Source: a virus
Taxonomy: Duplodnaviria > Caudoviricetes
DNA: 64,000 nt
Strand: one strand, 5' to 3'
IMG/VR virus record: IMGVR_UViG_3300037067_017859
Location: 32,001 to 96,000 of that record
Shown here: piece by piece, positions 1-64,000 of the stretch
Position numbering within the stretch: the stretch's first letter is position 1
Layout: the number at the start of each line of letters is the position of its first letter
Translations under genes and position numbers: made by a program
The notes under the pieces: model-generated
Databases searched by the model: none
Seen by the model: only the letters and a program-made list of their open reading frames with translations
What the model was told of the DNA's origin: nothing

Positions 1-166
1 TTAGGGCAATGCCGGTTCTGATTATCCAGCGCAGGCCGGCGGGAACGACTCCGGAAGTGAGCGCATAAAGATCCATGCCGGCGTCTCCGCGGCGCCCATA
101 AGTGGGAAGAGTAGCTTCATTGCAAAGTTTCATGACTTGCACGAGAAGTCTGTAAGGTTTATCCAT
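1..166 (-). CDS. dut: dUTPase, 5' part (runs off the left edge; not in the ORF track)
   Basis: Manual translation from ATG at 166: MDKPYRLLVQVMKLCNEATLPTYGRRGDAGMDLYALTSGVVPAGLRWIIRTGIAL, with trimeric dUTPase motif 1 (GDAGMDL) and TGIAL. The start overlaps the stop of the upstream ORF. Confidence 0.85.
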   Translation of the reverse strand, partial: MDKPYRLLVQVMKLCNEATLPTYGRRGDAGMDLYALTSGVVPAGLRWIIRTGIAL

Positions 167-428
167 GGTTTCCCTCCTTTTCCCTAAATTCGTTGATAAG
201 CTTATGTTGATTTTCAATCACCATCGCCAGAAACGCCACATCCTGCTCGAGATCAGGATCGGGAAAGATATGCTGGCCCATGCCAAATTTGTTAATGATC
301 TTTTCGAGGCCGACATGGTTTCGATCGCGGCATTCAGGTTTATCCTTTTCACATACTTTGATCAGGAATAACATTATGGCCATTCCCCACAAAAAACTCA
401 GAATTTGTAAAATCGCAACCACAGGCAT
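159..428 (-). CDS. hypothetical membrane-anchored phage protein
   Basis: N-terminal hydrophobic segment; GGAG RBS; coupled to dut. Confidence 0.6.
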   Translation of the reverse strand: MPVVAILQILSFLWGMAIMLFLIKVCEKDKPECRDRNHVGLEKIINKFGMGQHIFPDPDLEQDVAFLAMVIENQHKLINEFREKEGNHG

Positions 429-442
429 CGTATTTCTCCTTG

Positions 443-742
443 TTACTCGTTTGCCAAATTAATAATCATCCACGCAAAGGCGACCGCGATTATCAGAAAG
501 GCCAGGCATTCAATTGCGCCATAAGCGAGAATCATAAACCAGGTGATCCCTTGCCAATCGTCAGATTTCGCCTTTGATTTGCATGGTTTCGTACCGGGTC
601 CGGTATTTATACCTTGGCTTGTGTCCAATCTGACGCGCTTTCTGAAACTCCATCGCATGTTTCCACATCCTATCCTGATCGGAGCAAAGGGGGCAGAACT
701 CGGATTCGTAATGCACTTTGAGTTCGGTCCCATGCCTTTCAC
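443..742 (-). CDS. hypothetical protein with C-terminal transmembrane segment (true start probably internal)
   Basis: ORF track; hydrophobic C-terminus; overlaps 561-770. Confidence 0.35.
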   Translation of the reverse strand: MKGMGPNSKCITNPSSAPFAPIRIGCGNMRWSFRKRVRLDTSQGINTGPGTKPCKSKAKSDDWQGITWFMILAYGAIECLAFLIIAVAFAWMIINLANE

Positions 743-770
743 AGATCATTGTTCCCTCGATCTCCAGCAA
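561..770 (-). CDS. small Cys/His (CxxH, CxxC) hypothetical protein
   Basis: MICERH...CPLC; GAGGG upstream of the internal Met. Confidence 0.45.
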   Translation of the reverse strand: MLEIEGTMICERHGTELKVHYESEFCPLCSDQDRMWKHAMEFQKARQIGHKPRYKYRTRYETMQIKGEI

Positions 771-869
771 TTGATCAAATGCCCAACGCCGAACACAATA
801 ACTAATGCAAGGAATAGCGCCGTATCTGAATGATTTTCGATTGATATCAAAAATTGTTCCATAATTTCC

Positions 870-1205
870 CTACAACGGAACCACCTTTATTTCCCGGTAG
901 ACGATTTTTTTACTAGTCGGTCCAAATCCGGAAAATTCAAAAATTTTATCGTTAGTTTTAATGAATGGAGGGTACTTTCTGACCCACTCCGGCCGCCCAA
1001 AAACCTCATGCTCATTACCGTCCAAATAAACCAGCGTCAACGTCATGGCCTTATACTTCCTTAATCCCTCCGTCTGGTGCCAATCGGGATCATCTTCGTC
1101 ATCCCACTTGACTGGGGTCCATAGCTGTCCGAACATTACATCGGGGCCAATGGTTTCTCCGGTTTTTCCCGCCCTATCCCATCCATCTATAATTTGCACT
1201 CTCAA
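870..1205 (-). CDS. hypothetical phage protein
   Basis: AAGGAG RBS; lies in the leftward gene run. Confidence 0.6.
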   Translation of the reverse strand: MRVQIIDGWDRAGKTGETIGPDVMFGQLWTPVKWDDEDDPDWHQTEGLRKYKAMTLTLVYLDGNEHEVFGRPEWVRKYPPFIKTNDKIFEFSGFGPTSKKIVYREIKVVPL

Positions 1206-1282
1206 ACCGGACTCCTTTCACTTTTTGACCACAAGAGACTTCACTTTTTCAAGTCTCTGACCGGGGATTCCGACCATTTCTT

Positions 1283-1570
1283 TCACTTTTTACCCTGACC
1301 ACCACTACATGTTGTGGTCGGTGGGGTATCGATCGATTCCAGGATGAAGGAAATAGCCGCCTGGCAATCCTTTATTTCTTCATCCAAGCCGCTGATATAC
1401 GCATTCAGGATCTCCAGGGCATCTTGCTTTTTAGAACGCTCCGCTATTGCAGTCGCAATTTGTACCTTGATATTGATAATCCTGGATTCCAGGACATTCG
1501 TGACTCTATTAGCTCTCTCTTTATTCATATACACCCCAGTTTCACGTGAAACGCGCATATCCATGGACAT
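1283..1570 (-). CDS. coiled-coil hypothetical protein (likely start at MNKER, ~1528)
   Basis: Heptad-like helix; GGGGTG before the internal Met. Confidence 0.55.
   Translation of the reverse strand: MSMDMRVSRETGVYMNKERANRVTNVLESRIINIKVQIATAIAERSKKQDALEILNAYISGLDEEIKDCQAAISFILESIDTPPTTTCSGGQGKK
1538..1553. promoter_or_regulatory. parS-like centromere site
   Basis: AGTTTCACGTGAAACG: perfect 14-bp palindromic core, 14/16 match to the parS consensus TGTTTCACGTGAAACA. Confidence 0.7.
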
Positions 1571-1571
1571 G

Positions 1572-1826
1572 CTAAAGTTTTTTGCCCAAAAAATAGGAGA
1601 CGAAGCCTATCCCGATGAATTGGAACACCAATAATAGGACGCTTCCGGTGCTGATTACCCCGGCAAGCTCGTTGACGGAGCACATAAAGCTGAATATCCA
1701 GCACCACAAAGCAAATTTCAGAGCCAAGATCATCTTCTTCTTATTGTCCATGGACATCACCTTTCCATGAAAATCCCTATTACTGCCACATCCCGCGTAA
1801 GCCAAATGGCATGTCGACTGTGACAT
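1572..1826 (-). CDS. small two-TM membrane protein
   Basis: Two hydrophobic helices; likely start near MSMDNK. Confidence 0.55.
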   Translation of the reverse strand: MSQSTCHLAYAGCGSNRDFHGKVMSMDNKKKMILALKFALWCWIFSFMCSVNELAGVISTGSVLLLVFQFIGIGFVSYFLGKKL

Positions 1827-2274
1827 TGTTCGTCCGGAACCGCGTCCGCAGTTCTCTTACAAATTCGTCCAGGGCTTTCAAATCTTCGAATTGCGCCTCA
1901 ATCTCCCGAATTTGTCCGCCACCGAGCCGGGTATAAATCAAAATCATGTGAGGCGTCTTGAAATGCACATCGACCCCAAGATTAACAATGTCCTGGACAA
2001 ACGTCTCCAAGCTCGTAATCCGCTGATCAGCCTTTTTAATTTTGTCGCCGGCCTGCGCTTGCGCCTTCTCCTGATAAAGAAGCATTTTCTCCAGCAACTC
2101 CGCAACCTCGTGTATTGTTTTTTTCAACAAAATCATAACAATTTCTAGCGCCAGGACCCGAACCTCGATCTCGGCAATCAGTCGGGATCTAGCCTTTATC
2201 CTGGACAACAGCAACTCAATCCCCAAATACCTCTTTAACCACGTTCGGATTCGTCGCATGGAGCCCCCTTCCAC
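1780..2274 (-). CDS. hypothetical coiled-coil protein
   Basis: ORF track; operon context. Confidence 0.6.
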   Translation of the reverse strand: MEGGSMRRIRTWLKRYLGIELLLSRIKARSRLIAEIEVRVLALEIVMILLKKTIHEVAELLEKMLLYQEKAQAQAGDKIKKADQRITSLETFVQDIVNLGVDVHFKTPHMILIYTRLGGGQIREIEAQFEDLKALDEFVRELRTRFRTNNVTVDMPFGLRGMWQ

Positions 2275-2504
2275 TTGTCAAAATATTTCTCTGTAGGAAT
2301 CGCTATCCCCGGTTCCCGTTCATAATACCGTTTCAATAAATCTTCGGCCGCCTTGAGCCTATCCCGTAAACCTTGATTCTCCAACAGTTGCCACACCGAC
2401 CACTTGCACCCGCAAAACAAGCAGATCCTATATTGCGCATCGACGTGAATATGCTCATTCTCGCCAGGTTCCGGCCCCTCGACCCCGCACTTTGGGCAAT
2501 TCAT
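2235..2504 (-). CDS. zinc-ribbon hypothetical protein
   Basis: CPKC...CLFC; GAGG RBS. Confidence 0.65.
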   Translation of the reverse strand: MNCPKCGVEGPEPGENEHIHVDAQYRICLFCGCKWSVWQLLENQGLRDRLKAAEDLLKRYYEREPGIAIPTEKYFDKWKGAPCDESERG

Positions 2505-2515
2505 TTATCCTCATA

Positions 2516-3124
2516 TTACGGAATATATAAAGGTTTTTCTAATTGCTTCATCCTGTCATAAAGCTTTGGGCATCTGCCACTTGGAAGTTCTTCTTCATAT
2601 AGTGCTGTGAGCTCGTCCCAGGCTTCAACAAACGGTTTCCACCGAGAACAAAGTTTTACTGTTTTATGAAGTTCATCCCTAAAAGCGGGGAAGAGTTTTA
2701 GAAACCGATAACACCTTCCGAAATCGGCAGGATCATAAGGGATATCATGACGCCCTGAACGGTTTCCGGTAACGGCATCATATATAGTCAAAGAGCTTGT
2801 TCCGGTATCTCTCCCGGCTCTCCATTCCGATGGATGAGTAACTGATTCTTTATACTCGTTCCCGGCCTTGCATTTTGAGTGAATTTTAACGAATGCGTTC
2901 AAGGCGGCTGTCACAATTTCAACACGTTGCGGAAGTGAAAGGCGCAATCCCTCTCCACACCGTATGCAATATGATGTTTCTCCCGGCTTTCCGCCCATTA
3001 CAATCCAATCTGCGATCATCGCCGCCTCCACATCCAACCGTGCTTCCACGCCTTCGTCAATATAAGTGCCAGCAACGCACACGGTCCCATTAAACCTATA
3101 AAAATGGCAAAGTTGCGGTCGCAT
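2516..3124 (-). CDS. conserved phage hypothetical protein (likely start MIADW, ~3019)
   Basis: DTGxSS...PxDPxDFxRC pattern recurrent in phage proteins; GGAGG before the internal Met. Confidence 0.65.
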   Translation of the reverse strand: MRPQLCHFYRFNGTVCVAGTYIDEGVEARLDVEAAMIADWIVMGGKPGETSYCIRCGEGLRLSLPQRVEIVTAALNAFVKIHSKCKAGNEYKESVTHPSEWRAGRDTGTSSLTIYDAVTGNRSGRHDIPYDPADFGRCYRFLKLFPAFRDELHKTVKLCSRWKPFVEAWDELTALYEEELPSGRCPKLYDRMKQLEKPLYIP

Positions 3125-3237
3125 ACTGCATCATTCTCAGCCAATGTAGGGAATTCCCGTTGTTGGAAGGCATATGCCCACCCATAATTCAGAATCCCGC
3201 ATATTACCCAAGCCGCCAGGAAAATATAATCGATCAT
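3016..3237 (-). CDS. small two-TM membrane protein
   Basis: Two hydrophobic segments; overlaps neighbours at start and stop. Confidence 0.6.
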   Translation of the reverse strand: MIDYIFLAAWVICGILNYGWAYAFQQREFPTLAENDAVCDRNFAIFIGLMGPCALLALILTKAWKHGWMWRRR

Positions 3238-3491
3238 GGCTTTTTCTCCAGTATGTGGTACTTATGATCGCCGCAATCGCACGCCGCCTTATAACCTGCT
3301 TGGCAAAGAGCCGGATTGTTTTCAAACGGATACTCGCTACAGCACATCAATTCCTCTAAATCACATGCGCATTCATCGTCGTCGGGACAATACAATCCCG
3401 TATATCCTTTTGAAATCAGGTAAGCTCCGACAATATCTTTAACCGTTGGATTGCTCATCTTCTTCGCCCCCCTCCATCCAGGCCCGTACAA
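3234..3491 (-). CDS. Cys-rich hypothetical protein (likely start MSNP, ~3458)
   Basis: GYxGLY...ECAC...CxAGY pattern. Confidence 0.6.
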   Translation of the reverse strand: MYGPGWRGAKKMSNPTVKDIVGAYLISKGYTGLYCPDDDECACDLEELMCCSEYPFENNPALCQAGYKAACDCGDHKYHILEKKP

Positions 3492-3660
3492 GACCCGTAT
3501 GAGACCCGTTGACTTTTACCAGATAATATGCCCACATCTTCGCCCCGTTCATTTTGTCCCGAACAGCCCACCAAGATACTCAATCCATGCACAAACCAAT
3601 ATCGCCAGCGTCGGAAACCCGAAGCACGCCACCACTATCCATAAAACAATGACTGCCCAT

Positions 3661-3957
3661 TCAGGACATTTCCTCATTATGCCGCCCTCCATCAACGTAT
3701 TCCTGGACTTCCACTTCACCGTGATGCATCAACTGCGGCTGGATATCATCCCCGAACGTCATCAAATCCAAATACACCCGCCCACTCACCAACACCCGAA
3801 GCCTGTCCCGCCACCCAAACGACCAACAACTCCTCACCGTCCCAAACGCATCCCCCATCCTCAACGCCGGCAACGGCAAGTACTCCGGCTGCTGCGCCCC
3901 ATATACCGCCAGTTTCGCCCCCTTCGGCCACGGCTTCGGTGGTTCTATGATCTTCAT
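3661..3957 (-). CDS. conserved phage hypothetical protein
   Basis: QPEYLPLPA...SCW...GRVYL pattern; AAGGAG RBS. Confidence 0.7.
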   Translation of the reverse strand: MKIIEPPKPWPKGAKLAVYGAQQPEYLPLPALRMGDAFGTVRSCWSFGWRDRLRVLVSGRVYLDLMTFGDDIQPQLMHHGEVEVQEYVDGGRHNEEMS

Positions 3958-3994
3958 CCCAAACTCCTTTGTAAGAAATGTGAACGTATATGTG

Positions 3995-4022
3995 AATATA
4001 AGTCACTTTCCCCGTTTGTCAA
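3995..4022 (-). promoter_or_regulatory. sigma70-like leftward promoter
   Basis: TTGACA (4022-4017), 16-nt spacer, TATATT (4000-3995), upstream of the 3957 start. Confidence 0.55.
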
Positions 4023-4106
4023 CCTATTTCTGTGTGAATAATGTTAACTTTTACGGTAGGGAGAGAAAAAATTTGACGCGTACATATCGCAACTAGATAC
4101 TATACT

Positions 4107-4152
4107 CGAGGGGTGCCGGGCGCCGCCTCCGCGACCTACCCGGCGCCCCTCG
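4107..4152. repeat. GC-rich inverted repeat in a non-coding gap
   Basis: CGAGGGGTGCCGGG / CCCGGCGCCCCTCG, 14-bp stem with one G-T pair. Confidence 0.75.
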
Positions 4153-4533
4153 TCGATCGCCGCGGTCGCAGTTTCGAGCTGCCTTAAAAACCTTGCCTTG
4201 CTCGATGCGGCTGTATCTCATTGCGTCCATTACATTTCCTGCCTTCTGTGTAATTCAAGTTGACAAAAGGACATTTTGTAACCTTTACATTTGTGGCGCA
4301 TTTTAGGGCCAATTTTCCGAGGGCTGGAACAGCGCGTTCATTGATATCACAATCAAGTTTCCTCGCCCTTTCGGGTTTGGTGGCGAAGTGGTACAAAATG
4401 TATCACTTTCTTCCATGGATAAAATCGTCGCCTTAATGAAGTGTGCTTTCATCTTTGTGATCCATTGCCGATGATGTGTTGATAGCGCGTCATAGTGCAA
4501 TTGAGTCATGAGTAGGGCGAATTACCTTTATAT

Positions 4534-4548
4534 GTGAAATCCTTTCAC
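4534..4548. promoter_or_regulatory. palindromic operator-like site GTGAAA-N3-TTTCAC (copy 1)
   Basis: GTGAAATCCTTTCAC; near-identical copy at 5602-5616. Confidence 0.5.
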
Positions 4549-4622
4549 TCGTATGCGATTTTGCAGGTATTGGGACAAGGCTTTGCCTGTAAAAATTGAT
4601 TGTGAGCGATTATACGAGGGTT

Positions 4623-5507
4623 TTACGGCGTCCTTTCTGTGTTGATTGCATCCTGGGCGCTGTTTACGGGTTTATTGGCTTTTAGCTCGATAGCGCGTCT
4701 TAGTGCATCCTCTGGATTGTTATAAGTCTTGATTTTGTCATTAGGGTTTGGTCCACAGAATTGTTCATAGATTCTGTCTGCCTGATCTTCGGGTTTTTCA
4801 TTGATAGATGTATTACCTGGGCGAAGCTGATAAGCGTCTTGATTATTTGGATCCTGATATATTTCGATTGCTTGTGATTCATTGGCCGGCGGCGCTGGCT
4901 GTTCTTCTGAATTCCATGGCAGATTGTCCATGATTTTTCGAGTATCCATGATTACCGCGGTTTCGTCGATCGTCCTGATTTCCCTTACTGGGATCTGTCC
5001 ACCAGGCTGTGCTTCTATTTCGTTTATTTCGTCGATTACCGATTGTCTTAGTGGCGGCTGATTCCTGTCTTGGCGTTTGTCCCATGGCGCTATTGGATCA
5101 CGGTGCCCTTTTGCAATGTATGCATCCCTGGCAGGCCGATATTCCTTTTGATACTTCGCCCTTATTGGCGCATTGGCTTTTTTGAGCTCTTCCAGGAGTC
5201 TGGCGCCTGGGCTAAATATTAATTGCAGTGTCGCAGGTCTTTGCGGCATTCCGTTCCTGTCCCTCCATGCCGATCGGCGCCCGCGGCGTGTATATTTCAC
5301 TTTCCATGTTCCGAATCCCATCATATTTACCATGCCTTGCGTTTCCTCCGGAATGTCCCTGATGAGGCTTTGCAAATATGTCCCGATTCCAAGCGCCACC
5401 GCGTTTATCGCGTTCTCTGCTTCCCTTCGGCTCATGCCTGTCATATCCACTATTCGCTGCGTCAGTTTCCTACGATCCAGACTCGCAATCGTTCTTACCT
5501 TTGCCAT
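4623..5507 (-). CDS. HU/IHF-family DNA-binding domain with a long low-complexity C-terminal extension
   Basis: LTQRIVDMTGMSRREAENAINAV...GFGTWKVK...RPA...IFSPGARL follows the HU fold pattern; AAGGAG RBS. Confidence 0.75.
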   Translation of the reverse strand: MAKVRTIASLDRRKLTQRIVDMTGMSRREAENAINAVALGIGTYLQSLIRDIPEETQGMVNMMGFGTWKVKYTRRGRRSAWRDRNGMPQRPATLQLIFSPGARLLEELKKANAPIRAKYQKEYRPARDAYIAKGHRDPIAPWDKRQDRNQPPLRQSVIDEINEIEAQPGGQIPVREIRTIDETAVIMDTRKIMDNLPWNSEEQPAPPANESQAIEIYQDPNNQDAYQLRPGNTSINEKPEDQADRIYEQFCGPNPNDKIKTYNNPEDALRRAIELKANKPVNSAQDAINTERTP

Positions 5508-5525
5508 TATCTTGCGCTCCTTCGT

Positions 5526-5540
5526 GTAAACCCGGTTTAT
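5526..5540. promoter_or_regulatory. 15-bp palindromic motif GTAAACCCGGTTTAC (14/15 copy)
   Basis: GTAAACCCGGTTTAT just upstream of the HU-like gene RBS. Confidence 0.65.
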
Positions 5541-5601
5541 TCCATTTGTCTATCAGAATATCGTCATTATCCATGGAGATTCAATTGGATTTTATTTTTC
5601 T

Positions 5602-5616
5602 GTGAAATACTTTCAC
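5602..5616. promoter_or_regulatory. palindromic operator-like site GTGAAA-N3-TTTCAC (copy 2)
   Basis: GTGAAATACTTTCAC, 7 nt upstream of a -35 box. Confidence 0.55.
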
Positions 5617-5623
5617 TTTTTAC

Positions 5624-5653
5624 TTGACAGTATTTCTCAATTCGTGTTATAAA
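5624..5653 (+). promoter_or_regulatory. sigma70-like rightward (early) promoter
   Basis: TTGACA, 18-nt spacer, extended -10 TGnTATAAA, upstream of the first rightward gene. Confidence 0.65.
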
Positions 5654-5719
5654 AAAGTTATGCTTTCCCAAGACTCCACACCCAAACCGAAAGCCGTTAG
5701 ACAACAAGGAGATATTTCA

Positions 5720-6052
5720 ATGATTACATTGCCAGACTTTGCCAATGAAACTGAATCTAATGAATTCTTTGCCCCTATCATTCTTGAAGCTCTTCGCAAG
5801 GATGCACAGGACAATGAAACGCCAGTTCCTCTAGATGAATATGATTCTGCCATGGAGCAATTAGAAGATTACAGCGGCTCCGATATCGTAATTGTCTATT
5901 TCAATCGGCGTGTTGTTGTTGTCCGCAGTATTCTGCCTTTTGAGAATGAAGGGCTCCTTGTTATCGATCTTGATTCGAAATCTGTTGTCCTGTCCTCCTG
6001 TACTTCTTACGAGGATGGGCAGGCTTCCGAATTGAATCTCTCTAAAGCTTAG
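5720..6052 (+). CDS. acidic hypothetical early protein
   Basis: AAGGAG RBS before ATG 5720; D/E-rich. Confidence 0.65.
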   Translation: MITLPDFANETESNEFFAPIILEALRKDAQDNETPVPLDEYDSAMEQLEDYSGSDIVIVYFNRRVVVVRSILPFENEGLLVIDLDSKSVVLSSCTSYEDGQASELNLSKA

Positions 6053-6061
6053 GAGCGTTTT

Positions 6062-6280
6062 ATGAAAAATTCCCTCTATGCTGATTTAAAAGCTAATGGC
6101 ATTGAGACTGATCATCATGAAAGCGATTTATACTTTCCTCGAAATCCGCAGACAATGGCAATCTTGTCCAGATATCCACTCCAGAAAAACATTGCCAGCA
6201 TTTTCATTCACACTGTAACCAATACTCAATGGTATGAAGTTCCTTTTGCTTATTCGCCCTTTTGGGCATCGAAAGGCTAA
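6062..6280 (+). CDS. conserved hypothetical protein (DHHESDLY...WYxxPFAY type)
   Basis: AGGAG RBS; motif recurrent in phage/mobile-element proteins. Confidence 0.7.
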   Translation: MKNSLYADLKANGIETDHHESDLYFPRNPQTMAILSRYPLQKNIASIFIHTVTNTQWYEVPFAYSPFWASKG

Positions 6281-6284
6281 CCCA

Positions 6285-6500
6285 ATGAGATACGACATCT
6301 ATAAACGATATTTGCCCCTCGCACCAAATGATACCTATCGTTTTGAACCTGTCTGTTTTCGCACAAATAAGCGTGACGCTCTCTCTTGTGCTCGTGAGCT
6401 TTCCTCTAATCATCCTGAATTCAAATTTTCGGTGCATATCGGAGCAAAAATAATTGCATTCGCAAAAGCTGGCCGGGTTTCCCACTTCGCACAATATTGA
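6285..6500 (+). CDS. hypothetical protein
   Basis: AAAGG RBS; fills the gap in the operon. Confidence 0.5.
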   Translation: MRYDIYKRYLPLAPNDTYRFEPVCFRTNKRDALSCARELSSNHPEFKFSVHIGAKIIAFAKAGRVSHFAQY

Positions 6501-6507
6501 GGACAAA

Positions 6508-6693
6508 ATGAAAGTTGAAAGAGTCTTTACCGTTCCATCAACCGTTAAGCACTATTACCAATGTGAATGTGAAGCTCTGAATTGTCATGGCCGGGCAGGT
6601 TGTAAAAACGAAGCACATTCGCGCTATCGCATCGACGATTTTGTTAAGTTCTGGCTGTGTCCGAAATGTGTCAATCATTATCGAAAGGCTTAA
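6508..6693 (+). CDS. small Cys-rich (zinc-binding) protein
   Basis: GAGG RBS; CEC...C...CPKC. Confidence 0.6.
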   Translation: MKVERVFTVPSTVKHYYQCECEALNCHGRAGCKNEAHSRYRIDDFVKFWLCPKCVNHYRKA

Positions 6694-6695
6694 TT

Positions 6696-7091
6696 ATGGC
6701 AAGCTATTTACAGGAATCTTTTAATCAGGTCTGTAAGCAAGCGATCCAGCCGAAAGGCTATTATGTTTCCCTCATGGAAAATATTCCCTATTACGGTGGG
6801 CCTGAAGAAGGAGGTTGGTGGGGTCATGATACGCGCATAGTCGCTTATCAGCGTTTCCCTTCTCTAGAACAAGCTGAAGCTGCAAAATCACAAGTGGAAA
6901 CTTTAGCCAATGAATTGACTATCGAGGATAGAAAGGCTTATGGCGACCATTGCTTGAGACAAACGGAATGGCTCGAAGCTCGTGGTCTTGATGATTCTTT
7001 TCTGCCTGAACCTGATGGCGAATCTGAATTTTATGTGTGCGTTTCTGACAGTCTGCCAGAAGAGTCTTTTGGCGATCGTCATTACGAATAA
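6696..7091 (+). CDS. conserved phage hypothetical protein (YGGPEEGGWW type)
   Basis: Recurrent phage early-gene motif. Confidence 0.7.
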   Translation: MASYLQESFNQVCKQAIQPKGYYVSLMENIPYYGGPEEGGWWGHDTRIVAYQRFPSLEQAEAAKSQVETLANELTIEDRKAYGDHCLRQTEWLEARGLDDSFLPEPDGESEFYVCVSDSLPEESFGDRHYE

Positions 7092-7102
7092 GGAGTGATT
7101 CT

Positions 7103-7630
7103 ATGATGGGACCGAGAGAATTATCACAGAAATTGCAACCGGCTGTTCACGCTTGTTTGATTGCACAAGCTTGTGCCTTAGTGCATCGAGAGAGAGTTGA
7201 CGCAATTCAGCGCCGGATTTTGCAAACTGGCAATTGGCTTGCTGAAAAATCTCAAGAAAAGATTACCGATCCTAACCACACATATCTTATGCCTCAATCC
7301 GATTACCCGGCCTACTTTACCACTCTTCGAAAAGCATTAGAGGCTGACGGCTATGTTATCCAAACACACCATATTAATGACAATGAAAATTATTGGGATT
7401 ATTACTGCCCTGCCTGTCTGGCTGAAAGCATACAATCGGACGCCGAACACGTCTTAATCAATCTTTTCGCGGAATATCTCAATTATAAGGATTTTCTTCA
7501 TAAACTTCTCTCCGCCGGGATGGATGATTATCGCAAGCTCATTGATCTTCTTGTGCGGTTTGTCGTCAATTCGCCTGATTACGTTTCTCCTGTAATTCCT
7601 AAGAACGAGGCAAACCAATGCCATGGATAA
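7103..7630 (+). CDS. hypothetical protein
   Basis: TAAGGAG RBS. Confidence 0.7.
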   Translation: MMGPRELSQKLQPAVHACLIAQACALVHRERVDAIQRRILQTGNWLAEKSQEKITDPNHTYLMPQSDYPAYFTTLRKALEADGYVIQTHHINDNENYWDYYCPACLAESIQSDAEHVLINLFAEYLNYKDFLHKLLSAGMDDYRKLIDLLVRFVVNSPDYVSPVIPKNEANQCHG

Positions 7631-7908
7631 TTGACAAAGACCTTACAGCCGATCCGAATAGGCCAGAAGGTACGAATGCCAATGCTAAGGGGCTCCTGGG
7701 ACCAGGGACATATTCAGGCGATGGTTCAGAGCTCAAACATCAGTTCCGAATGTCCGATGATGATGGAATGATTTATTACATCGGACGCAATGATACCGCA
7801 GACGATAATAACGCTTTTGGGCCTTTAGACGATTTTGGAGCGCCTAACGCAGGATGCACCACGATCGAATATTTTGATGAGGATACCAGACAATGGCGAA
7901 TTCTTTAA
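7618..7908 (+). CDS. conserved phage hypothetical protein (FRMxDDDGxxYYxG...PLDDFG..GCxxIEY type)
   Basis: GAGG RBS; recurrent phage early-gene motif. Confidence 0.7.
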   Translation: MPWIIDKDLTADPNRPEGTNANAKGLLGPGTYSGDGSELKHQFRMSDDDGMIYYIGRNDTADDNNAFGPLDDFGAPNAGCTTIEYFDEDTRQWRIL

Positions 7909-8159
7909 TGTCCCAATACAAATACTCTCAAGGCAGAACAATGCACGAAGCAATCAAAGCACAAGATTCTTATGCTGTAGACGCAGACGGTTTTGCTTCT
8001 CCGTTCTGGTGTCCAGGAACTTGCGGTATTGATGAATCTATTCTGGCTTTTAAATCTAATTTCCCAAATATTCACGGAGATTTTAAGCTCCTTCGAGTTT
8101 TAAAGGGCTCACAAATTGGTTGCATGATTTACGAAGAGTCAACAACTATCACATTTTAA
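7893..8159 (+). CDS. hypothetical protein
   Basis: ORF track; operon continuity. Confidence 0.5.
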   Translation: MANSLMSQYKYSQGRTMHEAIKAQDSYAVDADGFASPFWCPGTCGIDESILAFKSNFPNIHGDFKLLRVLKGSQIGCMIYEESTTITF

Positions 8160-8170
8160 TGGAGGCTTTT

Positions 8171-8689
8171 ATGCGCGTCTTGGTTGCCACAACAAAACAG
8201 CAAGGGAAAAGGTCTAATGATTTCAGCTTTACGAATGATGGCGAATTAGTACGTTATGGCTTTGATTGCGATGGCGAAGACGTTGACGGTGTTTGCGGCT
8301 GCAAGCGATCCTTAATCGGTTTCGATTCCCATAAGGGAACCACTACCTTTTGCATTGCCGAAATGGATATTAACCTCGAACAAGTAACCAAACTCATCGA
8401 AAAATCTCTAAAGGCTTCTGGCTTCATATCCCCAAGCGATCCAGAAGAAGAAAACAAGGAATTCATTGCTGAAATTGTGCTGGAAACTTTGAGCCTTTGG
8501 AAATCGTTCGATCAATTCCCTATTGGCCTCGTGCTGGAACGTAGAGGAGTATATTTCTCTCCGCGGATTGAGAAATCCGGATTATGTCCTATTTGTGGCG
8601 AAAAGATTCACCTTTCCGGACGGACGAAAGACAATAGATATATTGGCTCCTGTCAGGATGCTTTTACACTAGAACAATGGATTGCCTGA
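8171..8689 (+). CDS. conserved hypothetical protein with C-terminal zinc ribbon
   Basis: GGAGG RBS; MRVLVAT..QGxRxNDF...CGCxRS; CPIC. Confidence 0.7.
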   Translation: MRVLVATTKQQGKRSNDFSFTNDGELVRYGFDCDGEDVDGVCGCKRSLIGFDSHKGTTTFCIAEMDINLEQVTKLIEKSLKASGFISPSDPEEENKEFIAEIVLETLSLWKSFDQFPIGLVLERRGVYFSPRIEKSGLCPICGEKIHLSGRTKDNRYIGSCQDAFTLEQWIA

Positions 8690-8765
8690 TTCATTCTGGA
8701 TTTCGCGTGTAAACCCGGTTTACACGCGATACCTTGGATTAACCAGGGAGAAAGAGATAACTACA
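8690..8765 (+). repeat. structured intergenic element, copy 1 (contains the GTAAACCCGGTTTAC motif at 8709-8723)
   Basis: GGATTT-CGCGTGTAAAC/GTTTACACGCG-ATACC-hairpin-AGAAAGAG-ATG. Confidence 0.85.
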
Positions 8766-9224
8766 ATGGAACCGATCACCATTGGAACTGCAATCAAGGA
8801 AGTTCAAATCAAATACCTTACTCGCCAGAAAATAGGCGAGACTCGAAAGATATACAACAGTCAAGACGTTTTTGACATATTCCATCCTCTAATCAATCCC
8901 GAACGAGTTGAGGTTTTTATCTGTGTCATGGTCAATTCGAAAAACCGTATTTTGTCCTATGAGGTTGTGAGCCGAGGCTCTCTTAATATGTCCGTTACTC
9001 ATCCTCGTGACGTATTTTCAACTCCCGTACGACTACAGGCTTCGGCTGTACTTTTCCTGCACAATCATCCTTCGGGAGATCCAGCGCCAAGTATAGAAGA
9101 TAAAGACTGCACAGAAAAGCTTATGGCAAGCGCCAAAACTTTAGCAATCAAAGTATTGGATCATATAATCATCGGCGAAACTTCATATTACAGCTTTGCC
9201 GATTCTGGCGCATTGCCTGTCTAA
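8766..9224 (+). CDS. RadC-like JAB/MPN domain protein
   Basis: E..., HPRDVF, HNHPSGDPAPSIED, LDHIII, YYSF. Confidence 0.9.
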   Translation: MEPITIGTAIKEVQIKYLTRQKIGETRKIYNSQDVFDIFHPLINPERVEVFICVMVNSKNRILSYEVVSRGSLNMSVTHPRDVFSTPVRLQASAVLFLHNHPSGDPAPSIEDKDCTEKLMASAKTLAIKVLDHIIIGETSYYSFADSGALPV

Positions 9225-9297
9225 TTCTGGATTTCGCCTGCTAATGCTCATTGGCAGGCGATACCTTGAATTAATCAAGGGGAAAGAGAGCAAGCCA
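9222..9297 (+). repeat. structured intergenic element, copy 2
   Basis: TAATTCTGGATTT-CGCCTGCTAATG/CATTGGCAGGCG-ATACCTTGAATTAATCAAGG-GGAAAGAGAG. Confidence 0.85.
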
Positions 9298-9759
9298 ATG
9301 CTACAACATTTCAAACCGTGCAATCGATCCAAAGAACGCATGGCTTATTATGCGGCTCCTGAAGGCAAAACGATCAAGGTCGAACTCTATTACACAAAAG
9401 GAGGAATCAGCTTCGCTACTAATAAACAAGTGCGAAGGGGAATCTTTATTTCCATTACGCCGGTGACATTAGAAAAGACTCAATCCGGTTTTACCTCGGA
9501 GTCTTTTATGCTTTTCTCAGGTACGCGAAGCCTATTATGTGAGCTCAAACGCTTTTCCGAAAAGGCATTGCATGATGTAGCCGAAAAGATTGACGACCTT
9601 ATTCCAAAGGTTGCTGCAAATATCAATGCAGAAACCGCGACACAAACCGATTTTGACACAAATGTTTTGTATCTCCGCGATTGCTACCTGAACCCTGAAC
9701 TTAGAAATTTAGCCTTTCCGGCGCCGGGTAGTGAAAAAACAAAGGCTTCCAATGGATAA
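9298..9759 (+). CDS. hypothetical protein
   Basis: Starts at the end of element copy 2; LYYxKGG...RGIFxS pattern. Confidence 0.7.
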   Translation: MLQHFKPCNRSKERMAYYAAPEGKTIKVELYYTKGGISFATNKQVRRGIFISITPVTLEKTQSGFTSESFMLFSGTRSLLCELKRFSEKALHDVAEKIDDLIPKVAANINAETATQTDFDTNVLYLRDCYLNPELRNLAFPAPGSEKTKASNG

Positions 9760-10312
9760 TAAAAAACGGCGTCCACAGTTATATTTGAGTTTTACGCTCC
9801 GTCCAGAAGAAACGATTTCAGTACTTCGCCATGGCGACCAAGCGATTATCATTGTCTCCGTAATCCAAAACGATTTTGAAGGAGGAGGAACTTTATCTGA
9901 ACCCAAATGGAGAAATTGTAGCCGTATGAAAGGAACTGGACAATTCGATAACCTCGAACTTAGAGGATATCTATCAGCCGATATGAACGGCGCTTATGGC
10001 TATCACGTGGCCTATTGGGATATCCATGAAGCTGAATCTAAACGGGCTGCATTAATGGCCAAAACCCTCAAAATGATTGAAAAGAAATTCTCTTATTACA
10101 ATACAAAGGAGGGAGACAGGCTTGATATCGGCGTGGAAGTAAACCGCTTTTGCCGGGCTATAGGCGCTGAAGGTCTTATTGAGTGGACAGAAACCATTTC
10201 CAATTATGATGATTGTCCTTATCGCAAATGGAATCTAGCGCAAATACCAAATGTCGTGAATTCAAGAATTGAAGGTTGGCATATCGAGCACCCGAATAAA
10301 TCAATTGCATAG
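9752..10312 (+). CDS. hypothetical protein
   Basis: Coupled to the upstream gene; ends at element copy 3. Confidence 0.65.
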   Translation: MDNKKRRPQLYLSFTLRPEETISVLRHGDQAIIIVSVIQNDFEGGGTLSEPKWRNCSRMKGTGQFDNLELRGYLSADMNGAYGYHVAYWDIHEAESKRAALMAKTLKMIEKKFSYYNTKEGDRLDIGVEVNRFCRAIGAEGLIEWTETISNYDDCPYRKWNLAQIPNVVNSRIEGWHIEHPNKSIA

Positions 10313-10387
10313 CTTGGATTTCAGGACATAAGCCATAATCTTATGTCCTGATACCTTAGCTTATGCGAGGGGAAAGAGAGTAAACCA
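10307..10387 (+). repeat. structured intergenic element, copy 3
   Basis: GCATAGCTTGGATTT-CAGGACATAAG/CTTATGTCCTG-ATACCTTAGCTTATGCGAGG-GGAAAGAGAG. Confidence 0.85.
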
Positions 10388-10585
10388 ATGCCAAGAGTAT
10401 TTGACCTTAGCGAAACGGAAATTGTCCAATATCATCATATGCGCGATCGGACGCCGGATTGCAGAAACTTTTCCGGCGCTGGCAGGCGGCGCTATCCATG
10501 CCCTACGTGCGGCAAACCAAATCGATTGACTGAAACGGAATCTCTTGAGGGATTTCAATGCTCTAATTGTTCGAGGAAATCATAA
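10388..10585 (+). CDS. small zinc-ribbon protein
   Basis: PCPTCGKPNRLT...GFQCSNC. Confidence 0.7.
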   Translation: MPRVFDLSETEIVQYHHMRDRTPDCRNFSGAGRRRYPCPTCGKPNRLTETESLEGFQCSNCSRKS

Positions 10586-10587
10586 TT

Positions 10588-10953
10588 ATGGATACCAATT
10601 GGGATAGGGAACCACAAATGGACGCTGAAAGAAAACCGTCAATGGAAGACAAAGGGTTTACAACAAAGTCTCCTTATCTAATGACAAAGGAAGAGCGCCA
10701 TAGTCTTTTCCAATGCCTGGAAGCGGAATTGCAATTGCAGAAGCTTCCAACATCATATGGGTTGCCTCGTTTGGCTCATTCCGACGAATTCATGATAATG
10801 CATACCACCGAAGAAGGTGTTATAGGATTTAAGCATATTGGCACCCGCAACTATGTTTTCCTGCTTCCTTCGGAAAGCCAGAACCGTAAGTATGAGCTTT
10901 ACGTTCCTGTGTCCAGAGAGCTTTTTATGCGTGGACAATTCGACGAATATTAG
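10588..10953 (+). CDS. hypothetical protein
   Basis: GAGG RBS; operon continuity. Confidence 0.6.
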   Translation: MDTNWDREPQMDAERKPSMEDKGFTTKSPYLMTKEERHSLFQCLEAELQLQKLPTSYGLPRLAHSDEFMIMHTTEEGVIGFKHIGTRNYVFLLPSESQNRKYELYVPVSRELFMRGQFDEY

Positions 10954-10959
10954 GATTTT

Positions 10960-11184
10960 ATGAAAACCAGAAGATCTGTGAGGAATCAAAACATTCTTTG
11001 GAAAGAACTGGGAGGAAAACCCGATCCAAAGCCCGAACCAGTAAAAACCAAATGTTGTTGGAATTGCATATTTTATTCTAACTGCGGCCGGACAAATGGA
11101 ACTTGCAGAAAGCATGGGAAAAAAGTGGGAGGAAGAGAACAACTGAATTGTTATACACCAAACCTAAAAGGAATAACGCTATGA
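10960..11184 (+). CDS. small Cys-rich basic protein
   Basis: CWNC...C...C; AGGA RBS. Confidence 0.5.
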   Translation: MKTRRSVRNQNILWKELGGKPDPKPEPVKTKCCWNCIFYSNCGRTNGTCRKHGKKVGGREQLNCYTPNLKGITL

Positions 11185-11414
11185 AAAAAGTTAAAGAACT
11201 GACCGATGAGGAATGCAGGGAGGTTTTAGACAGAATTGTTAGAGTAATGTATGAAAGCATTGATCCTGATACGGACAAACCTATTCTAGATCCTTTCAAT
11301 GAATTTAATGCCTCGATGCTGGACGATATCGCGGCGGCTCTTGAATCCTATGAGTTAGTTCCGGACGAAATTGTTGATCTGGAAGAACCAGAAACAGATT
11401 CTTTACCGGAGTGA
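11181..11414 (+). CDS. small acidic protein
   Basis: AAGGA RBS; ATGA overlap; very D/E-rich. Confidence 0.65.
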   Translation: MKKVKELTDEECREVLDRIVRVMYESIDPDTDKPILDPFNEFNASMLDDIAAALESYELVPDEIVDLEEPETDSLPE

Positions 11415-11492
11415 TTATCGAGCTTGGCATTCTGCTCCTGGGAATAGAATGCCAGGTCCGCTAATTAAAGCGGGGAAAAAGAGCAAACCATT
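11412..11492 (+). repeat. structured intergenic element, copy 4 (divergent)
   Basis: CTTGGCATTCT/AGAATGCCAGG stem, CCGCT/AGCGG hairpin, GGAAAAAGAGCAAACC-ATG. Confidence 0.75.
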
Positions 11493-11684
11493 ATGGACAA
11501 TATCATTACTAAAATCGACGAAGCAAATAATCGGCTCATTATCAACTTGGCATTACAGGCTCCAGTAGCATCGGCCAGTGGGAAAACCCTCGTGGTCGCG
11601 TCCACCCGCGGCAACGTAAAGACCGGAGTCATGATCAATGGCAAAGAAGTCACTGTTGGCTGCAATGCCTACATAAAGCCCTAA
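11493..11684 (+). CDS. conserved small hypothetical protein (SASGKTLVVAST..GN type)
   Basis: Recurrent small-protein motif; bounded by element copies 4 and 5. Confidence 0.75.
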   Translation: MDNIITKIDEANNRLIINLALQAPVASASGKTLVVASTRGNVKTGVMINGKEVTVGCNAYIKP

Positions 11685-11689
11685 AAATA

Positions 11690-11762
11690 CTGAAAGGCGA
11701 TTTCACGGGCCACATTCTTTGTGGCCTGTGATACCGCTTTTTAGCGGGGAAAGAGAGAAACC
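11690..11762 (+). repeat. structured intergenic element, copy 5
   Basis: AAAGGCGATTT-CACGGGCCAC/GTGGCCTGTG-ATACCGCTTTTTAGCGG-GGAAAGAGAGAAACC-ATG. Confidence 0.85.
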
Positions 11763-12029
11763 ATGAGCAAACCGAAAAAGGAAATATCTAAACCTCCGTT
11801 CAATGATCCGGAGTTAAGGCTAAAATTCAGACAGCTTGTTAATGCGGCCGTCAAACTCCAATGCATCCTATGGGACAGATTCGGAGAGATTGAAGGATTG
11901 TTGGGCAGAGATATTCAAGACTTCGACGCTAATATCCATGATCTTGCAGCGGCAAGCGACGAAGGGTTGATAGATGATAGCCAAGCTGAAACTTTTTTCA
12001 ACGAACTTGAATTCACTCCGGAGGACTAA
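11763..12029 (+). CDS. hypothetical protein
   Basis: Starts at the end of element copy 5. Confidence 0.7.
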   Translation: MSKPKKEISKPPFNDPELRLKFRQLVNAAVKLQCILWDRFGEIEGLLGRDIQDFDANIHDLAAASDEGLIDDSQAETFFNELEFTPED

Positions 12030-12033
12030 TCCG

Positions 12034-12948
12034 ATGATGCTAACCTTAACCGAATGGACGCCTGAAAGAATACCGATCAGTCACCAATTGCCTCCTATGC
12101 CGCACGAGGGATGTCTTCAAATACCCAAAGAATGTGAATCAGGTTGGGAGCAATTGCCACGTGCTGTAGAACCTGAAGCGGAAGAACCTGAGATTGAAGA
12201 AAAACCAAAAATCAAAGAGTCAGAATGTTTGATTAAAAAAAAGGACATTTTGGCTTATTTCAAAGGGAACGATAAAACCGGGTATACCTGCCATCCGCCA
12301 TGGATGAAATTATTTGAAATCTACACTCCACCAAGTTGCCCAAAGCCGCCGATCGATAAGAAGATAGCAGCTACCATCGAAAGGTTGACCAAGAATATTC
12401 AGAAAAGTTATGTCCAGCACCTTCCTGCAAACAAAAATCATAGGCAATGCGATGCTTACATCGGCTCCCGAACAAAAGATTATAAATATGAATGTGTCGC
12501 AACTGACGAACACCGAGCTATCCTCGTGAGGAGGAATGATAAGCAGAAAAAAGTCAATGGGGTTAGCTCATGGAGGCTATGGAGTGTTAATGAAGTTCCG
12601 AGTCCAGGCGAACCGTCACTAACCCTGACGGATCCTGATATTTTTGTTGCCATTAAACGCCTTTCCACACTTCTGGACACTAAGTATTGGTTCATTGTTT
12701 TAAACTGGAATGATTCAGGGAAATTAATCATTTCCGCCGAGAATTCATTCAAGGAAGAAGGAGTTGAAGAATTTTCTTGTAAAGCCACCTATTCCGGCAG
12801 AATTGCTTTAGACCCTCGTTATGTTCTTCCTGCGCTTGGAACATGGCCATTAGTTATGTACCAGAAAGAAAAAAAGAGTCCTGCAATCTTTATGCCGGAC
12901 ACAAAACAACGTGAATTCATGTACGTGCTTATGCCAATGCAATTATGA
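12034..12948 (+). CDS. protein with C-terminal half resembling the DNA polymerase III beta clamp (last ~1.5 domains)
   Basis: VATDEHR (cf. VATDGHR), IALDPRYV (cf. IAFNxxYL), YVLMPMQL (cf. YVVMPMRL); GGAGG RBS. Confidence 0.6.
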   Translation: MMLTLTEWTPERIPISHQLPPMPHEGCLQIPKECESGWEQLPRAVEPEAEEPEIEEKPKIKESECLIKKKDILAYFKGNDKTGYTCHPPWMKLFEIYTPPSCPKPPIDKKIAATIERLTKNIQKSYVQHLPANKNHRQCDAYIGSRTKDYKYECVATDEHRAILVRRNDKQKKVNGVSSWRLWSVNEVPSPGEPSLTLTDPDIFVAIKRLSTLLDTKYWFIVLNWNDSGKLIISAENSFKEEGVEEFSCKATYSGRIALDPRYVLPALGTWPLVMYQKEKKSPAIFMPDTKQREFMYVLMPMQL

Positions 12949-13036
12949 ACAATCTAAGTCTGGTCGTGTAAACCGGGTTTACGCGACCAGACTCCGCTTT
13001 TAAGCGGGGAACTGAGGAAGAAAGGAAATTAAATCA
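12949..13036 (+). repeat. structured intergenic element, copy 6 (contains the 15-bp motif reversed, 12968-12982)
   Basis: AGTCTGGTCGTGTAAAC/GTTTACGCGACCAGACT stem, CCGCTT/AAGCGG hairpin, GGAA, purine-rich RBS. Confidence 0.75.
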
Positions 13037-13570
13037 ATGGACGAATTAACAGAAGATCAAAAGATCGGAACATGTTCCTGGTGTCATGAGAAAAAAGTCC
13101 TCATCTATAAGGACACCAAACGCTGCGATTCCTGTGATAACCGCTTTACCTATTGTGAAATATGCGAAGAAGAGCAATTTGAAGATGATCATTGTCGTCA
13201 CTTATTTTGGTCTGAAGGCTACGGATGGAGTGGAAGCGGGACAACCAATACAGATTACGACAGCATAAAAGCCTCGCTATTGAAACTCCTTCAATTTATG
13301 CCGTCTGGATTCGCGGCAGAACTCCGAACGGCCATTCTTAGCAATGAATTCCGTACTTTTACGATCGGCAGTCTATTGAGGATCGATTGCGTAGAATTAG
13401 AGGGGTTTCATCCTTCCTTGAAATACAGCAAGAAATTGATTGACCTTGAAAGTAGCGACCATGCCGAAGAAACAGCCGATGGTTATAATTGGCTTGCGAG
13501 TTTATGTGAGAGTGATACGGCAGAAGCCAATGCCCTAACAATCAAATGGATCGAGGAATTCTTAAAATGA
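13037..13570 (+). CDS. Cys-rich N-terminal (zinc-binding) hypothetical protein
   Basis: Three CxxC pairs. Confidence 0.7.
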   Translation: MDELTEDQKIGTCSWCHEKKVLIYKDTKRCDSCDNRFTYCEICEEEQFEDDHCRHLFWSEGYGWSGSGTTNTDYDSIKASLLKLLQFMPSGFAAELRTAILSNEFRTFTIGSLLRIDCVELEGFHPSLKYSKKLIDLESSDHAEETADGYNWLASLCESDTAEANALTIKWIEEFLK

Positions 13571-13758
13571 CCAAACTCGAACTTGGGAGGAAGAACATGC
13601 AGAAGGAAAAGCTATTCGACGATCGAAAGCAAACCAGGCGAAGAAGACCGAATTTCGGGAAACGATACATTCCAAAACATAAAACCCCGTTGCCCATCGA
13701 AGATTACATTGATGCATTTGGGAGGAAAGACAAGGCCGGGCGTGAAAACCAAAAATAA
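13567..13758 (+). CDS. small basic hypothetical protein
   Basis: GAGG RBS; ATGA overlap. Confidence 0.5.
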   Translation: MTKLELGRKNMQKEKLFDDRKQTRRRRPNFGKRYIPKHKTPLPIEDYIDAFGRKDKAGRENQK

Positions 13759-13884
13759 AGGAGGGTTCTATGGGCAGAAATTGGCAACCGAAGCTCAAAT
13801 GCAAATGCAGCAATTGCGGGTGGACCGGAAAGCGTACTTTAAGAATGATGTCTAATTATTGCCCCAACTGTGGGAAATGGGGAA

Positions 13885-14565
13885 CTATTCGTCAGGATCC
13901 GGAATGACATCTTCATCGTCTTCATCGGAGATTTCATCAACCGATGCAGTTTCTTCCTCTACCGGGGTTGCCTCTGCATCAATAACCATTTCACTATTTT
14001 GGGGGATTTGATCTTGAGTATTAGCAGCATTCATTCTATCCATTACAGTACGAAGAAGATCTTCAGAACTCCGGATTCCAGACTGCTGGCGGGATTCGCC
14101 TCCACCGATGTTCAAACTCTGCTGATTGACGCTGACATTGATGGCTCCCGGCTTCTCCGTCATTCCAACCGCTTCGCGGTATTCTTTCAATGGGCTCGTG
14201 GGAGTCAGGCCGGCCGCCAAGAATTGCTTGGCTTCAATATCCAGGGATTCACCCAAGAGGCGCCGGTACTTTTGACCCTCGGTACGCTGAATCAGCAAAC
14301 GGTTTCTGTCATTCTCATGCGCAATAAGCGTTCTGGTTTGGTGAAGGCTCTTGACATGCTGGAGGTCACACTCAATGTCTGCAAGATTGCACTCTTCGCC
14401 ATTCCTATTAAGAAAAGCGACGATCTCCTCTTCAGTAAATCCGGAAATATAATGGCTGTAGACCGTGACAGCCCGATCGTGAGAAGGATAACCATTTTTA
14501 GCGCCACGCTTACTCTGCGGCGGGACATCGCTTTTGGTGATGGCCCATTCATAACCTTGTTTCAT
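13885..14565 (-). CDS. putative terminase small subunit-like / HTH protein
   Basis: N-terminal HTH-like segment, helical middle, INVSVNQQ beta segment, VIDAEATPV and acidic tail, an architecture common in TerS; start uncertain (ORF track gives 14601). Confidence 0.4.
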   Translation of the reverse strand: MKQGYEWAITKSDVPPQSKRGAKNGYPSHDRAVTVYSHYISGFTEEEIVAFLNRNGEECNLADIECDLQHVKSLHQTRTLIAHENDRNRLLIQRTEGQKYRRLLGESLDIEAKQFLAAGLTPTSPLKEYREAVGMTEKPGAINVSVNQQSLNIGGGESRQQSGIRSSEDLLRTVMDRMNAANTQDQIPQNSEMVIDAEATPVEEETASVDEISDEDDEDVIPDPDE

Positions 14566-14620
14566 AACGTGATGATACAACATCAAAGATAAAATTAACA
14601 AAGGATCTTTAAGGAGGCCA

Positions 14621-15439
14621 ATGATCTATCCTCACGACCATAAAGAGGAATTTATAGAGTTGGAATCTGGCCTTATCGTGCCACGGGATGCCATTCCTAA
14701 ACGGCGTCCAACCTGTGTCGATTTGTTTTGCGGATGCGGCGGCATGAGTTTGGGCGTAATTCAGGCCGGAATGGAAGTAGTTGCAGCCGTCGAATGGGAC
14801 TATGCGGCCGCGCAAACTTATCTCGTAAACCTTGGAGAGTATCCCTGCGAGATCATCGGAATCGATCCTGGAGATCGAGAAGGTTTTTCAGATTATTTGG
14901 AAAAACAATTCAATAAGCAAAAGCCCCAAAATGGCGTAGTGCAATTAGACGTATGCGGAAGCGGGTGGAGAGCGCACAACCCGGAAATTCCTGGGGTTAA
15001 GCATTTCTTTATAGGCAACATACGCAATCTGACCGGCAAGCGCATCCTCGAAGCTGTGGGCCTTGAGCAAGGAGAACTCGATTTAGTTTGCGGTGGTCCT
15101 CCTTGTCAGGGCTTCTCACTCTCCAATTCTAAGCGTAGCGCCGATGATCCTCGGAATAGCCTTGTTTTTGAATTTGTGCGTCTGATTCTTGAAATGATGC
15201 CCAAAACCATGGTGATGGAGAACGTCCCTCAAATGGCGAAAATGGTTACGCCATGGGGAACCAATATAATAGACGAAATTGCTCTTCGGCTGGAAGCTGG
15301 AGGATGGGGAGTTGCTGAAGGCGTCAGGCAAACACTTTTAGGTGGGAAGGATCGAGGAGGGGCAATCAAACGGCCTAAAGAGACAAAAACTATAAAAACA
15401 AATAAGCAAAAGAAACTAAGTTTTAAGAAAGGAAGTTAA
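14621..15439 (+). CDS. C5-cytosine DNA methyltransferase, N-terminal half only
   Basis: DLFCGCGG (motif I), GGPPCQGFS (IV), ENV (VI); no QxRxR motif VIII, TRD or IX/X; TAAGGAGG RBS. Confidence 0.85.
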   Translation: MIYPHDHKEEFIELESGLIVPRDAIPKRRPTCVDLFCGCGGMSLGVIQAGMEVVAAVEWDYAAAQTYLVNLGEYPCEIIGIDPGDREGFSDYLEKQFNKQKPQNGVVQLDVCGSGWRAHNPEIPGVKHFFIGNIRNLTGKRILEAVGLEQGELDLVCGGPPCQGFSLSNSKRSADDPRNSLVFEFVRLILEMMPKTMVMENVPQMAKMVTPWGTNIIDEIALRLEAGGWGVAEGVRQTLLGGKDRGGAIKRPKETKTIKTNKQKKLSFKKGS

Positions 15440-15442
15440 CCG

Positions 15443-16030
15443 ATGAGCCACCTATTTCTCACTGAAGAGAAAATTCACATCCTCCTGGAGTCGGCAAAGG
15501 CTAATCTTCGTGACTATGCTTTACTGCACATGGCGGCAAGCACAGCGTTGCGAGGATCCGACCTTCTCAGAATCACCCTCGAGGACATGGTTGATAGGAA
15601 CGGCGAAATCATCAGGCTGCTCCGATTAAAGATGAAGAAGACCGCCCAATGGATCGAACGGCCGCTCCGGGACGATTGCCGGCAAGCTGTTTTTACCTGG
15701 ATCAATAGCCGGAGAGACAAAAACCCTTATCTCTTCATTTGCCTTGGGAATGAAGGGAAAAACAGAAAAAAACCATTAAGCAGAATGGGTTATGATCGAA
15801 TTATCAAAAAATACCTGGCTTTGCAATATCATGAATCCGTTTTGCAGGGATGCTCGACACATACGCTGCGGCGATCCGTGGCGAAGCTCGTCTATAAGAA
15901 GACCGGCGAAATTGCCGCGGCGCAATCGCTTCTTGGGCATCATTCCCCCATCAATACCATAAAATATATCGATCCAAACGAAATCAAGGAGAAGGCTAAT
16001 AAAGTGGTTTTGGAGGATCTTCAATGGTAG
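15443..16030 (+). CDS. tyrosine recombinase, catalytic domain only (195 aa)
   Basis: ALRGSDLL (R), KKT (K), HTLRRS (HxxR), LLGH, TIKY (Y). Confidence 0.9.
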   Translation: MSHLFLTEEKIHILLESAKANLRDYALLHMAASTALRGSDLLRITLEDMVDRNGEIIRLLRLKMKKTAQWIERPLRDDCRQAVFTWINSRRDKNPYLFICLGNEGKNRKKPLSRMGYDRIIKKYLALQYHESVLQGCSTHTLRRSVAKLVYKKTGEIAAAQSLLGHHSPINTIKYIDPNEIKEKANKVVLEDLQW

Positions 16031-16563
16031 AAAACGATGATCCTACCAAATTCGAGGTTGCCTGCGTTCATGGCACATCTATTATCAGGCGTAAGGTCGT
16101 AAATGAAAAGGGATTTGAAATTCTACAAAGGATGGCGGAAAGAGCAACAAATGGACAATATCACTGGATTAGAGTAAATTATCCCGATTCGACAACAGAG
16201 CGGGTGCTTGGGGAAGTACCTGGGGCTCATAACCCTGGTAAAGGCGGTCCGACTCCGCCACCCGCTACCAAATTAAAATTAAAAGAACCAAGTCCTTTTA
16301 AAGGAGACCCTGGCGATTCAACAACCAAATGTCTTGGTTGTGATAAGGATTTGGGATACCCAACAAGCAGAAAAAAACCATCTGCATGGTGCCGGTCCTG
16401 CTATCCAAAATATAGAGCTTATCTCAAAGATGAAGTTAATCCTTATAACTATGATTTTCCGATTTATAATTATGCGTCAGGCCATAATTCAATAAATTTA
16501 AGAATAAAACAAAAAATGCAATATGGGTTCAGGATTCTTTATGCTTCATATAACGAAGGATAG
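16024..16563 (+). CDS. hypothetical protein with CxxC...CxxC
   Basis: GGAGG RBS; CLGC, CRSC. Confidence 0.6.
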   Translation: MVENDDPTKFEVACVHGTSIIRRKVVNEKGFEILQRMAERATNGQYHWIRVNYPDSTTERVLGEVPGAHNPGKGGPTPPPATKLKLKEPSPFKGDPGDSTTKCLGCDKDLGYPTSRKKPSAWCRSCYPKYRAYLKDEVNPYNYDFPIYNYASGHNSINLRIKQKMQYGFRILYASYNEG

Positions 16564-16567
16564 AGTC

Positions 16568-16597
16568 TTGACACTCGAATCGTAATCCGGTTAGAAT
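16568..16597 (+). promoter_or_regulatory. sigma70-like promoter with no downstream ORF (putative sRNA promoter)
   Basis: TTGACA, 18-nt spacer, TAGAAT. Confidence 0.5.
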
Positions 16598-16617
16598 CAT
16601 TTTGCTTGGTTTCTCTC

Positions 16618-16659
16618 GGGGGGTTCGCTTGATCGGGGCAGCCCCCCACTCCTTTATTT
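16618..16659. terminator. GC-rich hairpin between convergent transcripts (putative terminator)
   Basis: GGGGGGTT...AGCCCCCC stem followed by CTCCTTTATTT. Confidence 0.5.
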
Positions 16660-16863
16660 GCCAGTCAATTCAAGAAATATTCCAATAAAACCTCGAGACA
16701 TAGCCCAGGATTGTGCAGCCGAGAATCCATTGTTTTTGAGTATGCGACGGATTTTATGCCGAGGGTAAGTACGTTCGTAATAACGGGCAATCTGAGACTT
16801 CCTTCGTCCAAGATGACGAACCTTTGCCGCGCCTTTTTTGGGTTTCTTAGAGAGATCTCCCAT
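16654..16863 (-). CDS. small highly basic protein
   Basis: AAAGGAG RBS; K/R-rich. Confidence 0.65.
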   Translation of the reverse strand: MGDLSKKPKKGAAKVRHLGRRKSQIARYYERTYPRHKIRRILKNNGFSAAQSWAMSRGFIGIFLELTGK

Positions 16864-16884
16864 GATTTAAGCTCCTTTGAAAAT

Positions 16885-16902
16885 CTAAAGTGCTGTCGTC
16901 AT
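16885..16902 (-). other. 5-codon upstream mini-ORF (MTTAL) with a perfect Shine-Dalgarno
   Basis: TAAGGAGGT-cttcc-ATG ACG ACA GCA CTT TAG. Confidence 0.5.
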
Positions 16903-16966
16903 GGAAGACCTCCTTATGCCTGAGAGTGATGTGCGAATGATCACCACGTTTACTTCAACAACCTTC

Positions 16967-16994
16967 ATCATAATATTTTTATTACTGGTGTCAA
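16967..16994 (-). promoter_or_regulatory. sigma70-like leftward promoter
   Basis: TTGACA, 16-nt spacer, TATGAT. Confidence 0.5.
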
Positions 16995-17042
16995 TATGAT
17001 TTTGCTATACTCTGTCCGTTAAAGGAACCTCAGAAAGACCCC

Positions 17043-17234
17043 ATGGCCAAGCGTTGCGATCACGATGATAATTATGTTTGTCAGAAATGCGGCGAGTGCT
17101 ACCAATGCCAGCATGAGCAAGAAGAATTTGATGGTTATATATGGTGGAAATGCCGTTTTCAGGATCGAGTTCATAGAACCAATACCGCAGGTAAAATCGT
17201 TGAAATTGTAGGGAATAATTTCGGACAGGATTAA
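17043..17234 (+). CDS. small Cys-rich protein
   Basis: CDH...CQKCGECYQC. Confidence 0.55.
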   Translation: MAKRCDHDDNYVCQKCGECYQCQHEQEEFDGYIWWKCRFQDRVHRTNTAGKIVEIVGNNFGQD

Positions 17235-17242
17235 AACAAGTT

Positions 17243-19126
17243 ATGCATCCAAGTGTAATGGACTTCTTGAGAAAAAATATAATTGGCGAAGAATTCGAGG
17301 GAAAACGAGTTCTGGAGATCGGAAGCATATACTGGGACGTCAGCCCTCGAGACATCATCATTCCATTAAAGCCTGCCCTATATATTGGGATTGACGAACG
17401 GCCAGGTAAAGGCGTCGACGAAGTAAGATCCGCTAATGAACTGTCCAACAGATTCGAGCCCGGCTGGTTTGACGCCGTTGTTTGCACCGAAGTTCTTGAA
17501 CATGCAAAAAACTGGCGTCTGCTAATCGAACAGATCAAATATGTCCTCAAACCTGGAGGGGTTCTTTACTTAACATGCCGCGGTGAGGGTTATCCTTACC
17601 ATGAAGAACCGAACGACTTCTGGAGATTTTCCGTTAAGAACATGGAGGGAATCCTTTCCGATATGATCTGCTTCATTGAACCAGATCCGCAATTCCCTGG
17701 AGTATTCGCTAAAGCTTTTTTAAGCCAGGAAGCTTTGAGGCCGGCGAAGCTTTATTCCATTTTCCCAAAACCTATATATCCCCCGACGCATCATCTTTCA
17801 CATAAGGGTCCGCCAGTAGACCAATCTATAAAATTCACTGTCATCACAGCCACAATACTTAGACCTTCACTAAAAACCGCCTGTCGGCGCCTGGAGGCCC
17901 AAACGTATAAAAACTGGGAGCACATTGTCATGATTGACACTCCCGGCGCAGATATCCCTGAATGGCTGCCACATCCACAAAGGAAAATCAGGGTTTGCCC
18001 AATACCTCACAATAACGTGGGAAATAGCTGCCGATCTAACGCTTGGCCCCTGATAACCGGAGATTACGTCATTTATTTGGACGATGACAATCACTACCAC
18101 AGCCGCAGTTTAGCTCTCCTTGCAGAGGCTATTATGCGAATGTCTCCGCATCCGGAATGGGGAGTGTTCCCAATGGCAAGGATGGGCAAGATATTTTTTA
18201 ATGTCCCACCAGGTAAGAACAAGACTGATACTGGTCAATTCTTTCATAAGCCGATCGTCCGCGGGATTGAGATCCGATATCTTCCCATAAACGACTATGC
18301 CGCAGACGGAGAAATGGTCGAGAAGCTTTCCAGAATATGCAAACCGGCCATCATTAATCCGGAAATCCCTCTCATAAACATGCCAGTGAGAAGTTTCGGT
18401 CTGAGGTCTGACTATTTTGCCAAGACCGAGGCAAGTAATTTCTCAGTAATTATTCCTAATCGATTCGAGGATATAATCCGACCGCTTATTCATTCGATCA
18501 AATTGCACGAACAGGATCCATGCCTGAACGTCCTTATTGTCGGAGATTGTCATAGTAGGGATTACGGATTTTCAAACCTAAGACTGGATTATGAAAAATT
18601 CATCTTTTCCCGAAACGTCAATGCCGGAATCAGGTATGTGGATCCAGATGACGTAATTCTTGTGAATGATGATATTCGTCTAATAATGCCTACCTTCCAA
18701 ATCCTTCACCGGATTATGCAGGAAAATCCAAAAATAGGGATACTCACGCCTTTAGTCGATGGAGGAGTGGGAAACCCTAAACAAGTCGCTGAAAATGTGC
18801 TGACTGGAAACACCATGCCTCCTGAATTAACCTATTCAGCTTGCACTAAAGACGATTATCTTACCTTCCCTATTGTCTGCCTGAAGAGAAAACTCCTCAA
18901 TGAGATGCTTTTCAATGAGGATTTTGTGTCTTACGGGAAAGATGACGCTGACTTTTGCATTCGCGCCGGCCGGCTTGGATGGAAAGCAGCGGTTTACAAC
19001 TGGATTGTCTGCCAACATGGCTCGGGCGGAAGTGAGAACCTCCGCGGAAAGAATTGGAATACGTCTTTCATGCGGCGCCCGGAACTTTTGGTAGGAGAAG
19101 ATGTTTTTTCCAAAATTCACAAGTAA
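17243..19126 (+). CDS. class I SAM methyltransferase fused to two GT2-family glycosyltransferase domains
   Basis: VLEIGS...CTEVLEH...LKPGG; VITAT...YLDDDN; VIIPN...NAG...LVNDD...DDADFCIR. Confidence 0.85.
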   Translation: MHPSVMDFLRKNIIGEEFEGKRVLEIGSIYWDVSPRDIIIPLKPALYIGIDERPGKGVDEVRSANELSNRFEPGWFDAVVCTEVLEHAKNWRLLIEQIKYVLKPGGVLYLTCRGEGYPYHEEPNDFWRFSVKNMEGILSDMICFIEPDPQFPGVFAKAFLSQEALRPAKLYSIFPKPIYPPTHHLSHKGPPVDQSIKFTVITATILRPSLKTACRRLEAQTYKNWEHIVMIDTPGADIPEWLPHPQRKIRVCPIPHNNVGNSCRSNAWPLITGDYVIYLDDDNHYHSRSLALLAEAIMRMSPHPEWGVFPMARMGKIFFNVPPGKNKTDTGQFFHKPIVRGIEIRYLPINDYAADGEMVEKLSRICKPAIINPEIPLINMPVRSFGLRSDYFAKTEASNFSVIIPNRFEDIIRPLIHSIKLHEQDPCLNVLIVGDCHSRDYGFSNLRLDYEKFIFSRNVNAGIRYVDPDDVILVNDDIRLIMPTFQILHRIMQENPKIGILTPLVDGGVGNPKQVAENVLTGNTMPPELTYSACTKDDYLTFPIVCLKRKLLNEMLFNEDFVSYGKDDADFCIRAGRLGWKAAVYNWIVCQHGSGGSENLRGKNWNTSFMRRPELLVGEDVFSKIHK

Positions 19127-19137
19127 ACCCGGTTTAC
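19123..19137. promoter_or_regulatory. 15-bp palindromic motif GTAAACCCGGTTTAC (exact)
   Basis: Overlaps the stop codon of the MTase-GT gene. Confidence 0.7.
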
Positions 19138-19290
19138 ATCCAACTTTCACTTTTTTCACCCTCGTATAATGCCCCAGGATCAACAATCATCCTTCCACTG
19201 CCATACGAATACCTTGTCGGGTGGATTAATTAGGCTGTTCATGGAATGCCAAGCCAGGCGGGGTGTTTTAGTAATTAGTCAAACCCTGGT

Positions 19291-19731
19291 TTACGAGAAT
19301 AAAAGAGCTTGTTGTTTCTTTTTCTCTTTTTTCTGGAAAAAAGCAGCGGCGGCGGCACGGGCTTCTTCTTTGTGACGGTTAATTTCTGCTTCTAATCTTT
19401 TCATTTCTATTCGTTCCTGCGCTGCGTCATAAAGCCATTTACTGAATAGGCCGGGAATTCTCTCAATTGCCTTTTCCATGTCCCGGCGCCTCCCGGACTT
19501 AATCCCGGTTTTCCCATTGCAGAAACAACCAGGATCATATCCGAGAGATCCATCGCGGAAGAAAAAGAATCCCCGAATCCAATGGCACCTTCTACATTCC
19601 AAAAGTTTGAGTTTATGGCCATTGGAATAAGCGGACTTCAGCTTTTCATAATCTTCATCGGTCATACCATCTCTCCGGGGAACTGTTCGGTTCCTGATAC
19701 AGATCGTCGAATGATGTATATTCTCCGACAT
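19291..19731 (-). CDS. hypothetical Cys-containing protein (likely start ~19665)
   Basis: CRRC...CFC; ATGA overlap with the dnaB stop region. Confidence 0.55.
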   Translation of the reverse strand: MSENIHHSTICIRNRTVPRRDGMTDEDYEKLKSAYSNGHKLKLLECRRCHWIRGFFFFRDGSLGYDPGCFCNGKTGIKSGRRRDMEKAIERIPGLFSKWLYDAAQERIEMKRLEAEINRHKEEARAAAAAFFQKKEKKKQQALLFS

Positions 19732-21007
19732 AATTCATTTGGAAGCTGCCAGTCGCTCCGTTTCGTTGTTTGCCGATGATTACTTCTGCTATTCCTTGAG
19801 ATTCCTCGTTATTATTTTCTGCGTGACGATGTAGAAGCACAATCAAATCCGCATCTTGCTCGATCTGACCGGACTGCCTGAGATCTGAAATCTTTGGGCT
19901 GGAGTCTTTGCGATTTTCAGTGCCACGATTAAGCTGCGCGGCTGCCACGACAGCAACATCCATGGATTTAGCCATACCCTTCAGACTCATGGAAATATTG
20001 CTGATTTTCTCCACGTCATTGCGGCTGATGAGATGTTTTGGTGGAGCGACGAGTTGTAAATAATCTATCAAAATAATGGAAATAGGGCTGCGAAGGCGCC
20101 GGACTCGGGAACGGATATCGGAAACCATCAAGGAAGAACTGTCGTCAATCCAGATGGGCATTTGGGAGAGTTCACCGGCTGCGCGGGAAATCTTATTCCA
20201 ATCTTCCTTGTTCAGATATCCAGTATTCATCCTGGCAAGAGGCACCCTGCCGAATTCAGCAATCATTCGCATAATAAGCTGAGGAGCCGCCATTTCCAGA
20301 GAAAAGACAGCCTGGGGAACGCCTTTTCCTCCCATGCGCCTGCACATTCCCATCAGCAACGAGGTCTTACCGGATCCCGGCCGGCCAGCGATGATATCCA
20401 ATTCTTTTTTCTGGAATCCGCGGTGAACAATACGATCGAAATCAGCATATCCAGTATGGAATCCTCCTGTTTCCTTCCGATCGCTTATTTCTTCGATCGT
20501 TTTAAAGGTTTCGGTAACTAACTCTGAAATATGGGTTAACCCTGATTTTCGATTTATCCTCCCTAATTCTTCATCAATCCCCGAAAAGGTATCCGAAACG
20601 ATTTCCGTGAATTTTTCCTGAGCCTCATAACACCTGCCCATTAGTTCTGAACCTATTTTAACGCCTACTCGCAGAGCTCTCTGTTCTCTGAGAATGTCTA
20701 TATATTGCTGCGCCAAAGCCTCGTTATATGAAGGGAACCAATCTGTTAGGTTGGCAAGATAGGCGGCGCCGCCACAAGCATCCAATTCATTTTTTTGCCG
20801 CAATTTATCTTTTACTGTGATGAGATCTGGACCGACTCCTTCTTCAACTAGATCTTTTATGGCTCTCCAAATTCTCCGGTTTGCTTCTAAGTAAAAATTA
20901 TCAGCCTCGAGATCGGCTTCAAGGCGGCCACTCGCAAGAGTAAATCCCAAAACGAAGCGTTCCACTTCTAAATTATTTGGAAGAACCTTTTCAAGAGTTA
21001 TGTCCAT
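19655..21007 (-). CDS. dnaB: replicative DNA helicase DnaB
   Basis: AGRPGSGKT, FSLEM, IDYLQL, AQLNR, SDLRQSGQIEQDAD, KQRNG. Confidence 0.95.
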   Translation of the reverse strand: MDITLEKVLPNNLEVERFVLGFTLASGRLEADLEADNFYLEANRRIWRAIKDLVEEGVGPDLITVKDKLRQKNELDACGGAAYLANLTDWFPSYNEALAQQYIDILREQRALRVGVKIGSELMGRCYEAQEKFTEIVSDTFSGIDEELGRINRKSGLTHISELVTETFKTIEEISDRKETGGFHTGYADFDRIVHRGFQKKELDIIAGRPGSGKTSLLMGMCRRMGGKGVPQAVFSLEMAAPQLIMRMIAEFGRVPLARMNTGYLNKEDWNKISRAAGELSQMPIWIDDSSSLMVSDIRSRVRRLRSPISIILIDYLQLVAPPKHLISRNDVEKISNISMSLKGMAKSMDVAVVAAAQLNRGTENRKDSSPKISDLRQSGQIEQDADLIVLLHRHAENNNEESQGIAEVIIGKQRNGATGSFQMNYVGEYTSFDDLYQEPNSSPERWYDR

Positions 21008-21771
21008 TAGCGCTCTCCTATAACATCACAGATTTCTTCCAATCTGCGCGTAAGAGCTTCGCCATAGGATTCCCTAAAAAATTCCAGATTATAATTTGTC
21101 GCTACGCTGAGACGAACAATATCCGGGTTCATGTAGCAAAAATCTATTACTTCGAAAAATTTAGAGAAGGAATATTCCGTATCGCCAAGTTTGCCACATT
21201 CATCAATGAACAAATGCGCAGGGTTATTACTATTTTTCTCGAAATCAGAGACGCTAAACCCTTCAGGGCAGTTTGGTTTGAATTCATCAAGCTTCATTTT
21301 GCGAATCATTTCCGAACACGTCATATAAAACGCATTACGGCCGGCGTAAAGAGATTCCTTGAAGAGCGCCCACATAAGATAGGTTTTACCTGTGGAAGTA
21401 TTTCCACAAAATAAATAACCTCCAAGAGGATTTTTATTCAGAGCTTTAATAATCTCCGTCTGAGTATTCACATCAAGAGCAACGAATTTACTTGGCTTTA
21501 TATCTTTCAGTCTTGGCTCTAATCGGTATCTCCCGGGAACTAATTCTTTAATCAGTTTTTCCACTCTCAGGATCTCGCGGCACCAGCAGGTCCGGCACCT
21601 GGTCCTTTCCGGGTTCCAAATCACTCCCTCGTCCTGGCACTTTTCGCATTTTGGCGGGGGTGATGGTAAAAGAAGTTCCGGATGTTCCGCCCAATTCTTT
21701 TCCATCCTTTCCCGGATACCCGCCAGAACCTCCCCTATTTTTCCGCTTACGGGCTTCAGATCGTTCGTCAT
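21007..21771 (-). CDS. DnaC/IstB-like AAA+ helicase loader
   Basis: CEKCQDEG...CWC; Walker A GNTSTGKT; Walker B LFIDE; ATN; TRRL; start at MTND with GGGAG RBS. Confidence 0.85.
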   Translation of the reverse strand: MTNDLKPVSGKIGEVLAGIRERMEKNWAEHPELLLPSPPPKCEKCQDEGVIWNPERTRCRTCWCREILRVEKLIKELVPGRYRLEPRLKDIKPSKFVALDVNTQTEIIKALNKNPLGGYLFCGNTSTGKTYLMWALFKESLYAGRNAFYMTCSEMIRKMKLDEFKPNCPEGFSVSDFEKNSNNPAHLFIDECGKLGDTEYSFSKFFEVIDFCYMNPDIVRLSVATNYNLEFFRESYGEALTRRLEEICDVIGER

Positions 21772-22639
21772 ATTGGCTTCTCCCAAAGTCATGTTGATAA
21801 GTTCCTGCCAGCACGGAGTTAATTCGGCCAAGATCTTTAGCCAACCATACCGGCGACATATAATGCCTGTTTGTATGATGCGTTGTTGATCCAAGGGTAC
21901 GAACGAATTCCGCCCATTTCTCTTCTGGCCCTATGCCGTTCGCTTTCCCAATTTTATTAAACGCTTCGACTAATTCTGTGACTTTCTCATATTCTTTTAT
22001 TATCGCTGTAGGAAGAGGTCCTTTATTTTCTTCCCAAATTTCAAAGAGTCTTTCTGGTGTTAAGGGGGTTTGGGGGTTATTAATAACAGATTGTTTTATA
22101 TCTGTTATTAATATAGAGGAAGTAGAAGAAGAAGAGGAAGTAGAAGTGGTGGGGATAGGGGTAAGGTTAAGCAAATCCTCTAATGCTTTTCTTTTCTTAA
22201 TTTGTAGAAGCGATGGATTTCCTCCCAATGACCCGCTAACCCTTCGGATCTGTGACAGTTTTTGGTCACGAATCATGCGCCGGCTGTAAATAATTCCTGT
22301 TTTTGGATCCTTGCTGGCTACTCCTAATTCAAGAATTTTGTCTATTATTTTTTGGGCCTTTTCCTCGCTAACGGCAAGAATATTTGCTATCCCATTTATT
22401 GGCATTGGACGTCCATTAATGATCAACCGTCCGATATTTTCGGACTCATGCATGGTTAACATAAGTTCGATCCAGGCTCCTTTATGTTCCAAATCTAAGC
22501 ATTGAACTCCAGGGTCCTTTTTCCAGTCTCCTGGATAAAGTTGGAACGCAGGTTTTTTAGATGAGCGATGACCCTTTTTCTCATTTTCTGTCGTTTCTCG
22601 AAGAATAGTCCTAATTGGCATTTTACTTTTTCCCATCAC
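21548..22639 (-). CDS. phage replication initiator (lambda-O/YdaU-like N-terminus)
   Basis: KKPAFQLYPGDW...GAWIELM...IYSRRM; Ser/Thr linker; directly upstream of the loader and helicase. Confidence 0.75.
   Translation of the reverse strand: MMGKSKMPIRTILRETTENEKKGHRSSKKPAFQLYPGDWKKDPGVQCLDLEHKGAWIELMLTMHESENIGRLIINGRPMPINGIANILAVSEEKAQKIIDKILELGVASKDPKTGIIYSRRMIRDQKLSQIRRVSGSLGGNPSLLQIKKRKALEDLLNLTPIPTTSTSSSSSTSSILITDIKQSVINNPQTPLTPERLFEIWEENKGPLPTAIIKEYEKVTELVEAFNKIGKANGIGPEEKWAEFVRTLGSTTHHTNRHYMSPVWLAKDLGRINSVLAGTYQHDFGRSQYDERSEARKRKNRGGSGGYPGKDGKELGGTSGTSFTITPAKMRKVPGRGSDLEPGKDQVPDLLVPRDPESGKTD
22078..22146. repeat. putative replication origin repeats inside the initiator gene
   Basis: Perfect 14-bp AT-rich inverted repeat TATTAATAACAGAT (22078-22091 / 22100-22113) plus direct repeat AGAGGAAGTAGAAG x2. 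Confidence 0.55.
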
Positions 22640-23624
22640 ACAACCTCTCTATAAATGCCAGCAATTCTTCTTCAGGATTAAACCACTCTCCACCAATTCC
22701 AAGATGTGAGAAAACTTTATGACAAAATTTCTCTATCTCTTGAGTTCCCGGGAAAATTCCTATTATTTTTAGCTTAACAGGACTTGCAGTTTGTAGCGTT
22801 TTAAGGCGATCTTTAGGATTATTCGCCCACCCGATTTTAATAGGAGAGCCTTCAGTCCCTTGAACGAAATAAACATACCCATTTAAATAATCTTTTTTCC
22901 GGTTTCTTTTCTCTTCTTTTTCTAATTCTCCTTTACAATTTCCATCGCTAATTCTTTGAATCATTGATATTTGAGCGCATATCTCATCATGATCCATGTC
23001 TTTAGGCCACCGCGGCCAATATACTTGGTCCTCTCCGATTATTAATGGTGTCGTAAGGCCAACGGGTTTTTCAAAATTAGGATGGCAACCTCTACAGGGA
23101 TGATATTTATATCCAGTGATTGCGAGAATAGCAGGGATTCCCAAAACCATAAGCTCAATCCCTTTTCCGTGACATAAACGGCATTGGGGATTTGCTGTCG
23201 GATCCGACTGAAGGCTTAAGAGGAAGCTTTCGATTATTTGGTTTGTGAAATCTATTTGTGAATCGTTTTCGAAGGGAGGGATTGTGTTTCCCTCCCCCGG
23301 TTTTTCGCCATTTTTTTCGCGTATAGAAATCTTTGCAGACGAGTCAACCTCTTTTGTATCACTTCTATTTGAAGTCTTCAAGCACGAAAGAAGAAACTTA
23401 TAGCCAGTGCGTTTTTTGAATGTGGCTTCAAGAGCCTCAATAATTGTATCCGGATCTCTACCAGCTTTTTCCCATGCTTGGTCTGCTATATTATGCAGAT
23501 CAGGATCATCCTTTTTATTGTGATGGAATAATCCTGATTTGAGAGCTTTTTTTAAAGCATCACTGATATCACGAGATCCTTTAGGGTGTAATTTTCCCGT
23601 AAGGCTATCCCAAGTTTCTCCCAT
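22623..23624 (-). CDS. protein with zinc finger and C-terminal GIY-YIG (T5orf172-like) domain
   Basis: CRLCHGKG...CRGC; GYVYFVQ...IKIGWANNPKDRLKTLQT...GEWF. Confidence 0.8.
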   Translation of the reverse strand: MGETWDSLTGKLHPKGSRDISDALKKALKSGLFHHNKKDDPDLHNIADQAWEKAGRDPDTIIEALEATFKKRTGYKFLLSCLKTSNRSDTKEVDSSAKISIREKNGEKPGEGNTIPPFENDSQIDFTNQIIESFLLSLQSDPTANPQCRLCHGKGIELMVLGIPAILAITGYKYHPCRGCHPNFEKPVGLTTPLIIGEDQVYWPRWPKDMDHDEICAQISMIQRISDGNCKGELEKEEKRNRKKDYLNGYVYFVQGTEGSPIKIGWANNPKDRLKTLQTASPVKLKIIGIFPGTQEIEKFCHKVFSHLGIGGEWFNPEEELLAFIERLCDGKK

Positions 23625-23630
23625 AAAATC

Positions 23631-23879
23631 CTACTTTTTGTGAATCCGATCGGTATATTCATCTTTGCGCCGGTGACAATCAAAGCAAAGACCTTGAGCG
23701 TTTAGACGTTCATCTCCCCCTAATTGTGACCTTTTCTTTCTATGATCCCGAGTGAGCGGCTTTATATGCCCACATCCAATACAATAGCCATCCTGGGAAT
23801 CAAAAATATCCTGGCGCTGAGAATTATAATCAGGCTTCGATAATTTGATCCTCTTGACCTTCCAATTTGGGTTTGGCAT
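23631..23879 (-). CDS. HNH endonuclease
   Basis: CIGCG...DH...GG...N...LCFDCH. Confidence 0.85.
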   Translation of the reverse strand: MPNPNWKVKRIKLSKPDYNSQRQDIFDSQDGYCIGCGHIKPLTRDHRKKRSQLGGDERLNAQGLCFDCHRRKDEYTDRIHKK

Positions 23880-24642
23880 CGCGCCCTGCTTCCACCCACG
23901 TTGCCAATTGAGCTATTAGACGATCATAAATGTGGGCCTGGTTTCTGTCTATTTGTTCGTAGCACCTTTGGATCACTCCCATCAAAAAGGAGTTCCGATT
24001 CTGCAATCGCCCGGCGCCATCGTCTCTGTAACCGGAAAGAAATTCCCGGAAGATCATGCATAAAGCTTCAGTTTTCTTTTCAATGCCGGTTTCCATCTGG
24101 ACAATACGGAGAGCTTCAGTAAAGTCAAAATACTGGCTGCCGACAAAAGAAAGCATTTCGACAATGACTTCTTCTCTTGGATCCCTTGTCGTGGCGACGC
24201 CTTCCGTAATAGCTGCTTTCACCCGCCGATGGAAGGTGTCTCTGTCTTCTTCCATGGCATGTGCAAAGTAATTATTGGGAATTACGCCGAAATGATTGTG
24301 GATTTTAACCAGGTCCCGGCATTTCGTGGGGCCGATCTCGCTTAAAACTTTATGATCGCAATGTCCAAGAGTCTGACCAATTCGGATCAGATCGTAATAA
24401 TATTGCCTGGAGTGAGAAAATGTAGCCTCAACATATTGGCTTTCATCCTCAAATCCTCTGACCTTCCAATACCGATTCCGATGAGCTTCAAGAAGATTCA
24501 GGCAGAGAAGCATCATGTTTTTTTCTACTGTCTGTTCTGCTTTATTTTTCCATTCAAGGAGACGATCAATTTCTTGAAGGACTTGGTTGGCTCTGACTGG
24601 ATCTATTACTTCGACTAGGGATTGTTCTTGAGCTTCTTCCAT
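23830..24642 (-). CDS. hypothetical DNA-binding protein
   Basis: YWKxRGFxxxxQY...SRQYYYDLIRIG helical pattern seen in phage replication regions. Confidence 0.65.
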   Translation of the reverse strand: MEEAQEQSLVEVIDPVRANQVLQEIDRLLEWKNKAEQTVEKNMMLLCLNLLEAHRNRYWKVRGFEDESQYVEATFSHSRQYYYDLIRIGQTLGHCDHKVLSEIGPTKCRDLVKIHNHFGVIPNNYFAHAMEEDRDTFHRRVKAAITEGVATTRDPREEVIVEMLSFVGSQYFDFTEALRIVQMETGIEKKTEALCMIFREFLSGYRDDGAGRLQNRNSFLMGVIQRCYEQIDRNQAHIYDRLIAQLATWVEAGRDAKPKLEGQEDQIIEA

Positions 24643-24967
24643 CGACGGCCATCCCTTTCAGTAATTGTTCTAAATTTGGCAATGATAGCTTTTTTTTAAG
24701 TATATATCGCTCATAAGCTCTGGCTTCACTTAAAAATCCAAAAACCGGATCTCCCACTTTTCCCCTACTGCGCCAGCTTATTATATGCAATCGGGCGAGT
24801 TCGCAATCTATCCCTATTTTATTACATAGAACCCGAAACCATTGCTCTCCAAAGAGAACCCTTTTGGCATCCATCCGATGCTTGGCAGGAGTGTCTTTGA
24901 AGAGATAGTCCTTCTCTGCCCTTCTTACGATATCGATCAAGATCCGCACTCGCTGCGGAGTATCCAA
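24566..24967 (-). CDS. conserved phage hypothetical protein (start uncertain; the longer ORF overlaps ssb)
   Basis: IVRRAEKDY...DAxxxLF...FxxLCxxIGID pattern. Confidence 0.5.
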   Translation of the reverse strand: MDTPQRVRILIDIVRRAEKDYLFKDTPAKHRMDAKRVLFGEQWFRVLCNKIGIDCELARLHIISWRSRGKVGDPVFGFLSEARAYERYILKKKLSLPNLEQLLKGMAVDGRSSRTIPSRSNRSSQSQPSPSRN

Positions 24968-24986
24968 ATCAAGATCGAATGGCCAA

Positions 24987-25517
24987 CTAAAAGGGGATGT
25001 CGTCGTCTGTAATAATTGGGCTTCCGGTCGCCTTGTCGTAAAGTTCTTCTTGGGTTCTGGTATCGGGTTTGATAGGAGAAGATTCCCTTGGGGCTTCTCG
25101 ATAACCGCCGGCTGGCGGTGAATTGTACTGGCTTGGCGCTCCATAACCTTCGTTTGCAGGTTGGGCATCTTGTGATGGCCTTGCTCCGCCAGGGGCGGTG
25201 ATTTCTCTTACGACAATCTCCGTAGATGTTTTTTCGGCTCCATCCCTTCCGGTGTATTTCCGTACTTGGATTTCACCTTGCACCACAACGAACTGACCTT
25301 TTTTAAGATACTGATAGCAGAATTCCGCTACTCTGTCAAAGGCTACGCAATTTATCCAAGTCGCGCTTTCCTTCGTTTCACCATCAGCATTCGCATAATT
25401 ACGGTTTACCGCAATACTGAATGTCGATCGAGCTTTCTTCCCGGGCGCCGCCGCGGACCCTTCCGGATCCCGGCCGAGATGTCCTGTACCAAACCACCGA
25501 TTCTGATCGTTTGCCAT
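24987..25517 (-). CDS. ssb: single-stranded DNA-binding protein
   Basis: GHLGRDPE, FSIAVNR, YLKKG, C-terminal DDDIPF; AGGAGG RBS. Confidence 0.95.
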   Translation of the reverse strand: MANDQNRWFGTGHLGRDPEGSAAAPGKKARSTFSIAVNRNYANADGETKESATWINCVAFDRVAEFCYQYLKKGQFVVVQGEIQVRKYTGRDGAEKTSTEIVVREITAPGGARPSQDAQPANEGYGAPSQYNSPPAGGYREAPRESSPIKPDTRTQEELYDKATGSPIITDDDIPF

Positions 25518-25526
25518 TTTATCCTC

Positions 25527-27713
25527 CTATAAAATTTCCACAGTTCCATTCACAATGTTAATTCTGCTATCGGCAAGATCTTTCAACCTATCCTGATGCG
25601 CAATGAAGAAAACTTTTAAGAAATGTCCGATCTCTCGGGCGCGGCGAAGCATTTGGATATACCGCGGCGCATTGTCATCATCCAATGGCCCGGTAGTCTC
25701 ATCTCGGAAAAGAGTCTGCCAGGCAATGCCTGATTTCATTTTATTGAAAATGGCGATTGCAAGGCTCACTGCCTCAGCGACAATGACTTGTTCTCCTCCT
25801 GAAAGTCCGTCAATGCTTCCTTCGCGGCCTTTTTCGGAATCAATAACGAAGATATCGAACTCGTCTTTATAACCACTTCCATCAGCCTTGGGAAGCTGAG
25901 TAAGGAATTTAATACTGAATCTCGGACCAAAGCAGGAGAACAAAAGATCATTGGTAATGCTACTGACAGTCGGTCCGGCCGCATCGATCTCGAGAGATTG
26001 AATGCCATTAGGGCCAAAGGCTTCAATGAGTAAATTCCAATCCTTCTGATCTGCCTCGAGATCGCAAATGGTTGCTTTCAATGGAAGCAATTTCTTTTGG
26101 CTTTCCTCTATTGATTTTTTGAGAGATTCCGCCCGGACAATATCCTTGTTAACATCATACATATTGCCTTCCAGTAAGTTTTTGTTGCCATTACAACCAA
26201 TAAGATCTTGTTGAGCCTTATTGAGTTCATCTTGGGCAACTGCAACCTTCCTACCTTCATCTTTGGCGGCGGAAATTTCCTGTTCGGCCAAACGCAAACC
26301 TTCTTCTGCTGTAATTATCTGTTCTTTTATTTCTCCTACTTTTGCTTTTGCCTGTTCGATTTGAGCGGCAATTGTAGGAGAGGCGATCGCCTCGAGGGAT
26401 TTGATCCGGGATTCTATGGCTTTATTAGTTTCTTCCCATTCCTTTATTTGATTATCATAGTTGTTAAGACTCTCAATGTTAGGTTTGTGAATAAGCTTTT
26501 GATCGTCCTGGATCTTGAGCATCCCCTGAGTGGTATTGAGATATTCCACATTCAAGTTCTCAAGGTTGTTCTTTGCTTCGATCGCCCGAATAAGGAATTG
26601 ACATTGCGCAAAATCCCCCTCTGCCTTGCAGGGAACTTCATCAATAGTAGCCGAATCTCGTTTGGCGTCATCAATTGATTTCTCGCAAAGCTTTCTTTTT
26701 GTTTGGAGCCTCAACCATTGCTCACGAAGAGAATTAACCTGTTTGTCGTACTCTTCTTTTTCCAATTGGAGAGTCCGGCGCTGGAGATTAAGTTGAGATA
26801 ATGTCTTACGACTCTGTAATTGATCCTCACGTTTTAATGATAGTTCCTGTATCGCATCTGAGATTTTGTCTTCATTTTCGAGGAGTTTCTGGTTCGCTTC
26901 CAATCGGGATTTTAGAGCCGTTGCCTTCTTTGCAAACCCGGTATACTTCTCCGATTCTTGTAAAATCCGGTCCTGAATAAATGTCCGGTTGGCCACTTTT
27001 GTCTTGAGGATCCCGATTAATTCAACGAGTCTGGTAGATTCATTGGAACATTGGAGATGTTTAGCCTCATACTCCTGCAAGATTTCTTTCAAGTGTTCTA
27101 TATCGGGAACTTTTACTTTGAGTTGTTCCTCAATTATGGCCGCCTCAGCCCGTTTGGCAGTAAGGTCAGTACTGCATTTCTGATATTCTTTCCGGAATTC
27201 CTCTGTTGCAGTCTGGAGGAGAGCTAAATTAAGCATTTTTATAAACAAACTCTTGCGATCGATTTTGGCCAGTTTAATAAAACTGCCGCGCTTATTCTGC
27301 GCCGCGAAAGAACTGGCCATAACCATTTCAGCATTGCCGAACAGATTAGCCGCCACGGCATCAAAATCTTTGGTCTTTCCGGTTATCCCGGGGAGGGGAT
27401 TATGTTGGCCGTCATAAAGGAACGCTTCCATCTTTGAATAAACCGCATCAATATTGACCACGACTTCATAAGGCTGGTTGTGCCAATCAAATTTAAAATC
27501 AACCATGGCATCCCGGCCACTACAGAATTCATAAACGGCGGGGCGCGAGGGGAAAATCCGGTAGAGGGAAAGGAATATTGATTCCATAAGAGAAGTTTTC
27601 CCTTGCCCGTTCTTTCCAGAAATGGCAATCAGATTGCCGGGGATTGCCTTAAAATCCACAGAAACATCTTTCAGGACGGTGACGCCCCTAACTTTCAATT
27701 CCATTGGTATCAT
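25527..27713 (-). CDS. SbcC/Rad50-like SMC ATPase
   Basis: GKNGQGKTS, coiled coils with central CxxxxxxxxC hook, LSGGE, FRDE, IAH. Confidence 0.9.
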   Translation of the reverse strand: MIPMELKVRGVTVLKDVSVDFKAIPGNLIAISGKNGQGKTSLMESIFLSLYRIFPSRPAVYEFCSGRDAMVDFKFDWHNQPYEVVVNIDAVYSKMEAFLYDGQHNPLPGITGKTKDFDAVAANLFGNAEMVMASSFAAQNKRGSFIKLAKIDRKSLFIKMLNLALLQTATEEFRKEYQKCSTDLTAKRAEAAIIEEQLKVKVPDIEHLKEILQEYEAKHLQCSNESTRLVELIGILKTKVANRTFIQDRILQESEKYTGFAKKATALKSRLEANQKLLENEDKISDAIQELSLKREDQLQSRKTLSQLNLQRRTLQLEKEEYDKQVNSLREQWLRLQTKRKLCEKSIDDAKRDSATIDEVPCKAEGDFAQCQFLIRAIEAKNNLENLNVEYLNTTQGMLKIQDDQKLIHKPNIESLNNYDNQIKEWEETNKAIESRIKSLEAIASPTIAAQIEQAKAKVGEIKEQIITAEEGLRLAEQEISAAKDEGRKVAVAQDELNKAQQDLIGCNGNKNLLEGNMYDVNKDIVRAESLKKSIEESQKKLLPLKATICDLEADQKDWNLLIEAFGPNGIQSLEIDAAGPTVSSITNDLLFSCFGPRFSIKFLTQLPKADGSGYKDEFDIFVIDSEKGREGSIDGLSGGEQVIVAEAVSLAIAIFNKMKSGIAWQTLFRDETTGPLDDDNAPRYIQMLRRAREIGHFLKVFFIAHQDRLKDLADSRINIVNGTVEIL

Positions 27714-27991
27714 TGGTCTCTCCTTGTAACTTTCCCATTATCTTCCGGATACCAGAAGACAAAATCCGTGCCTATAACTTCTTGGATTTGTTCCATATGT
27801 TTCATAAAGAAGCCATTCTTTAATCCAATTAGTCTGGCGTATCCCCATATAACAACCTTGTCTCCGTCTGCTTCATAATAACCTCCAGACATACCACAAT
27901 CGCAATATCGTGGATCAGGTTTCCCATCGAGAAAACCACGGAGTTTTATAACGTCATGGCATCCTTGGCAGAATATGAGTTTCATCGGCAT
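27710..27991 (-). CDS. small zinc-binding hypothetical protein
   Basis: MKLIFCQGCHDV...CDCG. Confidence 0.7.
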   Translation of the reverse strand: MPMKLIFCQGCHDVIKLRGFLDGKPDPRYCDCGMSGGYYEADGDKVVIWGYARLIGLKNGFFMKHMEQIQEVIGTDFVFWYPEDNGKVTRRDQ

Positions 27992-29130
27992 CTCAACTCA
28001 AAAATTGCTAATTTGGTTTTCATTCCGAGAACTGTGGCTTCATCCGGGCGCTTGTTTGTGGCAGTCCAGAAGACTTCAAGCTTCTCCTCGAGGGATTCCG
28101 CCTTGGAGATCTCCACAGCCCGGACCAATTCTTTAGGGCGAACCTGCGGATCAATCTTTACCTCGATAGCGCCGGCCTCCAGTAAAATCTTTTCGAGTTC
28201 TTCTTTTGCATGCGCAAGGTTGGCTCCCTCTTCAATCTGCAAGAGAGCCCGGACCCGGGCGCCTTTCGCCCGTGCCTTCATTTCCCCGTATTGCTCCGGC
28301 GTCATTGATAGCTGGAGAGGCCAAATACATTCGACGCTGAACCTGTCGACAGTTTGCAGCTTATACCATTCGGTACATCCGGACATAGTATCGAGAACCG
28401 CGCAGAACTTATCTGGAGTTTCCCCATAATCCATAGCGGCCGGCGATCCAGGATAGAAGAACCTGTTTGTCTCATTGAGGTTTTGACCAAGATGAATATG
28501 GCCAAAAATACCAGCGTAAAGGCCGGATTCAGTGAGATCATATTGTCCAAAACTGATTCCTTCTCCTATAAGAGGCTGATGGTTTTGAGCTAATGCACCC
28601 TCAACTAGGAGATGGCTTATCAGAATATTCTTTACGTTCGGGTTTTTGGCATTTTCCAGAATTACGTTGTTTTTCACATACTGCAAGGCCATTTGGGAAA
28701 CGGTTTTGTCTCCCTCTTCCTTCGACGCTCCAATATGCTGGCTCTGCCAGGTTGCTTTCGTGAACCATGGCAAAATGTGGAAGGTAATTTGCTCATATTG
28801 TGGATCTTGAACCGGCCAGAGAATATAAGGCCGATCCACCAGGGTTATCCCATGTTTCAGATCGAGATGACTAAAAATGTCGAGGTCGCCCGGCTGATCG
28901 TGATTCCCATAGCAGGCGACCACTGGCGCAACAGAACACATTTCCTGCATAAGCCTACGCAGTAGGTTGCGTCCATCCGCGGAGCTTTTATGATCGAAGA
29001 AATCACCGGGGAGGGCGATATAATCCACCTTTTGTTCCCGGAAGATCTTTACAATTTGCAAAACCGAGTTTTCAATATCGGCATCCATGCCGTCATCAAT
29101 ATGCCAATCGGCCGTCGAACCAATTCTCAT
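27982..29130 (-). CDS. SbcD/Mre11-like metallophosphoesterase nuclease
   Basis: ADWH, GDFFD, GNHD, GHIH, YPGS. Confidence 0.9.
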   Translation of the reverse strand: MRIGSTADWHIDDGMDADIENSVLQIVKIFREQKVDYIALPGDFFDHKSSADGRNLLRRLMQEMCSVAPVVACYGNHDQPGDLDIFSHLDLKHGITLVDRPYILWPVQDPQYEQITFHILPWFTKATWQSQHIGASKEEGDKTVSQMALQYVKNNVILENAKNPNVKNILISHLLVEGALAQNHQPLIGEGISFGQYDLTESGLYAGIFGHIHLGQNLNETNRFFYPGSPAAMDYGETPDKFCAVLDTMSGCTEWYKLQTVDRFSVECIWPLQLSMTPEQYGEMKARAKGARVRALLQIEEGANLAHAKEELEKILLEAGAIEVKIDPQVRPKELVRAVEISKAESLEEKLEVFWTATNKRPDEATVLGMKTKLAIFELRCR

Positions 29131-29153
29131 TGCTTAATTTCTCCTTTTATATA

Positions 29154-29672
29154 CTAACTTCCTAATTGCTCTTCTGTTCCTTCCCATACGAATTGATCAA
29201 GAGGAAAGTGAGACTTACAATTAACGCAGAAGGTTCCGCTGTAGAATCCGGGATCTCGGGCATAGGTTTCTGCAAGAGGTATGCCCATGGTAGTCATAGT
29301 ATTACAGGTCTTGTGCCTGTAGGATCTTCGGAGTGGTCGCACGAATCCTTTGCCTCTCTCTTCGGCGCTGAGAACAACATAATCCTTCTGTTGGCCTGAA
29401 GACAGGATCTCCCGGTGATCTTCTGTAACCGGAGAGCCGTCAAGAAGCACTCGGGCCGTACGGTCTACCGGAGGGATTGATTTAATTCTGAGTTCTTCCT
29501 CAACCATGCCCACTCGTTCCAATAACAATAGAGCAAAAAGACGCGCTTGCTGGCGGGAAAAAATAATATGTCCAACCCCGTTTTCATCGGGATGAAGATC
29601 GGGATGATTGACAACAATCTCACCATTTTCGTTGTGACCAACTTTCAAAACACCTTTATGTTTATTGACCAT
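29154..29672 (-). CDS. conserved phage hypothetical protein (Zn-binding C-terminal domain)
   Basis: YVVLSAEERGKGFVRP...AETYARDP..Y..TFCxxC. Confidence 0.7.
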   Translation of the reverse strand: MVNKHKGVLKVGHNENGEIVVNHPDLHPDENGVGHIIFSRQQARLFALLLLERVGMVEEELRIKSIPPVDRTARVLLDGSPVTEDHREILSSGQQKDYVVLSAEERGKGFVRPLRRSYRHKTCNTMTTMGIPLAETYARDPGFYSGTFCVNCKSHFPLDQFVWEGTEEQLGS

Positions 29673-30597
29673 TTATTCCTCCAATTTGGGAGACACTCAA
29701 AAATGCCGAATTAACCACCTGTTTAAAAAGCGTCCCGCCTATTCTTTCGGCTGCCAATTCCTGATACGCCAGGTCAAGTCCAATACCGACACGTCCGAGA
29801 TCCTGCGCGACCATAACCGTTGTTCCGCTCCCCACAAACGGATCGAATATTACATCCCCTGGACGACTGCCGGCTTTGATGCAGCGCTCCGGGATCTCTC
29901 GTGGGAATGTGGCAAAATGGGCGCCAGAATATTTTTGCGTCGAGAAGCGCCATACAGATCTGATATTGCGATCTTCTGTTATCGCTCTGAATGCGTTTCG
30001 CCCCGTTATGGCCATCTCTTCAGTCTTGCCGTTGAACGAGCCTTTTCTAGCAGAGGATCTCAACCCCGCACAAATAGCCGGTTCTTTCATTTCATTGGTG
30101 TTGTAAAAATATTTGAGAGACTTAGAGAATAGAAAAATGTATTCATGGGACGTTAGCGGCCGATCAATAGTAGCGCCTGGTTGAGCGTTCGGTTTTTCCC
30201 AAATAATATCAGACCTGAGATTCCATCCCTGAGCCTGCATTGCCAACGCTATCCTCCAGGGAATGCCAATAAGGTTTTTAGGCTGCAATCCAGTATTCTC
30301 ACTTATCCTTGGAACGCATACAGGGGCCTTATCGCGTCGAAAGCTGTTATAATTTCTAGTTCCAGATGAATACGAATCCCCTAAATTCATCCAAAGAGTT
30401 CCGTCATCTTTCAGCACTCGGTACAATTCTTTCGACACGTCAAGGATGGAAGCCAGGTATTCCTCCGGGGTGGGTTCTAACCCTATCTGTTTTGGATCTC
30501 TGTAATCCCTTAAACGCCAATAGGGCGGACTCGTCACCACACATTGAACTGATTTATCTTTGAGCGGTATATGCCGGGCATCAGCTTTAATAAGCAT
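29662..30597 (-). CDS. DNA methyltransferase, N4-cytosine/N6-adenine (beta class)
   Basis: TSPPY precedes HFATFP and DPFVGSGT. Confidence 0.9.
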   Translation of the reverse strand: MLIKADARHIPLKDKSVQCVVTSPPYWRLRDYRDPKQIGLEPTPEEYLASILDVSKELYRVLKDDGTLWMNLGDSYSSGTRNYNSFRRDKAPVCVPRISENTGLQPKNLIGIPWRIALAMQAQGWNLRSDIIWEKPNAQPGATIDRPLTSHEYIFLFSKSLKYFYNTNEMKEPAICAGLRSSARKGSFNGKTEEMAITGRNAFRAITEDRNIRSVWRFSTQKYSGAHFATFPREIPERCIKAGSRPGDVIFDPFVGSGTTVMVAQDLGRVGIGLDLAYQELAAERIGGTLFKQVVNSAFLSVSQIGGINGQ

Positions 30598-30621
30598 ATC
30601 TTTTTTAAAGAATCTAAAATA

Positions 30622-31674
30622 TTACTGAAGATCAGGAAGCTTGGAGAAAGAGTCTTCGATGGCTTTCAATTCTCCATCATTAAGCTCTGAGAGTCCTGGG
30701 CGCCCGGGAGACAGTTCCTCACGGGTTTTGCCTTTTTTGGAAAGGTAATACTTGGTGATTCTCTCAATTTGAGCATCACGCTGTTTCCAGTATTCCCTCT
30801 CTGCTATTTCATCGGGGTCTAATTCTTCAAGTGGGGTTGTATTTGGTGGGGGAAGAGCCACTGGAGGCATCGGTTCCGGGAATTGAGGATTCTGCGCTGC
30901 TTCAATGGCGCTGGCGGTATCGGCTTCCAGCCTCATGACTTTGAACAATTCATTCTCGATACCCATTTGTTTTGCAGCCATAATGGTAAGCAATTTGTTC
31001 TTGTTAGCGGGATCGATCGAATCGATATTGAAGGCCATGCGTAAAACTACGAAGGGCTTATCCATTTCCTCTGGATAATAGCTGGTTTGGACTCCGAGAA
31101 GCGCCCGGAGCACCCGAAGTTTTGCTTTTGTAATGGTTTGTTGTTCAATATTTTGGCGCAGCTTGGCTAATTGCTCTGGATGTCCGGCCATGCCCAAGGC
31201 TTGGGGTGAGTCTTCGCGGAGATCATAACCAAACCCATCGCTTTGAGACCGGATCTGTCCGTCGATGTCACGAATATAACCAGTAGCCTGATACCGGCAA
31301 ACATGAGAATCTTTTCCATCATCCACTCGATGAATGGTAGAGGCTCCGGTTTTGGGATCTTCCCAGGAAACGCCGGCAAGCTGTTCCAGGCGCCATAACC
31401 CAATTTTCGTCAGACCAACTTTTCTGGTCCCTTTAATAGGGTAAAGCTCCTGGTCTATATATTCTCCCTTGTCGTTTTGTTTTCTGCTGATTGTGTATTG
31501 ATGAATAAAAACATTCCATCCCTGCGGGAGATAAGGGACAGCCGAACGGCAGAACGGCGTTAAGATGTGGGCTTTGTCCCGGGCTGCCATGAGTTCGTTT
31601 TGAATTGTTTCTAAATCGTGAGTAACCATACTGCGGAGTGCTAATGCTTGATTTGACGCCATGATACCCTCCAA
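30622..31674 (-). CDS. putative single-strand annealing / recombination protein
   Basis: LTKIGLxRLxxLAGV...TKAKLRVLRALLG; first gene of the operon containing SbcCD and SSB; function inferred from context. Confidence 0.45.
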   Translation of the reverse strand: MEGIMASNQALALRSMVTHDLETIQNELMAARDKAHILTPFCRSAVPYLPQGWNVFIHQYTISRKQNDKGEYIDQELYPIKGTRKVGLTKIGLWRLEQLAGVSWEDPKTGASTIHRVDDGKDSHVCRYQATGYIRDIDGQIRSQSDGFGYDLREDSPQALGMAGHPEQLAKLRQNIEQQTITKAKLRVLRALLGVQTSYYPEEMDKPFVVLRMAFNIDSIDPANKNKLLTIMAAKQMGIENELFKVMRLEADTASAIEAAQNPQFPEPMPPVALPPPNTTPLEELDPDEIAEREYWKQRDAQIERITKYYLSKKGKTREELSPGRPGLSELNDGELKAIEDSFSKLPDLQ

Positions 31675-31732
31675 TTAATACTTCTATTGTTCTCTAGGGA
31701 CTTCCATAATCTCCAGAGGGTTTGACTGAGCC

Positions 31733-31762
31733 ACTATAGATTTCGAGTTATAATAATGTCAA
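31733..31762 (-). promoter_or_regulatory. sigma70-like promoter of the replication/recombination operon
   Basis: TTGACA, 18-nt spacer, TATAGT. Confidence 0.6.
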
Positions 31763-31765
31763 TGC

Positions 31766-31813
31766 AAAAAAATACCGCTCTCCGGATCGGGCGAGATTCC
31801 GAAGAGCGGTATT
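31766..31813 (-). terminator. rho-independent terminator of the late/lysis operon
   Basis: AATACCGCTCT/AGAGCGGTATT stem followed by a T-tract on the minus strand. Confidence 0.75.
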
Positions 31814-31839
31814 ACGGGCACAGAGGTTCCAACCAAATA

Positions 31840-32172
31840 TTATAGTGGTTCCTCTATGGGTGGTTCTACAGCCGGATTATCGATCGCGGCGATGGCTTTT
31901 GCTGTATCGGCCAAAGCGGCAACCTTGTTCTGGATTTCAGTCATTCCCGCCAATACTTCGGGCGGAGTTTGATTGCTGGCGCTTTTGAGGCGTTCAATGT
32001 CTGCTTGAATCTCTGTCAGCACCGGATCCAGAGAGGAAAGTTTTTCGGTAATATCGGTTTTGAAAGCTGCAAAGTCTTCTTGTAAGCTCATTACTTGCTC
32101 CTTAATTTTGTGAATTTCTGGTTGATCCATTCTACCAGAAAAAAATCTGATAATCTTATTTAAAAATCCCAT
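31840..32172 (-). CDS. coiled-coil hypothetical protein (possible internal start MSLQ, 32091)
   Basis: Amphipathic helices; AAGGAG before the internal Met. Confidence 0.65.
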   Translation of the reverse strand: MGFLNKIIRFFSGRMDQPEIHKIKEQVMSLQEDFAAFKTDITEKLSSLDPVLTEIQADIERLKSASNQTPPEVLAGMTEIQNKVAALADTAKAIAAIDNPAVEPPIEEPL

Positions 32173-32178
32173 GTATCC

Positions 32179-32781
32179 CTACTTTGTATTAAAACTTCGA
32201 ATTGGACTCTCGAGTGGTTTTTCACCACAAACGCTGTGTGCTTTATAAAAATAATGAGTCCGGGGTGTTAATCCAGTGATAACAACCAGATGATCGGTCG
32301 TCCCCAAGTTATTGGCCTTCACTGCTAAAAGGCGCGATGGATCGGTCCCATATAGAACCGTCCCGCTGCAATCGGCCGTCGTCGCCCAAACGATCGTGGC
32401 GGCCGTAGATGACACGGAAGAAACATTCAGTTGAACAATATCGGGTCCGGTTTGGATCGCTAAATTGACGGATTGGACCCAACCAGTGAGGGTTGTATTC
32501 ACTTCATTGGAAAAATCACTTTCGTCTCCTGCGGCATTAAACGCAGTTACCGCAAAGTAGTAAGTTCCGGGCCCAAGCCCCGTTACCGTATACGTTGTTT
32601 GGTTGCCTATGACAATGGGTGCGCCATAGGTACGGGTGACGGTCCCAACGTAAACCTTATAGCCGGCGATATTGGGGGAGACGCTGGCATCCCAGGCAAG
32701 ATTGACATCGGAAGGGAAAGCCATGGGAACAAATAATAACAGGAATAAAAGAAAGAATATTGCTCTCATGGCCTTCCCCAT
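32179..32781 (-). CDS. secreted protein with two fibronectin type III-like domains
   Basis: Signal peptide MRAIFFLLFLLLFVPMAF; LAWDAS...GYKVYVG...YTVTGL..GTYYFAVTA; second domain ATIVW...HxVxITGLTPRTHYFY. Confidence 0.85.
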   Translation of the reverse strand: MGKAMRAIFFLLFLLLFVPMAFPSDVNLAWDASVSPNIAGYKVYVGTVTRTYGAPIVIGNQTTYTVTGLGPGTYYFAVTAFNAAGDESDFSNEVNTTLTGWVQSVNLAIQTGPDIVQLNVSSVSSTAATIVWATTADCSGTVLYGTDPSRLLAVKANNLGTTDHLVVITGLTPRTHYFYKAHSVCGEKPLESPIRSFNTK

Positions 32782-32785
32782 ATGT

Positions 32786-32998
32786 TTATAACCCAGGATG
32801 TTCTTTCCGCCACTCTTCGATTTCCTTGATATTTTCGGCATAGATCATGTTTGACTGTTCAAGGAAATCTCCAATGGTCATACTGGGATCCGCATCTTTG
32901 ATCGCACTGATGATCCTAAAGATGCTTAGAAGCACATTATCGGCGTAGTTAAGCACATCCAGGGTCGTTTGGATCGATTTATTGGCATCAGTGGCCAT
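32786..32998 (-). CDS. hypothetical protein
   Basis: GGAGG RBS. Confidence 0.65.
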   Translation of the reverse strand: MATDANKSIQTTLDVLNYADNVLLSIFRIISAIKDADPSMTIGDFLEQSNMIYAENIKEIEEWRKEHPGL

Positions 32999-33000
32999 TG

Positions 33001-33453
33001 TTAGCCTCCCGATACCTGAGATATAACAATAATTGAGGAGATCGTAGTTCTCAGGAGAATAAATCCACCTTCGACCTTTTGTTTTAGGACCGGATCTTTA
33101 ATGGCCAAAACAAATTCAATCTTAGTCGGATCCAACGAATCGCTTATTGGCACAAGTAATGCCAGGATTTTCTTGCGACTGTCGGGATCTAATTTTTGGA
33201 CCGCATTAAGGACATTCACTATTTGCTGGCCGGCGACATTGGCCCGTTCGCATATTTCCAAAGCCTTGCCGGTATTTTCCACCGACAGGAATCCAGCCTT
33301 CTCCGCGGCAATTATATTTTTCTGAACCTCCGTCAATGTCGTTCCATAGACCGCCATCGACTTGGAAACCTTCATAAGATCATTGTCGCTGCATGCCGTC
33401 ATGCACAAGACAAGACTCAAAATCAAAAAAGACATCACAAAATTACGCTTCAT
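33001..33453 (-). CDS. putative lipoprotein (possible spanin-like component)
   Basis: MKRNF, hydrophobic stretch, MTA-C lipobox; AAGGAG RBS; lysis cassette. Confidence 0.65.
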   Translation of the reverse strand: MKRNFVMSFLILSLVLCMTACSDNDLMKVSKSMAVYGTTLTEVQKNIIAAEKAGFLSVENTGKALEICERANVAGQQIVNVLNAVQKLDPDSRKKILALLVPISDSLDPTKIEFVLAIKDPVLKQKVEGGFILLRTTISSIIVISQVSGG

Positions 33454-33463
33454 GCTTTCTCCT

Positions 33464-33748
33464 TTATTGTTTTGGTTCAACATCCGGTTTACTGGATTCT
33501 ACCACAGGAGGGATTGGATTTCTCGTGGCGGGATCCGATTCATTCGTAACACCAGTCCCAAGCAATCCAATATTTTTGATCATATTGGCAAACACGTTGT
33601 TCCCCAAGCCAAGGAGCAATCCACCGATTGCAGCCGGCGCAAGAGCATCACTCCACGAAGTGAGAGTCAAAATCCAGGCTCCTACTGTTATGCAAAGCAC
33701 CATAATAAAAAGAAGTTTCCGCCTATCACTAAGAATCTGAGTTGTCAT
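33464..33748 (-). CDS. putative holin
   Basis: Two TM helices; directly downstream of the putative endolysin. Confidence 0.55.
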   Translation of the reverse strand: MTTQILSDRRKLLFIMVLCITVGAWILTLTSWSDALAPAAIGGLLLGLGNNVFANMIKNIGLLGTGVTNESDPATRNPIPPVVESSKPDVEPKQ

Positions 33749-33758
33749 CGTTCCCTCC

Positions 33759-34163
33759 TTATTCCTCAATGGTCAGATAGAACTGATCCAGTTTCCCGAA
33801 CTTTAACATGAACTCGTCAAACCCGCCGCCGTTGCCGCAATGAAGGATTGCCGGAACGCCATCCAACACTCCGAATTCTTCTCCCACAGCAATGCATCCA
33901 TCAAGCTGCATTTCCTTGTTGGCCTTGTGGAAAAGGATGCGATCATGGCCTTCTACTTGAATTTCAAAGGTCGGGTAGCCACCCTTATTGTAAAAGTCTT
34001 TCTTGCAGAGAAGCCGAACTCCTGCCGGGATTTTGGTGATTTGCCTTCCATCCACCAAATAGGTGCGTTCCAGCGTGAGAGCGAAGGGAATGTGGTCTTC
34101 TCCCATCATGACGCCAAAGGCTCCCGGATCCACCTTTGAAACACGTTTAATAAAGAGGTCCAT
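33759..34163 (-). CDS. DUF5675-like putative peptidoglycan peptidase (endolysin candidate)
   Basis: TLE...IPAG...RILFHxAN...GCIAVG. Confidence 0.7.
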   Translation of the reverse strand: MDLFIKRVSKVDPGAFGVMMGEDHIPFALTLERTYLVDGRQITKIPAGVRLLCKKDFYNKGGYPTFEIQVEGHDRILFHKANKEMQLDGCIAVGEEFGVLDGVPAILHCGNGGGFDEFMLKFGKLDQFYLTIEE

Positions 34164-34174
34164 GATATAAAATC

Positions 34175-34648
34175 CTATTTTATTAATTTATCTGAATGTA
34201 AAAGAAGTAGATTCCCGAGTGTACTTAATGCCAGTCCAACGGCGATCCAAATTAGCGGTCGGATTATTCCCCACCATTTTTCGGAATTCTTTTTCTCAAC
34301 TTCTTGGCTTCTGATTTCAATCTGCATCTTTTCCAATTCTTGCCTGACTGTTAATGGAACAGGAAAATTCCCTGATGCTAAGGAAGTAGAAAACTCCTGA
34401 ATTTTTTCTTTTACCGGGCAATCAATTTTATGATTTCTTATTTCATCTTTGTTTTGCTCGGTGCGGAAATACAATTCCTTAACCGAACCATTCAGTTTAG
34501 CCAAATGATCGATTACGTGCTTTTGTCCAACATCGAGCGTATTGGTTGAAATCTTAATTTCTACCTGTCCTGCGTTCAAAGTTACAATAGAAGATCTTAA
34601 TTCGTTTAATTCAGCGCACACGTGTACTTGAAATTCTTCAGGAGTCAT
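34175..34648 (-). CDS. coiled-coil protein with C-terminal TM (lysis-associated)
   Basis: HLAKLNGSV; C-terminal hydrophobic helix. Confidence 0.6.
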   Translation of the reverse strand: MTPEEFQVHVCAELNELRSSIVTLNAGQVEIKISTNTLDVGQKHVIDHLAKLNGSVKELYFRTEQNKDEIRNHKIDCPVKEKIQEFSTSLASGNFPVPLTVRQELEKMQIEIRSQEVEKKNSEKWWGIIRPLIWIAVGLALSTLGNLLLLHSDKLIK

Positions 34649-34753
34649 ACGTAAAGATCCTATGTAATAAGCATATTGCATGGGAAGATCCCCAAAACCG
34701 CTTCACCCTATCTTCTAACATCTTTTAAGCTCCACACACCGGGTCCGGTATCA

Positions 34754-37700
34754 TTACTCTTCCGGAGGTTCCGGCAGACTTCCGCTATTATTATCAGGTG
34801 GAGACTGCAATTCGTTAGTCTTCTTTTTAAATTTACGGATACCTAACTTTTTTAGGGACTTTTGCGCTGTTGCCAGCATTTTCATGTAAGCATTATCTAT
34901 CCTCCTTCTTTTTTCTTCAGAATCGTATTCTCTATCCTGGATCACCCTATGGATTTCCCGATTAATGCTGTTGAACTTCTCAACGGCATATTTTAATTCA
35001 AAATACCTATCTTTTTCTTCTCGAGTCAACGGGGGGATATCGAACCGATTGTTTTCCTTTAAACTTTGTTTCCGGCTTCTGTACCGAAGATTAATTTCAT
35101 TCCACAATTCATGAACCTTAGAGATGCTTCTTAGGCTTGCATGTGGGAAGCGCACCGCTATCGATCGAATCAGCGGCGTATCCGCCAACTGAGCAGTTGG
35201 CAGAGCCCCGCCCTTTGGAGGAGAAATGATTTTTGAGACTGGATCCAAAAGAAGCTTAGTTGCTAACCTGGCGCTTCCTCCAAAAGTGGAAAACATAGCA
35301 TGCTCAATTTTAACCGGACTCACATGAATGCCTGATTTGGCCAGCAATAAAGCCGTTTGATTCGCAAAATGGCTTGTATACCAGTTTGATCTGTATTCCG
35401 GGAGGTAGTTTTTCTGCATCCACGCGCTTTCGATTTCCCTATTGGTGAAGAAATTCTGATTGCGCCATAGTTCGATTGGAGTCTTAATAATCGTTGGCAA
35501 CAAGCTTGGTGTAATGTTAGAAAGAAAATTACGGACAAAATCATCAAACGCCGAAGGATCTTTCGTATCTAAATATTCTGCAATTCTCTCAGCCGGCGTT
35601 GCATAAAACATTCCCCAACTAAACGGTTTTGGAATTGGTATCCATGGAGTCAATCCACTCAAGCCAGGTATCCCTTTGGTTGGAAACAACCAGAAGAGAT
35701 CGCGGAGCCACCAAGGAGCTTCGTGGTATCTTTCATCATCTTTATTCAGATAATAAATAATCAGTGATACCAATTGGAACGCGGCGCCCTTCAGTAAAGC
35801 TTTTTTGGGGTTTCTTTTATGGACGCGCACGAATTTGTCCACATCCTGGATGGCTGCATTAAAAAATGGGATGGTTAGATTCATGCCTCTCATCCAGGCG
35901 CCAATTCTTTGAAAATCAAGATTTGCTTCTCGAGATGCAAATCCGGCAGCCCGAATGGATTCACCCTTTTCTCTTGATTTAGCGTAGACGGATACTCGAG
36001 TCATTGCCTCGGATATTTCACTTAATATTCTCAAAGTATCTATGGGATGACGAACCGCATATTTGAGTTTCCCTGACATCAGATCGCGTAAAGCCAGCTT
36101 CATTTCATTCCGGTCCATGGAGGACATAGCCGAATGCGGACCTCCGGATCTCATCCATTCCTTGTACGTGGCGTCTTTCATCAGAACATGAGCAAGCCCC
36201 TTGGCTGTATCCCATCCGGGAACATAGCCAATTTCGGTTTGGGCCCATGCGGTAAGCATATCTCGAGCAATATTACGGGAGGCGAATTCCGGGTTAATCC
36301 CGGTCGCGCCGGTTCTGAGAATTGACGCTGGAATAGCAGCAATTCTCATAAGGATGCCGATGGAATCTTTATCTAATCCTTTTACAGCTTCATAAAGGTT
36401 TGGCTCAAGCTGATATAAGGTCGGTTTCCCTTTAAAATAGACCGTTATGATATTTTCCTTGGGCGAAGGCACGGCATTGTAAACAAATATTGTCGCAAGC
36501 TGGTCCAGATTAAGATTCGGATCCGCAATATCAACTCCGGCCGCGGAAAGAGCATTTTTGATTCTCTCTAAAGCAAAGGTCTGTGGAATAGCTTTTGCCG
36601 TTAATGGTCCTGAAATCCATCGGCCGGCGCCATCTTCTTTAGACAAATTTGCGAGAGCCTGGCCGACTAGATTACGTTCCGCGACATTGATAAGCGTATA
36701 TGTGTTTTTAATGATTGATTCCAGCGGATCTATAATCGGGCGCCAGGAACCCGTCATTCCCTTGACTGGTTGCCACAAATCTACGGCGCTGGATCCTGAT
36801 TTTAGCCGACTTTCCGTGGATTTCTCGCCGGCTCCTGCTTCATACATTCTATGGAATGGCACAAAGAACTGGTTGAGAAGTTTAATATTGATATATTGAT
36901 CAACTGAGAGCATCCCACAATCTCGGAAATATGTCAGAAGATCATCCTGATATTTATAAAGCTTCATCAGGGTGTCTTTTGTTATTTGAGCTTCCGGAGT
37001 CATTGCCCTCAATGAATTCACATCAAATGCCAATATAGAAGGATGGCCGGGCATTGCTGGAGTTGTTGCCACGGAGAGAGCGCTTGGATCAAAACCTTGC
37101 TCTATCAAAGATTCCCTGGCTTCCTGGACAGTTATCCCGACTTCGATACCTTTGAGTCCTTTCTTTTCTAATGTTCTCAAAGAAATGGCCGTAATGCGCA
37201 GATCGTCTAATCGATCCTTCATTGGTGCAAGAATCTGCTTCAATCCAGGTCCGAGAATACTATCCAGATCTTTACCAAAAGTCCCTACTTGAAGGAAATG
37301 TTCAGCCCTGGCAGCCCACCCGCTTAAAGCTTGGGCAAGCTTGCTTGGATCCTCTTCCATCCTAATATTACGGCCTTTGGTAATAATTTTTACCGCTACA
37401 TCAATCGGATTAAGATGATTGACTATCCCCGTATAAAGTTTTTCAAACCATCCCAGTTGGTCGTATTGTGGTTCTTGTACCGAGATATGGGATAGAATTT
37501 TTGCTGAACTTGTTTGATCCAACCAGCGTTTATAATCTCTCTGAGCTTCCTTTAAAATTTCCGCGAGATCCTGGTTATGGGCCAGTTCACCTTCAAACAT
37601 CAGATGAACGCCAGGGCATAATTGCGCCGCCTGCGCCGGATCAGTAATCCAGTACCGGATATATTCAGCAAATCCTTCCGGAAGTTTTGATTGGCCGGCC

Positions 37701-40700
37701 AGTGGCTTTGTGGCGATCGCCTCGAGTTCCGCCCTATGAGCGACAAGAGGCTGCCAATTGAGTTGTTGTCCGCGTTTCCCCCACAAAATCTTATTAATAG
37801 CATGCCCGACTTCATGAGCCGCAACGGAAACATCTTGGGCTTTTTTAATCCGAATGGCTGTACTATTTATCTTAAAAATGCCCAAAGCTCTTTGCCGGAA
37901 TCGTCCATACCTGATAGGCACCTGGAGCTTTTTCGCCAAATTAGTAAGAATGGTATTCCGACTCACCAAATCTTTCTTATCTATTACAGGAGGCAGAGCA
38001 TATTGTCTCGTTCCTGACGTCTGCGGCGGAGCCGGCAGTATCGGAGCTCCCGGAAGACTGGCCATTGGAGATGTAGGCTCTTCCTCCACTTTCGGCAGTT
38101 CTTCGCCTTCTTGGCTGCGCTTTAATTCATCCATCATTTCCTCAACATAAGGGAAATAATGGATTGCTTCTGCCTGGGATTGTTCCTTATTAAAATCGGC
38201 TTCGCTGTTCACATAATCAGTCACTTCTTCTATAACCTGGTCGACATAGATTCTTTCACTCAACCAACCAGAACTATCTTGCGTGTTAATCCAATTGAGC
38301 AGATGTTTCGCTATCACCGGGTTTTGATGAACAATCATTTGATCATTCACTGTCCCCTGGCCATTTAAAATTCTGTCGATGGACTCTTGAGCTTGTTTGA
38401 GCCAGAAATCCGCCGCCTGTCGCGCCTGTTCAATAGACTGAGGAACATCTCCGCGGCCAACTTCTATTGACCGGGATCCGTCATCACCGACATTGAGACC
38501 CATTGAAGCAGAACTTGTCGGCCCTCCACCGCTTGGCGCACCAGGAGTCCCTGTTGGGATAACTCGTACCGGCTTATTTCTTTCAAAGATTTTGTCGAGG
38601 AGTTTTGGCCCTTCAATCTCGTCCAATGGAACAAAAGCCCGGGGACGTCTGGATTCGCCTCCAACAATGATTTCGGTAATAGCGCCTTGTTCGTGGAGCG
38701 TCTTAACCGCGGCTTCACGATATGCCCGAGCAAGGTTGATTTCCATTCGACGCTCCCCATGGATTGGGGGTGTCATTTGGATGCGCCAATTATTATCCAG
38801 TTCTATAGTTGCGCCATCACGAACCATAGTAAATATCGAAAGACCTGATTCTTTAGTGAAATCATTGCCCATCCCAAGTCTGCTTTTAAGCGGCCCAATC
38901 TCATTGGTCCTAACCTGAATTCCAATTATTGGGGAACCATCAGCCAGAACCGCTCGAACAATTCTTAAACTATGGAGCTGTCCGTCTCCTATAATTTTGT
39001 CGTGGATTGGGAAAACTGCGCCAGTGACCATATAAACTGGCTTCCTGGTAGTCTCCGGAATTGCAGCAAATTCTTTTTCCCATAAATCCTTTGCTTGTTC
39101 CAAGCTTGTCACTGGAGGTCCGGGGAGTCTTTCAGGAGTTACTAATTTTTCCTTCGGGGTTCCTTCGACACGTTCATAATTCTCATTGAAGTCTGAAACC
39201 TCAATTCTATTCTTTGTGAATCGAACAGTCCTAAGATCAATTTTCAAAGCGCCTGTTAAAGGATCGACATAATTATAAGCAGCCGATATTTTCCCGCTAC
39301 GCTTATTGGTTACAAACCCAATAAGATCTACGCTTCGAGGAATATTATCCCATTTGAGTTTTTCAGTTTTAAAATCCCCTTCCATCTCAAGGAATTTTGT
39401 TTCCATATGAGAATTGGGATCTTTATAAATAACCTCTTCTTTTGTGATAACAATATTGCTTCCACGGATTTTTGAAATCCCGGTATCAAAAGTTCCTTGT
39501 TCCTTTGCAACTGCGAGATTGGCCTGATAACGGCTGTAAAAGTTATTAAAAATATCGTTTTGAACGTCGACAGGAAGAACCATTATGCGATTCAGAAATC
39601 CTTCAACATTTGTGTCGACGCCAGGCTTTAATGATCCATTCGGCGTAAGCCAACCCATAGCATCCAAAATATCCATGCTATTGCCGAAATCTCCTCTCAC
39701 TTCATAATTATTATGCGCTAAATCGTGAGTGAGAGACATTAAGGCGGTGCGACCATAACCATCTGTAAGATCTTCAATATCAAACAGACTGCCGCCAAGA
39801 GATTCCCGGTTTCCTTGTGTCACAGCCCCAAGGCTTGCCAGCCGGCGCGAAACAGCATTTATTAATCTTTGCTGACCCATGACATTGGTTTTAACCAGCA
39901 TAATCACGGGAGGAGTTACTTGATTGGATCTGTGAGCCCGGCCAAAGAACTGCATTTGTTGATCAGCAGACCAGGACAATTGGGCGCAATACATTATCCG
40001 GCGCTTGCCTTCGGTGGGAATGCCCCTTTCAGATTGAGCCGAAATTCCGGCGCTGCCGGCTCCGGTGATGATCAGAACATCGGCTTCACCGTTCTGGAAT
40101 CGGCGCAGTTCTGCATTATTGATTGTTTCCCCGGGTTTCTTCCCGGCCGGCTTGCGGCGCACAAGTTTATTGCCTTCAATTCTTTCAGTACGACCGGATA
40201 TTTCGGCTACTTTTCCCCATCCTCCAAGATGATTCGCAATCATATCGATAGGATTATCCGGGAGGTTCAGATACTCGAGTTCATTCAGAAGATCTTCTTG
40301 CATGCGAAGGTTCTCCTGATTGATTTCTCCAGTTGGCACTTTAATTGTTGATTGCGGGTTGTCCGGGTCCGGGACGTCTTCATATTCATCGAGAGGAAAA
40401 TAGTTTTCAATATAGGACCGGATCATTTGACGTGGCCCAATATCAATATCTTCAATGCTTTTTCCGGCCGCCTCTGCTTTAGCGACTTCCTTCCGCATTA
40501 ATGTTTCGTTTGTGCTGAGAATATTGACAATCGGAGCCATACCCTTTTTAAGGGATTCATCCAAATGAGTTAAAACAGATTGCATCTGGTAAGTCGTCAT
40601 CAGCATCAGGAAAAATCTTTGTTGAGTGCTGTAAAACTGAGAATATCGCGTCCCCCCATGACTCTGATTGGCGTTAGCCTCAGCTTCCTCCATTCTCTTT

Positions 40701-43700
40701 ATCAGGGCAGACCATAATTTTGCAGATTTATTGTATTGCTCAAGTTGATATTCATTGAGATCGTGGTTCACATAATCGTAGTTCACCCCACGGTAACTGA
40801 TCTGCCGACTTATAAATGATCCAAGGGATTTCAGATCTCGAGAGAGCATCTCCATGGCTCCCAATCCCCCGGCATTCATTGCATTCATAAAAGCGTCGAA
40901 GTCTGCAAATGCCGTTCCTTGGCCCCATAATCCAAGCCTATTCATGTACCCCATGTTATGGGCGAGAGTGGCCCCGGTAGCACTCACATAGAGTATCTTG
41001 GCCTTTGGGAACGTCTCAGCAAGCAATAGACCCATCTCGCCGCGGTCGGTGCCGGTTGCGCTCGTTGAAGCTCCACCCTGATTACTGCCAACGGCATTTT
41101 TCATCGCGTGACATTCGTCAAAGATAATAACGCCTTCGAACTCTTTATCGGCTTCTGTAGGCTGTAGCCAATTGACAATCTGATTGAACCGTTCTCTTTT
41201 TCCCTTCCAGTCCGCTGCTGCGGTCATATATTGGGTGAAGAGAACTCCTTCGGTATTGTCGATAGGAACGCCCTTTGCAAATCTGGATTCATTCTGGTGA
41301 ATAACAGACAAAGGTACGCCTACTCCTCCGATATCTCTTTTGGCATCCTCAAATAATTGTTGAGTGGCTGAAATCCAGACAGCTTTCTTCTGCCCGGTTT
41401 CTCGAAGGTAATGATAAATAATCCCTGCTCCTTCTCTTCCTTTGCCAACTCCAGTCCCATCGCCAATCCAGAAACCGGCAGTTTTACCATCCGGTAAAGT
41501 GGTTCCGAATCTTTGAATTGCATAGGTGATTGCCTCTAATTGGGCAGAACTCAATTGCCCGGTTGATATGACTTCTGCCGGCAGGTTGAGTTTCACCGTA
41601 ATATCTGGCGCTTCCACGCTGCCCAAAGTTGCACTTTCAATAAGGTCGGCAGGGTGAGGTTGAGCACCTTTGTAGATAGCCTTCCTGGGCTGATATTTCA
41701 CATAAGCATCTGTTTCCTCTTCTCCGAGAACTTTATTCTGCGCATCGAGTGCTATCTCGATGGGAGCCACGTCCCCCGGGCCTCCAGAAACAGGAGCACC
41801 ATGTTCTCCGCCCAATCCGGGAGCTTTTTCAATTCGTTCGGCATCGGAAGGTTTTCCTTCAATATGAGTTGGTGGAGGTCCCGGGATACTCGGTCCGGGT
41901 CCTCGCTCTCCGCTTTCAGGAATGTGTCCCAATTCACCGGGTCGAGACTCATTCCCGGTCGGTACGCCAGGTCGCCCTCCGGTAACGCCAGGCATTCCAC
42001 CACCAGTTCCGACAGGGGGTTCTGCCGGTCCAATGACTGGCCCCGCAATCGGAGGAGGAGCTTGGATGCTTTCGATTGGCTTTGGTCTAGTGATTCGTTC
42101 ATGGATATCCTCTGCTGCAATGGTGCTTAACTTCTCCAAGGCTTCCCCAGGAGTAAGCTGGTGATCCATTAAAACTTTTAAACTTCTTTCTGCCCCTGTA
42201 TCTCCCGGGGTAGGACCAGTTTTATCAATAACGATCAGCCGATTGTCATAGGTGGTTCCCATCTTCTGATAGTAACTACCCTTTAATCCAAGATCTGCCC
42301 GGACGTTGTAATGAGCCTGAACTTGATTCCACCATTTGTTGAATTTTGATCTGTGATGCCCCATCCCTTCACCGACAATAGCAACCAGGCGGCCGCCTGG
42401 CGCGAGTTTTTGCAGGGCATTCATTACATGCCGGGCGCCAAACTCCATGCCATGCAACTTACCAGGTCCGGCCGAGAATGGAGGATTCATGAGGATTACA
42501 TCTGGAGTGTAATCCGATAAGGACGTTCCTGTGGTCGTAAGATGCAATGCATCCACGGTAGTCGTCGGGAAGTTTCTGAGTTTCAAGACAGTGACGCGGC
42601 GTTCATCTATCTCGTTCGCCCTGACTTGGTATCCGTGGATTCTCATCATCGTCGCCAGCATTCCAGTGCCAGCGCTTGGCTCTAAGCCCAAAAGAGGAGA
42701 GCTTGAATTTCCCAAAGCGTATGCGGCTAAGAAAGCTTGCATAGGCGGCGTTGAGAATTGTTGCAAATCAATCTGTTCGGTTGTCCGATCGGATTGGACG
42801 GCAAGACGATTCTGAAGCTCTTCCAGCCGGGTCATGGTTGCTAATGGATCATTAAAATCAACAATGCCGCTTTCTTCGATGTATTCCGAAACGGCGCCTT
42901 CGAAGACATCATACATATCCCGAAGAGTGTATTTGCCTTGCCCTCGTTCTCCGCCGAAAGCTTCATTGGCCATAGCCTGAAGTTTTGGATTATTGAACTT
43001 TTCTCCATTCACTAAAGCTGTTTTGACCTTATCGAGAAAAACCCTGAATTGCGCATTTCTGGTAATCTCTTCCGGTTGCGCAGGTTCTTTCTCAACTGGA
43101 GGCTCTGGTAAAACATCGAGAATAGTAGGCGGCGTTACTGGAGGAGGCGGTGCAACGAGTTCTTCAGGAACGGGAGGTTTTCCCGGGGGAGTTACGACTT
43201 CCTCTGGTTTCTGTCCTTCGGCCGGAGGAGGCGCAAGAGCTTCTGCTTGTCTGACAACAGATGCCTTTTCTGGATTCAGTACAATAATCTGATCAGCCAA
43301 AGCTTGACGGAAAAATTTATTATCAGTTTTATCCGCAATCTCTTTTACATTCTTTAAAACGACTGCATCATATTTCTTGGCAACCGCCTTCCAGAATTCC
43401 GGATTATCACGATAAAAAGCTTGTCCTACCTTAGAGGCAAGAGACTTGATTGCTTGTTCTGAATCCACAACAATTATTTTGGCCCCGGGATCCAGTCTAA
43501 ACTCAACCGATTCGAGTTGAGTTTTTTTGACTTGAGCTCCTACCTTTGCTTTCCATTTTTGCGCCTCATAATCATAGAAAAACTCAGCGCCTTTTGATTT
43601 CAACTCCTTTTCATTTTCAAGAGTTATATCAACGGTTACATCTTCTCCTTCCCGGCTTAATACCGATGACCATGTATCATCATCAAGTGACAGATAGATG

Positions 43701-46700
43701 CTTTCACCGGCGAAGCGGCTGGTTTTCGGTCCTGCACCTAAATCACCAGTACCATGGATAGGTATCTGTTTGAAATCAAAGGGAACGCCTGATTCCAATG
43801 CCTTCTTGGCTTCCTTGGAAGTGAAATGCTTAAATATCTGTCCTCCATACTGAGTTGGTGCTTCTGGAGTCGGCTCTGGTTTTGGAGTTGTTTCAGGGGC
43901 AGGCAGAGTTTCCACTGGAGGCGGCGCAAGTTCCTGACGTTGATCGACAGTCCCTTTGGCAATCTCTTCGGCTGATCCAGTAAGGAAACGGAATTTCCCC
44001 TTGCCTTCAACCTGTCTTTTGAGAAGTTGCAATTGAGCTCTTAAATGCTCAGGCTTGGTAACTACAGTCAGAAATTCTTCCCAGGCGTTCGTTTCTGGAT
44101 TCCACTTTTCCGCTCTCAACCCTATCGAGGTTGCCGCGGATTTTGGATCCAGGATCCCCATGAGCTTATGTTCTTCCCCATTTTCGATTGCCAGAAGAAT
44201 ATCGTCTTCTGTAATCATGTTGGGATGATAAAAGAAGGTGCCCTTGCCTGGAACGTCGACGTTCTGTAATTGTGGGATTTCGGCGACTATTGAGAGGAAA
44301 TCATTTATCAGATCGCGCTTTTGCCAATCTTGCAACGTCGATTCTGGAACAAACACAACCCGACGCTCTCCACTTCCAATCGTTTCTATTTGAGACAGAA
44401 CTGTAGAAGGTTTTTCTGGAACAGTTACCTCGGGCGCTGCCGGCTCCGTGATTGTTTCTGGTCCCGTGATCGATTCAGGAGTAGGAGGAAGTGATTCAGG
44501 TTTTTCATACCGCGGTTCAAGCTTTCCTTCAGCCTCAGCCGCCGCTTTCCTGCCCTTCATTGTCTTGAAAGCTGCCTCTGGAGATTCTTCGATCCCATAG
44601 GAAAAACCAACTTTCATTTGATCATCGCCAACGATGAAGGGGTTTTCGTCAAACCACTTCTGAGCCTTCTCCATCGCCGCATCAATTTCTTCCTTCGTAT
44701 CAGCTTTGGTAACGAAGTCATCTCCACCCAGGCGATATACGGATATTCCAGACTGAATAAATCCTTGGGCTGCATGCTGTAGGTATCTATCACCCTCATC
44801 TTGACCATAGACATCATTGATTTTCTTCATTTTGTCTAAGTCAAGAGAAGCCACGTACTTTTTGAAGGGAGCTCGTTCCCAGGCGGATCTATTACGAAGC
44901 TGAGTGAGTTCATCCGTAAGGAGTTCTTTCTCAATTTCCTCCCGGCTCATCTGAGAAACTTGTTTTCTCCGTGGCCAGTTTTGCCGGCGATCGGTCTTAT
45001 CTTCCCTCGCAACTTCTCTTCTATCTACATCAGTTCTGCCGATAGGGAGTTCTTCCGTTGGAGTCGTAGGAGCGCCTGGTGTGGTTGGCGCTTCGGGTGT
45101 GGTAGTCCACTTGCTAGGATCGTAAACCTTATAAGGCCATGAAGGTTCTGTTTTAAGATCTTTTTTTGCCTTTTCAGCCTCCGTTACATTCCTGATGGCA
45201 ATGACTCCACCAGCTTCCGGAATGCTATCAAGTTCTGCCTGGATTTTATTTACTTGATCGGCCGCATAAGCAAAACCAGTGTCATCTCCTTTTGTTTGCG
45301 CCTCGTCCCGGCGCTTAATCATCTCAAAAAGCTGTCTTCCAAGAGAATCTACCCGAGGATCTCTTGTACGCATAACCATGACTGCTTTTGATCCAGTAAG
45401 CTTTTCAAATTCCGCTACCTTCTTTTTGGCATTCGATTCGGCTGCATCAATCTCGTTTTCCAATTGCTGGACTAAGAAGTTTTCATTTTCTTTAGAAGAT
45501 TTAAGAAGCCCGGCTATAACATCTGGAGGAATATCTGTTTTACTTAAATAATCAACATACTCTTGATGCCGTTGGCTCACCGTATTTCTGAGATAAACCC
45601 TAGCCCTGGATGCACCGATTGCAGAGGTAAAAGCAGAGAAGACGGCTCCTGAAACACCACCAGCGATGCCTTGGCGATTGTCTTCCTTCATATTCATTGG
45701 TTCGCCAGAAATACTACTGACAACCCAATCTTGACCGATATTTTGCATCCACTCTTGCCCGAACTCCTCGAGATAGCCTTTAGCGGATCCGGTCAACATC
45801 CCGCGCTTTATCCGGTCTTTAATCCATCTTGTGGCCCATCCTCCACTAATTTTGTCAAGCCTCGAAAGTCCACGTTCAATTGGCAATGCTTCCGTTGCAC
45901 CCAATCCAACACCGGCAATAAATGCTGCAAACAATTGGGTAGGATTCGCGCCGGCTTTGTAAGCCTCTTCATAAGTTGATCCTGCCTGGACAAGAGCACC
46001 AGACGCCATAGTAGTGGCCGCTACTGGTAAGCCTGCTTCTCCACCAACTAATCCCATCGCAATGAATCCGATAGTGGACCCGAGCCCTTGGGGAATCATC
46101 GACGCCCAATATTCTTCTTGGAATTTTGGATTTACTGGAAGGCGATCTTCAATCTTCCGTTGGACATCATTTGCCATCTTGTAAAGTATTGAATTTTCCA
46201 GTTTAGGCAAAGGTTCAGGCTCGAGCCCTTTTTCTATCCGGCCGACACCTTCTATCTGTTGCCCGGAAATTTCAGCCAAATGGGGTATAGCACTAATGCT
46301 TTTTATTGCCATTGGCACTTGATCTGCAATGCCTTGGAAGAAAGAATTCACAGCATTTGACATGCGATCGGTAGGAATAGGAATTTTACTTTCCTTTATC
46401 CTTTGCAGATTCAATTTCGTCATCTGCTCCGGTTTAAGTTCCTCCGTTTTTGTCTTAACATGTTCTAATTTAAAATAAGGATGCCCGTTGATTATGGTGA
46501 CTGAAGGTATCGGCTTCCGCGCTTCTTGTAATGCCCTCTCCTTAATCTCTCCTTCGGATACAATTGACTCAGGCAAGGATGGGACATTTGGCAATTGCCC
46601 CGGAGTGGGCATTTCAACCTTGGCTTCCTCTATTTTCTGAGGTTCAAAAGCCTTACTTACTTTCTGTTCACGCCCCTTTATGATCTTGCCTTTTTGTTCT

Positions 46701-47449
46701 GGAGTGAGTGTCTGTAATTCCGTTGGTAATTGAAAAGTCTTTGCCCTTTCAACTTCCGCAGGAAGATCAATCGCAATATTTCCCATCGATGGAGTTCTGA
46801 GTCCCGGAGTATCTTCCTTTTTGGTATCCACTCCATTTACAAACCGATTAGGATGATCTTCATCCTTCCACCGACTAGGCCAATGATATAAACCATCCTC
46901 GGCAAGAATCGGTTGTTGTTTGGCTTTAAATGCCCCTCGATAATCATATTTATGAAGGGGGTTATCTGGATCAGGATCAATCCCCGCCTTCTGTGCCCAT
47001 TGGCTATACCATTTTTGGAATGCCTTCTCTTGGTTGGGCTGCAATTGAGTTCTTGGCCTTACTATTTCAGGTTCTTTCTTTCCCTTTCCCTGTGGGGTTG
47101 GCTGTCCCTTAACTCCTTCAGGAGGAGGCGGCAAGCTCGGAGCAAAGAATTTTCCAATAGCGCCGGTAACTTTTTCAATTATGCCGGGTTCTTTTGGCTT
47201 TGCAGCTTCATCTTTGTCAGCGAAGTACTTCTGCCAGTATTTGTGATTTTGCTGGAGGGTTAAATCCTGAGATTCCTTATCCAGATTAACCAATTCAGGA
47301 TCGATAGTTTGAAGCAGATTCCTCCGTACCTCTATATCGTCGATACCATGGAAATTGGGATCGAGAAGCAGATCACGCGGAGTTTTATACTTCTTCTTAA
47401 AATTATTCTGCCAGTCAAGATTGGTTGCAGGAGAGGCCCCGGTAGACAT
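34754..47449 (-). CDS. giant polyvalent (DarB-like) internal virion protein: GGDEF, ART-like, N6-adenine MTase, Strawberry-notch SF2 helicase, zincin metallopeptidase, LPD38-like
   Basis: DELTQLRNR/DLDKMKKIND/RLGGDDF; FKHFTS...GESIYLS...YDAVV...QIIVLNP; QFSTPP/LEPSAGTG/NPPF; GDGTGVGKG/FDECH/SATGA/QFFGRAHRSNQ; HEVGH...EGFAE; IPKPFSWG. Confidence 0.9.
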   Translation of the reverse strand: MSTGASPATNLDWQNNFKKKYKTPRDLLLDPNFHGIDDIEVRRNLLQTIDPELVNLDKESQDLTLQQNHKYWQKYFADKDEAAKPKEPGIIEKVTGAIGKFFAPSLPPPPEGVKGQPTPQGKGKKEPEIVRPRTQLQPNQEKAFQKWYSQWAQKAGIDPDPDNPLHKYDYRGAFKAKQQPILAEDGLYHWPSRWKDEDHPNRFVNGVDTKKEDTPGLRTPSMGNIAIDLPAEVERAKTFQLPTELQTLTPEQKGKIIKGREQKVSKAFEPQKIEEAKVEMPTPGQLPNVPSLPESIVSEGEIKERALQEARKPIPSVTIINGHPYFKLEHVKTKTEELKPEQMTKLNLQRIKESKIPIPTDRMSNAVNSFFQGIADQVPMAIKSISAIPHLAEISGQQIEGVGRIEKGLEPEPLPKLENSILYKMANDVQRKIEDRLPVNPKFQEEYWASMIPQGLGSTIGFIAMGLVGGEAGLPVAATTMASGALVQAGSTYEEAYKAGANPTQLFAAFIAGVGLGATEALPIERGLSRLDKISGGWATRWIKDRIKRGMLTGSAKGYLEEFGQEWMQNIGQDWVVSSISGEPMNMKEDNRQGIAGGVSGAVFSAFTSAIGASRARVYLRNTVSQRHQEYVDYLSKTDIPPDVIAGLLKSSKENENFLVQQLENEIDAAESNAKKKVAEFEKLTGSKAVMVMRTRDPRVDSLGRQLFEMIKRRDEAQTKGDDTGFAYAADQVNKIQAELDSIPEAGGVIAIRNVTEAEKAKKDLKTEPSWPYKVYDPSKWTTTPEAPTTPGAPTTPTEELPIGRTDVDRREVAREDKTDRRQNWPRRKQVSQMSREEIEKELLTDELTQLRNRSAWERAPFKKYVASLDLDKMKKINDVYGQDEGDRYLQHAAQGFIQSGISVYRLGGDDFVTKADTKEEIDAAMEKAQKWFDENPFIVGDDQMKVGFSYGIEESPEAAFKTMKGRKAAAEAEGKLEPRYEKPESLPPTPESITGPETITEPAAPEVTVPEKPSTVLSQIETIGSGERRVVFVPESTLQDWQKRDLINDFLSIVAEIPQLQNVDVPGKGTFFYHPNMITEDDILLAIENGEEHKLMGILDPKSAATSIGLRAEKWNPETNAWEEFLTVVTKPEHLRAQLQLLKRQVEGKGKFRFLTGSAEEIAKGTVDQRQELAPPPVETLPAPETTPKPEPTPEAPTQYGGQIFKHFTSKEAKKALESGVPFDFKQIPIHGTGDLGAGPKTSRFAGESIYLSLDDDTWSSVLSREGEDVTVDITLENEKELKSKGAEFFYDYEAQKWKAKVGAQVKKTQLESVEFRLDPGAKIIVVDSEQAIKSLASKVGQAFYRDNPEFWKAVAKKYDAVVLKNVKEIADKTDNKFFRQALADQIIVLNPEKASVVRQAEALAPPPAEGQKPEEVVTPPGKPPVPEELVAPPPPVTPPTILDVLPEPPVEKEPAQPEEITRNAQFRVFLDKVKTALVNGEKFNNPKLQAMANEAFGGERGQGKYTLRDMYDVFEGAVSEYIEESGIVDFNDPLATMTRLEELQNRLAVQSDRTTEQIDLQQFSTPPMQAFLAAYALGNSSSPLLGLEPSAGTGMLATMMRIHGYQVRANEIDERRVTVLKLRNFPTTTVDALHLTTTGTSLSDYTPDVILMNPPFSAGPGKLHGMEFGARHVMNALQKLAPGGRLVAIVGEGMGHHRSKFNKWWNQVQAHYNVRADLGLKGSYYQKMGTTYDNRLIVIDKTGPTPGDTGAERSLKVLMDHQLTPGEALEKLSTIAAEDIHERITRPKPIESIQAPPPIAGPVIGPAEPPVGTGGGMPGVTGGRPGVPTGNESRPGELGHIPESGERGPGPSIPGPPPTHIEGKPSDAERIEKAPGLGGEHGAPVSGGPGDVAPIEIALDAQNKVLGEEETDAYVKYQPRKAIYKGAQPHPADLIESATLGSVEAPDITVKLNLPAEVISTGQLSSAQLEAITYAIQRFGTTLPDGKTAGFWIGDGTGVGKGREGAGIIYHYLRETGQKKAVWISATQQLFEDAKRDIGGVGVPLSVIHQNESRFAKGVPIDNTEGVLFTQYMTAAADWKGKRERFNQIVNWLQPTEADKEFEGVIIFDECHAMKNAVGSNQGGASTSATGTDRGEMGLLLAETFPKAKILYVSATGATLAHNMGYMNRLGLWGQGTAFADFDAFMNAMNAGGLGAMEMLSRDLKSLGSFISRQISYRGVNYDYVNHDLNEYQLEQYNKSAKLWSALIKRMEEAEANANQSHGGTRYSQFYSTQQRFFLMLMTTYQMQSVLTHLDESLKKGMAPIVNILSTNETLMRKEVAKAEAAGKSIEDIDIGPRQMIRSYIENYFPLDEYEDVPDPDNPQSTIKVPTGEINQENLRMQEDLLNELEYLNLPDNPIDMIANHLGGWGKVAEISGRTERIEGNKLVRRKPAGKKPGETINNAELRRFQNGEADVLIITGAGSAGISAQSERGIPTEGKRRIMYCAQLSWSADQQMQFFGRAHRSNQVTPPVIMLVKTNVMGQQRLINAVSRRLASLGAVTQGNRESLGGSLFDIEDLTDGYGRTALMSLTHDLAHNNYEVRGDFGNSMDILDAMGWLTPNGSLKPGVDTNVEGFLNRIMVLPVDVQNDIFNNFYSRYQANLAVAKEQGTFDTGISKIRGSNIVITKEEVIYKDPNSHMETKFLEMEGDFKTEKLKWDNIPRSVDLIGFVTNKRSGKISAAYNYVDPLTGALKIDLRTVRFTKNRIEVSDFNENYERVEGTPKEKLVTPERLPGPPVTSLEQAKDLWEKEFAAIPETTRKPVYMVTGAVFPIHDKIIGDGQLHSLRIVRAVLADGSPIIGIQVRTNEIGPLKSRLGMGNDFTKESGLSIFTMVRDGATIELDNNWRIQMTPPIHGERRMEINLARAYREAAVKTLHEQGAITEIIVGGESRRPRAFVPLDEIEGPKLLDKIFERNKPVRVIPTGTPGAPSGGGPTSSASMGLNVGDDGSRSIEVGRGDVPQSIEQARQAADFWLKQAQESIDRILNGQGTVNDQMIVHQNPVIAKHLLNWINTQDSSGWLSERIYVDQVIEEVTDYVNSEADFNKEQSQAEAIHYFPYVEEMMDELKRSQEGEELPKVEEEPTSPMASLPGAPILPAPPQTSGTRQYALPPVIDKKDLVSRNTILTNLAKKLQVPIRYGRFRQRALGIFKINSTAIRIKKAQDVSVAAHEVGHAINKILWGKRGQQLNWQPLVAHRAELEAIATKPLAGQSKLPEGFAEYIRYWITDPAQAAQLCPGVHLMFEGELAHNQDLAEILKEAQRDYKRWLDQTSSAKILSHISVQEPQYDQLGWFEKLYTGIVNHLNPIDVAVKIITKGRNIRMEEDPSKLAQALSGWAARAEHFLQVGTFGKDLDSILGPGLKQILAPMKDRLDDLRITAISLRTLEKKGLKGIEVGITVQEARESLIEQGFDPSALSVATTPAMPGHPSILAFDVNSLRAMTPEAQITKDTLMKLYKYQDDLLTYFRDCGMLSVDQYINIKLLNQFFVPFHRMYEAGAGEKSTESRLKSGSSAVDLWQPVKGMTGSWRPIIDPLESIIKNTYTLINVAERNLVGQALANLSKEDGAGRWISGPLTAKAIPQTFALERIKNALSAAGVDIADPNLNLDQLATIFVYNAVPSPKENIITVYFKGKPTLYQLEPNLYEAVKGLDKDSIGILMRIAAIPASILRTGATGINPEFASRNIARDMLTAWAQTEIGYVPGWDTAKGLAHVLMKDATYKEWMRSGGPHSAMSSMDRNEMKLALRDLMSGKLKYAVRHPIDTLRILSEISEAMTRVSVYAKSREKGESIRAAGFASREANLDFQRIGAWMRGMNLTIPFFNAAIQDVDKFVRVHKRNPKKALLKGAAFQLVSLIIYYLNKDDERYHEAPWWLRDLFWLFPTKGIPGLSGLTPWIPIPKPFSWGMFYATPAERIAEYLDTKDPSAFDDFVRNFLSNITPSLLPTIIKTPIELWRNQNFFTNREIESAWMQKNYLPEYRSNWYTSHFANQTALLLAKSGIHVSPVKIEHAMFSTFGGSARLATKLLLDPVSKIISPPKGGALPTAQLADTPLIRSIAVRFPHASLRSISKVHELWNEINLRYRSRKQSLKENNRFDIPPLTREEKDRYFELKYAVEKFNSINREIHRVIQDREYDSEEKRRRIDNAYMKMLATAQKSLKKLGIRKFKKKTNELQSPPDNNSGSLPEPPEE

Positions 47450-47459
47450 GAATTGTCCT

Positions 47460-48947
47460 CTAATATTTTTTCACAGAAGGCTTAGGTTTTGTTTCAGGTG
47501 GATTCAGTAGATTCCTTGCCGCGGCCGCTGTTCTCTCCGCTGGCTTTTGAGTACTAGCCGGCTTTCTTTTGATTATCTCCCGCAATTCATTTCGGCTTAA
47601 TCCAACATTATTTTGCAGCCAAAGGTTAGATTGAGCCAATAGAGCCATATGGGCTTCATCCGCCTCCATGCCGTCCAAATCCGATCCTAAATCAACCCGC
47701 GCCATTGCATCCGCATGGTTAAGAACGCTCATGGCTTGTTGCGGCGTCATATCCTTGCCGGCCGCTTTTGCCACCTGAGCTTCTTTCAAAAACTTTGTAC
47801 GATCGGTACGGTATTCGGCAAGCGCGGAATCACTGACAACTTTGAAATTCGAAGACTTCAATTTGTTATCGAGAATCTTTTGCTCATTTTTTCTAATAGC
47901 CAGGATTACCGCATCCGTATCGGTAACTTCTGGATGAGCCGCCATATAGTTTTTAACCTTTTCATCCATTTTGGCGCTGAGAGTTGAGACCGTTGTTGGA
48001 GGTCCAGTTTCAATCGGAGTTCCCGGAACATATTGCCCGGTATCTTCATCGTAATTATAGACATGCTTCCGCCATTTGCCGTCTGGACCCTTGAAAGGCT
48101 GTTGGTCAATAATCGGCTTTATGGGAGTCCCAAAGGCGTTTTTCATGCCGGTCATATAGGCAAGTCTGACTTCTGCAATCTTCTCATCGGATTTACCGGC
48201 TGCTTTTAATGCTGGAATATATTTATTGAATTCTTCCTCTCTCAACTTTTGAGTTTGTTCATAGACTTGCTTGGATTCAGCCAATTTTTGATTTAATTGG
48301 ATAGGTCCAAGAGTCTCTATTTTTCGCTTTTCAGCATCGAGATCTATTTGCTGTTTCGCAGTAATTGCCGGATTAATAAACTGCCCCGGGCGCAGTCCTG
48401 GCATTGTGGCAGTTGGAGCCGCCGCGGGGGCATTCATTGGTGATGGAGGGGCCGGCAGTCCAGAAGGATTTTCCGCAGTCATCGTAGAGACTGGACCTGG
48501 TACAGGAATCGTATTAGGCGGTGGAGTCGTCTCTGAAGCTGCCCCAAGGGATGGAGGCGGTCCCTCTTGCGCCGGGCTCTGAATATTTGATTCCCCACCC
48601 GCCGCAGGGGTTTGGCCTTCGCCGCCTGGTTGTTGTCCGGCCGCCGCCTGCTTATTTTTGATCAACCCTTGGATGAGACCGCCAAGCTTAGTAAGGCCGC
48701 CGATCTTCTGGTTCATAGCCTTTTCGGCGTCCATAACAGCTTTATGGGCATTTGTCTCAGCTTCAGTAATGACAGTTTGGGAATTCGGATTCCATATAGG
48801 TTTTGCCCTTTCATTTTCAGCAACTTCACGCCACTTTTGAGCAACATCCATAAGATTTTTAAATTGCTCTTCACGTTGCCCATGGCGTTGAGCCATAGTT
48901 TTCTGATAGCCGTTAAAAAATTCGCCAAATGCTGCTCCCCAACCCAT
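47460..48947 (-). CDS. putative ejection (internal virion) protein
   Basis: A/Q/P-rich and helical; lies between the pilot-like gene and the giant protein. Confidence 0.6.
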   Translation of the reverse strand: MGWGAAFGEFFNGYQKTMAQRHGQREEQFKNLMDVAQKWREVAENERAKPIWNPNSQTVITEAETNAHKAVMDAEKAMNQKIGGLTKLGGLIQGLIKNKQAAAGQQPGGEGQTPAAGGESNIQSPAQEGPPPSLGAASETTPPPNTIPVPGPVSTMTAENPSGLPAPPSPMNAPAAAPTATMPGLRPGQFINPAITAKQQIDLDAEKRKIETLGPIQLNQKLAESKQVYEQTQKLREEEFNKYIPALKAAGKSDEKIAEVRLAYMTGMKNAFGTPIKPIIDQQPFKGPDGKWRKHVYNYDEDTGQYVPGTPIETGPPTTVSTLSAKMDEKVKNYMAAHPEVTDTDAVILAIRKNEQKILDNKLKSSNFKVVSDSALAEYRTDRTKFLKEAQVAKAAGKDMTPQQAMSVLNHADAMARVDLGSDLDGMEADEAHMALLAQSNLWLQNNVGLSRNELREIIKRKPASTQKPAERTAAAARNLLNPPETKPKPSVKKY

Positions 48948-48949
48948 GG

Positions 48950-49297
48950 CTACCTCCTGCTGCTTCTGCGTCCGGCCTTCCGAGCTCCGGTGCGTTTTCC
49001 TTTAACTCTCTTTTCAATCGCCCTGGCCAAGTCCGCTGGCACCACAATTTCCCCGCGCTTCATTCGGTAGATCCCGGTCTTGGGGACTCTCCCGCCTTTA
49101 TGCATAGCTGGAGGTTTGACAGTATTGGAAGAAGTGTCAGTATTGGCTTCAGCGGTTGTGTCCTTCACATCAGATGAATTGTCCGATTCTTCCCGGCTAA
49201 AAGCCTTTTTAAACCGAGTAATAAGACTTCCGCCTTTTTCTTTTTCTTTTAATCCACCCGAAATACCGCCTAACAACCCGCCAAGGAATGAACCCAT
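48950..49297 (-). CDS. small virion-associated protein
   Basis: GSFLGGLLGG N-terminus; HKGGxVP...GExVxP; GGAGG RBS. Confidence 0.6.
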   Translation of the reverse strand: MGSFLGGLLGGISGGLKEKEKGGSLITRFKKAFSREESDNSSDVKDTTAEANTDTSSNTVKPPAMHKGGRVPKTGIYRMKRGEIVVPADLARAIEKRVKGKRTGARKAGRRSSRR

Positions 49298-49307
49298 AAA
49301 TCCTCCA

Positions 49308-49322
49308 GTAAACCCGGTTTAC
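49308..49322. promoter_or_regulatory. 15-bp palindromic motif GTAAACCCGGTTTAC (exact)
   Basis: Occupies most of the 26-bp gap between two virion genes, next to the RBS. Confidence 0.7.
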
Positions 49323-49323
49323 A

Positions 49324-49836
49324 TTAGATCATGCCCACTAATGAACCGAGTCCCGAACCTAGACCCATAGCATTTTGCTGACCCATTTGAGCCAAGCCCA
49401 TATATGTTCCACCAGCTTGACCATATGAAGAACTTCCGCTTCCCATGCCACTCAAACCTGCTTGCGTTCCTAAATTGGCTTGGTTCGCCAGTCTGGCTAA
49501 AGCTTCGTTAATTCCGCCAGAATAAATTGAAGCTTTTTGTCCGGCCTGCGCAATACCGGCATTCCTCATTGAGATATCACGCAGGCCCCCCGGAGGTAAT
49601 TCACCGATGCCCTTCTTGGCCAGGCCATACTGCTGAGTCACCGCATTTATTTGAGGAGCTACGGCGGCCTCAAGCGGGCGCCCTCCCTTCAAAATATTTG
49701 ACCAATATTGAGAAGTTTGCTGTCTATATGGCGCCGATTCTCGCCATTGTCCTTGGGCGAAATCAACAAGCTTCCCTCCAATTTCACCCTGCGTTTTGGC
49801 TGTTTGCCGGGCGGCTGATTGGTCGTCTTTGCCCAT
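49324..49836 (-). CDS. Gly/Ala/Gln-rich putative DNA pilot/ejection protein
   Basis: Composition and position after the GNAT-like gene, as in podovirus ejection modules. Confidence 0.6.
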   Translation of the reverse strand: MGKDDQSAARQTAKTQGEIGGKLVDFAQGQWRESAPYRQQTSQYWSNILKGGRPLEAAVAPQINAVTQQYGLAKKGIGELPPGGLRDISMRNAGIAQAGQKASIYSGGINEALARLANQANLGTQAGLSGMGSGSSSYGQAGGTYMGLAQMGQQNAMGLGSGLGSLVGMI

Positions 49837-50453
49837 TACAATCTCCTTTTACTTTCGCGGTACTCCTCTTTCGACAGCCAAGAGACAATCCCTTCACATA
49901 TTTTTCCATCGAAGGTGGTATATTGAGGAATCCGGAATAATTCCTTCATGCCCTGTCTTTTGATGAAAATAGAAGATAGTCTATTGAGCGCCGGAGTAAG
50001 TCCCACAAGGGTATCAATTTTCAAACCTTCAAACCAATATTCCAGGATCATTTCCCCAAAAGATTCGGTATAAGCCGGCTTCTGGTAATCATTGAAGAAT
50101 AAGAAACTTCCGGTTGCCTTAGTCATAATTCCACTACAGGAGATGATGTCGGCAAGCCAGGCCATTCCGCAAATATCTATCAGATTATTTTGATCGTCCA
50201 TAAGCCCGAAGATTTGCAGAAGACATTTCTGACCCGAAAAGAAATTCATAAATTCCAAAAGAGTAATATCCGGGTGTTCGTGAAAAACAATCTTATCTAA
50301 TCCCTCTTTCTTCAATCGAAAGAACAAGTTAATGAGGGCTTCATGTTGTTCTGTGCCATTCTGAGGTTGGTAAAGGATTATAAGATATGGTCCCTTACGT
50401 GGCTTGAATTCGTATTCAGACTCTTCGATTTTCATAGTTTGTTCTTTTTCCAT
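49836..50453 (-). CDS. GNAT-fold-like protein of the virion module
   Basis: CGMAWL...LVGLTPALNRLS..FIKRQGM, a GNAT C-terminal pattern. Confidence 0.55.
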   Translation of the reverse strand: MEKEQTMKIEESEYEFKPRKGPYLIILYQPQNGTEQHEALINLFFRLKKEGLDKIVFHEHPDITLLEFMNFFSGQKCLLQIFGLMDDQNNLIDICGMAWLADIISCSGIMTKATGSFLFFNDYQKPAYTESFGEMILEYWFEGLKIDTLVGLTPALNRLSSIFIKRQGMKELFRIPQYTTFDGKICEGIVSWLSKEEYRESKRRL

Positions 50454-50505
50454 GACGGTTCTCCCTTTTTAATCCATTTTTATTCTATCACTACACTGTC
50501 AAGCC

Positions 50506-50889
50506 CTAGATATAGCCGAACATATCCTGATTTTCTCCTGTTATTGGAGGAGGTTCTCCGCCGGCGTCCGCCCCAATTAGAATAATCCCGGGCCTTGCAA
50601 TCGACACCGGATCGAGAAAGATATTGTCCGGCGCGGAAACGGTCTCAATTAAGGCCACAAATTCACATGCTTTTATGCTGGGCGCAGTCAATCTTGTGCG
50701 TTCGTCGAACCAAAGAAGTGATCCGCGACTAGAATCCTCCATCAAAAAAATAGTCCTCGGATTCAGGATCGACATCGGATCGAGAAGAACATTGTCCGGA
50801 GTGGAAGTGGTCTCGATAAGTTCGGGATCCGACTGCGCCTTTGTGGCTTCGTCTTTAATCAAACCGAATGCAAATGGATATATGCCCAT
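50506..50889 (-). CDS. hypothetical virion protein with an internal duplication
   Basis: LIETTSTPDNVLLDPMSI vs LIETVSAPDNIFLDPVSI. Confidence 0.6.
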   Translation of the reverse strand: MGIYPFAFGLIKDEATKAQSDPELIETTSTPDNVLLDPMSILNPRTIFLMEDSSRGSLLWFDERTRLTAPSIKACEFVALIETVSAPDNIFLDPVSIARPGIILIGADAGGEPPPITGENQDMFGYI

Positions 50890-50892
50890 ATG

Positions 50893-51681
50893 TTAAGCTA
50901 TTCTGATTGCTAATGTAAGGCCGTATCTAGACGTCATCCCACTGACCAAAAATGTCCCTAGAGTACTCCCATCAATCGGAATCTTAATTTTGGAATAACT
51001 ATTAAATCTAGCCGTAACAAGCACTGATTGATAAGTTCTTCCGCAATATGCCATTGTGACCGTGGCGGTAGTACAGAAAACTTCTCTCGGGTGGAACATG
51101 TAATTTCCTGCTTTGGTATATATTAATGCACCACCTATGCCACTATTTTCATACTGTATAATTCTGGTTGTATTGGAAGCCGAACCCGAACCATACATAT
51201 TGAGATAGTGTGGGCCATCACCGTTAACCGTCCCGCCGTTAGCTCTCGTACCTCCACCGTAAGCCCATTTAGTGTGAGCATCCTGAGCTTCGGGAGAAAG
51301 ATCAAGGATCCCTCCACATAAAAATTCACCTGTCCCGTTCGGCAACTGAAATTCTATGTGAACATGAAACTGCCCAGTAAAAATATGCGCAAGATTGTTT
51401 ACGCCTGCCGTAACATCAATCCGAGCTTCTCTTTGTAGAAGGGATTGTCCAAGTTGATCAAATACTTCAAGGCTAAGAGTTTGAGCACTTTCTCGGAGGA
51501 AATTGGCTGTAATAAATCTTCCAACGGCATCAACCGGACTTGTATATGAATTCCCCGTATTATCAGTCCACCCAGAGGCTACAAGTTCGGTTCCAATGGC
51601 CGTAAGCGCTGCCGCCACGTCGACTCCCGTAGGGGTACATAAATATCTGTAACTTGATCCTAAGTAATTAGGCACTGCCAT
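50893..51681 (-). CDS. putative tail protein (paralog of 51683-52462)
   Basis: MAVPNYLGSSYRY...TELVASGWTD; beta-rich. Confidence 0.65.
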   Translation of the reverse strand: MAVPNYLGSSYRYLCTPTGVDVAAALTAIGTELVASGWTDNTGNSYTSPVDAVGRFITANFLRESAQTLSLEVFDQLGQSLLQREARIDVTAGVNNLAHIFTGQFHVHIEFQLPNGTGEFLCGGILDLSPEAQDAHTKWAYGGGTRANGGTVNGDGPHYLNMYGSGSASNTTRIIQYENSGIGGALIYTKAGNYMFHPREVFCTTATVTMAYCGRTYQSVLVTARFNSYSKIKIPIDGSTLGTFLVSGMTSRYGLTLAIRIA

Positions 51682-51682
51682 A

Positions 51683-52462
51683 TTATGCCTTTCTTATAGC
51701 TATTCTTCTGGAACTCAGGGAGACAAAAGTGCAAACTTGGAAGACAGCCGTTACCCCACTATCAATGGTTAAGGTATATTCTGCGCCCCAAGCCAAACCC
51801 GAATCTAAGATAACAACTTGAGGAACACGTCCAAGATAAAAGTCGGAATCATCCGCAAAATCAAAAGGAGTGAATATTAAAGCTCCAGATGGACTTATAA
51901 GATGAGTGGTAACGCCATATGGGTCTCTATTAATTATGAAACCATTAGCGCCATAAGTTCTTGTCTGTGCCGGGCATGAATACCATAAGTTCCAATATCT
52001 GTTGGTAGCTCCTCCCGCTGCTGTTAGCGGACCAGTGGTGCAAACAAAATTGGGGTTAACATTCCCGGGAGTTTCCGGCCAATCCCTTAATCGGCAACAC
52101 ATAAAAGCAGTTGGCGTAGCAGTGCCCGACTCGACATAGACGTAATCCGGGCCACTGGCGATTATCACATTAACCCCACCCGCATCAATCACCTGCCTTG
52201 GGTTATAAACCAGAATGCCAGTCCAATCGTTCACGGTATATTGAATTTCCGTCGCAGAAAGCCTCGCTACCGTCAATGTAAAAAAAGTGCCATCGACGCC
52301 AACCTCACTCTTAAAGGGACCTACCCCTGTTCCGCCTGTGTCCGTCCATGTTCCATTTGTGACCAATTCGGTATTTAATCCTGCGATAATGGTGTTCACA
52401 TCCGTCACTGCCGCGAGAGTGGTGAATCTGAATGCGCTTGATAGAAAATCTGGTACGGCCAT
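51683..52462 (-). CDS. putative tail protein (paralog of 50893-51681)
   Basis: MAVPDFLSSAFRF...TELVTNGTWTD. Confidence 0.65.
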   Translation of the reverse strand: MAVPDFLSSAFRFTTLAAVTDVNTIIAGLNTELVTNGTWTDTGGTGVGPFKSEVGVDGTFFTLTVARLSATEIQYTVNDWTGILVYNPRQVIDAGGVNVIIASGPDYVYVESGTATPTAFMCCRLRDWPETPGNVNPNFVCTTGPLTAAGGATNRYWNLWYSCPAQTRTYGANGFIINRDPYGVTTHLISPSGALIFTPFDFADDSDFYLGRVPQVVILDSGLAWGAEYTLTIDSGVTAVFQVCTFVSLSSRRIAIRKA

Positions 52463-52463
52463 A

Positions 52464-53861
52464 TTAAACTCCGTAAATATTTGTCAAAACTCCAGTTATC
52501 ACATATTTATCCTGGACACTGTTGTAAACCAGTTGGATCATATCGACAGCAGTAGGAGTTGTCGTCAAAATGATAGTAGGAACATTTGAAGGTTTAATAA
52601 TCTTATTCCCGAAAGAAATCGTCCTGCCTCCCGTGCCATCTTGCGCTAATTCAATCCGCAAAATCTGTCCATCATAAGCTCCTGTTGGGTTTCCTAAAGT
52701 TCTATTTCCTCCAAGAGTTACTCTGAAATGATTCCCGAGGGTAGCGTCAGTAGCAATTATGGCTGCGTCAGACAAAGTTACGACTTTCGGCCCCAATTGC
52801 CCATCCATCGCCCTGTTCCCGCTAATAGGAAGATATTGAGTATGGTCATCAGCCGGCGCGACCAGATTAGATAATTGAGAATGATCGGTCGTTCCGATGG
52901 ATTGGATATCGTGGCAATTTACTAAAATGGCTCCTTGGGTGGCGTGTTTGTACTCAACCGTAGCCACCAATTGCGCAAAAAGAGGGAAGCCGGGCTTGAC
53001 GTTCGTCAATTCTCCCGCAGTTGTGGAACTGACATACAGAGAATCTCCTTCATTCCACATAGTCGTGTCAAATCCTGCCAGCCGGCCCGTTACCATAAGT
53101 CTAGTGAAATTGTTATCATTTACGGCGGCAGTCGTAACTCCTATAGCCTGCATGGTAGTCAATGAATCGGATTTTGCCGGAGAAAAATTGGGTTTCTGTC
53201 CGGTTGAACCAGTAAAATAAACAGCCTTAGCCTTGCCAATGGGGGAGCCACTCGTATTACGAGCTATTCTGAAGGTATCCTGCAAAAGTCTGCCTGTGAG
53301 CCCGGTAGGATCCATGGCCTCCATTGCATTTATTCCGGCGTCGGTAGCCGCATAAATTCGAAGATGCCCGGCAGCCGGGGCGCTAGGCGCTGCGCCACCT
53401 TCGTAATCGGTATAGAGAGTATGCATATTAGCTGCGTCTAGGATGGCTTCCGGACTTGGTTCAGCGATGCCTATCTTGCCGGCATTTTCATAGATAATTG
53501 AATCTCCTATAGTGTCTGCGGCTGTAAACTTGGAGATTCTTCCAATCGTGCCGCTGCCCCCAATAAATCCCGTATGACCACTGGAAGCAAAATCAAGGTT
53601 ACTTAAAGTTGGATGAGAATGAGTGTGCGCGGTCGGAGCGAATCCCGTATGCCCTGAAGTCGCATAAGACAAATGCGTTAATGCAGCATGGTCAGATGTA
53701 CCACCCCCGCTACCAGAACTCTGGAGAGTAGCCACAGCTTTAGCAGTCGAACCTATCCCATTCTGGATTTGGCGCAGAATAAAATTGAGTTTTTCATGTT
53801 TTGCGCGGTCATCCAGTCCAGAATCAATCTGATATATCTTTGGTTCGCTTGATTCGGTCAT
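52464..53861 (-). CDS. tail fibre-like protein
   Basis: Repeated DHxxLxNL...SGHTGF and HTHSH motifs; C-terminal VTLGGNRTLGNPT...QDGTGGRT domain. Confidence 0.75.
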   Translation of the reverse strand: MTESSEPKIYQIDSGLDDRAKHEKLNFILRQIQNGIGSTAKAVATLQSSGSGGGTSDHAALTHLSYATSGHTGFAPTAHTHSHPTLSNLDFASSGHTGFIGGSGTIGRISKFTAADTIGDSIIYENAGKIGIAEPSPEAILDAANMHTLYTDYEGGAAPSAPAAGHLRIYAATDAGINAMEAMDPTGLTGRLLQDTFRIARNTSGSPIGKAKAVYFTGSTGQKPNFSPAKSDSLTTMQAIGVTTAAVNDNNFTRLMVTGRLAGFDTTMWNEGDSLYVSSTTAGELTNVKPGFPLFAQLVATVEYKHATQGAILVNCHDIQSIGTTDHSQLSNLVAPADDHTQYLPISGNRAMDGQLGPKVVTLSDAAIIATDATLGNHFRVTLGGNRTLGNPTGAYDGQILRIELAQDGTGGRTISFGNKIIKPSNVPTIILTTTPTAVDMIQLVYNSVQDKYVITGVLTNIYGV

Positions 53862-53864
53862 GGT

Positions 53865-56800
53865 CTAAAAACTCTGAGGGGGAACAAGTTTTATTCTGGC
53901 GTATCCATCTTCCCCATTCATGGTTTTGATTTCGACTTCGCTCTTTTCCCAATAAAGCTGGAAGGCAAAGGATGATGTGAAAATAAGTCTAAAAAGTCTT
54001 CCGCGAATGGCGCTCTCCAGATCTACTCGTATTTTGGAATGTCCTGTTGCTCTTCGATCTGCCACGATAGTTTTTGTCGAAGCCAGGACATCATCAGCAT
54101 AGAGTTCCATCGTTACATCAGAATCCGGATTTTTCATGGCAATCCAGAAACGACGAATTATCTTTGTCCGATCGTAATTCATCAACTGTTCGTAAGTATC
54201 CGAAAAGGTCACATCGGCCGGATCCTTATCGATTACAAACCTCGCGCTATAAACTCTGACTCCTTGTGGCAGACAACAGAAAGGATCGAGGTAATCTTCG
54301 TCGACGGTGAGGCGTCCAAGTTTTCCGAAGGAATCCTTCTCAATAGAATGAGTCACCAATTGCCTGGTCGCACATTGAACGTCGAAGCTTTCCTTGATTG
54401 CGCCATCAAGCCAGAAGTCAAAGGTTATAGGTACATTGTTGGTATCGATATCCAGGACTACTTCTTTCCATAGCTTTGGATAAGGCCATTGTTCTTCTGA
54501 CCAGGGCATCTGGAAACTATTAATCAGCGCCGGCTCTTCGATCACAGTAAATTTGTGGGCATAAACCTTAACTTCATTTTCTCCGGTCGGAACAATTTTC
54601 AATCTAACCAGAGTTCCTCTGATATCAGGAGGAAGCCCATAAAAGAATCTTTGCCGGCCCGTACTGGTTGTGTTTGCCCGGATCGTAGTGGCTAAAGCTT
54701 GATCGACCTGAACCTGGATCTCCTCGAGAGGGGCTCCAAAGGTATCCAATTCAATCATCAATTCTCTGAAATATTTTTGAGTCGGGACACCGCAATCATC
54801 CCACTGTGTAACAAAGGTTCGGTGTCGAATTGGCTCAATCAATATCCGGTGAATGATCTTGTAGAATCTGGTTAGACCTGTGGCCGTTATTAAGGTCGTC
54901 GCCATCATCCTGATACGGGTTCTCCGGCAGAATTTACCTTCTGACACACCGACAAGAATTGGAAGGATCTTTTGCTCTCTCCCCGAAGTGATTACGCTGC
55001 CCATCGGATCTGGTTCAGCGCCGTCGAAAGAAAGCTGGACTGCAATTGCGTATCCCTGAGTATCCACGTCAAAGACATAATCTATAAATTGCTTTTCTTG
55101 GTCGGGCATGCCAAGGTCATAATCTTTGGTATCCACAACCCAAGATATTCCCTGAGCGCCGTCTGCGCAGTAATCGACAAAACCCTCCTCGAGTTGAAGA
55201 GGCCAATTACCGCCATAAAGATAGGAGACAGGTCCATCGAGGATGGAGGCCCCCATCGCCACATTGCAACCGACTAGAATGTTAGTATTGGGTTCACTAA
55301 ATAGACATTGAGCGCCGTATCCATAAAAATGCCAGCGTTCATAGAGCATGTCCCAAACGTACATTCCATCATTTTTAATTGAGGTATCAGAGGACATTGG
55401 GAAACTGAAATACATCTTTGAATCCCAAAAGGCCATTGCAGCAAGGTATTCCCGGCCTTTTATCATCCCTGGCATGCTATTCATGGTCTCATTTTTAAAG
55501 ACCTGGTTTATGGGTTCGCTAATTTTACGACCAGATGGAAACTCATAAATTCCATCATATGCCTGCATATAAAGTCCGCGAGTCCCCCGCGCCAGGCCAT
55601 GAGGATTGATCAAACCTTGGTTGACGGCTGTCGACGGCGCCGAATAATCGCTAAGGGTGGAACCTGTGATTCTATAGACTCGAGTCAGAGTAAAAACAAA
55701 GAGTTCTCCGTCATGTTCCATTACTCTTTGAATTTGCTCTGATCCGGCGCCAACATAGATATAATTCTCAGCCGGGAAGAGTTCTATTCTAACCCTCTTT
55801 GAAAATCTCAAACGATTAGGCGGCTCAGGGATTACATTTCCATCGGAATCTGTATAAGTTCCGCCCCATGTCCAAAGTCGATTATCGTAAACCTCAATTC
55901 CCAATACGTTGTCTACAGGCAACTGGTTATCCAGTTCTGCGGGATCTCCTAATTCAGAATCAGGAATATTGTCTAAGAAGGCCGCCGGCGTTCCTCCTGA
56001 AACATAGTCTATCTCCGCAACGAATTGGAATTGCGTAATAGTGCCGCCCATCCTATATATTCTGATTTTGTCCGGATTTGCCAATGGAGGAGTGGTGAAC
56101 GGAGAAGGCGGAAAATACAAATTCACCTGTTCGTCGGTCAGGGGCCCGAGATTGTTAATAAATATATCAGACAGATCACTTTCGGTATCCGTCTTGCTGT
56201 CATAATAAGTGTAGGCCCATTGAAGATCGCTCCCGATTAATTTGCCAGTGGGAGAATAAGTTACACTATCGAAACTGACACTGTTGGTTTTCCCGCCTGT
56301 GGCTGGATCAATGTTGTCAATTTCAAGGCTGATCCCGCTAATCGTGTTCCATCCGAGGGCTGATTGAGTTTCCCCGCTATTATTCTGAAAAACAAAATCA
56401 GTTTTAGCAATTTGAATTTCTGTCCAAGTGCCAACAACGAAGGTGTCAAAATCTGAAAATGTTCCCGTAGCGAAATACTGATAGTTTGATCCTGTATCTC
56501 CCGGGATATCGCTAACAACCAGAATGATTTTAATCGCCGCAGCATTGGCAATTGCCTCAGCACTGTTAAACTTCACCCAAACTTTTATATATTCTCCGGG
56601 GTCGGACGATCCCATATCAACGATGATGAAATTGCCATATTCATTGGTAAAAGCTTTTGTCGCTCTTCCCATGACTCCATCTCCGGTAATGTCTATCTGA
56701 ATAGCATTCCCGGTTTTCCCGACCGCATCATTAGAAACGGTCCCTTTATTGCACAGAGGAACACCCAAAGAAGAAGGGTCAATCCCTTCAGAGGGCTCGT

Positions 56801-58163
56801 CGTAAATGTCGGTTAGAGCCATCGGAGCGGCGTTTACCAATCTCAGGTTATCCGGATCCGTACCAACATAAAGATTCCAGGAAACTGCGCCTACGGGAGC
56901 CGTGTCGGCTGCATCGTAAGTGTTGACAACATAAGCCAATCCAATTTTATCAATATACCTATGAGCGCGTCCCTTAAACCCCATGAGAAGATGAGAAGCA
57001 GTAGCAGTCCCGGCCGGAACGTCTATGCTATAGGCGGTTGTCGTTATGGCGCCAGCACCGGAACCACCGTAGGAAACGGTTCTTTTATTGGTCGTGAGGA
57101 TCATGGAATAGACGTAAGTTCCGGACAGGAAAACCCCATATCCTCCATGGATATTTGTTATATATTCATCGATATCCAGCGTAAGAGTGCTAACCGATCC
57201 TCCCTCGCCGCCATGCTGACCACCGTGCGCTGGACCATCAGTGATCGTACCATCCGGAGATTGATACACCAATTGAACCATGTCGATGTAATCACCCGCC
57301 AGGACTTTGATCTGATAAACCCTGGATCCGGCAGGAAACATCGTCAGATCATCAGTAAAGGCGTCTCCTCCAGCGCCGCCATATTCAGAAGTATAGGCCA
57401 TGGTAATGTCAGGCTTTTTCCAGAAAATTCGTGCGGATTTTTCTGGTGGAATCCAGACGTAAGGATTAGATATTCCGCTCGGACAGCTTTCAACTGCGCT
57501 GCCATCAATAAAAGTATGTTTGGCGTAATACCATCGAGGTCCTAAAACTCCAGGACTATTTCCCCACCAAATCGTAGGACAATAAGGCGCTGCGACTGCG
57601 GCGGCGTCTCCACCTGTCCATTTGGTGTAATCTTCGCAGGCTTCAATTACCGTATCTGTAGTTGGGACAACAGCTATCGATTCCAGAGGTTTTTCTGGTC
57701 GAGGGATTCCAATTCTTCTTAAAGCGTCGGCATTCCCTGAATGCTTCAAGAAAACAGTCCCATCCGCCATAATCATGTAGGGTTTTGTTTCTATGCCGCT
57801 CAAGGTATAGTTAGCAAAGAACGCCCGTGGGTCCACCCCAGTAGATAAATTAGAACCGCCTGATACTGGTACAAAATCTGATGGGATTGGAGAAACTTGA
57901 GCGATATATAATTGCCCACCGGCAATCACATATCGCCAAACATTTCCGTCATAATCTTTCATTAAGTAAGACGAACAAGGGATTGAGGTCAAACCTGCAT
58001 TTAAACGAGCGAAACCTTTTCTCACTGCAAGGGAATTCTCACGATCAGTGAAAACATTCACAAGCGCGGTGTAGGCGTCAATCGGAATCTCATCCGGAGC
58101 AGCCTTTAGAATAATGCCTTTATTGGCAAAAGTTATAGGGATACTCTTAATTTCCTCAGCCAT
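53865..58163 (-). CDS. tail hub/stabilisation (P22 gp10-like) protein with an inserted jacalin-like lectin domain
   Basis: N-terminal NV...LAVRKGF; RLRFS; propeller-like repeats; jacalin pattern at ~56930-57390. Confidence 0.7.
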   Translation of the reverse strand: MAEEIKSIPITFANKGIILKAAPDEIPIDAYTALVNVFTDRENSLAVRKGFARLNAGLTSIPCSSYLMKDYDGNVWRYVIAGGQLYIAQVSPIPSDFVPVSGGSNLSTGVDPRAFFANYTLSGIETKPYMIMADGTVFLKHSGNADALRRIGIPRPEKPLESIAVVPTTDTVIEACEDYTKWTGGDAAAVAAPYCPTIWWGNSPGVLGPRWYYAKHTFIDGSAVESCPSGISNPYVWIPPEKSARIFWKKPDITMAYTSEYGGAGGDAFTDDLTMFPAGSRVYQIKVLAGDYIDMVQLVYQSPDGTITDGPAHGGQHGGEGGSVSTLTLDIDEYITNIHGGYGVFLSGTYVYSMILTTNKRTVSYGGSGAGAITTTAYSIDVPAGTATASHLLMGFKGRAHRYIDKIGLAYVVNTYDAADTAPVGAVSWNLYVGTDPDNLRLVNAAPMALTDIYDEPSEGIDPSSLGVPLCNKGTVSNDAVGKTGNAIQIDITGDGVMGRATKAFTNEYGNFIIVDMGSSDPGEYIKVWVKFNSAEAIANAAAIKIILVVSDIPGDTGSNYQYFATGTFSDFDTFVVGTWTEIQIAKTDFVFQNNSGETQSALGWNTISGISLEIDNIDPATGGKTNSVSFDSVTYSPTGKLIGSDLQWAYTYYDSKTDTESDLSDIFINNLGPLTDEQVNLYFPPSPFTTPPLANPDKIRIYRMGGTITQFQFVAEIDYVSGGTPAAFLDNIPDSELGDPAELDNQLPVDNVLGIEVYDNRLWTWGGTYTDSDGNVIPEPPNRLRFSKRVRIELFPAENYIYVGAGSEQIQRVMEHDGELFVFTLTRVYRITGSTLSDYSAPSTAVNQGLINPHGLARGTRGLYMQAYDGIYEFPSGRKISEPINQVFKNETMNSMPGMIKGREYLAAMAFWDSKMYFSFPMSSDTSIKNDGMYVWDMLYERWHFYGYGAQCLFSEPNTNILVGCNVAMGASILDGPVSYLYGGNWPLQLEEGFVDYCADGAQGISWVVDTKDYDLGMPDQEKQFIDYVFDVDTQGYAIAVQLSFDGAEPDPMGSVITSGREQKILPILVGVSEGKFCRRTRIRMMATTLITATGLTRFYKIIHRILIEPIRHRTFVTQWDDCGVPTQKYFRELMIELDTFGAPLEEIQVQVDQALATTIRANTTSTGRQRFFYGLPPDIRGTLVRLKIVPTGENEVKVYAHKFTVIEEPALINSFQMPWSEEQWPYPKLWKEVVLDIDTNNVPITFDFWLDGAIKESFDVQCATRQLVTHSIEKDSFGKLGRLTVDEDYLDPFCCLPQGVRVYSARFVIDKDPADVTFSDTYEQLMNYDRTKIIRRFWIAMKNPDSDVTMELYADDVLASTKTIVADRRATGHSKIRVDLESAIRGRLFRLIFTSSFAFQLYWEKSEVEIKTMNGEDGYARIKLVPPQSF

Positions 58164-58165
58164 AA

Positions 58166-58825
58166 TTAACCCGCCGCATTCATTTGCAAGGCTGTTCCAA
58201 AAACCAACCTATTAGCCAGAGCAACTCCAAGCAGATATCTTTGCTGACAATATGCACTCCGGGCAATATCCTGCATGTCACCATCTTTCCCGAGCGCCAG
58301 TGAAAGAACATTCCAACGAATATAGGGTTCCCAGGCATCTATAAAGGGGATGTCTTCCAAGTACCCGGCCGGATAAGCCACATGCTCCACTGGAATAACC
58401 GTACAAAAGAATCTGAATGTTCCACCTGCTACCGGGCGCCGATCGACCTCGAGATCGTTCACATTCAAATGGTCCTCATGCCAATAGCGCGGAGCTCCAG
58501 GAGAATTATTCCTCCAGTTTTGGTTTTCCCTGCTTAAATCCCAAGTCGTTTGCCGGCGCATTCTTTTTCCATTAAAACTAATTCTTTCAATATCCATTGC
58601 ACCAGAGGGCTTTTGAAACAGTATGGCATTTCCAGCCGGTAGAATTATAGGGAGGTCTGAAACTACGATAGCAGTTCTCCGAAGGAAATCCTTCTCTGTG
58701 TAATTGATATAGCTAATCATTTCATCGGGGGTCCAGTAGGGCGCATGAGTCCCGAGCGCAAAAGTGTTATCTTTTTCGTGAAGATCCTTTGCCACTTTAG
58801 ATAAAACCTGGCCAACCGTTGTCAT
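58166..58825 (-). CDS. putative head-tail adaptor protein
   Basis: YWTPDEMISYIN...PRYW; paralog of the next gene. Confidence 0.6.
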   Translation of the reverse strand: MTTVGQVLSKVAKDLHEKDNTFALGTHAPYWTPDEMISYINYTEKDFLRRTAIVVSDLPIILPAGNAILFQKPSGAMDIERISFNGKRMRRQTTWDLSRENQNWRNNSPGAPRYWHEDHLNVNDLEVDRRPVAGGTFRFFCTVIPVEHVAYPAGYLEDIPFIDAWEPYIRWNVLSLALGKDGDMQDIARSAYCQQRYLLGVALANRLVFGTALQMNAAG

Positions 58826-59511
58826 TATGACTTGCTCCCCGGCGTAACATTCCCAATCATCGTAACCTCAGAAGATTTTGTTTCTGGCGCCACATCCCAA
58901 GATGGGTATCTTCTAATCACATTACGGCCACTTAATTCTTGAACTGCCGTAAGGAATCTTCCATAGAAAGCTTCCAATTGATTTAACTCCGGTCCTCCTT
59001 CACGAAACATTGCTCGATGCACCATGTAATCCTCAATCGCCGGTTCATACTCAGGACGAATTGAAAGAATCATAGATCCATCAGTGATTATTGGATGCTG
59101 GATCAATTCTTCAACCTGCATAAAGGTCGGATTTGTCAGAGGCCGGGGGGCAATAATAAATTTATTAGAACCAAGACCGCACCAGGTAGCGATATTCATT
59201 CTTACCGCCGAAGGACTCTCCCACTGAATTTCATTATCCAGATCTTCTATAAATTCCTTTTGAAGATATTTCCCGTTCACTCTTATCGCCAAAGGAGCAA
59301 TGGCAGTTGACGAAATTGCATAGAGATTTACATTGACCTGGCTGGTGATTGATTCTGTTCCCTGAATTTCGGCAGATATGAGATTCAGTTCATTGACCGC
59401 TTCTGTGAGATATTCGAGCATATCCGCTCGAGTCCAATGAACTGGATTCGTAATGCTCAATTCGGAAAGGCGCCGAATCGCCTGATCTATTATTTGACTT
59501 GTCGTTGCCAT
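58825..59511 (-). CDS. putative head-tail adaptor protein
   Basis: HWTRADMLEYLTEA...IAPRP...YEPAIEDY. Confidence 0.6.
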   Translation of the reverse strand: MATTSQIIDQAIRRLSELSITNPVHWTRADMLEYLTEAVNELNLISAEIQGTESITSQVNVNLYAISSTAIAPLAIRVNGKYLQKEFIEDLDNEIQWESPSAVRMNIATWCGLGSNKFIIAPRPLTNPTFMQVEELIQHPIITDGSMILSIRPEYEPAIEDYMVHRAMFREGGPELNQLEAFYGRFLTAVQELSGRNVIRRYPSWDVAPETKSSEVTMIGNVTPGSKS

Positions 59512-59525
59512 TGGCGCTCACAGTG

Positions 59526-59882
59526 TTAAGTTGTCCTTGTTACTTCCGGCAACACGATCAGTCGACCGGATGCTATTGTGTAAATATTCCCCTGAGAATC
59601 CTTGATCTGAGCATCCCAAACTAAAATCGTTTTTAAATTTGGCACCAGCAAGGTATCTGCGCTTGCAATCGTCACTTGAGCAATACCTTGCGTTGGATTA
59701 GTGATAACGATCCCGCCATTTAATGTGGATTTCTGAAAAACGGCAGCCGCATCAAGATCTGAATATTGGTTTTTTGCCGTAAACCATATAGAACTTCCAG
59801 TGAGATTATAAATAGATCCACCCGACGTAACCGCCAGGTTGAGTTTCACTGTATCGCTGCGGTATATCGTTAGATCTGACAT
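59526..59882 (-). CDS. BppU-N-like Ig-fold virion protein
   Basis: IYRSDT...YNLTG...FTAK...ITNPTQG...DT...WDAQ...SGRL. Confidence 0.6.
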   Translation of the reverse strand: MSDLTIYRSDTVKLNLAVTSGGSIYNLTGSSIWFTAKNQYSDLDAAAVFQKSTLNGGIVITNPTQGIAQVTIASADTLLVPNLKTILVWDAQIKDSQGNIYTIASGRLIVLPEVTRTT

Positions 59883-59889
59883 TTTAGCC

Positions 59890-60201
59890 TCATTGTGCGC
59901 ATCTCACGATCGCTGTAGGGGAAGCAACTTGGGTTACAACAGCTTGCGGGACGCAGTAAAGATTAGTGGTCGAAGTGCATGTTACAATCGCTCCCGCGCC
60001 ACCTTGATCGTCAGGAGTGACTTGGATAATAAATCTTTGGAGAATAAAACCAATTTGATAGGTTGTCTCAATAGTGCTTTGAGTCCCTACGCCTATGACA
60101 AATGGCAGAGGCGAATTCCTATCCGTTTGACCTGTAGCAATCGGGTCTACTGGAAAAACTCTATTCGGATTAGGAATCGGGAATATGCGGCCAATCGTCA
60201 T
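59890..60201 (-). CDS. hypothetical virion protein
   Basis: ORF track; operon continuity. Confidence 0.55.
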   Translation of the reverse strand: MTIGRIFPIPNPNRVFPVDPIATGQTDRNSPLPFVIGVGTQSTIETTYQIGFILQRFIIQVTPDDQGGAGAIVTCTSTTNLYCVPQAVVTQVASPTAIVRCAQ

Positions 60202-62423
60202 TAAATTGCATCTCCAATGATTATCCCTTTATTCACAGAGAAAGTGCTTAAAATGCCAGTATGGTCATGCATCCTGTTATTTTGACAAAAAACTATAACT
60301 GGCTTTAAACCGCTTATTATGCCTCCTGGGACATAAGTGTTCATTGTGGTGTAAGCTATTGGCGTCCATGTCCCTCCGCTATCGAGGCTATACTCAAAAG
60401 TATAGAACCCAAAAACTTTTGCAGTCGGAGACTCTTGAATTGTCAATCGCAGATCAAGAGTAAAAGGGGCTGCCGGCATAGCAATGGTTGTCAGAACCTC
60501 TGGACCTAGTGTAATAGTCCCGCCGCCGTCAATCGCAACTTCTCCAATCTCTAGTTTTGCCCCACTGGAATATGTAGCCCGGGCTGCGATCCCCCTTATA
60601 TAATGTGACGCTCCGCCCAGGGCCGCCAGTGAGTTTATGGTTTCCATAAATAAACACATGCTGGTAGTGGTAACTGTATGGGAACCATCATCATCAAGGG
60701 TAAGAGCGGTAAATCCAGCCGTCACCTGGATTAATCCGGCTTCATCTGGAACAATTCTCGATCTATGAGCAACCCCCCAAAATCCATATTTATTAGTTCC
60801 GGTTGCTAAAGGAGTAGTGAAAGTCAATGTTCCATTTGCGTTGAGCGTCAGTGTACCTTGAGTCCCTCCTACCAGGCGGACCCACCATTTTGGATCTGTA
60901 AATGAAGTATAATCTGTTGGCCCTAAAAGGCCATCTCCTCCAACGTACCCCGTACTATGAGCATTGCTATTGTCATTTCGGCTATAAGCATTTTCAAACC
61001 AAACCCTGGCCTCAACCTGAGTTACAGCGGCAGGGACAGCAATTGGAGCACTGACAAATTCTCTCGATGAAACATCATCAAGAAATCCTTCAGGAGAGAA
61101 ATCAAAAAAAGTGGGAGACCAAAACCCTCCATTGGGTTGGGCTCCGAGAAATCCTTCAGTTGTCCAGGTCCAGGGAGCTTTGACAATCTTCATTCTTACC
61201 TGATCATAAACTCCGCCTCCCATATGGGCGCTTAGAAGCGGTCGCCATTTTCCAACTGTTGTTATATTTACGCCGGAAATGGATTTGACGACAAGCCATT
61301 GGCATTTAGAAAGAGTCCAGGTTCCATTTCCAAGAACGTCAACAAGAATTAAATCTCCAACCGCAGCCGTTCCCCATGCCGCAGGAGTAACAAATTGGAG
61401 TGTCGCAGGATCAAACTGATGGTCTGCTCCAGATCCATCGTAATGGGTTGCAGCGGCGCCTGCATTATCATCCAGTTCGCGCCAGCTTCCAGTAGAAGCA
61501 TCTTTAACTTGGACGCACCAATATTGGATTATATTGCCATTTGTCGCCGGCCTGGTCACATGGGCAATATAAGTTCCTGGGATTGCTCCCTTTTCGAGCG
61601 TTACCGCCCATCCTGAAGGAGCTCCAGAATCATAAGTCGTATTTGTAACTACGGTCTGCGTAACTGTCTGAGGACTTAAATTCCCATCCGTCCACCGAGA
61701 CCAGCCAGATACGTTATGTATTTTCCAAGCAAAATACCAAGTTCCTTGAGCAGAACTCGTCCATTGATAAAGAGCCCCTTCTTGGTTAGCTACTATCCCT
61801 GTAATGATAAGTTTTGTGGTCCCATCATGAGCAAAAGTACCACCTTCTGCGGCCGTCCTTAAATCCTCAAATTCTGGAAGTGCATCTCCCGGGGCAACCA
61901 GCATCGCTCGGAATTCAGCTTCATCTATTCCAACATAATTTTTCCCTGCCAGTACCGTAGCTGTAATATCCAATCCTCTTGCAACCGATTGAGCAACAAG
62001 TTGGTCAGGGGTGGATTGGACATTAGCGGAAAATGCCGATACTGCATATGTGATCTCAATCGCATATGTTTGCGCAGAAGCATCATTATTGGTCAATCGA
62101 CAAAAAAGACTGAGGGCGGAAGTGTCGTCATAATACCTGGCAACAAACCCTTCATTGCGTTCTGCGTATGATCCGGCATTATCCTCTACTGGATCATAAA
62201 AAACCGCTCCCGCGAAAGCGCCAGAATCATAGAGAAGTTCGGCCGGCAATCGCGTAGAATTAGAAAATATTTGTAATTGACTTGTCGTTCCTCCGCCAGA
62301 GGGAGTGATTTTGATTTTAAAAATGTCCACAAAGTTATTGGTGAGAGTCCGAGCGAAATCGAGTACTCCTCCGCTACCAGCTACGGATGCTGATGTAAAT
62401 GAATCAACAAGATACCTGCCCAT
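60201..62423 (-). CDS. putative tail fibre / receptor-binding protein (paralog of the upstream gene)
   Basis: Beta/Gly/Thr-rich; shares an internal module with 62424-64000. Confidence 0.65.
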   Translation of the reverse strand: MGRYLVDSFTSASVAGSGGVLDFARTLTNNFVDIFKIKITPSGGGTTSQLQIFSNSTRLPAELLYDSGAFAGAVFYDPVEDNAGSYAERNEGFVARYYDDTSALSLFCRLTNNDASAQTYAIEITYAVSAFSANVQSTPDQLVAQSVARGLDITATVLAGKNYVGIDEAEFRAMLVAPGDALPEFEDLRTAAEGGTFAHDGTTKLIITGIVANQEGALYQWTSSAQGTWYFAWKIHNVSGWSRWTDGNLSPQTVTQTVVTNTTYDSGAPSGWAVTLEKGAIPGTYIAHVTRPATNGNIIQYWCVQVKDASTGSWRELDDNAGAAATHYDGSGADHQFDPATLQFVTPAAWGTAAVGDLILVDVLGNGTWTLSKCQWLVVKSISGVNITTVGKWRPLLSAHMGGGVYDQVRMKIVKAPWTWTTEGFLGAQPNGGFWSPTFFDFSPEGFLDDVSSREFVSAPIAVPAAVTQVEARVWFENAYSRNDNSNAHSTGYVGGDGLLGPTDYTSFTDPKWWVRLVGGTQGTLTLNANGTLTFTTPLATGTNKYGFWGVAHRSRIVPDEAGLIQVTAGFTALTLDDDGSHTVTTTSMCLFMETINSLAALGGASHYIRGIAARATYSSGAKLEIGEVAIDGGGTITLGPEVLTTIAMPAAPFTLDLRLTIQESPTAKVFGFYTFEYSLDSGGTWTPIAYTTMNTYVPGGIISGLKPVIVFCQNNRMHDHTGILSTFSVNKGIIIGDAI

Positions 62424-64000
62424 TTAAAATACCTCTCCGAGGCCAGTAATAATTTCAGCTTCAACTAAAGTGGCAGTCGCCCCATTCAACCGGCAGTTCC
62501 CAAACCATCCAATGAACACATCTGCGCCTTTAATCGAAGGACTAAAATCCCTCCCTATCAACCCATAAGTGCTAGAAGAATAGATCCCTGATCCGCCAAG
62601 CCGCCATTCAATTTTCTGTTCAGAAAAATTACCACTGTATGACCATGCCCCCCAATTAGCTATTATCTCAATTGTTGATCCGGGAACAGGTCGATCTACG
62701 CTGGTGCTGGTATAAGCATTATATCCTTTAGAATATGGGTCTGCGAGGTCTCCACCAATGCCAGCGTCGTAATTTTTAGCAGGAGAAGTTGAACCACCCA
62801 TTTTTACTTTTGCATTTGTACCAATTATGAAAAGTGCTAATGGGAACAGACCCCCATAACCGTGAAACCCATCCGTAAGCCATATTCCTAAACCAAGTCT
62901 ATCCGCAGAGGCAAGGCCAACAGGCAAGGTCACATTGGTAAATTTTGCACGTACTCTAATAGTAAAATCAGGAGCAGGCCACATCCGAAATCTTCCACGC
63001 ACACCCACAACTCCGGCATGACTGCTTTCTGATGCCCCAACAACAGACATTATGGCAGACCCATTAGAGAAGGTGAGAGTTCCATAATTCGCCGGTGGAT
63101 ATATCGGAACCCAAAGAGATCGATCGCTGAAATCTGTCATTATCCCCGGTATTATTATTGCCGGCCCTGCCGTCCCTTGAGTATAAACACTATGATTCAA
63201 AGTGTCGTCTGACCTGCTGTAACAATTTTCGAACCAAACTCGCGCCTCAACCTGAGTGGTTCCAGCAGGTATTGGAATCGGAGCCGAAACAAATTGCTTC
63301 GTTGAATAATCTCCGGCGATCCATCCAATTCCCTTCTCTTGATTTATGTCTGATCCAATATTGCCCTCTGGCCAGTAGCCTAAACCCGGTTGAGCGCCAA
63401 AATATCCATCAGTGCTCCAGGTCCAGGGAGGCTTTACAATCTTTATTCTAAGATCGGCAGTTACTCCTCCACGGAGATTGGGACCAATATACAGAGTTGT
63501 GGTCCCAAGATCATTTTCTCCAATAATAAACCACATGCAATAATTGACATCAAAATTCCCGCCGCGCACGTCGACAAGAACCAAATCACCAACAACGGCC
63601 GTTCCCCAACCAGATGTTGGTTTTGTGAGATATCCCGTTGCATAGGAATGAGAAACTAAGGATCCATCATAATGAGTTTCCGCGGCCCCGGCATTGGCAT
63701 CCAGAGTTCTCCAACTTCCAGTGGAAACATCTTTAACTTGGACGCACCAGGACAAAAGATTATTACCATTTGTTCTCGGACGACAGGCCCGAACAATAAC
63801 CGTATTAGCGGCTGGTCCAGTCTCGAGAGAAATATCCCAATCCGCTGGCGGTCCAGTATCAGAGAAATTCTGTGTATCGACATACTGAACCACAAAAGAG
63901 GGAGTCGAATTTCCGTCAGTCCAGAGAGACCAACCCACGGCATTTTTTATCCTGGCTGTCACATACCATCGTCCCTGCGCTGCCGACGCCCATTGCCATT
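62424..64000 (-). CDS. putative tail fibre / receptor-binding protein, 3' part (open to the right edge)
   Basis: The frame stays open upstream of the GTG at 63962 (WQWASAAQGRWYVTAR) and aligns with the paralog (YQWTSSAQGTWYFAWK). Confidence 0.7.
   Translation of the reverse strand, partial: WQWASAAQGRWYVTARIKNAVGWSLWTDGNSTPSFVVQYVDTQNFSDTGPPADWDISLETGPAANTVIVRACRPRTNGNNLLSWCVQVKDVSTGSWRTLDANAGAAETHYDGSLVSHSYATGYLTKPTSGWGTAVVGDLVLVDVRGGNFDVNYCMWFIIGENDLGTTTLYIGPNLRGGVTADLRIKIVKPPWTWSTDGYFGAQPGLGYWPEGNIGSDINQEKGIGWIAGDYSTKQFVSAPIPIPAGTTQVEARVWFENCYSRSDDTLNHSVYTQGTAGPAIIIPGIMTDFSDRSLWVPIYPPANYGTLTFSNGSAIMSVVGASESSHAGVVGVRGRFRMWPAPDFTIRVRAKFTNVTLPVGLASADRLGLGIWLTDGFHGYGGLFPLALFIIGTNAKVKMGGSTSPAKNYDAGIGGDLADPYSKGYNAYTSTSVDRPVPGSTIEIIANWGAWSYSGNFSEQKIEWRLGGSGIYSSSTYGLIGRDFSPSIKGADVFIGWFGNCRLNGATATLVEAEIITGLGEVF

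Follow-up and report, generated by a model that had tools for sequence, protein, structure and literature searches.

What is the function of an intergenic element that recurs six times between the early genes of a phage and keeps its pairing while its stems differ in sequence? In the 109,283-bp genome of this uncultivated phage (Duplodnaviria; Caudoviricetes; IMG/VR record IMGVR_UViG_3300037067_017859), six stop-to-ATG gaps among the early genes share one RNA fold with two alternative forms, a single long hairpin or a pair of short ones. The gaps lie at 8690–8765, 9225–9297, 10313–10387, 11415–11492, 11685–11762 and 12949–13036 of the window, by which we mean the whole 64,000-nt stretch that was analysed (positions 32,001 to 96,000 of the record). 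A sequence-only reading had described six copies of one intergenic design and proposed an undescribed structured RNA or ssDNA element that might act as a T7-like processing site, a hairpin promoter or an attC-like recombination site. Each gap does follow the design, and each copy folds better than shuffled sequence (z = −2.9 to −7.0). We argue, tentatively, that the elements are intercistronic mRNA processing and stabilising modules that carry a standard leader.

From 5′ to 3′, an element consists of a GAUUU head, a first hairpin (HP1) of 12–17 bp whose sequence differs between copies, an AUACC linker, a second hairpin (HP2) of 4–6 bp, a purine-rich tail and 5–9 nt before the ATG. In a third helix (P1), which the earlier reading had overlooked and which is new here, the 8–12 nt 5′ of HP1, often including the stop codon, pair with the loop of HP2 and its 5′ arm. 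Seven further elements lie on the contig of a related phage, also of 109 kb. All 13 copies lie on the coding strand and fill stop-to-ATG gaps, and in both carrier genomes they are restricted to one 4.4-kb stretch. The head is invariant across 10 canonical copies, and 9 of the 13 share an identical 12-nt tail, which occupies the ribosome-binding position; spacing varies from 25 to 31 nt between head and linker and from 10 to 13 nt between linker and tail. The elements have a single orientation and provide the only ribosome-site-like sequence for each next gene, and the genes that they bound are probably co-transcribed as one message.

The six window copies, all on the plus strand, differ in how closely they match the family covariance model (R1): copies 1, 2, 3 and 5 score 70–83 bits, whereas the scores of copies 4 and 6 drop to 29 and 17 bits, in agreement with the earlier description of copies 4 and 6 as more divergent. 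Copy 1 (8687–8768; 80.9 bits) runs from a stop codon to the ATG of the RadC gene, with HP1 at 8703–8729 (12 bp), HP2 at 8732–8748 and the tail at 8747–8758; its P1 is weak because a 4-nt insertion relative to the related phage breaks stacking. The RadC identity proposed earlier is confirmed, while that of the clamp-like gene is weakly supported, over its C-terminal third only. Copy 2 (9222–9300; 82.9 bits) has its P1 5′ strand at 9222–9230, including the stop codon, HP1 at 9234–9261, the shared HP2/P1 3′ strand at 9264–9280 and the tail at 9279–9290. The same parts of copy 3 (10307–10390; 70.1 bits) lie at 10307–10317, again including the stop codon, 10321–10351, 10354–10371 and 10369–10380. 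A remnant head at 10954–10959 on the plus strand, GAUUU plus one base, immediately follows the stop codon of a 121-aa gene. Divergent copy 4 (11412–11495; 29.4 bits) has its P1 5′ strand, with the stop codon, at 11412–11420, an interrupted HP1 of about 15 bp with three G·U pairs at 11422–11457, HP2 at 11458–11473 and the tail at 11472–11483. The strongest P1 of the window (10 bp) belongs to copy 5 (11690–11765; 70.7 bits), with the P1 5′ strand at 11690–11699, HP1 at 11703–11731, the HP2/P1 3′ strand at 11734–11747 and the tail at 11746–11757. Divergent copy 6 (12946–13039; 16.7 bits, E 0.57) has no P1 and the longest HP1 (12957–12993, 17 bp), followed by HP2 at 12994–13007 and a divergent tail from 13006.

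The family appears to be narrowly distributed. The full motif was found nowhere else in the 109,283-bp genome; a model match at 50433–50482 (minus strand, 18.9 bits) is a promoter-like motif plus a ribosome site and not a family member. The region has no blastn match in public phage records, and 21 other loci that pattern scans returned from viral and genome contigs are chance matches, scoring at most 19 bits by covariance model. A more distant relative, contig L009 (39% identity in a protein-guided search), has no element, and a single-protein scan for relatives gave no match. At its gathering threshold Rfam 15 has no match in the window, and relaxation to E up to 5 yields only one spurious microRNA match. 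By-eye checks for a sigma54 motif, a K-turn and a compressed late-promoter motif showed none conserved across the copies. Apart from the seven elements of the related contig, these searches found nothing similar.

Evidence for an RNA structure is strongest in HP1. Its stems vary while pairing is kept, as had been proposed: 98.5% of its alignment cells are paired, both sides have changed in 10 of 12 pairs, and the covariation score is 0.986 compared to 0.26 for shuffles and 0.05–0.12 for slid controls, in a family known from two genomes in which many of the covarying copies are paralogs and possibly not independent. By pair type there are 155 Watson-Crick, 16 G·U and 1 A·C, and 171 of 174 positions are paired. 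In four pairs of orthologs, every stem substitution leaves the pairing intact, and the HP1 loops are 33% identical compared to 96–100% for head and linker. Against a background identity of about 75%, orthologs retain the structure by compensated changes, with two compensated pairs between copy 3 and its ortholog. For 11 of the 13 copies, the sense strand outfolds the antisense strand (Wilcoxon p 0.0017). Covariation, the great excess of G·U over A·C and the preference for the sense strand together establish HP1 as a sense-strand RNA structure; with no Rfam family matched, the earlier view of an undescribed structured RNA is well supported.

The two remaining helices compete for one strand. P1 is present in 11 of the 13 copies in a fixed register beside HP1, and HP2 forms in all 13, with compensated changes between two sequence types; pairs of both helices were counted by script, as the covariance-model alignment had placed HP2 two columns off in the G-type copies. 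P1 and HP2 are mutually exclusive, and both show covariation. Cognate flanks pair with a mean energy of −6.5 kcal/mol compared to −3.4 kcal/mol for non-cognate flanks, and none of 10,000 permutations was as good. RNAalifold, unprompted, selects P1 plus HP1, and 8 of the 13 copies have this fold as their energy minimum; a two-state energy comparison, which has boundary errors in some copies, serves qualitative purposes only. In the predicted fold, P1 and HP1 stack into an irregular hairpin of 20–25 bp with a conserved internal loop of 3 × 2–3 nt. One substitution in copy 5 of the relative leaves HP2 unaffected but creates an A·C mismatch in P1. One strand with two alternative partners and three-way covariation makes the family a clean computational example of a two-state RNA.

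Such a pair of exclusive, covarying helices could bring translational control to mind, in which translation of the next cistron would be set or coupled, without cleavage, by switching between P1 and HP2 or by a phage or host protein that binds the conserved loop and tail. The stop codon lies in or adjoins P1, the conservation of the tail over its 12 nt exceeds what a Shine-Dalgarno sequence needs, and in copy 2 the upstream coding end is also able to pair with the tail. The tail is nevertheless unpaired in both main folds, which leaves the switch with no obvious masking of the ribosome site; no candidate RNA-binding regulator was found, and the length and perfection of HP1 go beyond the needs of an operator. 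We consider this explanation unlikely, if worth serious attention.

The processing module that we favour would use both folds in turn. In the polycistronic early message, before processing, the flank 5′ of HP1 would pair with the 5′ arm and loop of HP2, and the resulting P1 would stack below HP1 as the irregular hairpin of 20–25 bp. An endonuclease specific for double strands, with host RNase III as the likeliest candidate, could then cut at or beside the internal loop. The upstream message would be left ending in HP1, a 3′ cap against exonucleases, and the 3′ strand of P1, once released, would fold into HP2 as a 5′-terminal hairpin immediately ahead of the purine-rich ribosome-binding leader. 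Each unit of 1–4 genes may thereby gain its own stabilised, context-independent message, with the short conserved blocks serving, as a side effect, as recombination points for cassette exchange. An ideal RNase III substrate has 22 bp, and substrates with internal loops undergo single-strand cuts that leave stabilising 3′ hairpins (PMC3867540). A coaxial hairpin of approximately two turns, whose internal and apical loops are about one turn apart, is predicted in 11 of 13 copies (P1 of 8–12 bp, HP1 of 12–13 bp). The phage genome has no RNase III gene, and RNase III recognition alone does not account for the GAUUU head or the 12-nt tail.

The head instead suggests a single-strand-specific processing site for RNase E/G or a functional analogue, at which GAUUU would be cut while P1 is open, for example when unwound by a terminating ribosome, so that HP1 would become a 5′-terminal protective hairpin. 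RNase E has the core motif RN|WUU and cuts ArcZ at GA|UUU (PMC5222698); the invariant GAUUU fits this motif in two registers directly beside a stable hairpin, and, since the stop codon falls inside the P1 5′ strand or just ahead of it, termination would expose the motif. Yet such a site would leave the covariation of P1, and HP2 as a whole, with no role, and the upstream message with no 3′ hairpin; moreover, RNase E is absent from many bacteria, and GAUUU is a short, A/U-rich motif. This alternative, too, has only a minor share of our confidence.

A signal for transcription, whether a promoter of hairpin type read by a phage polymerase or a terminator or attenuator that lacks a U-tract, is highly improbable. 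The purine-rich, G-started tail resembles the initial transcribed sequence of some phage promoters and has a hairpin just 5′ of it, and HP1 is a strong hairpin directly after the stop codon, but the variable spacings within the element are unlike recognition of a DNA sequence. N4-type hairpin promoters go with a virion RNA polymerase gene and consist of a short hairpin with a 3-nt loop at a fixed distance from the start site. Here, the HP2 loops have 4–7 nt, and no polymerase domain was detected in the 4231-aa virion protein or elsewhere in the phage. A T7-like polymerase or sigma factor was likewise not detected in the complete genome, although the T7-polymerase search matched no control genome either and is hence not evidence of absence. 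The earlier observation that the elements lack a U-tract holds, as does that of no sigma70 promoter, with the exception of a single weak promoter-like match (9/12) in copy 1. Promoter-like sequences show no enrichment (30 compared to 30.4 expected), the 25 terminator-like sites include no element, and HP1 is followed by the AUACC linker; terminators with no promoter after them would silence the downstream units.

Comparison of gene content between the window and its relative bears on whether the elements delimit exchangeable cassettes. The array contains three such differences, and all of them have their ends in elements: at the copy 2 tail, at the copy 4 head and HP1|HP2 junction, and at the HP2/tail of copy 6. 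Synteny with the relative stops at 9289 in copy 2 and at 13011 in copy 6, and homology restarts exactly at 11458 in copy 4. Where the window has the remnant at 10954, the relative has a full element; the window instead has two extra genes (10960–11414) followed by copy 4. In the relative, elements cX and c4 share about 98% identity over the span from stop codon to tail but have unrelated flanking genes, and unitigs of the source-sample assembly branch at 9288/9289. Contigs of two DNA runs contain strain and relative variants only, and low-confidence joints at 8726>9264 and 11759>13999, with sides of 23–26 nt, are probably cross-matches between repeats. The proposed cassette boundaries thus stand for the array but are not specific to elements, because genes were also swapped at 7105–7888, just upstream of the array, where there is no element.

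These breakpoints could indicate a DNA-level recombination site, attC-like or PeSL-like, in which single-stranded DNA hairpins or crossover blocks have cassette movement as their primary function. That motifs of this sort are able to mediate shuffling is known from PeSLs (PMC4122927), and a small Xer-like recombinase is encoded 2.4 kb downstream. Several observations nevertheless render this very unlikely. Three different breakpoint sub-positions favour homology-driven over site-specific exchange; indels are bound to end in elements that fill whole gaps; and homologous exchange needs neither covarying helices nor tolerance of G·U pairs. An even bolder version, with the elements as folded single-stranded DNA sites of a phage-borne integron-like cassette system, perhaps served by the Xer-like recombinase, and with the RNA features as secondary, has slighter prospects still. 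The stems are perfect, no conserved inverse core motifs were found in the element alignment, and the only recombinase, a 195-aa protein with a bare Xer-like catalytic domain, falls below all NCBIfam cut-offs and has no match to integron-integrase (IntI) models. The array's confinement to one stretch per genome and the duplication of cX and c4 as a discrete unit might also point to a selfish or neutral repeat (REP/MITE-like) with no phage role; this is hardly credible for elements that have one orientation, exactly fill stop-to-start gaps, supply the next gene's only ribosome-site-like sequence and keep their structure between orthologs by compensated changes.

If the processing module is real, it would be a self-contained "insulator part" that combines a cut mark, an upstream cap, a downstream cap made by refolding and a standard ribosome leader in one fold. 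Phages could then exchange accessory genes with no need to retune expression, which would tie post-transcriptional processing to modular genome evolution. The natural design is compact and suited to reporter-operon tests.

Known systems resemble the elements in part. Like integron attC sites, they lie between a cassette gene's stop codon and the next gene, conserve structure over sequence and are strand-specific; unlike attC, they have no extrahelical bases, unpaired central spacer, inverse core sites, IntI or single crossover point. RNase E sites share a motif that GAUUU fits beside a stable hairpin, but GAUUU in the long-hairpin fold sits in a 3-nt internal loop and not in a free single strand, and RNase E recognition leaves P1 and HP2 unexplained. 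PeSLs of T4-like phages are likewise short composite intergenic stem-loop motifs repeated in a variable early region (PMC4122927, PMC2839356), with indels and replacements between close relatives that end inside the motif; they contain a sigma70-type early promoter, which is lacking here, where the conserved feature is RNA pairing in three covarying helices and not DNA promoter sequence. Among the candidates named earlier, the proposed T7-like processing site fits best, through the predicted 20–25 bp of P1 plus HP1 with a conserved internal loop. A covariance model of five T7 sites ranks copies 5 (12.0 bits, E 1.2) and 3 (10.9 bits, E 2.4) top in 15 kb, at non-significant scores. The five RNase III signals of the T7 early precursor (R0.3, R0.5, R1, R1.1 and R1.3) are also repeated between cistrons of an early same-sense block (PMC3867540). 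When folded for comparison, they place a small, conserved internal loop between a lower and an upper stem, the latter spanning roughly one turn of helix and closed by a small apical loop; as in the elements, the stems vary, the sequence flanking the loop is conserved and the ribosome site of the next gene comes immediately afterwards. The upper stem has 9–10 bp in T7 compared to 12–13 bp here, and the elements described here are set apart by a lower stem whose 3′ strand has an alternative covarying hairpin, HP2, and by a conserved 12-nt leader.

The six copies of the intergenic element (window 8687-13039, plus strand) belong to a single 109,283-bp IMG/VR virus genome that is rated complete and of which the window covers bases 32001-96000, and they lie within a plus-strand gene block that extends from ~5.6 to 19.1 kb of the window. 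Products of this block include DUF7715, RadC, a Lar-like zinc-ribbon protein, a C5 methyltransferase and a 195-aa Xer-like recombinase, along with a protein whose C-terminal third is weakly similar to the beta clamp. Minus-strand replication and virion genes follow, including those for DnaB, SbcCD, a 4231-aa polyvalent protein and an SU10-like portal; gene content and orientation suggest that the plus-strand block is an 'early' region. Genes within a unit overlap or are separated by ≤6 nt, and the element sits between units. The polyvalent protein (34754-47449, minus strand) carries GGDEF, methyltransferase, Strawberry-notch-type helicase and LPD38 domains, and no RNA polymerase domain was detected in it. 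The 195-aa tyrosine recombinase (region 15443-16270) has only an Xer-like catalytic domain, which falls below all NCBIfam cut-offs; its gene is directly preceded by that for the C5 DNA methyltransferase and followed, 170 nt on, by a tRNA-Met gene (16199-16270) within a predicted 179-aa ORF. In the part of the genome outside the window (L011), a 425-aa adenylosuccinate-synthetase homolog is encoded on the minus strand 14 kb before the window (L011:16604-17881; Pfam E 8e-56). Phage PurA-like genes can be PurZ, which is a marker of 2-aminoadenine (Z) genomes.

All six gaps between a stop codon and the next ATG, when read directly, follow the design that the sequence-only reading had described for them: a GAUUU head, a long hairpin (HP1), an AUACC linker, a short hairpin (HP2) and a 12-nt purine-rich tail before the ATG. 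Every window copy folds more stably than its shuffled sequences (z -2.9 to -7.0). Pattern scans yielded one related phage, IMGVR_UViG_3300037067_015039 (109,212 bp; the relative), with identities of 72-77% in colinear blocks across the array and 66-88% over all aligned blocks. It carries seven elements, which are orthologs of all six and one extra copy behind an extra gene. R1, a covariance model built on ten canonical copies, scores canonical copies at 66-83 bits and the divergent window copies 4 and 6 at 29 and 17 bits, respectively. R1 searches found no convincing element in the rest of either genome or in the more distant contig L009, and none among 21 pattern loci from viral and prokaryotic collections, which are chance matches; the element has no match in Rfam. 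The one spurious R1 match is not an element and stems from a promoter-like motif and ribosome site at 50455-50515 (minus strand), where a TTGACA-like box and a TAGAAT box, separated by a short spacer, are followed by GGGAG. An intergenic gap in L009 (L009:8890-9140) contains a near-perfect inverted repeat (arms of ~75 bp, folding at -106 kcal/mol) that is unrelated to the element family.

The structure of the element is under selection, on the sense strand. In HP1, 98.5% of cells are paired, both sides change in 10 of the 12 pairs, and the covariation score is 0.986 compared with 0.26 for shuffles and 0.05-0.12 for slid controls. All stem substitutions between orthologs preserve pairing, with ~7 compensated on both sides and four accommodated by G·U (copy 1 was re-read by eye owing to a one-column shift). 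Ortholog identity is 33% in HP1 loops, 46% in the spacer before the ATG, 96% in the head and 100% in the linker. The 13 HP1 stems of the two phages contain 155 Watson-Crick pairs, 16 G·U, one A·C and two other mismatches, and the sense strand is more stable than its complement in 11 of the 13 copies (means -32.4 vs -28.8 kcal/mol, p 0.0017). This asymmetry, seen in G·U vs A·C and in sense-strand folding, argues against a cruciform or an antisense structure, neither of which would tolerate it. Less probably, the structure forms in sense-strand single-stranded DNA.

RNAalifold did not return HP2 for the canonical copies; the upstream flank of HP1 was paired with the HP2 5' arm and loop in a helix termed P1. 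This helix has 8-12 bp with one small mismatch. It starts 2 nt ahead of HP1 and ends 1-2 nt behind it; 11 of 13 copies keep this register, and in most copies the stop codon lies inside the helix. Cognate flanks pair at -6.5 kcal/mol vs -3.4 kcal/mol for non-cognate flanks (0 of 10,000 permutations as good), and ≤5% of shuffled flanks pair as well as P1 in nine copies. For 8 of 13 copies, the fold of lowest energy combines P1 with HP1. All 13 copies form HP2, at -4.7 to -8.1 kcal/mol, and this hairpin shows covariation between two sequence types. One strand is common to P1 and HP2, and since changes in it have counterparts in both partner strands, selection appears to act on both states. HP1 is longest (17 bp) in window copy 6, which alone lacks P1; this fits a need for total duplex length.

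Spacing within the element is variable (head to linker 25-31 nt, linker to tail 10-13 nt), which disfavours a signal read in DNA; it fits shape-based recognition and not a factor that reads DNA. Promoter or terminator identity is also rejected: no excess of promoter-like or terminator-like sites was found, and apart from one weak match none coincides with an element. Action by a phage-encoded enzyme is disfavoured by a phage genome in which RNase III, sigma70 region 2 and a T7-like polymerase were not found, the last negative being weak because the search gave no match in any control genome either.

The proposal that elements bound gene cassettes holds in part. Colinearity with the relative breaks at three places in the array, each ending within an element: at 9289, inside the copy 2 tail, where the relative has an extra gene and element; from 10949 to 11458, head motif to HP1-HP2 junction of copy 4, where the window differs in its HP1 and has two additional genes; and at 13011, in the HP2/tail of copy 6, where a different gene comes next. 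Gene replacement without any element also occurs, at 7105-7888. Elements occupy entire gaps, and the sub-position of the breakpoint differs among the three; we read the breaks as homology-driven exchange at conserved blocks, and in our view such exchange results from the element without being its primary function. In the relative, the extra element and the relative's own copy 4 (L002:11357-11438 and L007:1446-1526) are near-identical from stop codon to purine tail (one mismatch in ~64 nt) amid unrelated flanking genes, so the element is a unit that moves or becomes homogenised; this similarity points to a recent duplication or gene conversion. The phage is present at groundwater and landfill sites. 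In a groundwater run that is possibly the source of the contig, assembly unitigs at 9260-9289 terminate and fork at 9288/9289, with a loose end that continues into the relative's extra gene. The two phages therefore co-occur in this sample and have one 31-mer in common, which spans the HP2 and tail of window copy 2.

The most likely mechanism, by analogy, is T7-like RNase III processing of the message at the element. The T7 early precursor has five RNase III signals, the ideal RNase III substrate is 22 bp, and with internal loops only one strand is cut, which leaves 3' hairpins with a stabilising effect (PMC3867540). Cleavage would fall on the 3' side of the internal loop, HP1 would stay as a 3' cap, and the downstream RNA would begin 0-3 nt before the P1 3' strand. 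Once freed, that strand could fold up as HP2 and so provide a 5' cap immediately in front of the invariant leader. This proposed cut-and-refold scheme assigns a role to every conserved feature. The main rival is RNase E processing at the invariant GAUUU, which matches the RNase E motif (PMC5222698). For RNase III processing, a phage kinase, if present, would be of interest; the T7 kinase stimulates RNase III, according to a work in the reference list of PMC3867540. A 333-aa ORF (L011:18951-19952, minus strand) has a protein-kinase match (E 9e-5, below cut-off) that is too weak to rely on.

Among known systems, the conserved blocks resemble the PeSLs of T4-like phages (promoter and stem-loop motifs) in being read as points of homology-driven exchange (PMC4122927). 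Identity as an integron attC site is rejected, with extrahelical bases, inverse core sites, IntI and a fixed crossover point all missing. T7 sites were folded for comparison at cleavage coordinates that we take to be those of Dunn and Studier 1983 and that fall in annotated gaps. A covariance model of five T7 sites ranked copies 5 and 3 top in 15 kb, which was not significant. The element is therefore at best T7-like in action and lies outside the sequence family of the T7 early RNase III signals, with which its long fold (P1 plus HP1) shares the same layout.

Follow-up and report, generated by a model that had tools for sequence, protein, structure and literature searches.

The RNase III sites R0.3, R0.5, R1, R1.1, and R1.3 of phage T7 are the closest described counterparts of the element analysed here, as both are irregular hairpins repeated between the cistrons of an early polycistronic message. 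For T7 we take the positions of the sites to be those given by Dunn and Studier (1983), as the T7 record that was used does not annotate them. The T7 sites and the element share an upper stem, a junction of non-Watson-Crick pairs, and a variable lower stem. In the folded early intergenic regions of T7, the upstream stop codon of R0.5 and R1 lies inside the lower stem, as it can in the element, and the distance to the next ribosome site is 20-35 nt for the T7 sites and likewise short for the element. The total length is about two helical turns in both (PMC3867540). An ideal substrate of RNase III also spans about two helical turns, and where its target site contains mismatches the nuclease cuts one strand only, so that a stabilising hairpin remains at the 3' end (PMC3867540).

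Other systems resemble the element in part. The SAS of the Cluster K mycobacteriophages is the 13-bp sequence GGGATAGGAGCCC located 3-8 nt 5' of start codons (PMC3203893). Like the purine-rich box of the element it is asymmetric, 12-13 nt long, contains the ribosome site a few nucleotides 5' of the ATG, occurs in one orientation ahead of non-structural genes only, and often has an inverted repeat upstream (PMC3203893). However, the box of the element reads GGGGAAAGAGAG and does not contain the SAS motif; its position is analogous. In addition, sequence is conserved among the ESAS repeats and the variation between them does not support RNA pairing, whereas the stems of the element vary and covary (PMC3203893). 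The promoter-early stem-loops (PeSLs) of T4-type phages consist of a sigma-70 promoter and a terminator, and like the elements they are small, conserved, regulatory repeats that separate small non-essential genes in an early region of high plasticity (PMC2839356, PMC4122927). Finally, the attC sites of integrons, located 3' of each cassette gene, are hairpins of conserved structure and variable sequence in which certain unpaired or mismatched bases are conserved, which is also true for the element.

A folded spacer ahead of six early genes

The window, by which we mean the whole 64,000-nt stretch of DNA that was analysed, belongs to a 109-kb uncultured phage and contains six copies of a folded spacer on the + strand between 8686 and 13039 (Table 1). 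The first-pass annotation had described copies 1 to 5; the sixth is present at 12944-13039. A relative, phage IMGVR_UViG_3300037067_015039, has seven copies, so that 13 copies are available in total. The spacer separates six small early genes, is found solely ahead of these genes in a single block, and occupies 72-88 nt from the upstream stop codon to the next ATG. It is built from a 5' arm, GGATTTC, a variable hairpin 1, GATACC, a short hairpin 2, the purine box, and the ATG, in this order. Three invariant boxes border freely varying stems in the canonical copies. The flanks GGATTTC and GATACC are conserved in all ten of them, and hairpin 1 always comprises 12-13 bp (10/10) followed by invariant U.U and A.C mismatches. 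The purine box is located 4-10 nt 5' of the ATG and by inspection matches the anti-Shine-Dalgarno sequence weakly (GAAAG/GAG). All six copies lie within a single run of + strand genes that extends from about 5660 to 16563, and a likely sigma-70-type promoter, read from the sequence at its upstream end, heads the early operon that includes all of them.

Table 1. Positions in the window of the likely promoter and of the six copies of the element; positions for boxes are those of the motif named in the column head unless another motif is given
Feature	Span (strand)	Stop codon	5' arm	GGATTTC	Hairpin 1	GATACC	3' arm	Hairpin 2	Purine box	ATG	Remarks
Likely sigma-70-type promoter	5624..5653 (+)										TTGACA, 17-18 nt, T(T)ATAAA; read by eye, unflagged by the scan
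c1	8686..8768 (+)	TGA 8687-8689		8698-8704	capped by palindrome GTAAACCCGGTTTAC	8728-8733			GGAGAAAGAGAT 8747-8758	8766 (RadC-like gene)	Outer stem partial only
c2	9216..9300 (+)	TAA 9222-9224	TAATTC 9222-9227	9229-9235	9234-9245 with 9250-9261	9260-9265	GAATTA 9268-9273	CCTTGA 9264-9269 with TCAAGG 9275-9280	GGGGAAAGAGAG 9279-9290	9298	Reference copy
c3	10303..10390 (+)	TAG 10310-10312	GCATAGCT 10307-10314	10316-10322		10350-10355	AGC(T)TATGC 10358-10366	weak	10369-10380	10388 (Lar-like gene)	Predicted minimum is the long fold
c4	11406..11495 (+)	TGA 11412-11414	TGATTA 11412-11417	absent	GGCATTCT..AGAATGCC	absent	TAATTA 11462-11467	CCGCT..AGCGG	GGGGAAAAAGAG 11472-11483	11493	Variant, type B; 5' arm doubles as stop codon; G11420-C11459 adjoins the A11421.C11458 mismatch
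c5	11685..11765 (+)	TAA 11682-11684, 14 nt 5' of the element core	CTGAAAGGC 11690-11698	GATTTC 11699-11704		11730-11735	GCTTTTTAG 11736-11744	CCGCT TTTT AGCGG	11746-11757	11763	Predicted probability of the long fold 0.99
c6	12944..13039 (+)	TGA 12946-12948		absent	17 bp, 12958-12992, cap GTAAACCGGGTTTAC	absent		CCGCT TTTA AGCGG	degenerate	13037	Variant; outer stem nearly absent

An exact-pattern scan of viral contigs only matched the relative, the same scan of metagenome contigs found one 1.3-kb fragment identical to the relative, and the 120 matches examined among those listed for bacterial and archaeal genomes were all due to chance. A covariance model (R1) recovered only the 13 known copies across the two genomes; 79 other phage loci with RadC gave no match to it. 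A search for RNA runs that contain the phage found none. A search with the RadC protein revealed more distant homologues, and in IMG/VR the closest RadC phage loci have a hairpin downstream of the gene that is unrelated to the element. Deposited phages gave no BLAST match to the block. Rfam did not match anywhere in the window at gathering scores, which covers the small ribozymes including the hammerhead, and with E-values up to 10 there were two chance-level matches (E 2.8 and 4.9) in the region 8500-12000. The succession of outer stem, hairpin 1, GAUACC, hairpin 2, and GAAA resembles the three-stem topology of a hammerhead, but A and C stand at the positions equivalent to G8 and A9, C3 and U4 lack conservation, and none of the Rfam models matches. 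Inspection ruled out that the junction is a kink-turn or a loop E. A link to the Ro60/Y-RNA array of the phage was rejected, the boxes of the element being absent from it.

Two mutually exclusive folds

According to the first-pass annotation, the strand after GATACC can either form hairpin 2 or pair back with the 5' arm, and both pairings are indeed backed by compensatory changes. The pairings between the arms that it listed are present in the sequences of c2, c3, and c4 (Table 1) and in c5 (AAAGGCG/CGCTTTT, 11693-11699 with 11735-11741), the partial pairing of c1 extends to 10 of 13 positions, and the upstream stop codons of c2 to c4 do lie inside the 5' arms. The statistics for the outer stem are based on the 10 canonical copies of the two phages; only these two genomes carry the element and the copies represent five to seven independent families. 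Within this set, 87% of the cells of the outer stem are paired compared to 67.1% in shuffles, none of which reaches 87% (0/500), and the covariation score is 0.50 compared to 0.137 in the shuffles and at most 0.22 in slid controls. Both sides have changed in five of the ten pairs. Of 9 positions, 7.2 are paired between cognate arms and 4.5 between arms swapped between families. Hairpins 1 and 2 are paired to 97.7% (70.4% in shuffles), with both sides changed in 14 of 18 pairs. Both pairings are therefore kept although the sequences differ. In the alignment, the outer stem takes up columns 53-61 and hairpin 2 columns 52-57, and because five columns are in common the two are mutually exclusive.

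The long fold, in which the outer stem extends hairpin 1, consists of about 22-25 stacked positions with the U.U and A.C mismatches fixed at 12-13 bp from the loop, and its junction (G-C, A.C, U-A, U.U, U-A, C-G) is conserved. The A.C mismatch next to a G-C pair, noted earlier for copies 1 to 5, recurs in 12 of the 13 copies of both phages. It is invariant across the ten canonical copies, and c4 together with d6 of the relative rebuild it with its G-C pair from another sequence context (CGAG/UCCG). What does not hold is the idea that the two folds are the balanced states of a conformational switch: the long fold is predicted as the minimum in 9 of 13 copies, and in most copies it is favoured by a predicted 1-8 kcal/mol. 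Hairpin 2 covaries even though the intact transcript disfavours it thermodynamically, which fits a fold that comes into play after the 5' arm has been lost or occupied. The folds of the + strand are more stable than those of the - strand in 10 of 13 copies (sums of -397 and -354 kcal/mol, respectively), and the differences between orthologous hairpins are double changes and changes by way of G.U, with G.U replacing Watson-Crick pairs. Thus, the structure works on the sense strand.

A proposed processing signal and alternative readings

We tentatively regard the element as an intercistronic mRNA signal that is read by a structure-specific protein, for which an RNase III-type nuclease is the most likely candidate. 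By analogy with T7, its role would most likely be that of a cutting-and-capping signal of the long early messenger. This reading is supported because compensatory change keeps both folds, because the copies lie in a single gene run and share no recurring promoter or terminator consensus, and because the long fold with its about two helical turns has the ideal size of an RNase III substrate. As expected for T7-type sites, the element is located between cistrons of a polycistronic transcript without a promoter or terminator of its own, and forms an irregular hairpin of at least about 20 bp whose upper and lower stems are parted by mismatches. In T7, however, the upper stem and the flanks are conserved in sequence, whereas in the element the upper stem is free and only the junction GGAUUUC/GAUACC and the purine box are fixed. 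Unlike in the T7 sites, the 3' arm of the element has a second covarying partner, hairpin 2. Nothing similar to the common T7 sequence CUCAAGGUC..GGCCUUUAUGAUU is found in the element, which is therefore an analogue and not a homologue of the T7 sites.

On the sense strand of the early mRNA, transcribed as a single long operon, the element would act as cis-acting punctuation. In the primary transcript the long fold, comprising the outer stem, the conserved junction, and hairpin 1 with its 12-13 bp, would arise first and be the more stable one. A structure-specific protein could then read the conserved non-canonical pairs at their fixed distance from the loop. It would most likely be the double-strand RNA endonuclease of the host, of the RNase III type; a search for an RNase III encoded by the phage itself did not find one. 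A cut at the junction would separate the cistrons and hairpin 1 would remain on the upstream message as a protective 3' end, while the 3' arm, deprived of its partner, would refold into hairpin 2. This would then serve as a 5' cap hairpin just ahead of a standard purine-rich ribosome site (GGGGAAAGAGAG, 4-10 nt, AUG). The exclusive folds would represent the states before and after processing, and the same refolding may happen whenever a ribosome completing the upstream gene occupies the 5' arm.

Against the processing model stand c6, which is without an outer stem, and c4 and c6, which are without the conserved boxes. The model also leaves unexplained that the 12-nt purine box is conserved beyond the needs of a ribosome site. 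This over-conservation at an SAS-like distance to the ATG, the three invariant boxes beside freely varying stems, and the confinement to six genes of one block could also be accounted for by an operator at the junction and/or the GGGGAAAGAGAG box, to which a non-cutting RNA-binding regulator encoded by the phage would bind, similar to the T4 RegA sites or to the role proposed for the SAS of Cluster K. We consider such a regulator unlikely: the neighbouring genes did not yield a candidate RNA-binding protein, c4 and c6 keep the same architecture without the boxes, and the competition between hairpin 2 and the outer stem would be left unexplained. We see nothing, though, that would distinguish the nuclease from a regulator that does not cleave. 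It is rather unlikely that a ribosome terminating in the 5' arm is the agent, as had been proposed earlier, which would melt the outer stem, release the 3' arm into hairpin 2, and in this way couple translation or stability of the downstream gene to translation of the upstream gene. The stop codon is indeed located 4-5 nt 5' of GATTTC, in the same alignment columns, in 7 of 13 copies, the gap from stop codon to ATG is tight (72-81 nt), and hairpin 2 covaries. Judged by the mRNA footprint of the ribosome, the entry channel would, with the stop codon in the A site, reach approximately the base of hairpin 1 and open the outer stem only. However, the distance of the stop codon is 8-16 nt in c1, c4, c5, c6, d5, and d6, and since the T7 RNase III sites likewise hold the upstream stop codon in the lower stem, compaction alone accounts for its position. 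The stretch AAAGAGAG..AUG is covered by neither fold, and masking the 5' arm raises its predicted mean unpaired probability from 0.63 to only 0.69, a shift so small that coupling by unmasking of the ribosome site has no thermodynamic basis. The two folds are also unequal in predicted stability, and a ribosome sensor would have no role for the invariant mismatches and the fixed length of the hairpin. Thus, the exclusive folds and the placement of the stop codon have stood, while the balance of the folds and the coupling by unmasking have not.

Where genes have been replaced between the two phages, the breaks coincide exactly with the elements. Blocks of homology with the relative end at 9289, which is the end of the c2 box, at 11458 between hairpins 1 and 2 of c4, where homology with the relative begins at hairpin 2, and at 13011 just past hairpin 2 of c6, where it stops. 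Metagenome contigs diverge at 9289 and 11759, the latter being the point of divergence of at least a third variant; related strains are present in groundwater and landfill runs. The PeSL cassettes drive comparable shuffling in T4-type phages, and like the PeSLs, the element marks the breakpoints of the insertions, deletions, and replacements that distinguish close relatives (PMC2839356, PMC4122927). A joint of 8726 to 9264 in one metagenome contig was also considered as a deletion of RadC between c1 and c2, and was rejected because one side matches over 23 letters only and the two sides are separated by 5 foreign letters. The conserved boxes are homology patches for gene exchange among related phages, whatever the mechanism. 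That the hairpins function primarily in the DNA, as recombination sites for gene cassettes, either as attC-like sites for the tyrosine recombinase encoded 2.4 kb downstream (195 aa, 15443-16030) or as PeSL-like homology patches, is nevertheless improbable. The junctions fall at two points, past the box and between hairpins 1 and 2, which speaks for homologous exchange and against a fixed crossover, and any conserved repeat can yield shuffling as a by-product. The attC cores RYYYAAC...GTTRRRY are absent, the flanks of the element being GGATTTC and GATACC, and it is the coding and not the bottom strand that folds more stably and carries G.T pairs. No IntI gene was found adjacent to the element. 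The recombinase, co-directional and the only one found, consists of the catalytic domain only and stays far below every Xer/IntI cut-off (best NCBIfam score of 68 bits, cut-off 220). A ribosome-site box at a fixed distance to the ATG points to a function in expression as well. Of the attC-like hairpin proposed in the first-pass annotation, the long hairpin read by a protein is retained in our preferred reading, but membership in attC fails on motifs, strand, and integrase. It is very unlikely that each gene forms its own transcription unit delimited by a terminator-promoter cassette. A GC-rich hairpin does follow each stop codon as in the PeSL design, but neither hairpin is followed by a T-run, GATACC or GGGGAAAG being found instead, and the terminator scan gave no match at the hairpins of the element. 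The sigma-70 scan found 22 promoter-like sites compared to 24 expected from shuffles, and none of these, nor any other sigma-70 hexamers, recur at the copies. Promoters of phage-type polymerases do not fit either, because the stretch before GGGG is the variable hairpin, and a search of the phage for a T7-type RNA polymerase gene, made without a positive control, did not find one. The elements are thus without the promoter and terminator of PeSLs and lie inside one transcript.

Implications for early phage genes

A more far-reaching version of the processing reading, which we call 'cassette junction RNA' and hold to be doubtful, is that a protein encoded by the phage or the host reads the G-C/A.C/U.U junction only when no ribosome terminates on the 5' arm. 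Translation of the upstream gene would then act as the gate for processing or decay at each cistron boundary, and the module would equip acquired genes. If so, each newly acquired gene would obtain a ready-made stop codon, insulator, and ribosome site, and the module would correspond in nature to synthetic insulators and, at the level of RNA, to the cassette design of integrons.

Many phages have repeated structured spacers between small accessory genes, but to our knowledge almost none of these has a tested function, the RNase III sites of T7 and the PeSLs of T4 being exceptions. The family of elements described here is a clean case, combining covarying stems, invariant mismatches, a competing fold, and gene swaps at the element. 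Should cutting followed by refolding be wrong, the conserved A.C/U.U junction would still mark the binding site of some factor. If it is true, it would explain how acquired phage genes become independently stable and translatable units, and the element would represent a compact natural insulator design.

Two exclusive pairings in a lineage-restricted RNA element

The RNA element between the small genes is real and restricted to one lineage; its two pairings exclude each other and both covary, and its junction, with mismatches, is conserved. Every copy takes up the entire space between a stop codon and the following ATG (72-81 nt, 88 nt in c6) and consists, from 5' to 3', of a 5' arm, (G/C)GATTTC, hairpin 1 (12-13 bp of variable sequence with a loop of 3-7 nt), GATACC, hairpin 2 (CC and two to four variable pairs closed by GG), the ribosome-site box GGGGAAAGAGAG, 4-10 A/C-rich nucleotides, and ATG. 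The variants c4 and c6 are without the GGATTTC/GATACC boxes but retain the architecture. All five copies of the first-pass annotation are present, c6 brings the total to six (Table), and there are no additional copies in the 109-kb genome.

The pairings were tested on a model-guided alignment of the ten canonical copies of both phages, with column shuffles and slid pairings as controls. Hairpins 1 and 2 are paired in 97.7% of the cells (70.4% in column shuffles), 14 of their 18 pairs have changed on both sides, and their covariation score is 0.78 (shuffles 0.23, slid controls at most 0.10). The outer stem, formed by the 5' and 3' arms, is paired in 87% of the cells compared to 67.1% in shuffles, none of 500 shuffles reaching the observed value; five of its ten pairs have changed on both sides, and it scores 0.50 (shuffles 0.137, slid controls at most 0.22). 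Only five to seven independent families stand behind these statistics, given 13 copies from two genomes. Cognate arms pair at 7.2 of nine positions, compared to 4.5 for arms exchanged between families, and in the energy version of this swap the cognate arm is favoured in five of seven families. Because the outer stem (alignment columns 53-61) and hairpin 2 (columns 52-57) share columns, they are mutually exclusive, and the earlier claim of two exclusive, conserved pairings is thus confirmed.

In the long fold, the junction runs G.U or C-G, G-C, A.C, U-A, U.U, U-A, C-G, and is invariant except for compensated changes: position 1 alternates between G.U and C-G, and the closing C-G is replaced by A-U in d1 of the relative. 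The A-C mismatch beside a G-C pair, already noticed in the first pass, is located here and has been remade from different sequence (CGAG/UCCG) in c4 and d6. The upstream stop codons of copies 2-4 are, as described, inside the 5' arms, and seven of the 13 copies have it 4-5 nt 5' of GATTTC. A U-R-A triplet occupies columns 7-9 of the element alignment, in the outer arm, in eight of ten canonical copies (e.g. 11691-11693 in c5). It is kept in c5 and d5, though it is not the stop codon of the upstream gene there, and a stop codon of its own may be built into the element.

Orthologous hairpins show double changes and changes from G-C or A-U to G.U that preserve pairing on the + strand only. The predicted folds are stabler on the + than on the - strand in 10 of 13 copies (sums of -397 and -354 kcal/mol), and neither a sigma-70-like promoter nor a T-run terminator is a recurring feature of the copies. 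Therefore, the element is best read as a sense-mRNA structure within one operon.

Features of the window and palindrome positions
Feature	Position	Strand	Remark
Promoter	5624-5653		TTGACA-17/18-T(T)ATAAA, read by eye; heads the + strand run
DUF7715 gene	8120-8689	+	
c1	8686-8768	+	
RadC-like JAB protein gene	8766-9224	+	
c2	9216-9300	+	
c3	10303-10390	+	
Lar-like zinc ribbon gene	10388-10585	+	weak match
c4	11406-11495	+	variant
c5	11685-11765	+	
304-aa protein gene	12034-12948	+	between c5 and c6
c6	12944-13039	+	variant
C5 DNA methylase gene	14621-15439	+	
Tyrosine recombinase gene	15443-16030	+	195 aa, catalytic domain only
Palindrome, in window	5523-5540, 8706-8720, 12965-12979, 19120-19134, 49305-49319		
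Palindrome, outside window	7577, 15983, 104743		genome positions
Palindrome, L130	2942, 5669, 9956		

Folding and a possible route of processing

The first-pass annotation proposed a conformational switch sensing a ribosome that terminates upstream. The exclusive folds stand, but alternative folding of the copies gave no balanced pair of states: in 9 of 13 copies the long fold has the lowest predicted energy, with an advantage of 1-8 kcal/mol in most, and it is transcribed before hairpin 2. Neither fold covers AAAGAGAG..AUG, and forcing the 5' arm single-stranded, which mimics a terminating ribosome, raises the mean unpaired probability of this stretch from 0.63 to just 0.69. These calculations thus do not support an unmasking of the ribosome site, and hairpin 2 looks like the fold taken once the 5' arm has been removed or is occupied rather than half of a balanced switch. 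Ribosome sensing is possible and compatible with the stop codon's fixed register, although the accessibility calculation lends it no support. In addition, when the T7 early intergenic regions were folded, the upstream stop also lay within the lower stem of the R0.5 and R1 hairpins, so that compaction alone explains a stop in the arm.

Hairpin 1 is of constant length, with invariant non-canonical pairs just below it, and the structure is intercistronic and about two helical turns long. The likeliest reading of these features is that a structure-specific protein recognises the element, most simply host RNase III; no RNase III gene was found in the phage. The ideal RNase III substrate has 22 bp, mismatches or loops at the target lead to cutting of one strand only, after which stabilising 3' hairpins remain, and the T7 early precursor has five processing signals (PMC3867540). 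If the junction were cut, hairpin 1 would stay attached to the upstream mRNA, and the 3' arm, set free, could form hairpin 2 as a 5' hairpin before a standard ribosome site. Such cutting and refolding would account for both covarying folds. Instead of a nuclease, the protein may be a binder that does not cut.

Genomic setting, palindromes and relatives

The window covers bases 32001-96000 of the source record, a 109,283 bp IMG/VR phage, rated complete, whose DNA is present in groundwater and landfill metagenomes. The elements sit within a + strand run of small genes (~5660-16563), whose recognisable members are of the kind usual in early or anti-defence blocks; the others are orphans. The tyrosine recombinase gene, directly 3' of the methylase gene and with 87% DNA identity to its counterpart in the relative, could encode an integrase, resolvase or invertase. 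In the 304-aa protein, the C-terminal 110 residues weakly match domain 3 of the beta clamp of DNA polymerase III (E 4.7e-6 for NCBIfam dnaN and 2.2e-5 for the PHROG processivity factor).

The 15-bp palindrome GTAAACC(C/G)GGTTTAC occurs in seven exact copies and one variant in the 109-kb genome (~0.001 expected by chance), nearly all at gene boundaries and in both orientations, with one in the early promoter region. At both ends of the element series (c1 and c6; d1 and d6) it caps hairpin 1; a dimeric DNA-binding protein may use it as its operator, or it may be a common hairpin cap.

Pattern scans of viral and metagenome collections and of prokaryote genomes (for the last, among the matches listed), BLAST against deposited phages and the covariance model R1 yielded a single further record with the element, IMGVR_UViG_3300037067_015039 (109,212 bp), and Rfam gave no match. 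This relative has seven copies (d1-d6 and dX) at a block identity of 72-77%, and one 1.3-kb metagenome fragment matches a stretch of its record exactly. Phage contigs with RadC that are more distant (L166-L169) have another conserved hairpin (GGGAGACACACG..CGTGTGTCTCCC) ~50-90 nt 3' of RadC, which shares no sequence relation with c1-c6.

Probable gene exchange at the elements

The two phages cease to be homologous at the final bases of the c2 box (9289), with unrelated genes beyond, and at 10949, the stop codon where d4 of the relative starts. Homology resumes within c4 at 11458, past hairpin 1 and before hairpin 2; two genes are additional in the window's phage there, and its hairpin 1 differs. 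At 13011, just 3' of hairpin 2 of c6, homology ends again. Three of five internal block ends lie inside elements, which make up ~11% of the 4.5-kb block (chance ~0.01, binomial estimate). Contigs of the source metagenome (run X1) leave the window sequence at 9289 and 11759, each directly after a box (c2, c5), and the groundwater sample contains at least one further related strain. In one short X1 contig, a c1-like hairpin is linked by AGGAT, not CGATA, to a hairpin 2 like that of c2 (8726/9264).

Membership of the attC class, to which the first pass likened the long hairpin, was rejected on core motifs, folded strand and integrase. The break points lie at differing positions with no single fixed site, which fits gene exchange by short homology at the elements better than site-specific recombination; such exchange has been proposed for PeSLs (PMC2839356, PMC4122927). 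The element resembles the T7 RNase III sites in anatomy, PeSLs in evolutionary behaviour and SAS/ESAS (PMC3203893) in its ribosome-site box, and is a phage gene punctuation, a fresh variation on a known type.
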